Part shown: one piece after another, positions 1 to 64,000 of the stretch
How positions within the stretch are numbered: the stretch's first letter is position 1
Layout of the letters: the number at the start of each line of letters is the position of its first letter
Assembly: GCA_950097015.1 (NCBI GenBank)
Contig: CATNEN010000034.1
Span: 2,356,001-2,420,000, forward strand
DNA: 64,000 bases
Source of the DNA: Macrostomum hystrix
Lineage: Eukaryota > Animalia > Platyhelminthes
Direction: 5' to 3'
Translations under genes and position numbers: made by a program
Notes under the pieces: generated by a model
The model's input: the letters and a program-made list of their open reading frames with translations, nothing else
Told to the model about the DNA's origin: nothing
Databases searched by the model: none

Positions 1-53
1 CGCAGTCCCAAGAGGCGAACGGAGCCGCAAACTTTGCAAACGGTTGCGGTCTG

Positions 54-1352
54 ATGGGACCAGCACGACCTGGCATGGTTGATGGGTCAGCCATCATCAT
101 GCCCCCAGTCATGGCGCAGCCGCTCCTGGCTCCGCCGCCGCCTCCGCTGTTGCCGCCGCCACCGCCGCCGATTCCACCACCGGCGCCTTCGATGCAGCAG
201 CAGCAGCAAGTGTCGCAGAACTCGCAACAGCAAAGGCCAAGTTCTCACCCGACTCAGCAGCAGAAGCAGACTAAAAGAATTGACACGTCTGACTCAAATC
301 GAAAGCCGGCGCAAAATCAGCCAGAGCAACAGCAACAGCAGCAGCATCCGGATCAGCCATACCGCTGCAGCATGTGTCACGGACGGTTCGCGGACCCAAA
401 CCAGCTGCGGGAGCACCTGCGCGCACACGACACACCGGAGGGCAAGACCTGCGTGGACTGCGGCAAGGAGTTCAATTGCGCATCGGCGCTTCGCATTCAC
501 TTCAGAACTCACTCGGGCGAGAGGCCCTACATGTGCCAGTTTTGCGGTAAGAGCTTCTCGCAGAATGGCACGCTGAAGAGGCACCACCAGACCTGCCGCA
601 CGGCCAAGGCGGTGCTGCCGACGCTCACGGACCTGCGCACCAGTCCCAACAGCAGCGAGAAGGAGAACATGCTCGAGGACGTGGTGGACGGGGCGCCAAG
701 TCTCACTCCGCAGCCGCCGCCTCTGCTAGCCGCGGCGAGCAGCCCGTCCTGCGCCAGCGTCTCCAGCGACAGCTCAGACAGCCGCAACAGTGCTGAGAGT
801 GGCGGCGTCGGCGAAGGCAGCGGCGATGCCGGTGGCGCCGGCAGCGGAGGAGGCGGCAGCAGCGGGGATGGCGGCAGCAGCGGGGATGGCGGCAGCAGCG
901 GGGATGGCGGCAGCAGCGGGGATGGCAGCGGCAGGCGAAAGAGCAAGCGCACTGTTGATGACATCTGCGCCCTGCTGGCCACGGAGCGGGTCCGCCCTGA
1001 CATTCACGGAGCCCCCGGCAGCGTCAGCGGCGGAGACGCCTCGCTAACGCCCGAGACGAAGCAGCGCTTCCAGGAGATTCATCAGCGGCCAGTTGGATCC
1101 ATACCGCTGAACGAGCTGCTTCACTATCTGCTGCTGCGGGGACACCTGTACAGGTGCGCGCATTGCCAGGTGTTCTTCCTTGACTCGGCCATGTACTGCC
1201 TGCACATGCGGCAGCACGACCCGCAGGAGGCCTTTAAGTGCAGCCAGTGCGGCTTCACCGCCGAGGAGAGATACACCTTCAACAGTCACTTCGTTGAGCA
1301 TGGCCGACCCTCTCAGCAACAGCAGCAGCAGCTGCAGCACGATATTGACTGA
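54..1352 (+). CDS. C2H2 zinc-finger transcription factor, Ikaros/Hunchback-like (3 N-terminal fingers plus C-terminal finger pair); probably 5'-truncated by the window edge
   Basis: 432-aa ORF. Fingers CSMC..H..H, CVDC..H...H (followed by linker SGERPY) and CQFC..H...C. C-terminal YRCAHCQVFFLDSAMYCLHMRQH..FKCSQCG...ERYTFNSHF resembles the Ikaros dimerisation fingers. The frame is open from position 3 to the ATG, so the true start may lie upstream. Confidence 0.85.
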   Translation: MGPARPGMVDGSAIIMPPVMAQPLLAPPPPPLLPPPPPPIPPPAPSMQQQQQVSQNSQQQRPSSHPTQQQKQTKRIDTSDSNRKPAQNQPEQQQQQQHPDQPYRCSMCHGRFADPNQLREHLRAHDTPEGKTCVDCGKEFNCASALRIHFRTHSGERPYMCQFCGKSFSQNGTLKRHHQTCRTAKAVLPTLTDLRTSPNSSEKENMLEDVVDGAPSLTPQPPPLLAAASSPSCASVSSDSSDSRNSAESGGVGEGSGDAGGAGSGGGGSSGDGGSSGDGGSSGDGGSSGDGSGRRKSKRTVDDICALLATERVRPDIHGAPGSVSGGDASLTPETKQRFQEIHQRPVGSIPLNELLHYLLLRGHLYRCAHCQVFFLDSAMYCLHMRQHDPQEAFKCSQCGFTAEERYTFNSHFVEHGRPSQQQQQQLQHDID

Positions 1353-2321
1353 CCAAGTGATTGTCCTGATAGTTAGTTCAGATTTCCCTAATCCTCAGAA
1401 ACATACGTCACTGTGTATTGTCCACTTAGTTCGTACGCGTATTTTTTCATTGTTTTGGCACCTGGGCTAAAGTCAATAGCTCCGTCATTTTAAACAGATC
1501 ATCATCAATTACCTTAGCCTATTATTTTGTACCTACATCGTTGTTTGTTTTTTAACGCTCTTTGTTAGTTTTCGTTAAATTTGCCAGCCACTGTCTGAGT
1601 AGTTTCTGAGAAAATAACTTTTCTCATATTTATCAGCGTTCAGGACGCTTTTTGTTGCAGACTTGTAAATTTCGCTTACTTATCGTTGCTATAGCCTATT
1701 TGCCTGGCATTTGTTTGCTTAGCTTTGAAAAACCCACCTGTATCCATTTCTGAGATTGTTGCTTGACTTGATTAGCAACTAAACTTGCTTGGAGAGAAGT
1801 TAACGCTACATTCGTAATGTTTTAACAGACACTTCCTAGTTTTGCAAAAATTCTGTTTAAAAGTTTTGAAAATTCTGTCTTAGAAACATGATAAAGTTTT
1901 GCTTATTAAAAATTAGGAGTAACATAATTAATTACTTCTTTTTTCATCAACAGTTCTATCACTCCTTTTCATATCCTGACTACAAGTTTTCATCAGTCAA
2001 CAATAGCGTAAGGCGAATGGACCTCGGTATGTAGTTAGCAATTTTTTTATCTAAAAGACTAAACATTTTTCTCAATTAACTTAAAGTTATTGTTGATATT
2101 CTTTATCAATGAGTTGATAACAATTTGTTATTATAGCTATTTTTAAGGTTTCATCATATCTACGTGGACAGCCCAAATGCTAAAGTCTGTTTAATATATA
2201 TATTTTTTTATTTATAACAAAGTTTCCAGTCCGTTAAATTAGTGTAACGAACAAGCAAAACTTATTTTTTTTAACTAGAAGTTGCGTAATTGTTTAGCTT
2301 CTCAAAGCTCGTGAATGCCTC

Positions 2322-2327
2322 AATAAA
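2322..2327 (+). promoter_or_regulatory. Candidate polyadenylation signal of the zinc-finger gene
   Basis: AATAAA at the end of a ~1 kb AT/U-rich stretch after the stop codon, just before the 22-bp satellite. Confidence 0.4.
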
Positions 2328-2394
2328 ACATTTGTTAAAAATGAATTTTCCATTTTTTCGAATTACTGATCAATACTTCATAGTATTCTAATTT

Positions 2395-3050
2395 CAGTAG
2401 GGCTTGAGTAGTGCTGAAGTAGGGATTGAGTTGTGCTTGAGTAGGGATTGAGTAGTGTTGGAGTATAGATTGAGTTGTCTTAAAAGAGGGATTGAGTATT
2501 GTTAGGGTATGGATTGAGTAGTGTTCGAGTATGGATTGAGCAGTGTTGAAAGAGGGATTGAGTAGTGTTGGAGTATAGATTGAGTTGTGTTAGAGTATGG
2601 ATTAAGTAGTGTTGGAGTAGGGATTGAGTAGTGTTGGAGTAGGGATTGAGTAGTGTTGGAGTAGGGATTGAGTAGTGTTGGTGTATGGATTGAGTAGTGT
2701 TGAAAGAGGGATTGAGTAGTGTTGGAGTAGGGATTGAGTAGTGTTGGAGTAGGGATTGGGTAGTGTTGGAGTAGGGATTGAGTAGTGTTGGTGTATGGAT
2801 TGAGTAGTGTTGAAAGAGGGATTGAGTAGTGTTCGAGTATGGATTGAGCAGTTTTGAAAGAGGGATTGAGTAGTGTTGGAGTAGGGATTGAGTAGTGTTG
2901 GAGTAGGGATTGAGTAGTGTTGGAGTAGGGATTGAGTAGTGTTGGAGTAGGGATTAAGTAGTGTTGGAGTAGGGATTGAGTAGTGTTGGTGTATGGATTG
3001 AGTAGTGTTGAAAGAGGGATTGAGTAGTGTTGGAGTAGGGATTGAGTAAT
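2395..3050. repeat. 22-bp tandem repeat (TAGTGTTGGAGTAGGGATTGAG)n
   Basis: Unit is directly visible; the overlapping ORF repeats every 22 aa (3 units). Confidence 0.95.
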
Positions 3051-3793
3051 GAGAGTCTGTGAACACCCAAGAAGAGTCTGTGAATACTAAAAGTTAATGA
3101 ATTGTAAACAAAAAAGCAATTGCGAGTGAGTATTGTTGCAGAAACGAAAGTATTTATTAGTCATACTGAAAACATACTTTATTTTCGGGGGAAAATCAGA
3201 AAATTATTTCTAGTAAAAAGTCAGGGCTGCAAAGCGCAGAGCAATGAAGAATTTGGAGCAGCCATCAAGTCACGCATGTCCAGTATGAAACCAGTCTCAT
3301 GGATAAGCAGTGAATTTGAGATCATGCTTGTCCAAGCAACAACAATTGAGAACCCGATCAGTCTGTCAATCAGCTCTGTAAGGCAGCAGCTGAGAATTAG
3401 GGAAGCGGAGCGAAGTCGGCCCGCTGCCTAGCAACCAATGTAAACAAGCGTAAACCTTGGAGACAGGCCATCTCTGCTCACCGGGGCAAGTACTCAAGAG
3501 TGTCGGTCATGACAGTATTTTGCAGTCAAACACCGGGTTTAGCCAGGTATGTTGCGCGCATTGTTGACAGGTAAAACAGGTAAAATTATCCGCACGAAGC
3601 TTTACGAAACTGTTTTACAAAAGTGACCAAATATATTTGGAAAAATGTTCAAGACAGCACGGAATTGAGAAGTAGCAATAGCAATGCTCAGCTGAGAACA
3701 CTATCAATTAAGATCAACTTTTTAACTTCTGTGTCAAAGAGACAAGATCTCAAGGAGACCCCAGACTGCCAAACAATACAGTATTCTCCAATT

Positions 3794-5160
3794 GCAGTGC
3801 ATCACGCAGTCGATGTCGCTGAACTTCAAGGTGGCGGTGATTGTTGACAACGGTGCCGTGAACAGATCCGTCATTGACAACGCCTTCAGCCACCGAGTCA
3901 ACTCCAACTGGCGAGTCCTGCTCGGTCACTCTGTCAGCTACGTCGAGGTCAACGCCACATCGTGCAGTGCAACGCAAATCGTCAAGTCACGTGAGTCACT
4001 AATCAGGCGTACAGTTCATATTTGTGTGCACAATATTCGGTTATCGAAACGCGGCCCGCAGTGTGTCAGCAGACCGGACTGTCGGGTGTCATCGCGGTGG
4101 GTCAGTGCGGAACTCTGTCGCAGATTTCGGCAGCCACAAAGACCATGCGACTGCCGCTCATCTCACTGCCGACAGGAATATGCGATCACCAATATTCTGC
4201 TTCAGGTGAGACCTTGCTACTCGTTGCTGCAACTTTGAGCACTATATCTCAAACACTGTCGATGTTTCGATTTGTGGCACCATTCTCCGACACTCCAGAC
4301 TTCAACTGGTTCTACAACTGCGAACAATTTAGCACGAAGCTAATTACTGTGAGTAGTGTGCTGAGCTTGGAAACGGTAAAAATGATACATCGCATGTTAG
4401 CGCATCCTATATTTTCTATGTAAAATCGAACCCCACTCACGCAACTGTTCATCGTACGGCAAACTGCAGCTATGTGGATTTGATGGACGAGATTTTCAAC
4501 ACCGCTACAATGCACTTCGCTTTTCCGGACGATGCCTGTCTTGCCGAAGTGATGGTCTTTTAGTGAGTGAAGTTGCTTACTTGTGGGGGAGGCGGCTAGC
4601 AAGTCTTTGTCTTAGCAAGAGCTCGTTAGGGTGAGTTTATGGGTGACTTCCTTATCAATGGATCTTATATGTGCTTTTATGAGTGAGTGTTGTTATGAAT
4701 GAGCTAGATTTTACCCATTGGTTTGAGCTTTCGACTTCTCAACGAGAATGGAAAATATTTTTGTTCTTGAGCTATACATTTAATTCTTCAGTGCCTCAGT
4801 TCATTTAGCTTGCAAAAAACTGATACCAGCATCAGCTGGGCTAGAAATTTGAATTGGTGGGGCCGACCTACCCAGTCCATGGACTGAACAGCTGTACGCA
4901 CATTGGACTGAACAGCTTTACGCAGCCTTTGGAAGTGCCGCGCAATGCCAAGTGCTGCGCATCTAGCCCGACTTGGCTAGTTGTCGTTCTAATCTCAAAC
5001 TATTTTCTATGAAAGAGCGATTAAAAAGAAACAAGGTTGATTTGTTTCTTGTGGTTGTCCATTATTTTTTTTAAAGACTTGGTATGTCGAATCTCAATGC
5101 CATTTCCAGATTCCAGAAGATGAAGGAGGATTGCGTGACGCAGAAGCTATTCAACAAGTC
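3794..5160 (+). pseudogene. Relic fourth copy of the iGluR-like gene with a large internal deletion
   Basis: 3794-4307 is near-identical to exons 1-3 of copy A but lacks the ATG and most of the signal peptide, and the intron-2 acceptor is mutated (CTCAAG to CTCAAA). 5103-5160 is a decayed last exon (FQKMKEDCVTQKLFNK vs FQKMQETGIMQKLFNT). Confidence 0.8.
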
Positions 5161-5678
5161 CCGTCCAACGCCGCAGAGACGCAGTTTTTTGTTTTAGTAA
5201 GCTAAAAATCACGTTTCAGTGTCATTGCATTGTCCATTAACGAGCGTCAAATTCTCGATAAATGAAAATTGAGAAATAAACACATTTGAAAAAACAGACA
5301 CAAAGACGTACCGTCTAAGGTTTCATTAAACTGAATGTGCTCAAGGTGCAACCACACACCTAAGAAGAAAACTCAGTGCTTAGCAACTAAACGTTAAATT
5401 ACATCTCAATCGACTTCAACCGTAACACAATACCAGGAAACTCATCCGCAGTGCTTTGATCCGATGTCAACAATCACTAAGCGAAGCGGGCACAACCAAA
5501 CTTTCTCCGTGTAAAACACTCAACCTAGCTGGCTGCAGTCTAAATTCAGAGCCCCAAAATTCAAAACGAAAACGGATGGTTCTTACCTGAGTCGGTACTT
5601 GCAATTGAGAAAAATTGCTCATGAAAACATTGAGAACAAATTATGTCCGATTGAATGACTTTTTCGTTCAAACGAAGA

Positions 5679-5691
5679 GTTGCTAAGAAAC
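5679..5691 (+). promoter_or_regulatory. RFX X-box-like motif upstream of receptor copy A
   Basis: GTTGCTAAGAAAC fits RYYNYY-N-RRNRAC, about 100 bp upstream of the ATG; TATATAAA follows near 5726. Confidence 0.55.
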
Positions 5692-5792
5692 AAATCGCAA
5701 CACGCTTGACCAATTAAAAAATGTATATATAAATGTCAAAAACTAAATACGGTGAAAAAAAGTCTAACTTACTTGTTCTAAGAGCCAACACC

Positions 5793-8700
5793 ATGGCTGT
5801 GCTGCTGTTTTCATTGCTGCTCGCGCAGTGCATCGCGCAGTCGATGTCGCTGAACTTCAAGGTGGCGGTGATTGTTGAGAACGGTGCCGTGAACAGATCC
5901 GTCATTGACAACGCCTTCAGCCACCGAGTCAACTCCAACTGGCGAGTCCTGCTCGGTCACTCTGTCAGCTACGTCGAGGTCAACGCCACATCGTGCAGTG
6001 CAACGCAAATCGTCAAGTCACGTGAGTCACTAATCAGGCGAACAGTTCATATTTGTGTGCACAATATTCGGTTATCGAAACGCGGCCCGCAGTGTGTCAG
6101 CAGACCGGACTGTCGGGTGTCATCGCGGTGGGTCAGTGCGGAACTCTGTCGCAGATTTCGGCAGCCACAAAGACCATGCGACTGCCGCTCATCTCACTGC
6201 CGACAGGAATATGCGATCACCAATATTCTGCTTCAGGTGAGACCTTGCTACTCGTTGCTGCAACTTTGAGCACTATATCTCAAGCACTGTCGATGTTTCG
6301 ATTTGTGGCACCATTCTCCGACACTCCAGACTTCAACTTGTTCGGAGTGCACACCTCGTGGCACATGGTGAATGCTGCAGTGGAGGCGATGGCAGCAAAG
6401 GCAGCGATGCAGGTCGCAATCTTCTTCGACAGCAAACAGAGTAAGAGTAAAATATGCCTATCAGTGCGACAAGAAATGCTTGTATGATTTCATTGAAAGC
6501 AAAGCACAACGCAACGTTTGTGTAGGCTCGGCGGTCCTGCAGACGTTGCAAAACTCGCTCACAAAGCGTGGAATCAGCTCTCTCACATTCCAAGTGGACT
6601 CAAACAGTGGTGTTCTGATCTCAAGCCTCGACTCGCACTTGACTCGACTGCTCAAGAAGAAGGTGTACCACATTCTGGTGCTGGCTGAGCCACCAAGCGT
6701 GTTTGCCATTCTCGATCACGCAAACGTGTCCCTGGTGCTGCAGCAGAACTACTTCTGGCTCATCATCGACACGGGAATCGCCAAGGCACAACTGAGACCT
6801 CGCATTCTTCCGAACTCGAATGTCGCTCTCGTGAGAGGAGGCACAACGGGACTGAATGTTCCCGGATCGTGCTCTGCTCCAGTGCGAGACGTGTTCGACA
6901 GTTGCGACACGGACTGGATCCGAGTAACTCTTTCACCTGATGACAGTTGACCAAATAACCATTTCGGATATTTAGAAAGCATTGACAAATACAACCAAAT
7001 AATATTTTCAGACTCTCGATGCTCGGTTCATCGATGCAGTCGAGGCTCTCGCGAAGGCTCTGAACGACTCGGTCACGGAAGCGTCCTTCAATCCGAGCAA
7101 CGCCACATGCAGTCCATTGCAGGTGTGGAGCTCGGGACCCTCCGTCTATTTGAAGCTGATGAATGTGAGTGCACTGCTTTTGACATTTTACCATGTACCC
7201 GGGATGAGATGCGATGAGGCTTGCGTGAGCATTGTGTCACTTTGACTTCTCATGTGACAGATGTCGAGCTACAACTCGAATCGAGGCCTCATATCGTTCA
7301 ACTCTTCGACTGGTCACTTCGACGCTCAAGGCATTGAGGTGGTCGGCAGCTATAACGAGAGACTGTCATCGCCTCTCCAGTTCATCCAGTCCGCGATTTA
7401 CAGCACCGAGAGCAGCTCGCTGAGCGTTCAGTTCCGAGAGAAGGGCTTGCATCTCGTATTCCCGAACACCTTCATTGGATTCAAGAATGAGACGATAATT
7501 ATTTGCAGTCCTGAAGTAGGCAAGCTTCTAGTACTGTCGATTTTACATTCGAATTTGGTTGACTGTTTGAACTTCAAACAGGAGCTCGTTCATTGTAGAT
7601 TCTACCGTTCACAAGGTATACTCAGCCGCCGTTTTTTAACAAGACTGTGATCGCAACAGGAATGCTGACTGATATCTTGGAGATTCTATCGAAACGTTTG
7701 GACTTTCGGTGAGAATCGTATCTTTTGCACACGCTGGTTTCTGGTACGAAGTGTCGGCTCTGCAATTTTCTTTATCGGTGACCATACAGGTACATACTGA
7801 AGACGCCAGACGACGGACAGTGGGGTGGACCGCAACCTGGAAAGAGTTACTTCTCCGGTTGCGTTGGAGAAGTCCAGAGAGGAGTGAGTCATTGTGCTTC
7901 ACCTTTATCAACAGATGTGTGCAAATTGATAGAATCTACAAACCAATAATTTAAGAGCAACTGCTGCAAATGATTGAACTGCAAAAATTAATAAACGTTT
8001 CAGCTCGCCAGACTGGGCGGCGGCCCGTTTACCAAGACCAGCGTCCGCGACGGTGTTGTTGACTTCGCTACGCCGCTGTTCCAAGAAGCCAATGGCATTC
8101 TAGTGCCCCGGCCCCCGCCTGCGTCCAAGCTGTGGAATGTCTACACACCGTTCAACTACGATGTGTGGATTCTGATTATTGTCCTTCTCTTTGTCTGCGC
8201 CGGTCTGACCTGGGTCCTTGCCTATTTTTCACCTTTCACCGCGTTCAACCTGAACCTGGAGTTCGCCATCGCTGACGAGATCTGGTTGCAGGAGTATCTT
8301 TGGAGTGTGGTTGGCAGCTTCCTGCAGCAGGGTCAGGACTTTTATCCGTTCGCTATGTCTCCGAGAGCTGTGATGGCCTTCTGGTGGATGTTCACCGTTG
8401 TTGTCTATGGCGCTTATACAGGTAAGTGCTTTACTGGAATAAGTGCACTGAGGCATTTGTTTCGAAGTTCAAAGCTTGATCGAGTGGGCTAAAAAATTAT
8501 AGGTTAAGTAGTTAGTGCAATATTACTTCTAGTTTTTATGAAAAAAGTATAACTGGTGCGATTACGAGCTATACCAAATTTTATGAATAACACTTATTTA
8601 TGAACAAATTAACAAAAACATGAGCTTTATTGCAAGAATCTGGCTGTTGCTGCATTTGTCATCATTGTCTGGGTGCCTGATTCCCTATACGGAGTACTCA

Positions 8701-10765
8701 CAATTACTTTCATTGAAAGTAATACTTGTAAATAGGATTTATCTTCGATAGTTCCCCATGTGACTATTGAATCTTATTCCCATTTTTTATTCTCCGACGA
8801 ACAAAATACCTCACCGAAACCACCGATTTCCATGTCCAGCCAAGTGTGGTCATCCTGTGATAGGGAAGCCATTTCATTTGAAAGTCTGAACCATATAGAC
8901 ACAGATTTATGAACATACTAAAACTGGAACTATTTTATAGGATGAAAGTTGGAGGCTGAGTGGCAGAGCGGTTAACGCGTTTGTCACTCGCACTTAAGGT
9001 CCCTGAGCTCGATAACGCGGCAATGCCACACTCATTTGGGGCGCAGCCGCGGAGAGATTGTTATATGAGGATGAAATTTACGCCCTTGAGGGCCAACCTC
9101 CAAGGCACAGCGATAGTGCTCAGTGCCTGACGATGAGAAAGTGAGAAAGCGGAATGGGCAGAATTGCCTCCTCGCTGGCTGCGGGTCTGGTGTCACCAAG
9201 TGATGTGCCCGTGCCCGCAGCCCTCCTGCAAGTATTATATTATTATATATTATTATTATATTAAGATGAAAGTTCAAGCAGCTCATTTTATTTATGGACT
9301 AAAAAGCGATAATTTTCATCTATTTGAAAGCGGGGTCGATTAAAAAACTTTGGATGAACTTGTCCGTATACTTGAAAAATTATCAGGTGACCTAACTGCT
9401 CACCTGACCATCAGCATTACGGACCTGCCGATCAAGACGCTGGACGACTTGGTCTCGCAGTCGGCCATCAAGCCGCTGCTACCAGCCGCTACAAACATTG
9501 AAACTCTCGTGTCCATGAGCACTGGCGGAGTCTATAGGAAAGTGGCGGAGAGCATGGTTCTTGCCGAGAGCGTTAACAGCTGCATTGATCGGGTCTGTGC
9601 TTGCCATCTGTTTATGGTTATCTTGCTTTCAATTTTGCTTGTTATCAATCAACAATCAAATGTTAAAATGTAGAAGAAATGTGGAAGTACGAGCGTAATT
9701 CTATGTGCATTCTTAACATATGAGCGATGATAATAATATTATGTGCTGGAGGCTGGGCGAGCCAGTAGTGATCCTGTCCATTTCGCTGACCCGTGAGCAC
9801 ACACTCACACGGGTGTGTACATCTGTACTCACCCTCACAGTGCTTTTGGGGGTTAGCCCCTGAAAGGCAATAAGTCTATAAGCCTCCTCTTCGCGGCTGT
9901 GCCCTAATGAATGAGGCCTCGGAATCGAGCTCAGGACCATGGTGCCAATGAGCAACAATTGGGAACGACAATAATTGAAGTCCATTTGAACTTAAACGTA
10001 AACTGCCTCTGAAAGATCACAAGTGCCAGCTTCTGCACCAAAAGTTAACAAGCTGCATGGCGAATTCTTCCACAAATATAGCTCTTTCTCCGTCCCCACC
10101 GCAGGTGTTCAAAGAGAGTGTGGCCTGCATCACGGACTACACTGCACTGCTGTACGTGGCCAGGGCTAACTGTAGCCAGGTCTACCTGGCCAATGAGGTC
10201 TTCAATACGGCCACTGTGGCCTTCGTGTACCCGGACGACGCGTTCTACGGTCCCAACTTTGACTTTCAGTGAGCAAAAAGCTGAAATGGTGGTTTTGAGG
10301 CGTTTGTAACCAGGGACATGCAAATCACACGAATGTGCAAGAGAAAACTGCAAAGTCAGACTCTTAATGATCTTTTCGTTCAAATATGTTGACACGAATC
10401 GAGCATCTTGCGTACTTGTACTGTAGTAGTCCGTTGCTACTGGTGGCAAGGTTCTATGGTTCTCTAAGTTTTCCTAAAACCTACTTCTCATAAAGTCAAT
10501 CGAACTGACCCCCAACCGTCCCTGTAGGTTCCAAAAGATGCAGGAGACGGGCATCCTTCATAAGCTGTTCAACACCTACTGGTCAAGCGACGCCGTCTGC
10601 TCTACCGGAAGCTCCACCGAAGCCGACTCCATCAACCTGGAGGGCAGCGGTGGCTGCTTCATCGTCACCCTGGCCTTCTACGTGCTGGGCATTGTGATTC
10701 TGTTCGTGGAGCTGCTGTGGACCAAGGCGCTGAAGAAGCAGCCTCTCGACTGTGCCGTCTACTGA
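5793..10765 (+). CDS. Ionotropic glutamate receptor / IR-like channel subunit, copy A (12 exons, about 854 aa)
   Basis: Hand-spliced GT-AG exons 5793-6021, 6093-6236, 6285-6440, 6526-6923, 7012-7164, 7261-7515, 7599-7708, 7790-7883, 8004-8421, 9387-9592, 10105-10268, 10528-10765 sum to 2565 nt in frame. Signal peptide, ATD, S1 (DGQWG, PFTKTSVRDGVVDF), M1, pore SFLQQG, M3 YTGDLTAHLT, S2 and M4 are all present. Confidence 0.9.
8951..9264 (+). mobile_element. tRNA-derived SINE with target-site duplication, in intron 9 of copy A
   Basis: A-box TGGCAGAGCGG (8961-8971), B-box-like GAGCTCGATAAC and a (TAT)n-type tail. Flanked by the direct repeat GATGAAAGTT at 8941-8950 and 9265-9274. Confidence 0.85.
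9720..9975 (-). mobile_element. Diverged SINE of the same family, in intron 10 of copy A
   Basis: Reverse strand shows GGTCCTGAGCTCGATTCC, GGGCACAGCCGCG, GGGGCTAACCCCCAAAAGCAC and an AT-rich tail, collinear with the 8951 element. Ends are approximate. Confidence 0.6.
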
Positions 10766-11206
10766 GCGGCTGAACGAGGAGCTCAGTCGGTAGCGACCTG
10801 ACCGACGGACTGTCGCAAACTCTCCAGTGACACGAACTTGTTTAGTCAAGCGAACAGTCTTAGATTAGCACACAAGTAGTTTGCACCTGGTGTGTTAAAC
10901 TGCCGAGCCCATCAAATTTTTTCCTTTTCCTTTACACATACAACCTTGCACATTCCGATTAGTTAGCTCGTAGAAACCGACGGTAACTACGCTAGTTTTC
11001 ACTCTGAATCCCTATGATGCACACGCATCGAAAATGTGTTACTGCTGCCGATAATGCGTTATTATCTGCTGGTATTGTGATACTAGCGGCCCACCTGATC
11101 TCGTCAAATCTGCTGCGTATGTTACGAAAGTAACTCGCTTATGTAATCTAGTGATAGATTCGGCCAACTTTAGAGCATACGCTCGTATGTGAGCAACCAC
11201 AGAGAG

Positions 11207-12915
11207 ATTAGACTAAGAGAGATGAGACTAAGAGAGGTGAGACTAAGAGAGGTGAGACTAAGAGAGGTGAGACTAAGAGAGGTGAGACTAAGAGAGGTGA
11301 GACTAAGAGAGGTGAGACAGGCGAGGGATGAGACTAAGAGAGATGAGACTAAGAGAGGTGAGACTAAGAGAGGTGAGACTAAGAGAGATGAGACTAAGAG
11401 AGGTGAGACTAAGAGAGGTGAGACAGGCGAGGGATGAGACTAAGAGAGATGAGACTAAGAGAGGTGAGACTAAGAGAGATGAGACTAAGAGAGGTGAGAC
11501 TAAGAGAGATGAGACTAAGAGAGGTGAGACTAAGAGAGGTGAGACTAAGAGAGGTGAGACAGGCGAGGGATGAGACTAAGAGAGATGAGACTAAGAGAGA
11601 TAAAACAGGCGAGGGATGAGACTAAGTGAGGTGAGACTAAGAGAGGTGAGACAGGCGAGGGATGAGACTAAGAGAGATGAGACTAAGAGAGATGAGACTA
11701 AGAGAGATAAAACAGGCGAGGGATGAGACTAAGAGAGGTGAGACTAAGAGAGGTGAGACTAAGAGAGGTGAGACTAAGAGAGGTGAGACTAAGAGAGGTG
11801 AGACTAAGAGAGGTGAGACTAAGAGAGGTGAGACAGGCGAGGGATGAGACTAAGAGAGATGAGACTAAGAGAGATGAGACTAAGAGAGATAAAACAGGCG
11901 AGGGATGAGACTAAGTGAGGTGAGACTAAGAGAGGTGAGACAGGCGAGGGATGAGACTAAGTGAGGTGAGACTAAGAGAGATGAGACTAAGAGAGATAAA
12001 ACAGGCGAGGGATGAGACTAAGAGAGATGAGACTAAGAGAGGTGAGACTAAGAGAGGTGAGACTAAGAGAGGTGAGACTAAGAGAGGTGAGACTAAGAGA
12101 GGTGAGACAGGCGAGGGATGAGACTAAGAGAGATGAGACTAAGAGAGATGAGACTAAGAGAGATAAAACAGGCGAGGGATGAGACTAAGAGAGGTGAGAC
12201 TAAGAGAGGTGAGACTAAGAGAGGTGAGACTAAGAGAGGTGAGACAGGCGAGGGATGAGACTAAGAGAGATGAGACTAAGAGAGATGAGACTAAGAGAGA
12301 TAAAACAGGCGAGGGATGAGACTAAGTGAGGTGAGACTAAGAGAGGTGAGACAGGCGAGGGATGAGACTAAGTGAGGTGAGACTAAGAGAGATGAGACTA
12401 AGAGAGATAAAACAGGCGAGGGATGAGACTAAGAGAGGTGAGACTAAGAGAGGTGAGACTAAGAGAGGTGAGACTAAGAGAGGTGAGACTAAGAGAGGTG
12501 AGACTAAGAGAGGTGAGACAGGCGAGGGATGAGACTAAGAGAGATGAGACTAAGAGAGATGAGACAGGCTAGGGATGAGACTAAGAGAGATGAGACTAAG
12601 AGAGATGAGACAGGCTAGGGATGAGACTAAGTGAGGTGAGACTAAGAGAGGTGAGACAGGCGAGGGATAAGACCAAGAGAAATGAGACAGGCGAGGGATG
12701 AGACTACGAGAGATGAGACTAAGAGAGATGAGACAGGCTAGGGATGAGACTAAGAGAGATGAGACTAAGAGAGATGAGACAGGCTAGGGATGAGACTAAG
12801 TGAGGTGAGACTAAGAGAGGTGAGACAGGCGAGGGATGAGACCAAGAGAAATGAGAGAGGCGAGGGATGAGACTACGAGGGAGGAGACAGGGGAGAGATC
12901 AGACAGGAGAAATTA
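11207..12915. repeat. 15/16-bp minisatellite (GAGACTAAGAGAGGT / GAGACAGGCGAGGGAT)n, GAGATGAGAC family
   Basis: About 1.7 kb purine-rich array between receptor copies A and B. Confidence 0.95.
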
Positions 12916-13713
12916 GAGAAAGGTGAGTATGTATGGCTAAGGCCATTTTTAGCAAAATATCTATCCATTTGGTGTCATTAGGTATGAAAAAATCAAAACA
13001 CAGTTTTATTTTCTAAAATAAAGTTGCACGTGTCAGGACGTTCGCTAAAATACTCCAGTCACCCAGTCTAAAAGTTGATTTGGTAAGGTTGCAAAAATCG
13101 ATAAAGTGAATTTCACGAACCATCGCCTCCGTGACAAACGATAAATAGCATGTTAAACTAAAAAAATCGCGAAGAATCTCATTTTACCAGCTCCAATGAA
13201 CACTCAGACAAACGGGTGAGGTTTCTACATATAGATGAACCTCTGATCAGTAATTGGGACCCGGTCACGCATTGGATGCAGTAAAAAACATCCACTTCCG
13301 TATGCCTAGTTCTCTCACGCTGACAAAATCGATTATGAAGAGGAAACTAAGCTATGCAGCCAGACATACTCCTACTTGGACTGTCCATCATGACTTTTTT
13401 CACACAATGACTACTTTTCCGAAAGGCAAATTCGTACGTCACACACCACAACAGAGAAGTCGATAAAGGACCAGTGGGTTAGCAAAGCTACTTACTGGCT
13501 ACAATGTTAGGATGAAGAAACGGAAATCTGAACTGATCTTCAATTCTGCAGTCTCACTTTTCAGTTTCAATCAATTTAGCGGTGAGAAGCTGTAGTACTC
13601 AACCGAGAAGATGCTCAAATACCTGCAATTATATATTCAGTGTGAAATTTAAGAAAAAAGCCTGACCATACTTGTAAGAGAATACGCTTTTAAATGCGTA
13701 TTGTGGTGACAAG

Positions 13714-13726
13714 GTTGCTAAACAAC
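13714..13726 (+). promoter_or_regulatory. RFX X-box-like motif upstream of receptor copy B
   Basis: GTTGCTAAACAAC about 80 bp upstream of the ATG; TATAAA at 13746. Confidence 0.6.
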
Positions 13727-13806
13727 AGGAAAAACAAATCAAAAGTATAAAGTGAACTCTGAACCTATAACGGAATAACCCAATCAATGTTTGCCAAGAA
13801 AGCACC

Positions 13807-16800
13807 ATGGCTGTGCTGCTGGTTTCATTGCTGCTCGCGCAGTGCATCGCGCAGTCGATGTCGCTGAACTTCAAGGTGGCGGTGATTGTTGAGAACGGTG
13901 CCGTGAACAGATCCGTCATTGACAACGCCTTCAGCCACCGAGTCAACTCCAACTGGCGAGTCCTGCTCGGTCACTCTGTCAGCTACGTCGAGGTCAACGC
14001 CACATCGTGCAGTGCAACGCAAATCGTCAAGTCACGTGAGTCACTAATCAGGCGAACAGTTCATATTTGTGTGCACAATATTCGGTTATCGAAACGCGGC
14101 CCGCAGTGTGTCAGCAGACCGGACTGTCGGGTGTCATCGCGGTGGGTCAGTGCGGAACTCTGTCGCAGATTTCGGCAGCCACAAAGACCATGCGACTGCC
14201 GCTCATCTCACTGCCGACAGGAATATGCGATCACCAATATTCTGCTTCAGGTGAGTCATATCTACTCGTTGCTGCATCCTTGAGCACTATATCTCAAGCA
14301 CTGTCGATGTTTCGATTTGTGGCACCATTCTCCGACACTCCAGACTTCAACTTGTTCGGAGTGCACACCTCGTGGCACATGGTGAATGCTGCAGTGGAGG
14401 CGATGGCAGCAAAGGCAGCGATGCAGGTCGCAATCTTCTTCGACAGCAAACAGAGTAAGAGTAAAATATGCCTATCAGTGCGACAAGAAATGCTTGTATG
14501 ATTTCATTGAAAGCAAAGCACAACACAACGTTTGTGTAGGCTCGGCGGTCCTGCAGACGTTGCAAAACTCGCTCACAAAGCGTGGAATCAGCTCTCTCAC
14601 ATTCCAAGTGGACTCAAACAGTGGTGTTCTGATCTCAAGCCTCGACTCGCACTTGACTCGACTGCTCAAGAAGAAGGTGTACCACATTCTGGTGCTGGCT
14701 GAGCCACCAAGCGTGTTTGCCATTCTCGATCACGCAAACGTGTCCCTGGTGCTGCAGCAGAACTACTTCTGGCTCATCATCGACACGGGAATCGCCAAGG
14801 CACAACTGAGACCTCGCATTCTTCCGAACTCGAATGTCGCTCTCGTGAGAGGAGGCACAACGGGACTGAATGTTCCCGGATCGTGCTCTGCTCCAGTGCG
14901 AGACGTGTTCGACAGTTGCGACACGGACTGGATCCGAGTAACTCTTTCACCTGATGACAGTTGACCAAATAACCATTTTGGATATTTAGAAAGCATTGAC
15001 AAATACAACCAAATAATATTTTCAGACTCTCGATGCTCGGTTCATCGATGCAGTCGAGGCTCTCGCGAAGGCTCTGAACGACTCGGTCACGGAAGCGTCC
15101 TTCAATCCGAGCAACGCCACATGCAGTCCATTGCAGGTGTGGAGCTCGGGACCCTCCGTCTATTTGAAGCTGATGAATGTGAGTGCACTGCTTTTGACAT
15201 TTTACCATGTACCCGGGATGAGATGCGATGAGGCTTGCGTGAGCATTGTGTCACTTTGGCTTCTCATGTGACAGATGTCGAGCTACAACTCGAATCGAGG
15301 CCTCATATCGTTCAACTCTTCGACTGGTCACTTCGAAGCTCAAGGCATTGAGGTGGTCGGCAGCTATAACGAGAGACTGTCATCGCCTCTCCAGTTCATC
15401 CAGTCCGCGATTTACAGCACCGAGAGCAGCTCGCTGAGCGTTCAGTTCCGAGAGAAAGGCTTGCATCTCGTATTCCCGAACACCTTCATTGGATTCAAGA
15501 ATGAGACGATTCGTGTCTGCTGTACTGATGTATGTGTTCTTCTGGACACATTATCTGTCACTTTTAGTTCGCACTTTGGGTTCTCAATCTAAAACTTTAA
15601 ACTTTCCAGATACTTCCATTTGCGGTTTATGAGCAAGTTTTCCCAAATAAGACAGTTATTGTTAGTGGAATGGTCAAGGATGTTCTAGACATTTTGTCCA
15701 AAAAGCTGGACTTCAAGTGAGTATTATTTTATTTCCTATTGCACACACGGTCTGATATTGTCGAATTTACTCGTAATTTATGTAAGTTATCCACAAAATG
15801 TACACTTTAAGTAGCTGCCTGCTTTTGAGTGTACATTTGTTCTCAACTAGAGATACGTTTGTACGCTCTTTAAAAAATCAGTGGGACATGTCTATTCTAA
15901 TTGAGTTGTAGACTTCTGGCACGAACCCCTAGTTTTGGCAGAGAAACAATCGGAACTGCAACTTTGAGGCTTAAATATGTTATGGATGTTGAATAACAGA
16001 TTTTTAATTCGCTTGGCGCCAATCACGGTTACTTTGTTACTTTCGATGGTATTGTATTTAAAAATTAGAAATTCAAAACAGCTCTGTTTTTCTTGAATTT
16101 TCTTCTGGCTTGACATGTTGGCCTACAAACCATGACTTCAAACAGGTACACGGTGAAGGCACCTGACGATGGACAATGGGGTGGGCCGCAAGCCGGCAAG
16201 AGCTATTTCTCGGGCTGCGTCGGAGAGCTACAGAGGGGTGTAAGTAGCAGGTATTCGAATTGTTTCAATCGCTTTTATAAAGACCAGGGAGATTATCCCC
16301 ATCGTGATCATGAACGATTTGCAGATTGTCGACTTGGGGGGCAGCACCTTCACCAAGACCAGCATCCGCGACGGCGTTGTTGACTTCGCTACGCCGCTGT
16401 TCCAAGAAGCCAATGGCATTCTAGTGCCCCGGCCCCCGCCTGCGTCCAAGCTGTGGAATGTCTACACACCGTTAAACTACGATGTGTGGATTCTCGTGGT
16501 CGTGTTTATCTTTGCCTCATCCGCAATCACCTGGTTCCTGGCCTTTTACTCGCCTTTCTCGGCCTACAACCTGAACCTGGAGTTCGCCATCGCTGACGAG
16601 ATATGGTTGCAGGAGTACCTGTGGAGTGCGGTCGGCAGCTTCCTGCAGCAGGGCCAGGACTTTTATCCGTTCGCCATGTCTCCGCGAGCTGTGATGGCCT
16701 TCTGGTGGATGTTCACCGTGATTGTCTACGGCACATACACAGGTGTGCAATAATTTTATTTACAAAAATCTGCTCATTGGCATGCAAGTATAAAAATATT

Positions 16801-17917
16801 GTTCTGACATTTCACAGCAGAAATAATTTAGGACATAAATTGGGCATTTTTCAGCAGACCATTATCAATAGCACATACATATATATAGCTCATATATAAT
16901 CCTAGGCGACCTGACCGCACACCTGACAATCAGCATCACCGACCTGCCCATTAAAACGCTGGATGACTTAGTGTCCCAATCCGCCATCAAGCCGTTGGTG
17001 CCATTCGCCACAAACATCGAGACTCTGTTTTCCATGAGCACGAGCGGGCCGTATCGCAAAATTGCAGACACCATGTTGCTAGCAGATTCCATCAACAGCT
17101 GCATCGATCGGGTCTGTAATCATTTTTTCCTGTGTTATTCGAAGCAATGCAGTTTTTTCGGTTAATTTGCCAGTCCAGGCTGAATCAGACAAAAGCATTG
17201 CAACACATCTCACATAACAGCTCGCATTTCTTACAGCTTGAGAAATCTGCTAAAACCAATGTTGAAAGTGAATCAACGACCCGCTGTAGGTATTCAAGGA
17301 GAATGTGGCCTGCATCACGGACTACACTGCCCTGTTGTATGTGGCCAAAGCCAACTGCAGCAAGGTCTACCTGGCTGACGAGATATTCAACACGGCCACA
17401 GTGTCCTTTATGTACCCAGAGGACGCCTTCTACCAACAGAGCTTCGACTTCGAGTAAGTCTCATGGACAAAGCAATAGAAGCGCTTATGTGAATCTCACA
17501 TGCTATTTTTGCTGATAATTAGCATTTTGACCGAAAGCTGAATGCAGATATTAAAGTGATCTTAGAGACGAAGGGTTAGACGCAGGTCAGTTTATAACTA
17601 GAATATATTAAAATATCTGACCATCCGATTTTTTCCAGTCTAGAAGAGAGCCAATCAGATGTTAAAACGTTAATTTCAGGTTCCAGAAGATGCAGGAGAC
17701 GGGCATCATGCAGAAGCTGTTCAACACCTACTGGTCAAGCGACGCCGTCTGCTCTACCGGAAGCTCCACCGAAGCCGACTCCATCAACCTGGAGGGCAGC
17801 GGTGGTTGCTTCATCGTCACCCTGGCCTTCTACGTGCTGGGCATTGTGATTCTGTTCGTGGAGCTGCTGTGGACCAAGGCGCTGAAGAAGCAGCCTCTCG
17901 ACTGTGCCGTCTACTGA
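13807..17917 (+). CDS. iGluR/IR-like channel subunit, copy B (12 exons)
   Basis: Exons 1-6 are copy A shifted by 8014 bp (exon 6 = 15275-15529), then 15610-15716, 16146-16239, 16325-16742, 16906-17111, 17290-17453, 17680-17917. Intron phases match copy A and no stops were found. Confidence 0.9.
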
Positions 17918-18343
17918 GCGGCTGAACGAGGAGCTCAGTCGGTAGCGACCTGACCGACGGACTGTCGCAAACCCTCCAGTGAAGCGAACTTGTTTAGTCA
18001 AGCGAACAGTCGTAGATTAGCACACATAGTATGCACCAGGTGTGTTAAACTTTACATTCCACACCTTTCTCTGGCCCAACGTATTTGTTGTCATGCGCCG
18101 TTTGTACAACCTGTTTTATCAGTGAATTTTTCTCGACTTAAGGCCTCATGTGTTTATCTTTGGCATTACTATATCCTCCCATAGAAGATATTTCTTGCTT
18201 TAACTAGGTCCAGTCATAACTTAACGCGGTTTAATCTTGGGTCCCTTCTTCTGATAAATGTAACCATATTTTTTTTGCTGCTAACAATCACCGATACCGT
18301 TTATAAGCTTTTGGTCCAATGGTCCTTCGCACTGCCATCAAAA

Positions 18344-18995
18344 CAGGCCATAGCACACGATTGTACATTATGTATAAGATAATACCCCAGATTTTATATC
18401 CTTGGCACGGCTAAGGATGCGTTTCATGGCCGAAGCGAAGCCGGTGCCAAGAAACTGCGTCCGAGAAGTGGCCTAGGCCATAGACAACGAAATCTGGGGT
18501 ATTGTAATATTTAATATCCAGATTGGGCAGCGGATGCGTTCCAAGCCGGTTTCGCCATAGACAACGAAAATTAAATTATTTTAGGCCATGAAATGAAATT
18601 GACGGTTTAGATAGGGAGCCAAGCTGGAGATAAAAATATGTTCAGAAACAACTGGCCATTTGGTGGAAGTTTGAATGAGCCTTTAGAGAAGTATAAAATA
18701 ATCCCCACTTGATTTCGTTTCTTTGGCCTAGGAGTCGTTCTAGGCCATAGACAATGATTTCAAGTGGGGATTTTAATATTTAATTGTCGCACGGCTCGAC
18801 CCAGTGATTCTGCCATAGACAAGTATTTCTTGGCCTCCAAGAAACGCCTGAGTGGAGTCTCAACTACATGGAAAGAATGGTTTTTTAGCCATAGACAAGT
18901 ATTTCTTGGAGTCCAAGAAATGAAAATACACTGAGGAGATAGGCAGCTGGTCGAGGCCAAAGCGGGGATTAAATCAAGATTATGCCATAGAAATG
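18344..18995. repeat. Degenerate array of GCCATAGACAA motifs with internal palindromes; probable non-autonomous DNA element
   Basis: Motif at 18477, 18554, 18744, 18812, 18888 and (degenerate) 18984; 14-bp inverted repeat 18381-18394 / 18490-18503. Confidence 0.55.
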
Positions 18996-19836
18996 TTTGT
19001 TAATGCACAAAGCGTACCAAGGTGTAGCTTATGATTTTCTACCGAAATCCGACTTAATGCACCAAGCACCATGTCTAGAACTACACCAAGTCTGGTACTT
19101 GTATTTAGGTAAAGAGTACGAAATGACTAAATAAAGCAGGCTTTAATTGCGAATTTTAACTGGCTAATACTTTGTCTAATAAAAACCTACCTAAAACTAT
19201 TTGTGACGCCATGTTAAAGATTGCATGTCTGAGGTGCGACCACCTTAAAAGCAATGCATTTGAATCATTAATCCTCGGTTGACAATGGTAACATTAGTTG
19301 AAAAAGGGATTCGACTGGTCCTCAAGGACAAAAATTATGAAACATATACGAGTAATTTCCTGTTGCAAACGTCAACAGGTATCGAATAGAAAGCCTATGT
19401 GCATCCAAAAGTCAGGAAGAAGCGACAGACAATATGGTGCAATCATAAAAACAAATATTTTTCCACATGGATCTAGAGAACATTCCGATAGATTAGAAAC
19501 TCAAGCAAGAAGAATCCGTTCATGTGCAATGAGTCGCTCCACAGCCATCACTAGGCACTGTCACCAAGACAGACATGCGTAAACTGATCCGAAAGGACAC
19601 AGATTTACTCAATTTAACTAAAGTTTTCAAATCGCTAAAAAGTGAAACTCAAGCACAATGCAAAGCATGTTCAATTACTTTCAAATTCACGTGAATCCCG
19701 CGCGATACATCCCCAAGAATGAAATTTAAGTATGGTTGCACTATCTCAAAAGGAAGGTAAGTAAATTAAGTTATTTTCATATTAAATAGAATAGCTACAG
19801 TACTCCATGTTGCCTGACTGAAAAATTAGACAAAAG

Positions 19837-19849
19837 GTTGCTAAGCAAC
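19837..19849 (+). promoter_or_regulatory. RFX X-box (palindromic) upstream of receptor copy C
   Basis: GTTGCT-A-AGCAAC perfect palindrome about 70 bp upstream of the ATG; TATAAAA at 19870. Confidence 0.65.
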
Positions 19850-19919
19850 AGCAGAAAAACAAGTGAACCTATAAAAAAGAAACATCCAAACCATTATGGA
19901 AAAAATGTTGGCCAACACC

Positions 19920-22900
19920 ATGGCTTTGCTGCTGGTTTCATTGCTGCTCGCGCAGTGCATCGCGCAGTCGATGTCGCTGAACTTCAAGGTGGCGGTGATT
20001 GTTGAGAACGGTGCCGTGAACAGATCCGTCATTGACAACGCCTTCAGCCACCGAGTCAACTCCAACTGGCGAGTCCTGCTCGGTCACTCTGTCAGCTACG
20101 TCGAGGTCAACGCCACATCGTGCAGTGCAACGCAAATCGTCAAGTCACGTGAGTCACTAATCAGGCGTACAGTTCATATTTGTGTGCACAATATTCGGTT
20201 ATCGAAACGCGGCCCGCAGTGTGTCAGCAGACCGGACTGTCGGGTGTCATCGCGGTGGGTCAGTGCGGAACTCTGTCGCAGATTTCGGCAGCCACAAAGA
20301 CCATGCGACTGCCGCTCATCTCACTGCCGACAGGAATATGCGATCACCAATATTCTGCTTCAGGTGAGTCATATCTACTCGTTGCTGCATCCTTGAGCAC
20401 TATATCTCAAGCACTGTCGATGTTTCGATTTGTGGCACCATTCTCCGACACTCCAGACTTCAACTTGTTCGGAGTGCACACCTCGTGGCACATGGTGAAT
20501 GCTGCAGTGGAGGCGATGGCAGCAAAGGCAGCGATGCAGGTCGCAATCTTCTTCGACAGCAAACAGAGTAAGAGTAAAAGATGCCTATCAGTGCGACAAG
20601 AAATGCTTGTATGATTTTATTGAAAGCAAAGCACAACACAACGTTTGTGTAGGCTCGGCGGTCCTGCAGACGTTGCAAAACTCGCTCACAAAGCGTGGAA
20701 TCAGCTCTCTCACATTCCAAGTGGACTCAAACAGTGGTGTTCTGATCTCAAACCTCGACTCGCACTTGACTCGACTGCTCAAGAAGAAGGTGTACCACAT
20801 GCTGGTGCTGGCTGAGCCACCAAGCGTGTTTGCCATTCTCGATCACGCAAACGTGTCCCTGGTGCTGCAGCAGAACTACTTCTGGCTCATCATCGACACG
20901 GGAATCGCCAAGGCACAACTGAGACCTCGCATTCTTCCGAACTCGAATGTCGCTCTCGTGAGAGGAGGCACAACGGGACTGAATGTTCCCGGATCGTGCT
21001 CTGCTCCAGTGCGAGACGTGTTCGACAGTTGCGACACGGACTGGATCCGAGTAACTCTTTCCCCTGATGACAGTTGACCAAATAACTTTTACGAGCATAG
21101 ATAGCAGTGATTAATGTATCAAAGATCAATTTTCAGACTCTCGATGCTCGGTTCATCGATGCAGTCGAGGCTCTCGCGAAGGCTCTGAACGACTCGGTCA
21201 CGGAAGCGTCCTTCAATCCGAGCAACGCCACATGCAGTCCATTGCAGGTGTGGAGCTCGGGACCCTCCGTCTATTCGAAGCTGATGAATGTGAGTGCACT
21301 GCTTTTGACATTTTACCATGTACCCGGGATGAGATGCGATGAGGCTTGCGTGAGCATTGTGTCACTTTGGCTTCTCATGTGACAGATGTCGAGCTACAAC
21401 TCGAATCGAGGCCTCATATCGTTCAACTCTTCGACTGGTCACTTCGACGCTCAAGGCATTGAGGTGGTCGGCAGCTATAACGAGAGACTGTCATCGCCTC
21501 TCCAGTTCATCCAGTCCGCGATGTACAGCACCGAGAGCAGCTCGCTGAGCGTTCAGTTCCGAGAGAAGGGCTTGCATCTCGTATTCCCGAACACCTTCAT
21601 TGGATTCAAGAATGAGACGATTCGTATCTGCAGTCCCGATGTAGTGCTTCTTTGCCGTTGAATTTTTCGTCGGACTATTTTTATTGTACTGTATTACTTG
21701 CTGAATGATTTTGTTCGTTTTCAGATTTCTCCATTTACTTTGCATCTGCAAGTCTTTCCCAACAAGACGGTCATTGTTGGAGGAATGGTCAAAGACATCT
21801 TAAATATCCTGTCCAAACAATTGGATTTCAGGTGAAAAGACATTTTCTTTTCGAAGTGGTACAAGCTATCGCTAAAGAACTAAGATCAAACAGCTAGATG
21901 TTTTTGATTAACGAACGTGGTGAAAATCAAACGCTACTCGTTTAGTAGCTCGACTTTTACTGTCTTCCAGTCATTCAACTTGAGTCTTCATACTTCCATG
22001 TAAAACTTATCCAGGTACACCGTCAAAACCTCGGACGACGGTCAATGGGGCGGACCGCAGGCAGGCAAGAGCTACTTTACAGGCTGCGTTGGAGAACTGC
22101 AGAGAGGCGTAAGTTGATATTGGGTTTAAAGCTTGATGACACAGAAAGACTGATGAGATGTTTTTAGAACGGATTGTGTTTTCAGAGTTTTTCCTTAGTA
22201 ACCTTTTGTTTCATTTTTTGCTCTACGTTCGTAGATATTTTTTCCTTTTGATGATAAAGTTTGATTCGGATCTCAATCTGAAAATCTATTCCTATAGATC
22301 GTAGACATTGCCGCCGGTCCATTTACCAAGACCAGCGTCCGCGACGGTGTTGTTGACTTCGCTACGCCGCTGTTCCAAGAAGCCAATGCCGTTCTAGTGC
22401 CCCGGCCCCCGCCTGCGTCCAAGCTGTGGAATGTCTACACACCGTTCAGTTACGAGGTGTGGATTCTCGTGGTCGTGTTTATCTTTGCCTCATCCGCAAT
22501 CACCTGGTTCCTGGCCTTTTACTCGCCTTTCTCGGCCTACAACCTGAACCTGGAGTTCGCCATCGCTGACGAGATCTGGTTGCAGGAGTACCTGTGGAGT
22601 GCGGTCGGCAGCTTCCTGCAGCAGGGCCAGGACTTTTATCCGTTCGCCATGTCTCCGCGAGCTGTGATGGCCTTCTGGTGGATGTTCACCGTGATTGTGT
22701 ACGGCACATACACAGGTGTGCATAGTTATATTTACAATGAACGTCTTAATGCCAGATATGTATAAAAATATTCGTCTAGTCGAGATATTCAACAATTCTC
22801 GTCGAAGTGTCTAGTGGCTAGAACTACCAATAATGCTGCTCACAAATTTTTCTGCTCACAATATTTCATCATGTAGCCATGTCGGCTATATCTTTTTACT

Positions 22901-24410
22901 ACCTTGCATTGATTAAACTGTTTATATTTTCATTTGTGAACCAATATGTATTCACAATAGAGGTTTATGTAGAGCAATGTTAGCTGTCCTTATCACCTGG
23001 GTCTACGACTAGAATCTCTGAATATCTCAACAATGCTGACGTCGGACGGCTTTGAAAGTCAGTTCATCGTAAAGGGTGGAACGTTTTGATTCAGATGGTG
23101 GGCTTTCATTTGGTTTTGTGAGCAATCGTGAAGTAGGCAGTGGATATTTGAAATATCCACGTGGTCTTTCCCCGTGGGAATTAGAGTGGTCCTTCTACTG
23201 TTAAGGCCGCAGGATTCCGGATCGGAAATCCGTGACAGTATCAGAAGGACCGGGTCATGTCAAAAACTATCCAGACACTGATGTATTTATAATCGGAAGT
23301 ACTTTACCATGTGCGAACAAAATCGCAGGAGACCTGACTGCTCACCTGACAATCAGCATAACGGACCTGCCTATTAAGACACTGGACGACCTGGTATCTC
23401 AATCGGCCATCAAGCCGTTGGTGGTCAGTGGTACAAATATTGAGACCCTGCTATCCATGAGCACCAGCGGACCGTATCGAAAAATTGCAGACACCATGCT
23501 GATTGCTGATAACGTCAACAGCTGCATGGATCGGGTTTGTGGTCTTATAGAAGGCTCGACTTATTGCTAATTAACTTGATTCATTGAATTAACACAGCCA
23601 ACATCCCTCGACGTCCAGGTATTCAAGGAGAGTGTTGCCTGCATCACGGACTACACTGCCCTGTTGTATGTGGCCAAAGCCAACTGCAGCAAAGTCTACC
23701 TGGCTGACGAGATATTCAACACGGCCACGGTGTCCTTCGTGTACCCGGAGGACGCCTTCTATGAGCAGAGCTTCAACTTTGAGTAAGACTCATTTATGTT
23801 TATTCAGGCCTTCTGTTAGTACAACTTGATCGAATAGAAGATTGTACTAGCTTTTTACCATTGACATTCATTAGTGTTTATTAATATAATTGGCCCTACC
23901 ATTAGCACAACTTGTTAACACAACTTAAGCGAGCATTGGACTAGCTTTTTACGATAGGCATTAATTAATTAATTGGTGTTCATTTAAACCTGTCCAACGA
24001 AAAAGAACGACCAGGCGCTCGGTATTAATAAAGCTACAAAAATGTTTATAAAGCTAAAGCTATAAAGCTACGAATGTTCAACGAACGCAGTAAAAATCGA
24101 TATGTCACCCGTTTAGTAGCTCGACAGTCAAACTCTAAGAGAGCCATTCAGATGTTAAAACGTCAACTTCAGGTTCCAGAAGATGCAGGAGACGGGCATC
24201 ATGCAGAAGCTGTTCAACACCTACTGGTCAAGCGACGCCGTCTGCTCTACCGGAAGCTCCACCGAAGCCGACTCCATCAACCTGGAGGGCAGTGGTGGTT
24301 GCTTCATCGTCACCCTGGCCTTCTACGTGCTGGGCATTGTGATTCTGTTCGTGGAGCTGCTGTGGACCAAGGCGCTGAAGAAGCAGCCTCTCGACTGTGC
24401 CGTCTACTGA
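19920..24410 (+). CDS. iGluR/IR-like channel subunit, copy C (12 exons)
   Basis: ATD exons match copies A and B; exon 6 = 21386-21640, then 21725-21831, 22015-22108, 22298-22715, 23329-23534, 23619-23782, 24173-24410. Phases are conserved and no stops were found. Confidence 0.9.
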
Positions 24411-24996
24411 GCGGCTGAACGAGGAGCTCAGTCGGTAGTGACCTGATCCCTTACTGTCGCAAACTCTCCAGTGACGCGAACTTGTTTAGTCAAGCGACAA
24501 ACCGTAGATTGTTTTGTACTGCACTTCAGTTTAAATTTTAGCACGTTTGTTTGCCAGTTAGTTATTTAGCTTGTACTTGTTGATTCTTAGAAATATTGTC
24601 CACCTGTGCACCTTTCTTCTGGAATCTATCACAAGTTTAAATTGTTGCAGTATGCTATGGTATAGTAGTTTATTTCAGAAATCTCCACATGTGAAGATAA
24701 CAGATGGATAATACATAAAATATTCCACATTTTCTTGCGTTGCATAATAACACTTATCGGCGCACGACCCAGTGCATGCTGGCCTACTGCAAGATCAATC
24801 GTTCGATTTTTAAGCACTTAAAAAACTGCAGTGAAATCTGGAATAAATGCACTTTTTAATTACTGCTTCAGGTGTATGATTTACAAGAGACACGATCCGA
24901 AAAGTTTTTAGCCTGCGGAAGAACAAGACTTGAAAAAGTTTTGCTAGATCATATGACCCTCCAGTTTAGGCGTCACAGTCGCAAACTTCTCGTATA

Positions 24997-25164
24997 GGGC
25001 CCCAGTCACAATGCTCTCGTCTGCTTGAGCTATAACTAAAGCCTTGTCGTCAACTACGCGGAGTTGCACTGCCCGTCTACGTGTAGGTCGTTGACTTCGT
25101 TGACCATTCGTTGACCACTTGGCCGACGCTTAATGCTAACTCGACCAGCAGTGTGACCTGGCGC
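24997..25164. mobile_element. Possible small Harbinger-like MITE
   Basis: Imperfect terminal inverted repeats GGCCCCAGTCACAATGCT / AGCAGTGTGACCTGGCGC; no matching TSD found. Confidence 0.3.
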
Positions 25165-25324
25165 TGGTCGACCTTAATAGACGTCGACGATGACAGGGTG
25201 AGGTCTTCGCTGACGTCCTAGCACGCTGACCCTCTTCCTCTGAAGAGGAATCCAGAGTTCCTCTTATGGGATAGATTTCTGCAACGCTCCTATCACTAAT
25301 CACAGTGATGTTCATGAAAGCAGA

Positions 25325-25600
25325 TTGAGTGACGGACCGATCGAAGGTCTCGAAACCGCGGCGAGGTTAAATTTCTTCGGGAGTAACCCCAAAGAGAGGG
25401 CTTGCCGTGCAATTTACGCATTTGAGGGCCAATCTCCAGCGCACAGTGAAAGTGTACACTGACAAAGTCAGGGCAGATGAAGACACCTGTGCGAGCGTAT
25501 GCCTGCGTGCGGTATGGGCAGAATAGCGTCCATCACTGGCTGCGGGTCAAGTGTCACCAAATGATGTGCCATTGCCCGCCGCCCTCGTGCAATTAGTAAT
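25325..25600 (+). mobile_element. Third member of the SINE family
   Basis: Shares AATTTACGC..TTGAGGGCCAA.CTCCA and ATGGGCAGAAT...CTGGCTGCGGGTC..GTGTCACCAA.TGATGTGCC..TGCCCGC.GCCCTC.TGCAA with 8951-9264. Confidence 0.7.
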
Positions 25601-26334
25601 TTTTTCTTATCCCCAGAGAGAAGGCTTTAAAGAGGAACGTCTTGCAGTCTACGCAGATTTATACAAATTTCCGAGGCACATTGAGAGCGTTTTGTATGTT
25701 TCTGGCAACTCAATACCAACTGAACTGCAAATATACGACAATAAGGATTTTTAATCAGTTTCTTTATATTTAACATTGCAACTACTAGTTGCAACAACTG
25801 CGTGCAGAACTGACCCATTATGAACAGTCAAATATACAAAATAGAGCACGATGCGTCAAAGGGAAATTCAGAAAGCGAAAACGGCAATATTTGATTGCAT
25901 TTTTCTCGACTATTGAATTTTGATTCAATAAAATGGCTTAAGAGAATCAATAAGCCCCATTACCTTATAGGTCGAAGAGCAGTGAAAACCTAGCGCTGAA
26001 TGAGAGGTAGATTCAAATGAATAAGCTAAGGTGAGTGTGGCCGAAGGATGATGAGAGAAAATCTGAAACCCAGATTGAGACGACACTGTGTGGCAAGAGA
26101 GGACATGTAAAGTGCGAAATTACACTCACGACACCAGCCAGATGCGACTACGTAGACAAAAGGTGCACGCTGAAAAGACGATACGAGTATATGTACACTG
26201 TTATGCAGGTATAGATTTACAATAGAAAAACTTTGTGTCTGGACTGTCATAGCAACAAACGCTTTAGCAACATTAGCAAACCTTTCAATTCCATTATTTA
26301 TATTCCGAATGAGCATTGCCACAGGTCTCTACCG

Positions 26335-41454
<15,120 letters not shown>

Positions 41455-42707
41455 TTTTCAACTCTTCTAAAACTACTTAGAAGTTTAGTTGCTTTACAAA
41501 CAGTCGAGATAGTGGCTGAGTTATTTCTGCTTGTCTGGTGTTCTTGAGTCGATCGTATTTAGCCTCTGGGGTCCCTTCTCTGCCTGGATGCCGTGCAGCT
41601 TAACTGGCATTGGCCAAGCTCATTGCCGGCCTTTCAGCCAATCCGCGGTCGCCAGGCCCTTAGCCCTTAGTTATACATCCCATTACCAGAAAAGAAAACT
41701 CATATTTATTTGCGTGTGTGTGTTTTCTTGCGTGCCAAAAGCAAAACTGTCATTCACTTTCCCTGTTACCGCGAGTCCACCCTACTTCCACATCTTCTTC
41801 ACACTGGTACTCACAAATGCAACAGGGCAAAAAAACTGTTTGGACAATGGGACCCCATATAGTGGGGGGGGTGTAGGGAAACAACAAGTTTAGCAAAGCC
41901 ACACCATTACACTCTACCAGGGTCTAGCACAACAGTCAAACACTCAAATTCCATTCTACAACTCACTCACTCCACTAGAAGAGGGTAAGTCGATTGACTT
42001 TCTCCGCGTCTGTTCCCATGCCGTCCCATTCCCCATTCTCGACACTATTTCCTAGAAAAAATCCATTTTCCTGTCCCTCTCTGCGTTAGCGCATGCTGAA
42101 GAATGTAGTTGGTTTTCTTCATACACACTTGCCAAGCCATACGAGTTCTTAAATACATGCTTCAATTGTATCTTTTTCTTTCTTGCAATGTTCAACTATT
42201 ATAAGCCAGACAACTAACTTCTGTTGAAATTCCCGTAGGCTACATGAAATGTGAAAAAATCTATCTGGCGTGGTCGTGATCGTTAAAAAAGGATTTCGTT
42301 TTCACTTCCAATTAAAAATGAATAACTTTTAGTAGGCTTGCTTTAGTAGACTTGAAGCCCCGAGCTCCAGTCTTGCATTGAAGTTTCCGGGTTTGACGTA
42401 AATTTCCCGGGTTTGACGTAAATTTATCACGAAAAATATACAAGATCGTAGCTAAAAACTCAGCTAAAAGATGGTTTATACTTGTAGAAACAGTGAAAGG
42501 TTTGACCATAGACTATATCATAAGACTGTGCGACTCGAGGGTTAAGAAAATATAAATATTTAGCACTAGAATGATGCTTATTTTAATATTCTTCGCTTTC
42601 TTTAGGCTGTAATTTTTGTACCATGTCAGCTTTCAAATTCAAAGCAAAGGAAAACAGGCAATAACTAATCCACATAATGGGCCTTCCCGGACACGAATGA
42701 TATAGTA

Positions 42708-43075
42708 ATAAACGGCTATGAGTGCTGCAATGTTTTTAACCGAGGGCGCGTAGCGCCCGAGGTTTAAAACTTTGCAGTACGAATAGCCGTTTATCACTGG
42801 CATTGTATACTTTTGGACCACAGACAGTTGGGGCGTGCAACAATCAGTCTCACGGAGCGGATATAGCCAGCGGTCTCGCGGGGCGTGCAGCAATCGATTA
42901 TTTTGTCGATTGGTGCACGCCCGAAATGTCTATGGTCCAAAAGTAGACCGCCTGACTTAGGGCAGCAAGAGAACTCAGTTTGGGGAAGGCTGTAAGACCC
43001 CGCATAGTGTGGGCGAAATAATCCGAGCTGGCGGGGTTCGGGACATAGACAGTAAAGGCGTGCAACAATCAGGCT
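42708..43075. other. Composite palindromic element: 42-bp-arm hairpin plus TIR-bounded mini-element
   Basis: Arms 42708-42749 / 42753-42794 match at 35 of 42 positions with a 3-nt loop. Arms 42808-42845 / 42908-42945 form a ~38-bp inverted repeat. A partial third arm copy lies near 43045-43073. Confidence 0.75.
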
Positions 43076-44264
43076 TCATTAGTGGCTGGGAAAAAACCCC
43101 TCCAAAAGTGTACAATGAGTTTGTGAAACTGCATCGCGTGGCGTCTAATTCAATCTGGAATCGAAAACGCAAATTATTGAGACAAAGCCAGTCTCAAAGA
43201 AAGCTAACGACACAACAGAAGCAGTTTGAGCAGTGGCTAATTCACTAATAGCAATATAGCTGTATGACTGCACACAGAGGTGACACACTTTGGTCATGAA
43301 ACTTTATGACCCCTTGCAGCGAGAAATGAAGGAGTTGGAGCAGGGTGGGGAGGCAATAAAAACTACAGAAACTGCTGGTCCAGACCTTGCTGGGCAGCCC
43401 CGACTCGCTGAATATTAGTAGGTGCGCATAGGTGAGAGAGAAGACTTTAAGACTGAGTATAGAAGCAAGGATTCCCGATTCTAAGTAAAGGAAGTTGCAA
43501 ATCATGTATGCGCAAGTTTAGCCATAGTATTGTTGTCACTGAGACAGGGGCTGTATTATAGGGCTACAAGTCCTGACGGAGTACAGGTCAGGATGGCACA
43601 TTTCAAATACAATGCATGTATGGGGGGCCTCTCATGACTTCTCAATAAAATATTGGAGCAGGGCTCGCACCCCACCCGACACCCGCAGCTAGATTGGGGC
43701 GGTCAGTTTCAGCTGGTCAGTGACGAATATTTATGGCAGGGCGTGGGTGAACAATTGCAACACGTGTTTCTCCTGAACAATGGTGAGTATGGGATTTTGT
43801 TCCTTGGGCCGGGTGAATAATAAAATAAGGGAGAAAATGTTTTAACGTAATGATAAGAAAGGCCTTATAAAATGTGGAGCACACCAAAAGATTAACAACA
43901 TGTATTGACGCATATGTACTGCAAATATCGAACTTGAAATGTGGGAAACATAATCTGGATACAGAAGCCAATTTCCTATTTTTTTCCTCAGACTCCAATA
44001 ACTGCAAGAATCGAATATCCGCTTAAGATCCCAGGCTTAGTTTTAGTGCACGCACATGGCCTCGAGTCGAGCTAATTGGATATTGCAAACCGATCTCTGA
44101 TGGGATATGCAAACTGCACCCCGTCTTAAAGTGTCTCCTCAGTGGTGCCTATCTCTGTGAGAAGCTATTTGATTTCTGAATTCCACTGTTTGTGCTGCCT
44201 TTCAGCTTAGCCTACTGTGGAACACTGTTTCTCTGCTGATCATATATTGCATCTCAATTTATGG

Positions 44265-46628
44265 GTCCTGTGTACTGTCCACTGCCTTCCCTGTCCACTG
44301 CCTTCCCTGTCCTGCGCCTTCCCTGTCCTGTGCCTTCCCTGTCCTGTGCCTTCCCTGTCCTGTGCCTTCCCTGTCCTGTGCCTTCCCTGTCCTGTGCCTT
44401 CCCTGTCCTGTTGCCTTCCCTGTCCTGTGCCTTCCCTGTCCTGTGCCTTCCCTGTCCTGTGCCTTCCCTGTCCTGTGCCTTCCCTGTCCTGCGCCTTCCC
44501 TGTCCTGTGCCTTCCCTGTCCTGCGCCTTCCCTGTCCTGTGCCTTCCCTGTCCTGTGCCTTCCCTGTCCTGCGCCTTCCCTGTCCTGTGCCTTCCCTGTC
44601 CTGTGCCTTCCCTGTCCTGCGCCTTCCCTGTCCTGTGCCTTCCCTGTCCTGTTGCCTTCCCTGTCCTGCGCCTTCCCTGTCCTGTGCCTTCCCTGTCCTG
44701 TTGCCTTCCCTGTCCTGCGCCTTCCCTGTCCTGTGCCTTCCCTGTCCTGTGCCTTCCCTGTCCTGCGCCTTCCCTGTCCTGTGCCTTCCCTGTCCTATGC
44801 CTTATCTGTCCTGTTGCCTTATCTGTCCTGTTGCCTTATCTGTCCTGTTGCCTTCTCTGTCCTATGCCTTATCTGTCCTGTTGCCTTCCCTGTCCTATGC
44901 CTTATCTGTCCTGTTGCCTTATCTGTCCTGTTGCCTTATCTGTCCTGTTGCCTTCTCTGTCCTATGCCTTATCTGTCCTGTTGCCTTCCCTGTCCTGTTG
45001 CCTTCTCTGTCCTGTGCCTTCCCTGTCCTGTTGCCTTCTCTGTCCTGTGCCTTCCCTGTCCTGTTGCCTTATCTGTCCTGTGCCTTCCCTGTCCTGTGCC
45101 TTCCCTGTCCTGCGCTTTCCCTGTCCACTGCCTTCCCTGTCCTGTGCCTTCCCTGTCCTGTGCCTTCCCTGTCCTGCGCCTTCCCTGTCCTGTGCCTTCC
45201 CTGTCCAGCGCCTTCCCTGTCCTGTGCCTTCCCTGTCCTGCGCTTTCCCTGTCCACTGCCTTCCCTGTCCTGTGCCTTCCCTGTCCACTGCCTTCCCTGT
45301 CCTGTTGCCTTCCCTGTCCTGTGCCTTCCCTGTCCAGCGCCTTCCCTGTCCTGCGCCTTCCCTGTCCTGTGCCTTCCCTGTCCAGCGCCTTCCCTGTCCT
45401 GTGCCTTCCCTGTCCTGCGCTTTCCCTGTTCACTGCCTTCCCTGTCCTGTGCCTTCCCTGTCCACTGCCTTCCCTGTCCTGTTGCCTTCCCTGTCCTGTG
45501 CCTTCCCTGTCCAGCGCCTTCCCTGTCCTGTGCCTTCCCTGTCCTGCGCTTTCCCTGTCCACTGCCTTCCCTGTCCTGTGCCTTCCCTGTCCACTGCCTT
45601 CCCTGTCCTGTTGCCTTCCCTGTCCTGTGCCTTCCCTGTCCTGTGCCTTCCCTGTCCTGTGCCTTCCCTGTCCTGCGCCTTCCCTGTCCTGCGCCTTCCC
45701 TGTCCTGTGCCTTCCCTGTCCTGTGCCTTCCCTGTCCTGCGCCTTCCCTGTCCTGTGCCTTCCCTGTCCTATGCCTTATCTGTCCTGTTGCCTTATCTGT
45801 CCTGTTGCCTTATCTGTCCTGTTGCCTTCTCTGTCCTATGCCTTATCTGTCCTGTTGCCTTCCCTGTCCTTTGCCTTCCCTGTCCTATGCCTTCCCTGTC
45901 CTATGCCTTATCTGTCCTGTTGCCTTCCCTGTCCTGTGCCTTCCCTGTCCTGCGCTTTCCCTGTCCTGTGCCTTCCCTGTCCTGTTGCCTTCCCTGTCCT
46001 GTGCCTTCCCTGTCCTGCGCCTTCCCTGTCCTGTGCCTTCCCTGTCCAGCGCCTACCCTGTCCTGTGCCTTCCCTGTCCTGCGCTTTCCCTGTCCACTGC
46101 CTTCCCTGTCCTGTGCCTTCCCTGTCCAGCGCCTTCCCTGTCCTGTGCCTTCCCTGTCCTGCGCTTTCCCTGTCCACTGCCTTCCCTGTCCTGTGCCTTC
46201 CCTGTCCACTGCCTTCCCTGTCCTGTTGCCTTCCCTGTCCTGTGCCTTCCCTGTCCTGTGCCTTCCCTGTCCTGAGCCTTCCCTGTCCTGCGCCTTCCCT
46301 GTCCTGCGCCTTCCCTGTCCTGTGCCTTCCCTGTCCTGTGCCTTCCCTGTCCTGCGCCTTCCCTGTCCTGTGCCTTCCCTGTCCTGCGCCTTCCCTGTCC
46401 TGTGCCTTCCCTGTCCTATGCCTTATCTGTCCTGTTGCCTTATCTGTCCTGTTGCCTTATCTGTCCTGTTGCCTTCTCTGTCCTATGCCTTATCTGTCCT
46501 GTTGCCTTCCCTGTCCTGTTGCCTTCTCTGTCCTGTGCCTTCCCTGTCCTGTTGCCTTCTCTGTCCTGTGCCTTCCCTGTCCTGTTGCCTTATCTGTCCT
46601 GTTGCCTTCCCTGTCCTGTGCCTTCCCT
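44265..46628. repeat. 16-bp pyrimidine-rich satellite (GCCTTCCCTGTCCTGT)n, about 2.4 kb
   Basis: Visible array with 17-bp variants; overlapping ORFs show a 16-aa period. Confidence 0.97.
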
Positions 46629-48599
46629 CTCCATCTTCATACTCCCGCCTAGACTGCCCTTCAGCGACTGTAACTCTCAGCGGAGTTCATCTCTCAAGCC
46701 TGGAACAGGATCAGGGATTTTCAGGAGCCGGCATCTTGGCGGCCTGTAGATTGCAAAGTCAGATTGCACGCAGAAGAGGTGCAACAAATTAGCTCAGGTA
46801 AATTGATGCGGTCGCATTAGTTAGCCCTCTGGCAGTTCCATCGCAAACTAGAAGATGTGCGTATGTTACACCTAAGGCCTTGGTTGGTAATGAGGCCTCA
46901 TAATCGTAAAATAATTAGGCAAACCTGTTGCACAGTGGAATTGTATACGTGGGCATAGCTTGGTGTTAACACTCCTAAGAACACAAACACGCAGGCGCAC
47001 AAGCAGCAATTAGGAAGCCAAAGCAAACACTTGAAGCAAAAAAAACCAAAACGAAGATACTATCTTCATTGTAGGACAGTAAAGCCTACTAGATCTGGAA
47101 AATTGATGGCAGAATCCTAATCCCATGCGATTATCCTCACCGGACAAAAAGAGAAAATTAAATTTAAACAAAAATTAATTCCCGATTCGCAAATTTTTGG
47201 ATTCAATCAACTGATGATGCTGACGCCTACTGAGATTTGAGCACTGCTCAATGTCACAGATTAGAGATTACAGATGACAGGTAGAACACGAAAAGGGATG
47301 AGATTAAATGAAATTACATAATTTTTTTTCAAGAGAAAACTAGATTTAGCTTTTTATTCGATGGAAAAATAGTTCTACAAACTTTATCCTCTTCGTCCAG
47401 AAATGGATAGTCTGGCACTAAAAATGACCCCCAACTCCACTTAACTTCATGCAGTAATGAAAATTCTACAAAAAATCCCTATAATTTAGACAATATAACA
47501 GCGATTAGAATTGAAATAAACACAGCATAAATATAAACAGCTACATATATAGAGAGAAGTGCACTGCCTGGCAATAAGCACCCCTGACTCCGGGTAGCAA
47601 CCAAACACCGGATAAGTATTATGATCCCAAGATCTGGCCATCCTGATACATCCAATACCAATGCAAAAATTCCTATGGCACAACCTGCCAGACAGACAAA
47701 GAGGTGACTATTGGGATCACGAGATGAGGCACCACGGCACCCCCCCCAGCGCCAAGATAAGGAAATCAGAGATCTATGGGAGAGCATGCATTCAGCCCTC
47801 ACTACTTCAGTCGCGGTTTAAAACTCTTAAAATCATCTTTCGGACACTCTCCCATGGTGTATCCGATCTGCCATACCCGGCCTCCTTATCATCATACTAT
47901 ACCCAGCTTTACGAATCAGGTAAGGAAAATTTTAATGACGACGGCCCAGACGCTTCTGCTGCTGTTGCAGCCGCAGATGCAGCTGGTTCGTCTGGCGGTT
48001 CGGATTCTGGAACAAAGAGCTCCCACCCACCCACCCACCCGCCAGGTCTGGAGGCGATCGTCTGGATAAAGATCTGACGATCTGGACGGATGACGAAGCG
48101 CAAGGCCCCGCGGGCTTCAATCTAAAGTTATGATTTGGCTTTCAAAACTACACGGCTATGGCTGGCCCAAGCCTTTGGCTTTAATGAGGTAGCTTTATTA
48201 AGGGGGCTGGTAGAGGGGTTCCGAAGGGTCTGAGAGGGCCCAGACTAACTAACAGGGAATCAATTCCTCATTCTAGAAATGTGAAAGCAACAAAGACACA
48301 AAACTGGCATTAAACAAACTTTGGACACAGTGGGGCTCGCACTACAGACCTTAACGTAAACAGACTAAATTAAAAATATTAATATATATATATATATTGG
48401 ACGCAGGATTTTCATTTTTCGCTTTCAATAGCAAACTTTTTTTCCAGAAAAAAAATTTTACTTTGAAATCGCGCAATTTTATAAACCCCGAAATGAGAAG
48501 CTTTTTGAATTACCGTTTAATTCAATTTTGTTCTTTAACTTTCCTGCGCCTTGTCAGCGAAATGGAATCTCTGCTAATTTTAATCTAATTTTATTAACT

Positions 48600-49582
48600 T
48601 CCTGTGACTCTACCTAACCTCCACTAACTCTACCTCTCTTCCACTCACTCTACCTCTCCTCCACTCACTCTACCTCTCCTCCACTCACTCTACCTCTCCT
48701 CCACTCACTCTACCTCTCCTCCACTCACTCTACCTCTCCTCCACTCACTCTACCTCTCCTCCACTCACTCTACCTCTCCTCCACTCACTCTACCTCTCCT
48801 CCACTCACTCTACCTCTCCTCCACTCACTCTACCTCTCCTCCACTCACTCTACCTCTCCTCCACTCACTCTACCTCTCCTCCACTCACTCTACCTCTCCT
48901 CCACTCACTCTACCTCTCCTCCACTCACTCTACCTCTCCTCCACTCACTCTACCTCTCCTCCACTCACTCTACCTCTCCTCCACTCACTCTACCTCTCAT
49001 CCACTCACTCTACCTCTCCTCCACTCACTCTACCTCTCCTCCACTCACTCTACCTCTCCTCCACTCACTCTACCTCTCCTCCACTCAATCTACCTCTCCT
49101 CCACTCACTCTACCTCTCCTCCACTCACTCTACCTCTCCTCCACTCACTCTACCTCTCCTCCACTCACTCTACCTCTCCTCCACTCACTCTACCTCTCCT
49201 CCACTCACTCTACCTCTCCTCCACTCACTCTACCTCTCCTCCACTCACTCTACCTCTCCTCCACTCACTCTACCTCTCCTCCACTCACTCTACCTCTCCT
49301 CCACTCACTCTACCTCTCCTCCACTCACTCTACCTCTCCTCCACTCACTCTACCTCTCCTCCACTCACTCTACCTCTCCTCCACTCACTCTACCTCTCCT
49401 CCACTCACTCTACCTCTCCTCCACTCACTCTACCTCTCCTCCACTCACTCTACCTCTCCTCCACTCACTCTACCTCTCCTCCACTCACTCTACCTCTCCT
49501 CCACTCACTCTACCTCTCCTCCACTCACTCTACCTCTCCTCCATTCAATCTACCTCTCCTCCACTCACTCTACCTCTCCTCC
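48600..49582. repeat. Highly homogeneous 20-bp satellite (CCACTCACTCTACCTCTCCT)n
   Basis: About 49 units with only a few substitutions; no G on the + strand in the homogeneous core. Confidence 0.98.
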
Positions 49583-50742
49583 TTTGACTTAGCGGCAGGG
49601 AGCCTCCATGACGGACGCAGCGAGGAGGCGGCCGGTGCCGCCCATATCGCTAACCCCTGGCAGACCTCTCCTCCTCACACTCTACCTCTCCTCCACTCAC
49701 TCTACTTTACATCCCACACCCTACTTCTAATTATCTCAGTCTACCCCTTGTCTACCCACTCTGAGATTCCATTTAATAGGGGATCACGTGCCTCAAACTG
49801 CCTTGCATGGCGGCCGACGCTCATGAAAATATGATTTTTTATATTCTGTGTCCCAATGACTCACTGACTCCCACAGCGTAAGGCGCCGTCGATATCGTGA
49901 CTGAAGATATTTTATGTATAATTTTCGACAGACAGCAATTTACATATACATATTCGCGTAGACATATAGTTGTCTGTGAACAGATAGGCGCCCAGTATGC
50001 TTAACAATTCTCCCATGGGGTGTAGGAAAAAATCTATAAATTTTAGCCGCAACATTTACTCAGCCAAGCTGTTGCAATTCAATCCAGCCTGAAACCGAAA
50101 TTTTACAGCTTCGCTTGCCATTGCTTCTTGTGAATCCCATTGCCGAAGGACTAGCTAGCATCCCAGGCCGCAGTTATCAATGCCGTTAATCTCTGTGAAA
50201 GCCTTTCAACTTGATTACGTCATTAGTACGCCGCTGCAAGAGATGCTGCGGAGAGAATCTTTATCGGCGCTGCACGGCCCTCTCAAACATTCCACAGCCG
50301 CCTGTTATCCACTGCGATGAAGCCAGCTTTGCGGGACTCGAGTGTTCGAGTGTCAAGATCACAATAATTGGCCAGATAGTTCCTGACTGTAGGCGATTAA
50401 CGCATCAAATATATAATTTCGTAGTCGTCAAACGAGATTACAATGCAGTTACGCAGAATGCACTTTCCGCTTCCATTTGTGTTTAAGACTTTCAATTTAG
50501 AATCAGGCGGAACGAATATTGCAAAGAACTCAATTCTTTGAAGTGTCGATAGCAAGACAATTTACATATTAGCTTAATCAATTTAACTACTATTAGTATT
50601 GAGATAAATGTTTGCTTGATTCTTAGATTATGCTAATTTTCAGAAACCTAAGTGGTTAAAAAGAAACTGAAAACTGTGTTGTAGTTCCCACGAAAACAAT
50701 TGCCAAAAACGATGTTTATTATGTTTTAGTTTGCCTCAAAAG

Positions 50743-51426
50743 CAGGGGTCAACAAAGTCCGCTAGCCAGACACCCTTTATCATCTGTCCTCCATATAATC
50801 TACCTCTCTTATCTCACCATGTCTCATCTCTCTCCCCTGTCTCATCTCTCTCCACTGTCTCATCTCTCCCTGTCTCATCTCTCTCCCCTGTCTCATCTCT
50901 CTCCCCTGTCTCATCTCTCCCTTGTCTCATCTCTCCCCACTGTCTCATCTCTCCCTGTCTCATCTCTCTCCCCTGTCTCATCTCTCTCCCCTGTCTCATC
51001 TCTCCCTTGTCTCATCTCTCCCCTCTCTCATCTCTCTCCCCTGTCTCATCTCTCTCCCCTGTCTCATCTCTCCCCTGTCTTATCTCTCCCCTGTCTCATC
51101 TCGCTCCTCTGTCTCATCTCTCCCTGTCTCATCTCTCTTCACTGTCTCATCTCTCTCCCCTGTCTCTTCTCTCCCCTATCTCATTTATCCCCTGTCTCAT
51201 CTCTCTCCACTGTCTCATCTCTCTTCTGTCTCATTTATCCCCTGTCTCATCTCTCCCGTCTCATCTCTCTCCCCTGTCTCATCTCTCTCCCCAGTCTCAT
51301 CTCTCCCCCTTTCTCATCTCTCCCTGTCTCATCCTCCCCTGTCTCATCTCTCCCCTGTCTCATCCTCCCCTGTCTCATCTCTCCCGTCTCAACCTCCCCT
51401 GTCTCATCTCTCCCCTGTCTCATCTC
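50743..51426 (-). mobile_element. GAGATGAGAC-family array with one hAT-like terminus
   Basis: CAGGGGTCAACAAAGTCCGCTAGCCAGA at 50743 resembles the reverse complement of the right end of the 35457 element. Array 50815-51426; the other end is not recognisable. Confidence 0.5.
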
Positions 51427-52184
51427 TTCAACTATCCGGTCCGCTTGTATCTCTTGAAGAAAAATGTGAAACACTGTAAAGAAAATATATCCGATTTTTT
51501 ATATGCTTTTCTGTTGAGATTTTTTGCCAACTATTATACTAACCAGTAGTATGTTTAGTGATGTATGCTTCAATATAATAACTTCTCTGCGCAGTGTTAA
51601 TAAACTGTTGTTCATACTAGGTCAATGTTGTTACTCGGCACGGAAAATGACCTTGTATCAGACTGCGGCAATCATACAAATATTAATGATTGATTATTCC
51701 AATATTAGCCTTTGTCACCAACTACAATACCAATTTAAATGCTTAAAAAACGTAATTACATTTAGTGTCTAGCTGGCATAAACTACCCGACTTGCGTCAT
51801 CAATCTATACTGAGAGGTCGTTGTCAAGCAAAGCTAGAAATTTTCAAGCCCGAATCTCAATATACTAGACTGTGTGACGGATGCCTGTCAACAAAGGCCA
51901 CAAGGTGAGCGATCAATTCTGGGATACAATAACTCTGAGCTGCTGCAGAAAATATCCATTAGTTTACGCTGTCTTTTGCGTAGCAACTGGCCAACAACAT
52001 ACTAACACCAATCTGCGAAAAAATATTGTTCTAAATTGCTGATACGCAATGTTTTTTAAGTCGATTTAAAAGTCAACTGAGTGTTCTTTCATTTTTGCTT
52101 TTTAATAAGTAAACCTCAATAACAATATATCTCAAAATAAAATAGAGGCAGAACCGAAGAGAGTAGGAAAGGGTAGACGACAGG

Positions 52185-52870
52185 GTAGAAGAGATGTAGG
52201 AAAAGAAGGGTTAGGAGAGAGTAGAAGAGGGTAGAAGAGGGAGTAGAAGAGGGTAGAAGAGGGTAGAAGAGGGAGTAGAAGAGGGTAGAAGAGAGAGTAG
52301 AAGAGGGTAGAAGAGAGAGTAGAAGAGTGTAGAAGAGGGTAGAAGAGGGAGTAGAAGAGGGTAGAAGAGAGATTAGAAGAGTGTAGAAGATAGAGTAGAA
52401 GAGGGTAGAAGAGAGAGTAGAAGAGTGTAGAAGATAGAGTAGAAGAGGGTAGAAGAGAGAGTAGAAGAGTGTAGAAGAGAGAGTAGAAGAGTGTAGAAGA
52501 TAGAGTAGAAGAGGGTAGAAGAGAGAGTAGAAGAGTGTAGAAGAGAGAGTAGAAGAGGGTAGAAGAGAGAGTAGAAGAGTGTAGAAGATAGAGTAGAAGA
52601 GGGTAGAAGAGGGTAGAAGAGGGAGTAGAAGAGGGTAGAAGAGAGAGTAGAAGAGGGTAGAAGAGAGAGTAGAAGATTGTAGAAGAGGGTAGAAGAGGGA
52701 GTAGAAGAGGGTAGAAGAGAGAGTAGAAGAGGTTAGAAGAGAGGGTAGAATACTGGGCAGAAGAGACCATAGAAGATAGGGTAGAAAAGAGGGTAGAAGA
52801 TGAGGATTTAAGAGAGAGTAGAACAGGGGAAGGAGAGTAGAGTTCAGAGGAGAAAGTAGACAAGAAGGTC
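52185..52870. repeat. 10/12-bp purine-rich satellite (GTAGAAGAGG / GTAGAAGAGAGA)n
   Basis: Visible array. Confidence 0.95.
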
Positions 52871-53744
52871 GATGGCACGAGTAGAAGAGAGTATAATAGA
52901 ATTAGAAGAGATAGTCCATAAGAGAACAGAACATCGATGGAGTCAGAAGCTATAGACGGTATAATTCTCGGTTTAATGTGTCAATCAAAGATCAACGCGT
53001 GTATGAAAGTGACAAATGGAAAAATGAAAGTTTATCCTATACCATTAAGAAAATAATAAAGAATATGTATTTCTACCAACTGTTAACGATTAAGAGTGAT
53101 TTAAAGAATCGATTTTTTGGCAGTCGTGAAGCATGTTTCGGAAACCATACCCCAAATGTTATTCCAAGCCATGAGTCACAATTTCGAAGCCATTAAAAGG
53201 TAGACCAAAGGCAAAAAATTGATGACAAAACTTGAAGAGACACAATAGGACACTGCTTTCCAGAAAGAAAGCTTGCGTTACTGTCGCGCTTATTCTTGGT
53301 TTTTCTAAATAAACTTGAAGTGACAGCTCTATTTGAACGGCTGCGCGCTGGCCCACTGAACCGCATGAATTGCTTCTGTATTTGCTGCGTCTGCGCGTAA
53401 TACTAGAATCGTGTTTTTCTCTTTTAAAAGAAAGTTGGCAGCTGGTTCTCTAGAACTTAATTGACATCTTTGCGCAGTCTTTTAAACTGTCGTCTTTCTC
53501 GTTTTTAAAGAAAAAACTCGATTAGGTAATAAGGGGCATTATTACTTGAAAACCAAAGGCATTACGAAAACTATGCCGTCTATTCGAGGCTTGGAAAATA
53601 TGGGAAATTATGAATTAAAAAGTTTTATACATGCTTACCCACGTATCTGATTATGTTTTAACAAATGTTTTATGGAATCCAAGAACCTTTGCAATTTAAT
53701 GACCGAATTTTGCGAATATCAGATTCTTGGGAACAAGGGAATTA

Positions 53745-54742
53745 CGAGATTGGGAGAATTTCAGAAATGGGAGAATTTAGAGAATGGGAGAGTTTCGGGA
53801 ATGGAAGAAATTTCGGGAATGGGAGAATTTCAGGATTCAGAGAATTTCGGGAATGCAAGAATTTAGAGAATGTGAGAGTTTAGAGAATAGGAGAGTTTTG
53901 GGAATGGTGGAATTTCGGGAATGGGAGAGTTTCGGGAATGTCAGAATATAGAGAATGGGAGATTTTCGGGAATTGGAGATTTTCGGGAATGGAAGAAATA
54001 TCGGGAATGGGAGAATTTAGAGAATGGGAGAATTTAGAGAATAGGAGAGTTTCGGTAACGGAAGAAATTTGGGGAATGGGAGAATTTCGGGAATGGGAGA
54101 GTCTCGGGAATGGGGGAATTTAGAGAATGGGAGAGTTTCGGGAATGTCAGAATATAGAGAATGGGAGATTTTCGGGAATGGGAGAATTTCGGGAATGGGA
54201 GAGTCTCGGGAATGGGGGAATTTAGAGAATGGGAGAATTTAGAGAATAGGAGAGTTTCGGTAACGGAAGAAATTTGGGGAATGGGAGAATTTCGGGAATG
54301 GGAGAGTCTCGGGAATGGGGGAATTTAGAGAATGGGAGAATTAGAGAATGGGAGAGTTTCGGGAATGGAAGAAACTTCGGGAATGGGAGAATTTCGTGAT
54401 TGAGAGAATTTCGGAAATGAGAGAATTTAGAGAATGCGAGAGTTTCGGGAACGGGGGGATTTCGGGAATGGGAGAGTTTCGGGAATGGGAGAATATAGAG
54501 AATGGGAGATTTTCGGGAATGGAAGAAACTTCGGGAATGGGAGAATTTCGTGATTGAGAGAATTTCGGAAATGAGAGAATTTAGAGAATGCGAGAGTTTC
54601 GGGAACGGGGGGATTTCGGGAATCGGAGAGTTTCGGGAATGGGAGAATATAGAGAATGGGACATTTTCGGGAATGGGAGAATTTCGGAAATGGGAGAATT
54701 TCGGGAATGAGAGAATTTAGAGAATGGGAGAGTTTAGGGAAT
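53745..54742. repeat. 17-bp satellite (GGGAATGGGAGAATTTC-like)n
   Basis: Visible, moderately diverged array. Confidence 0.92.
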
Positions 54743-55524
54743 GGGTTCGCAAGTACACAAAGAGCTTTATTTTGTAAGCTCATTTGATGATTTTGGCAAT
54801 TTTTTCTATTCCTAAAGAAAGGATAATTATGAGATACACGATCTATTGTTCAGTTATACAGCATAGCTATCAGGTAATCATCTACTAGAAGAAAATCCAT
54901 CCATGCAATTTTGTTGAAACTTGATCTGATCTATTCGATCATTGATGTTGAAAACGTGGGTTAATAGAGAACATAAGAGAATATACGGGACTATATGTAG
55001 ATAACTGACACTGCTTGACAACAAGGCCCCTAGTGTCTAGTTCACGTGTTTCTACGAATACCATGTAAGACTACATAGATTTTATCGCTGAATGGAAATT
55101 TTAGTTGAATCGAATATCTGATTATTATTACTATAATTATTATTCTATATAACATTATGAAGAGCTACTGCTATAATACAGGCCGCTCAAACGCTGTCAG
55201 ATTACCAAGTCTTTCAACTGACAGAGTTAGTATCTAGAACATGTCTTATACATGTCCAGGTGGCTCAATTTTTCAACACTGGTTGCTATGCTAATTAGCT
55301 ATAGAATGGAACAGTGTTTTAGAGACATGTAGCAACTAGCCATTGATGTCCGTAATAACCTTAATCACCTTAAATATCTAATGGATTTCACATTGAATTG
55401 AAGGATAGTTTCTAACCTATATACGACAGGATATATTTTACAGATAGCACTTCTAAGTTTTCAATTGCACAGTTTTAGAACCTAATAAAATGTTATCAGT
55501 ATTACCTGGTTTATGACCCCTCCT

Positions 55525-56235
55525 AAGATTTATGAGGACGGTAAGGTTTTTGACCCCCTCCCCTAAACTATTATCAGGACGGTGGGGTTTTTGACACCCT
55601 CCCCTAAACTATTATCAGGACGGTGGGGTTTTTGACACCCTCCCCGAAACTATTATCAGGACGGTGGGGTTTTTTGGCACCCCCCCGAAACTATTATCAG
55701 GACGGTGGGGTTTTTGACACCCTCCCCTAAACTATTATCAGGACGGTGGGGTTTTTGACCCCCTCCCCTAAACTATTATCAGGACGGTGAGGTTTTTGAC
55801 ACCCTCCCCGAAACTATTATCAGGACGGTGGGGTTTTTGACACCCTCCCCTAAACTATTATCAGGACGGTGGGGTTTTTGACACCCTCCCCTAAACTATT
55901 ATCAGGACGGTGGGGTTTTTGACACCCTCCCCTAAACTATTATCAGAACGGTGGGGTTTTTGACACCCTCCCCTAAACTATTATCAGGACGGTGGGGTTT
56001 TGACCCCCCTAAAAGGTTAACATAACTGTCAGGTTTTTCCCGCCCCTAGAATATTATTAGTAAGGTGGGGGTTTGACCCTTTCTAAAGTATTATTAGTAC
56101 GGTGGGTTTTTGACCCCTCCTAAAATTTATAATGACGGTGGAATTTTAGACCCCCGAAAAAATAATGAGATTTTAGACCCCCGAAAAAATTATGAGATTT
56201 TTGCCCTCCCTAAAAGATTATCAGTACGGTGGAGT
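55525..56235. repeat. 41-bp tandem repeat (CCCTCCCCTAAACTATTATCAGGACGGTGGGGTTTTTGACA)n with degenerate flanking copies
   Basis: About 11-12 near-identical units 55545-56010, degenerate to about 56235. Confidence 0.95.
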
Positions 56236-56495
56236 ATTTGGCCTGTTTGATCAATGACCACCGAAGACAGACAGGAATATAAGACACCAAGGAGGTTATA
56301 TTCAAATCTGAACTTCTTTCAAATCATTGACGACTGAGTTATGATTTTATTCCAGACATACAGCCACAGGGTTGGCTGTATCTGACCACTCTACCAGTGT
56401 TTCACATTTAGCCTCTAGCTAGATTAGAATAGTACAAACTTGCCCTTCCTCGAAGTAACAAACAAGCAAGTTAAAAAAAATTGTCCGCAACTCAC

Positions 56496-56682
56496 CCAAA
56501 TGGCTACCACCGGTCAGTTTCAAATCAGAACCAACTCGATCGATTTCCAATTGCGGCTGCTGCTGTTGCTCTCGCTCGATAGCCATTGCGCAAGCATATC
56601 CAGCAGAGCGTAGAATAATTGCCAGCAGTGCCAGCAGCTGGAGCTGATGATGAAAATGAAGAACCCGGCCTCTAGTTCCCAT
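56496..56682 (-). CDS. Putative signal-peptide-encoding first exon (gene unassigned; possibly distal unc-5 exon)
   Basis: MGTRGRVLHFHHQLQLLALLAIILRSAGYACAMA... 62 codons plus 1 nt, followed by a consensus donor G/GTGAGT; phase 1. Confidence 0.5.
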
Positions 56683-57229
56683 TTAAAGTACGAAGATCTT
56701 AGCTTGCTTCAATTAAAAAACATTTGCCTAATAAATACTAGATCTCCTTTGTTTAGTTCCGAGGAATTTAACAAGACTGTTTTAACTTGTTTTGACTTAT
56801 AACAACACTAAGCTTGTTCTTATAATGTTATTGCTAATCTAAAATGAATCTAAACCATCAAACCCCCCTGCCCTTTTTTCAACCATCTTCGCCTCACACC
56901 CGCCCCACTCCGCTAGACCCTCCCCAGCACTCGCCCGGCAAACCCCCTCCACACAAACCCCCCTCACCTCCCTCTCCTAGAATTGGTCCATCCCTCCATC
57001 TCGGACACCAACCCCAGACCAAGGGCCCAAACCAACCAAATCAATGCGTTTAATTTAGTCTCGTATCAACGATTAGGCTATTACTATAATGATGCCTTGA
57101 ATTTTCATAATCGCATCGAGATAAACAAATCTAGAACGACCCAAAATTTTTTTTCTTAATCTCAAAAAATTCTGTATTCTGCATTAACTCGATGGTCTTA
57201 ATTTCAATGGCCATGAAAATGCAGAACAC

Positions 57230-57830
57230 GGGCATAACAATATGAACAGTATAATCATAGAACTTGATTATATTGAATTCGGCACAGAGGTTTACACTGA
57301 GCAATGTTAATTGTCCTTGTCAACAGAGTCTCTTAACTTAGAGTTTAGGAGCTATCGTGAGGTAGGTAGTGGGTATTTGAAATACCCGAAGGGGTCTTTC
57401 AACAGTTTAATGTATATTTGTTCTGAATGCAGTACCATTCGAAATAAAAATATTCTGAAAATCAATTGCAAATCAATACGCTTTCATCGGTTTGACTGTT
57501 TTTACAGGAATCATAGTTTATTAATTTAGTTTAAAACAAACTGTCTTTGCCAATCGATGCATAGTTTTCATAGTATGCATAGTTTTTTAAACCAGCTTAT
57601 CACTGTCTCCTTCTACTTTAGTCTTTGTGTAGAATACACACGCAAGCAAGTTCTAATTCTGCACGGATACTAACAAAATATAGGTTAATAGGAAAACGAG
57701 AAACTGGGGTGGCTCACGGAAATGGAACTGGATCTTGGCTCGTGCCAGTGAATTTTTCTCATCCTCATGATAATTCTGCGTGCATATATATATGATACGC
57801 CACACAGAAATGAAAGTCACCTTGTCTCCC
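57230..57830 (+). pseudogene. Decayed coding fragment, tentatively Polinton-type DNA polymerase-associated region
   Basis: LNLEFRSYREVGSGYLKYP and NKNILKIN recall the GSGW..L.L.I..Y.P..GS.YI.LP...IN pattern (from memory, not searched). Contains stops and frameshifts. A related fragment lies at 23070-23180. Confidence 0.35.
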
Positions 57831-58439
57831 CTTGTTGTGTCATTGAAATCCCATGCTGAATCCATTGTGGTCTTTATCCACAGTCGCTTCCCTACATTAA
57901 TTTTGATACACTTGATTATGAGAAAAAGCATCCTTATTATAACAAATTCTAGGACAGATCCTCACAGGACCAGCCTGTTCTGGTTCGCAGACAATAATGC
58001 CACTTCTCCAAAGTTGCTTCAGCTTGCTTTCAGTGTTCGACCCTATTCTACCCTTTAAGCAACCGCTTCCTCACTTTCGTGTATCCAAGGCGGTCCGTGT
58101 CTAAGCATGAGCTTATTCTCTCTACATAAACACTCAGACTCACTCAATAATTAAAGTTTTTCCAACACAACCGATTTCCCGATGCATCACAGCATCGGAA
58201 ACAGCATAATGAAGTTGTCACAATTTTGCCTATAGGGTGCTGCGCTCAAAATAAATTCTCTCTTTGAAGGGGAGGTTGTATCGAAACGGTAAATCTCCGA
58301 TCAGACAAGTTTTGTAATAAGACGTTTTTATGCCAACGTAGCCACTTAAAAGCTCTGATCCTAAAAGCACGTCCTGTAATCGTTACAAGATCATTATTAC
58401 AAGAATCATGACCATTACAGATAGTTAAAATTGTTACAT

Positions 58440-59930
58440 TAGGAGGACTATTACAGGAAGCTAGATTATAATTGGAATTTTAAGGATTATTGCAGGAAGT
58501 TGGAGGATTATTGCAGGAAGTTGGAGGATTATTGCAGGAAGTTGGAGGATTATTGCAGGAAGTTGGAGGATTATTGCAGGAAGTTGGAGGATTATTGCAG
58601 GAAGTTGGAGGATTATTGCAGAAAGTTGGAGGATTATTACAGAAAGTTGGAGGATTATTACAGAAAGTTGGAGGATTATTACAGAAAGTTGGAGGATTAT
58701 TGCAGGAAGTTGGAGGATTATTGCAGGAAGTTGGAGGATTATTACAGGAAGTTGGAGGATTATTGCAGGAAGTTGGAGGATTATTACAGGAAGTTGGAGG
58801 ATTATTGCAGGAAGTTGGAGGATTATTGCAGGAAGTTGGAGGATTATTGCAGGAAGTTGGAGGATTATTACAGGAAGTTGGAGGATTTTTGCAGGAAGTT
58901 GGAGGATTATTGCAGGAAGTTGGAGGATTATTGCAGGAAGTTGGAGGATTATTGCAGGAAGTTGGAGGATTATTGCAGGAAGTGAGATTATTACAATCAG
59001 TTGGATTATTACAGTCAGCGGGATTATTACAGTCAGTAGGATTATTACAGTCAGTAGGATTATTACATTTAGTGGGATTATTACAGTCAGTGGGATTATT
59101 ACAGTCAGTAGGAGTATTACAGTCAGTGGTATTATTACAGTCAGTGGTATTATTACAGTCAGCGGGATTATTACAGTCAGTAGGATTATTTCAGTCAGTA
59201 GGAGTATTACAGTCAGTGGTATTATTACATTTAGTGGGATTATTACAGTCAGTAGGAGTATTACAGTCAGTGGTATTATTACAGTCAGGGGGATTATTAC
59301 AGTCAGTGGTATTATTACAGTCAGTGGTATTATTATAGTCAGCGGGATTATTACAGTCAGTAGGATTATTACAGTCAGTGGTATTATTACATTTAGTGGG
59401 ATTATTACAGTCAGTAGGAGTATTACAGTCAGTGGTATTATTACAGTCAGGGGGATTATTACAGTCAGTGGTATTATTACAGTCAGTGGTATTATTATAG
59501 TCAGCGGGATTATTACAGTCAGTAGGATTATTACAGTCAGTAGGATTATTACATTTAGTGGGATTATTACAGTCAGTGGGATTATTACAGTCAGTAGGAG
59601 TATTACAGTCAGTGGTATTATTACAGTCAGTGGTATTATTACAGTCAGTGGGATTATTACAGTCAGTGGTATTATTACAGTCAGTAGGAGTATTACAGTC
59701 AGTGGTATTATTACAGTCAGTGGTATTATTACAGTCAGTGGGATTATTACAGTCAGTGGGATTATTACAGTCAGTGGGATTATTACAGTCAGTGGTATTA
59801 TTACAGTCAGTAGGAGTATTACAGTCAGTAGGATTATTACAGTCAGTGGTATTATTACAGTCAGTGGGATTATTACAGTCAGTGGGATTATTACAGTCAG
59901 TGGGATTATTACAGTCAGTGGGATTATTTA
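58440..59930. repeat. Compound satellite: 21-bp (TTATTGCAGGAAGTTGGAGGA)n then 18-bp (TTATTACAGTCAGTGGGA)n
   Basis: Unit switch at about 58981. Confidence 0.95.
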
Positions 59931-60322
59931 ATTAATGGTAGAGATCTCCGGACACTAGAATTTTCCGGTTAAAGCATGATCTAGACACCGTTAGATTTCA
60001 GCCAAGGTCTAACGATATCAACCCTATAGATACTAACTTATCCCCGCACTGTTGCCAAGAGAAAAACTTATCCTCCACCCATCCGGCAGTGGAGGACTGT
60101 TTAGGATTTTTCCGTCATAAAAAACTTTCTCCCCCCAACTTTGTTTCTCGATGCTCCCCGAAAAAAACTGTTTTCCCACGGGAGGCAATATCTGCGTTGA
60201 GCGGATCGCTTTCAAATTCTTCTGCAGAGAGTGTCACAGAGCTGGCTTTGGTCGCTTTTTGGAGTGTCCCCCCCTGCATGGATGGCCGAACCAGCACTTT
60301 CCATTTGTCATCAGTTAGACCA

Positions 60323-60349
60323 AACACACACACACACACACACACACAC
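60323..60349. repeat. (CA)n microsatellite
   Basis: Visible. Confidence 0.9.
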
Positions 60350-60614
60350 TTTTGTGCTACGCATACAGTTGCTGTAACGTCAAATTAGCAGATAAATCTA
60401 TCAAATATTTTTCTAAGTCTTTTCCTCATTGGAATCCATTTCGAGTGCTTTTTGAATGCCTGATGGCCAGACGGCATCCTCTCTCGCTCTCTCGTTCTGC
60501 TTTACCCCCCATCTCCCTAGAATCTGCGTGAAATGGAAATTACGGACAAAATAGTCTACATTTTAGACTCGACACGCAAGAGACACACTGAAGAGACGAA
60601 ATAGATGCGGTGGG

Positions 60615-62640
60615 AATAGATGAGACCGGGGAGAGATGAGACAGGAGAGAGATGAGACACGGGAGAGATGAGACAGGGGAGAGATGAGACAGGGGACAGC
60701 TGAGACGCGAGAGATGAGACAGGGGAGAGATGAGACAGGGGAGAGATGAGACAGGGGAGAGATGAGTCAGGAGAGAGATGAGACACGGGAGAGATGAGAC
60801 AGGGGAGAGATGAGACACGGCAGAGATGAGACACGGCAGAGATGAGACACGGGAGAGATGAGACACGGGAGAGATGAGACACGGGAGAGATGAGACACGG
60901 GAGAGATGAGACACGGGAGAGATGAGACACGGGAGAGATGAGACACGGCAGAGATGAGACACGGCAGAGATGAGACACGGGAGAGATGAGACACGGCAGA
61001 GATGAGACACGGGAGAGATGAGACACGGCAGAGATGAGACACGGGAGAGATGAGACACGGCAGAGATGAGACACGGCAGAGATGAGACACGGGAGAGATG
61101 AGACACGGGATAGATGAGACACGGCAGAGATGAGACACGGCAGAGATGAGACACGGCAGAGATGAGACAAGGCAGAGATGAGACACGGCAGAGATGAGAC
61201 ACGGCAGAGATGAGACACGGCAGAGATGAGACACGGCAGAGATGAGACACGGCAGAGATGAGACACGGCAGAGATGAGACACGGCAGAGATGAGACACGG
61301 CAGAGATGAGACACGGGAGAGATGAGACACGGCAGAGATGAGACACGGCAGAGATGAGACACGGCAGAGATGAGACACGGCAGAGATGAGACACGGCAGA
61401 GATGAGACACGGGAGAGATGAGACACGGCAGAGATGAGACACGGCAGAGATGAGACACGGGAGAGATGAGACACGGGAGAGATGAGACACGGGAGAGATG
61501 AGACACGGGAGAGATGAGACACGGCAGAGATGAGACACGGCAGAGATGAGACACGGCAGAGATGAGACACGGCAGAGATGAGACACGGCAGAGATGAGAC
61601 ACGGCAGAGATGAGACACGGGAGAGATGAGACACGGCAGAGATGAGACACGGCAGAGATGAGACACGGCAGAGATCAGACACGGCAGAGATGAGACACGG
61701 CAGAGATGAGACACGGCAGAGATGAGACACGGCAGAGATGAGACACGGGAGAGATGAGACACGGGAGAGATGAGACACGGCAGAGATGAGACACGGCAGA
61801 GATGAGACACGGCAGAGATGAGACACGGCAGAGATGAGACACGGGAGAGATGAGACACGGCAGAGATGAGACACGGCAGAGATGAGACACGGCAGAGATG
61901 AGACAGGGACAGCTGAGACGCGAGAGATGAGACAGGGAGAGATGAGACACGGCAGAGATGAGACACGGCAGAGATGAGACACGGCAGAGATGAGACACGG
62001 CAGAGATGCGACACGGGAGAGATGAGACACGGGAGAGATGAGACACGGGAGAGATGAGACACGGCAGAGATGAGACACGGCAGAGATGAGACACGGCAGA
62101 GATGAGACAGGGGACAGCTGAGACAGGGCAGAGATGAGACACGGCAGAGATGAGACACGGCAGAGATGAGACAGGGGACAGCTGAGACAGGGGAGAGATG
62201 AGACACGGGAGAGATGAGACACGGCAGAGATGAGACACGGCAGAGATGAGACACGGCAGAGATGAGACAGGGGACAGCTGAGACAGGGCAGAGATGAGAC
62301 ACGGCAGAGATGAGACAGGGGAGAGATGAGACACGGGAGAGATGAGACACGGGAGAGATGAGACACGGGAGAGATGAGACACGGGAGAGATGAGACACGG
62401 CAGAGATGAGACACGGGAGAGATGAGACACGGGAGAGATGAGACACGGGAGAGATGAGACACGGGAGAGATGAGACACGGGAGAGATGAGACACGGGAGA
62501 GATGAGACACGGGAGAGATGAGACACGGGAGAGATGAGACACGGCAGAGATGAGACACGGGAGAGATGAGACACGGCAGAGATGAGACACGGGAGAGATG
62601 AGACACGGCAGAGATGAGACACGGGAGAGATGAGACACGG
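60615..62640. repeat. 16-bp satellite (GAGATGAGACACGGCA/GA)n, GAGATGAGAC family, about 2 kb
   Basis: Visible array of about 125 units. Confidence 0.97.
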
Positions 62641-64000
62641 GGTTGATCCGAAGCTACTTCCTCTAATGATTATTAGAATCTACTTTCTATGATTATCTGA
62701 GGCTACTTGGATTTTCCTTAGCTGAATAAACTAAATAAACAATATACTAATGTGTAACGTTACTTTTTCGACATCAGAGCCTCGTCTGATACTGTCTATA
62801 ATAAATTTGATAAATTCTAAATGCCACTTGGCCAAAAGCATCTGGCTTATTGGCCACCGATTCGGAAATATATTGAAGCCAATGCGGGTGACTTGTAAGC
62901 TCCCAAAATTCATAACAGGGGTAATAGCATAAAACATTCCAGTACAATACAACAAACATGTCAAGCCTGCCATGACTGGCTGGATTCAGTCTCAGTGTTA
63001 ACACTTGACCCTGATCATTGCGCGTGTCTCCCCATCCCGACAGTCGTGTTTTGCCATCATAAAAATTTATTCTCATACCGCTATGCCTTACAGCTATGTT
63101 GTATTCTGTATAATTCTGTATAGATTCTGTCGCTGACTATTTAATATTTATGGAGCTTGTACACCATATATAGGATGTGTAATCGCCATTATATAGTTAG
63201 TTGACTTTTTAAGGTGGTTGGTCCTCTAGAACTGATTTATATCGATTGTATATAATTTTCATAGATCGATAAATCATAATTGTGACAAGCCCAATTCAGA
63301 TTGTTACATATAATGTTATTTATCGTTGTTAAAATAGCTCGTAGAAAACTATAGATTATTTTTACCTGACATTATAATAGTCTATATTATTTATGCTATT
63401 AAAGCTTTGAGAACACACACGCAACAGGCATAGTAGACGTACTATATACTGCTTTAGCAGAATATGTAACATTTTAGTCAACCCTATTTAAATCTATAGC
63501 ATTATAGAGGATAATAGAGCCAATTTTTAATCAACAAAATTTTTATTCCTTTGTCTTTCTATCTATAAACAGAGAATTGGGATTTCACTTCTATATAACG
63601 TGAGATTAATCCCATTCGTAGCGCTCTGATTAGGAGCAACAATGGGATTGAGATCCCAAATGGTGTGCAGGATGAGTTGGGAGCTTCAGCTCAAATGCTC
63701 AATATGTGATCGTTGAATGATGCGGGAGGCCATGCATTCCACTTAGCTGAGGTGAGCGAAGCGAGCGAAGCGTGAAAGACTCTATGGGAATTGCACAACA
63801 GGATCAAGATGGCTTGATTGCGTGGAACCCACAGCTTCAACGTTTTCAGGTTCTTTTTTTCAACGCATCACAATCGCACTCTTTGTCCTGCTTTCAGCGG
63901 TCTTTGTATCAAGGGAGTTTGTAGATCTGCAAAATTTCTGTGTAAAAAAATTGATGAAATATCTGGATTCTAATTTTCTTAATGGGTCTATATTAGATTG

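What the first reader, a model, noticed from the sequence alone, without database searches (positions are those of the whole stretch)
5793..24410. Tandem iGluR/IR-like receptor array with constant framework and variable ligand-binding cassette
Seen: the three intact copies are almost base-identical from the ATG through about 1.7 kb of ATD exons and most of their introns, and again over the M4/C-tail exon and start of the 3' UTR. Identity collapses abruptly at the codons ETI, the ATD/S1 junction. The S1 and S2 exons and their introns are clearly diverged. Known: S1/S2 form the agonist clamshell, while the ATD and M4 mediate tetramer assembly. Inference: a chemoreceptor repertoire in which concerted evolution keeps subunits co-assembly-compatible while the ligand-binding module diversifies. 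ATD-bearing tuning receptors would differ from insect tuning IRs, which lack a full ATD.
Basis: partly seen in the sequence, partly recalled or inferred. Interest (0 to 1): 0.82.

Follow-up and report, generated by a model that had tools for sequence, protein, structure and literature searches.

The report
Receptor genes with copy-pasted front halves
Three neighbouring flatworm genes for glutamate-receptor-type ion channels are old, well-diverged copies whose front (assembly) domain and last exon were recently overwritten to near-identity by gene conversion, a well-known process that I found no report of for this channel family.

Summary
The window holds three intact, same-strand, 12-exon genes: A 5793-10765, B 13807-17917, C 19920-24410 (839/838/838 aa). 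A decayed fourth copy, F, lies at 3777-5174. They are full-length iGluRs (ATD-LBD-pore). Their only close relatives found are Macrostomum lignano proteins.

From 4-9 nt before the ATG to the codons E-T-I (A 7496), the copies are 97.5-99% identical, introns included. At four-fold degenerate sites, 0 of about 222 differ in any pair. In S1a and S2, 30-36 of 65-72 differ, and dS is about 0.8 to saturated. The last exon plus about 100-135 nt of 3' UTR is also homogenised, as is a roughly 140-nt island at the end of S1.

Independent short-read unitigs break exactly at 7496, with about 2.3-2.8x depth on the shared side. An RNA contig joins the shared ATD exons to A-specific S1 exons. An assembly artefact is therefore very unlikely.

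Best reading: old tandem paralogues undergoing repeated, regionally bounded gene conversion. The LBD is under purifying selection (dN/dS about 0.1-0.2), and the pseudogene's front end is homogenised too. A second M. lignano paralogue group shows the same break at protein level, and the scan noted a similar mosaic elsewhere in this genome (s1-258478).

The parts
3777..5174 (+). Copy F, a pseudogene. Positions 3794-4312 are 99% identical to A 5825-6343 (part of exon 1, intron 1, exon 2, intron 2 and 14 nt of exon 3). It has no ATG. Old remnants of exon 11 follow at 4459-4536 (65-69% aa, then stop codons), and of exon 12 at 5108-5155 (56-67% aa). Exons 3-10 are missing.
5793..10765 (+). Gene A, 12 exons, 839 aa. 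Exons: 5793-6021, 6093-6236, 6330-6440, 6526-6923, 7012-7164, 7261-7515, 7599-7708, 7790-7883, 8004-8421, 9387-9592, 10105-10268, 10528-10765. The 3' UTR reaches at least 11227-11239.
   Evidence: Splice joints in RNA contigs. Complete ORF with GT-AG at every intron. Colinear exon-by-exon match to the M. lignano paralogue P0017.
13807..17917 (+). Gene B, 12 exons, 838 aa. Exons: 13807-14035, 14107-14250, 14344-14454, 14540-14937, 15026-15178, 15275-15529, 15610-15716, 16146-16239, 16325-16742, 16906-17111, 17290-17453, 17680-17917.
19920..24410 (+). Gene C, 12 exons, 838 aa. Exons: 19920-20148, 20220-20363, 20457-20567, 20653-21050, 21137-21289, 21386-21640, 21725-21831, 22015-22108, 22298-22715, 23329-23534, 23619-23782, 24173-24410.
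   Evidence: C-type variants appear in RNA contigs.
5784..7496 (+). Homogenised block 1 in A, equivalent to B 13803-15510 and C 19911-21621. It covers the signal peptide and the whole ATD (exons 1-6, up to the codons E-T-I) with introns 1-5.
   Evidence: The DNA unitig 6309-7496 ends exactly here.
7497..8030 (+). Old-diverged S1a core in A: the last 19 nt of exon 6, exons 7 and 8, the first 27 nt of exon 9, and their introns. dS is saturated in all three pairs and dN is 0.15-0.25.
8031..8173 (+). Homogenised island in exon 9, equivalent to B 16352-16494 and C 22325-22467. It encodes the end of S1 (with the conserved Thr and Arg), the S1-M1 linker and pre-M1. dS is 0-0.065.
8174..8421 (+). M1-M3 pore region. 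A differs from B and C (dS 0.43-0.93). B 16484-16742 and C 22457-22715 are nearly identical (2 mismatches in about 260 nt), which marks a separate B-C conversion tract.
9387..10268 (+). Exons 10-11 in A: the M3-S2 linker and the S2 core. This part is old-diverged (dS 0.7-1.7). The first 30 codons have dN = 0, so they are conserved by selection, not by conversion. B and C share a younger tract in the first 100 nt of exon 11.
10526..10901 (+). Homogenised block 2 in A, equivalent to B 17678-18051 and C 24171-24510. It covers exon 12 (last S2 helix, M4 and the short C-tail) plus about 100-135 nt of 3' UTR, and it begins 2 nt before the acceptor site. dS is 0.02-0.07.
11126..12930 (.). Spacer between A and B, filled by a 15-nt minisatellite.

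Best explanation
A, B and C are ancient tandem paralogues of a Macrostomum-specific branch of full-length (ATD-LBD-pore) ionotropic glutamate receptors. Repeated non-allelic gene conversion between the neighbouring copies has recently overwritten some segments. These are the signal-peptide-plus-ATD block with its five short introns, a roughly 140-nt island at the end of S1 and pre-M1, and the last exon with the start of the 3' UTR. B and C share further tracts in M1-M3 and exon 11. The S1a and S2 cores have not been converted for a very long time.

Shown here:
- the mosaic itself;
- that it is real in raw-read graphs and in RNA;
- that introns and four-fold sites are homogenised, so this is sequence transfer and not purifying selection.

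Inferred:
- Tracts stop at the ATD/S1 junction because conversion needs homology, and the S1a/S2 cores and their introns are now too diverged.
- Chimaeric clamshells are probably also selected against.
- The proteins are most likely subunits of amino-acid-type ligand-gated cation channels. Their identical ATDs and M4 would allow them to co-assemble.
For: - Mosaic identity and break points.
- Four-fold sites: 0 of about 222 differ in the ATD, against 42-55% in S1a+S2 (p = 1e-21 to 1e-28).
- dS by segment: 0.003-0.007 (ATD), 0-0.065 (island) and 0.02-0.07 (exon 12), against 0.7 to saturated in S1a, the M3-S2 linker and S2a.
- Internal control: the 30 codons of the M3-S2 linker have dN = 0 but dS 0.7-1.7. 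That is what conservation by selection looks like, and the ATD looks different.
- Several dS levels and segment-specific pairings (B = C in M1-M3 and the 5' part of exon 11) indicate several events of different age.
- Diverged intron patches inside the block (intron 2; intron 4 of C) indicate patchy tracts.
- Pseudogene F has a 99% identical front but old, broken rear remnants.
- Independent data: a short-read unitig, 6309-7496 at depth 208, ends at the break point. The A-specific unitig 7467-8057 has depth 88. Positions 5880-6338 have depth 302, matching four copies. Exon 12 has depth about 214.
- An RNA contig (X3 record 14, 987 nt) runs from shared ATD exons through A-specific exons 7-9 without a mismatch.
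- Family assignment: exon 9 hits PF00060 at 48 bits and GluA2/GluK2 at 1e-10. The paralogue P0017 is 56% identical to A over 811 aa. P0017 carries PF01094, PF10613 and PF00060 and aligns end to end with GluK2 at E = 7.6e-40.
Against: - The direction and donors of the transfers are not known, because no sister-species orthologues or other loci of this genome could be read.
- GC3 shows no clear biased-gene-conversion signal.
- A run test on variable sites of only three sequences detects just the B-C tract. Where all three copies are identical there are no variable sites to test.
- The best DNA run may be the sample the assembly was made from. It is independent of long-read polishing but not of the individual or line.
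- No single long read across the whole 20-kb array was seen.
Confidence: 0.78

Rival explanations
1. Selection keeps one common ATD and M4 so that the subunits stay able to co-assemble, and selection for different ligands keeps the LBD cores apart. The array would then be a tuning-receptor repertoire. This adds a cause to the conversion mechanism and does not exclude it.
For: - The block boundary sits at a domain junction, not at a random place.
- A second M. lignano paralogue group repeats the pattern at the same codon at protein level. ATD identity is 96-98%; S1a or S1b-to-end identity is 57-60%.
- The residues just before the conserved S2 Thr differ between copies: PAAT, PFAT, VSGT. By alignment with GluA2/GluK2, and from my memory of those structures, this is where the ligand side chain is read.
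- The ATD is known to drive subunit assembly (PMC2924276).
Against: - dN/dS in S1/S2 is 0.1-0.2, so no excess of replacements.
- LBD segments remain 66-93% identical at amino-acid level, far from typical chemoreceptor divergence.
- The front of pseudogene F is homogenised without any protein to select.
- In the second paralogue group the M4/C-tail is not constant (14/20 and 19/36 identical).
- The S1 strand carrying the ligand-binding Thr and Arg is itself homogenised.
- Both groups probably share exon structure, so an identical break could be mechanical.
- There are no data on expression site or ligand.
Confidence: 0.3
2. The reverse history. The three genes are very young whole-gene tandem duplicates, and their middle parts (S1a, pore, S2) were later replaced by conversion from older, diverged paralogues elsewhere in the genome.
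For: - DNA depth over the M2-M3 coding part of A (8258-8454) is 481, above the three-copy level. Other loci therefore share 95% or more identical sequence there.
- The family has other members in M. lignano.
Against: - It needs three different outside donors and at least six matching break points.
- The introns of the middle part differ completely in length and sequence between copies.
- Spacers and 5' flanks are unrelated between A and B/C.
- F carries old exon-11 and exon-12 remnants next to a young front, which fits an old array with a young overwrite.
Confidence: 0.1
3. Assembly artefact. The identical ATD blocks come from collapsed, duplicated or cross-polished repeats.
For: The genome is very repeat-rich. 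The best DNA run may be the source sample.
Against: - Short-read unitigs built without the assembly show one shared node ending at 7496, at about 2.3-2.8x the depth of the A-specific node. Depth is about 3.4-4x where F adds a fourth copy.
- Copy-specific differences exist inside the block, in intron 2, in intron 4 of C and as scattered SNPs. Cross-polishing would erase these.
- RNA contigs from another study join the shared ATD to A-specific S1.
- Public M. lignano proteins from an older assembly show the same kind of mosaic in another paralogue group.
Confidence: 0.03

Closest known systems
Regional gene conversion in clustered protocadherin variable exons (Noonan et al. 2004, as reviewed in PMC3966226; fugu clusters, PMC1852091)
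   Same: Both are tandem same-strand receptor units. Some domains show near-zero synonymous divergence with a sharp boundary at a domain-coding border, while other domains stay diverse. In both cases the argument rests on synonymous sites.
   Different: - In protocadherins the units are single variable exons spliced to shared constant exons. Here each unit is a complete 12-exon gene, and introns are homogenised too.
- The protein is a ligand-gated channel, not an adhesion molecule.
- Here there are three copies, not tens.
Partial escape from concerted evolution in duplicated genes: RHCE/RHD exon 7 (Innan 2003, cited in PMC3966226), CEACAM1 paralogues (PMC7042247), Siglec-5/14 (PMC4042635)
   Same: Paralogues are homogenised along most of their length, with an island of old divergence where conversion is kept out.
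   Different: In the Siglec and CEACAM paired receptors it is the ligand-binding domain that is homogenised. Here the ligand-binding cores are the part that escapes.
Animal non-NMDA (AMPA/kainate/delta-type) iGluRs, for example GluK2
   Same: - Same ATD-S1-M1-M2-M3-S2-M4 order.
- The pore loop has QQ at the Q/R position.
- The residues aligned to the S1 Thr and Arg and the S2 Thr are conserved.
- The paralogue P0017 aligns with GluK2 from ATD to M4.
   Different: - The gate motif reads AYTGDLTAHLT instead of SYTANLAAFLT.
- The S2 exons are too diverged to hit any solved iGluR on their own.
- About six residues are missing around the position of the alpha-amino-binding Glu in the GluK2 alignment of P0017.
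- The ATD exon finds relatives only in Macrostomum lignano.
Insect and other protostome variant IRs (Croset et al. 2010, PMC2924276)
   Same: Both are lineage-specific, tandemly expanded, sequence-divergent iGluR relatives.
   Different: Tuning IRs lack the PF01094 ATD, which only IR8a and IR25a keep. These genes have a full ATD. Membership of the IR clade was not tested by phylogeny.

Membership tests
iGluR superfamily | Ligand-gated ion channel domain (Pfam PF00060: M1, pore loop, M3, M4) | tested here: met
   Exon 9 of A (window 8004-8420) hits PF00060 at 48.2 bits against a cut-off of 30.8. It also hits GluA2/GluK2 chains at E about 1e-10.
iGluR superfamily | S1/S2 ligand-binding clamshell split by the pore (Pfam PF10613) | tested here: inconclusive
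   No single window exon reaches PF10613. The S2 exons alone hit no solved iGluR. P0017, 56% identical and colinear exon by exon, scores 54.5 bits on PF10613. The joined model was not searched.
iGluR superfamily (full-length, non-IR type) | Amino-terminal domain (Pfam PF01094, LIVBP-like) | tested here: inconclusive
   The ATD exons alone give no Pfam hit. P0017 scores 51.7 bits over profile positions 12-336 of 353 and aligns with the GluK2 ATD. A aligns with P0017 from residue 33 to 839. UniRef names the M. lignano relatives 'ANF_receptor domain-containing'.
iGluR superfamily | Conserved gate motif SYTANLAAF and glutamate-contact residues (Arg, Thr, Glu/Asp) | tested here: inconclusive
   The gate motif is AYTGDLTAHLT in all three copies. 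The residues aligned to the S1 Thr and Arg and the S2 Thr are present in A, B and C (P0017-GluK2 alignment). The acidic residue falls in an alignment gap. Residue roles are recalled from GluA2/GluK2 structures, not tested.
Variant ionotropic receptors (IR, tuning type) | No PF01094 ATD; short N-terminus | tested here: not met
   About 420 residues of signal peptide plus ATD precede S1. The definition is from PMC2924276.
Variant ionotropic receptors (IR clade) | Phylogenetic placement inside the protostome IR clade | not tested
   No reference set of IR and iGluR sequences was fetched. Word searches returned only M. lignano proteins.
Concerted evolution by regional gene conversion | Synonymous and intron identity in the block, against old synonymous divergence elsewhere in the same genes | tested here: met
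Concerted evolution by regional gene conversion | Different segments support different pairings or ages (mosaic phylogeny) | tested here: met
   B = C in M1-M3 and in the 5' part of exon 11. All three copies are equal in the ATD, the island and exon 12. All three are far apart in S1a and S2a.
Concerted evolution by regional gene conversion | In sister species, paralogues group by species in the converted part and by orthologue in the rest | not testable with these tools
   No DNA from another Macrostomum genome was reachable. P0017 has no contig on record.

The most novel reading that the evidence does not exclude
In Macrostomum a whole lineage-specific iGluR branch may be organised as arrays with one 'constant' ATD per array and old, distinct LBD/pore cores. 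The ATD would be kept identical by conversion that always stops at the same ATD/S1 codon. That would make it a ligand-gated-channel counterpart of the constant/variable logic of clustered protocadherins. It would let array members co-assemble freely into heteromers of mixed ligand specificity.
Probability: 0.3. Interest if true: 0.65.

Novelty: new member of a known kind. Interest (0 to 1): 0.45.

Why it matters
This is an unusually clean, RNA- and read-supported example of domain-bounded gene conversion. Identity at four-fold sites and in introns runs right up to one codon, and old divergence starts beyond it.

It has an internal control (the M3-S2 linker) that separates 'conserved by selection' from 'homogenised by transfer'. 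It also has a pseudogene that shows the process runs without selection.

For iGluR biology it offers natural chimaeras: identical ATD and M4, with different LBD and pore. These could test how far the ATD decides subunit co-assembly.

For annotation it is a warning. Trees built on the ATD of these genes will be wrong, and gene predictors fuse such tandem copies, as the public M. lignano models do.

Tried and rejected
- My first gene model had a 20-nt intron 1 and one long exon 2. RNA joints 6021>6093 and 6236>6330 replaced it with a 12-exon model.
- The exon-7 acceptor was first placed 24-27 nt too far downstream. C lacks that AG, and all three copies share an in-frame upstream acceptor. The RNA contig length fits this: 204 nt lie between exons 6 and 9.
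- A Sawyer-type run test on variable sites is uninformative where all three copies are identical. It detected only the B-C tract and was replaced by four-fold-site contrasts.
- GC3 as a mark of biased gene conversion gave no clear signal.
- Pfam and PDB searches of single ATD, S1a and S2 exons gave nothing.
- The deep search with ATD exon 4 found only 13 proteins. All seven that I looked up are M. lignano, and the best is 61% identical, so the window's own genes are not in the public protein set.
- Word searches with P0009 and P0017 returned only M. lignano fragments.
- P0017 has no contig on record, so the second paralogue group could be compared only at protein level.
- A mobile-element origin of the block was rejected. 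Depth shows about 3-4 copies genome-wide, and the block ends in frame inside an exon.
- RNA-templated conversion was rejected, because introns are homogenised.
- Papers: I found no report of regional conversion in iGluR/IR arrays or in Macrostomum.
- The joined (spliced) protein models were used only inside my own scripts: for dN/dS, for three-way alignment, and for local BLAST against proteins already fetched. They were not sent to any search or folding tool.
Full report
**What is there.**
The self-comparison of the window finds three same-strand copies of a 4-5 kb unit starting near 5790, 13800 and 19915. A 520-nt fragment lies at 3794-4312.

I first built gene models by hand. I then corrected them with splice joints seen in RNA contigs of public runs: 6021>6093, 6236>6330, 6440>6526, 6923>7012 and 7164>7261. 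The correct spacing of exons 6-9 and 9-12 was read from the same contigs.

The result is three complete 12-exon genes with GT-AG at every intron, encoding 839, 838 and 838 residues. The scan's earlier notes call this genome a Macrostomum flatworm. In agreement, every relative whose source I looked up or that the word searches named is a Macrostomum lignano UniRef entry.

**What the proteins are.**
- Exon 9 of A matches Pfam Lig_chan above threshold and matches GluA2/GluK2 chains.
- The other exons are too short or too diverged to score alone.
- The M. lignano protein P0017 (816 aa) is 56% identical to A over 811 residues. It matches A, B and C colinearly, exon by exon.
- P0017 carries ANF_receptor, Lig_chan-Glu_bd and Lig_chan above threshold. 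It aligns with GluK2 from the ATD to M4 at E = 7.6e-40.

By this proxy the window genes are full-length iGluRs with an ATD. By the definition in Croset et al. 2010 (PMC2924276), that sets them apart from insect tuning IRs.

The branch is lineage-restricted. ATD exon 4, searched against 1.84 billion representative proteins, found 13 proteins, the best 61% identical. All seven that I looked up are from M. lignano.

All three copies share these sequence features:
- a gate motif AYTGDLTAHLT in place of SYTANLAAFLT;
- QQ at the Q/R position of the pore loop;
- the residues aligned to the S1 Thr and Arg and to the S2 Thr.

**The observation.**

The copies are 97.5-99% identical from 4-9 nt before the ATG to the codons E-T-I (A 7496, B 15510, C 21621). 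That point lies 19 nt before the exon-6 donor. Introns 1-5 are included, at 93.5-100% identity. Two small patches stay diverged: intron 2 (A and F against B and C) and intron 4 of C.

Identity returns 2 nt before the exon-12 acceptor. It then lasts through the stop codon and about 100-135 nt of a 3' UTR that is at least 460 nt long.

In between, introns are unalignable, with lengths such as 965, 163 and 613 nt. Exons are 65-88% identical.

- A roughly 140-nt island (A 8031-8173: end of S1, S1-M1 linker, pre-M1) is also homogenised.
- B and C share near-identical M1-M3 (2 mismatches in about 260 nt) and the first 100 nt of exon 11.
- The diverged part includes the pore of A.

**Statistics.**
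The table gives differences at four-fold degenerate sites.

| Pair | ATD | S1a+S2 | Fisher p |
|---|---|---|---|
| A-B | 0/222 | 36/65 | 3e-28 |
| A-C | 0/221 | 34/65 | 2e-26 |
| B-C | 0/222 | 30/72 | 2e-21 |

Nei-Gojobori dS by segment:

| Segment | dS |
|---|---|
| ATD | 0.003-0.007 |
| Island | 0-0.065 |
| Exon 12 | 0.02-0.07 |
| S1a | saturated in all pairs |
| M3-S2 linker | 0.7-1.7 |
| S2a | 0.8-1.3 |
| Exon 11, A vs B/C | about 0.95 |
| Exon 11, B vs C | 0.29 |
| M1, A vs B/C | 0.8-0.9 |
| M1, B vs C | 0.05 |

The M3-S2 linker is a useful internal control. Its 30 codons have no amino-acid change, yet their synonymous sites are saturated. This is conservation by selection. The ATD shows sequence identity instead, and that identity extends to introns.

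dN/dS in S1/S2 is about 0.1-0.2, which indicates purifying selection.

**Is it an artefact?**
Logan unitigs of a DNA run are built from short reads without the assembly. They show the following:
- One shared node, 6309-7496, at depth 208, ends exactly at the break point.
- The A-specific node 7467-8057 has depth 88, and the other A-specific nodes 75-91.
- Positions 5880-6338 have depth 302, where F adds a fourth copy.
- Exon 12 has depth about 214.

The ratios fit three full copies plus F. They also show that the block is not a high-copy element.

RNA contigs from a different study support the same structure. One contig (X3 record 14, 987 nt) runs from shared ATD exons through A-specific exons 7, 8 and 9 without a mismatch. 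Another joins A's exons 10, 11 and 12 to its 3' UTR.

RNA contigs also carry B- and C-type variants in the ATD and exon 12. This indicates that at least one of the other copies is transcribed. I did not lay reads on B or C themselves, because only one call was allowed.

Copy-specific differences inside the block also argue against cross-polishing.

**The fourth copy.**
F (3777-5174) lacks the start codon. It is 99% identical to A from codon 11 to 14 nt into exon 3, and then breaks off. Old remnants follow: exon 11 at 4459-4536 (65-69% amino-acid identity, then stop codons) and the start of exon 12 at 5108-5155 (56-67%).

A dead gene with an ancient rear and a brand-new front is what recent overwriting by a neighbour predicts. 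It shows that the homogenisation does not need selection on the protein.

**Mechanism.**
The simplest account is an old tandem array undergoing repeated non-allelic gene conversion, with tracts of about 100-1700 bp. Supporting points:
- there are several dS levels;
- segment-specific pairings occur (B = C in some segments);
- diverged intron patches lie inside the block;
- copy number is unchanged.

Tracts can persist only where homology persists. The S1a/S2 cores and their introns are now too diverged to pair, so the boundary is self-maintaining.

Whether it was set up by selection against chimaeric clamshells or for different ligands cannot be decided here.

Regional conversion with a sharp, domain-level boundary and near-zero synonymous divergence is well documented for clustered protocadherins (PMC1852091; PMC3966226). 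Partial escape from conversion is documented for RHCE/RHD, CEACAM and Siglec pairs (PMC3966226, PMC7042247, PMC4042635).

I found no report for iGluR/IR genes or for Macrostomum.

**Recurrence.**
Public M. lignano proteins of a second paralogue group (P0017, P0014/P0019, P0018, P0003, P0004/P0020, P0002) have different signal peptides but nearly identical ATDs.
- P0017 against P0014: 365/380 identical in the ATD, then 38/67 in S1a. The break comes just after K-N-Q-T-I, the same codon position as here.
- P0017 against P0018: 122/124 in the ATD part, then 203/336 from S1b to the end.

In that group the M4/C-tail is not constant. Several of those public models fuse two tandem ATD starts, a likely by-product of the same repeat structure.

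An unchecked first-reader note of this scan (s1-258478) describes a roughly 1.1-kb shared ATD tract between two diverged receptors on another piece of this genome.

The recurrence raises the chance that the constant-ATD design is a property of the family. Shared exon structure could also explain an identical break.

**Verdict on the interpretation.**
Concerted evolution of the ATD and M4 exon against old S1/S2 cores is supported.

The 'chemoreceptor repertoire', 'diversifying LBD' and 'kept co-assembly-compatible' readings are not tested. They are weakened by purifying selection in the LBD, 66-93% amino-acid identity across LBD segments, homogenisation of the Thr/Arg strand of S1, and the homogenised pseudogene.

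A hint in their favour is that the residues just before the conserved S2 Thr differ between the copies (PAAT, PFAT, VSGT). By alignment to GluA2/GluK2, and from my own knowledge of those structures, that is where the ligand side chain is contacted. Another first-reader note (s1-355544) points the same way.

**Limits.**
- They were used only inside scripts.
- The B and C gene models rest on homology to A and on intact frames and splice sites, not on their own RNA joints.

Noticed in passing
window 8849-9242 and 9637-9833 (intron 9 of gene A): An extremely high-copy repeat. The summed unitig depth reaches 531,228 in the DNA run and 1,900-4,000 in the RNA-like runs, with many rearranged joints and loose ends. 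It is probably a very abundant transposon or satellite that is also transcribed.
   Followed up: no
window 8258-8454 (M2-M3 coding part of exon 9 of A): DNA depth is 481, about 5-6 times the A-specific level and above the three-copy blocks, although B and C are only about 93% identical here. Other paralogues elsewhere in the genome may share 95% or more identical pore-coding DNA.
   Followed up: no
window 5879: The G>C variant that only pseudogene F carries in the assembly makes about 44% of DNA depth. It also sits in an RNA contig that begins in A's own 5' UTR at 5778. This suggests either polymorphism or ongoing exchange between F and A.
   Followed up: partly
window 8351: All three runs that cover this site (X1, X2, X3) read T where the window has C. 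This is either a strain difference or an assembly error in A's exon 9.
   Followed up: no
window 2286-3051, 11126-12930, 27916-28252, 29136-29578, 33682-34007, 34424-34765, 35406-36190, 36411-37414, 38302-38692, 44275-46633, 50773-51429, 53698-54745, 55508-56240, 58393-59929, 60613-62641: The window is packed with minisatellite arrays with units of 11/22, 15, 16 and 21 nt, among others. One array family recurs at 29.1, 35.5 and 60.6-62.6 kb, and in inverted orientation at 34.4 and 50.8-51.4 kb; the 35.5-kb array has a 16-nt period.
   Followed up: no
window 26857-27381 (-) and 40852-41454 (-): An UNC5-type netrin receptor gene lies on the minus strand downstream of the array. It has a UPA domain (75 bits) and an Unc5 N-terminal domain (45 bits), about 14 kb apart.
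   Followed up: partly
window 54-1352 (+): A 432-aa open reading frame with C2H2 zinc fingers lies upstream of the array.
   Followed up: partly
public proteins P0002, P0004, P0020 (M. lignano UniRef): These gene models contain two consecutive ATD starts. They look like predictor fusions of neighbouring, near-identical tandem copies in a second iGluR array.
   Followed up: partly
window 21743-21748 (C, upstream of exon 7's inner acceptor position): C has TG where B has an AG 24 nt inside exon 7, at the position I first took for the acceptor (in A an AG lies at the corresponding place, 27 nt inside). All three copies keep the in-frame upstream acceptor, which the RNA contig length supports for A.
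   Followed up: yes
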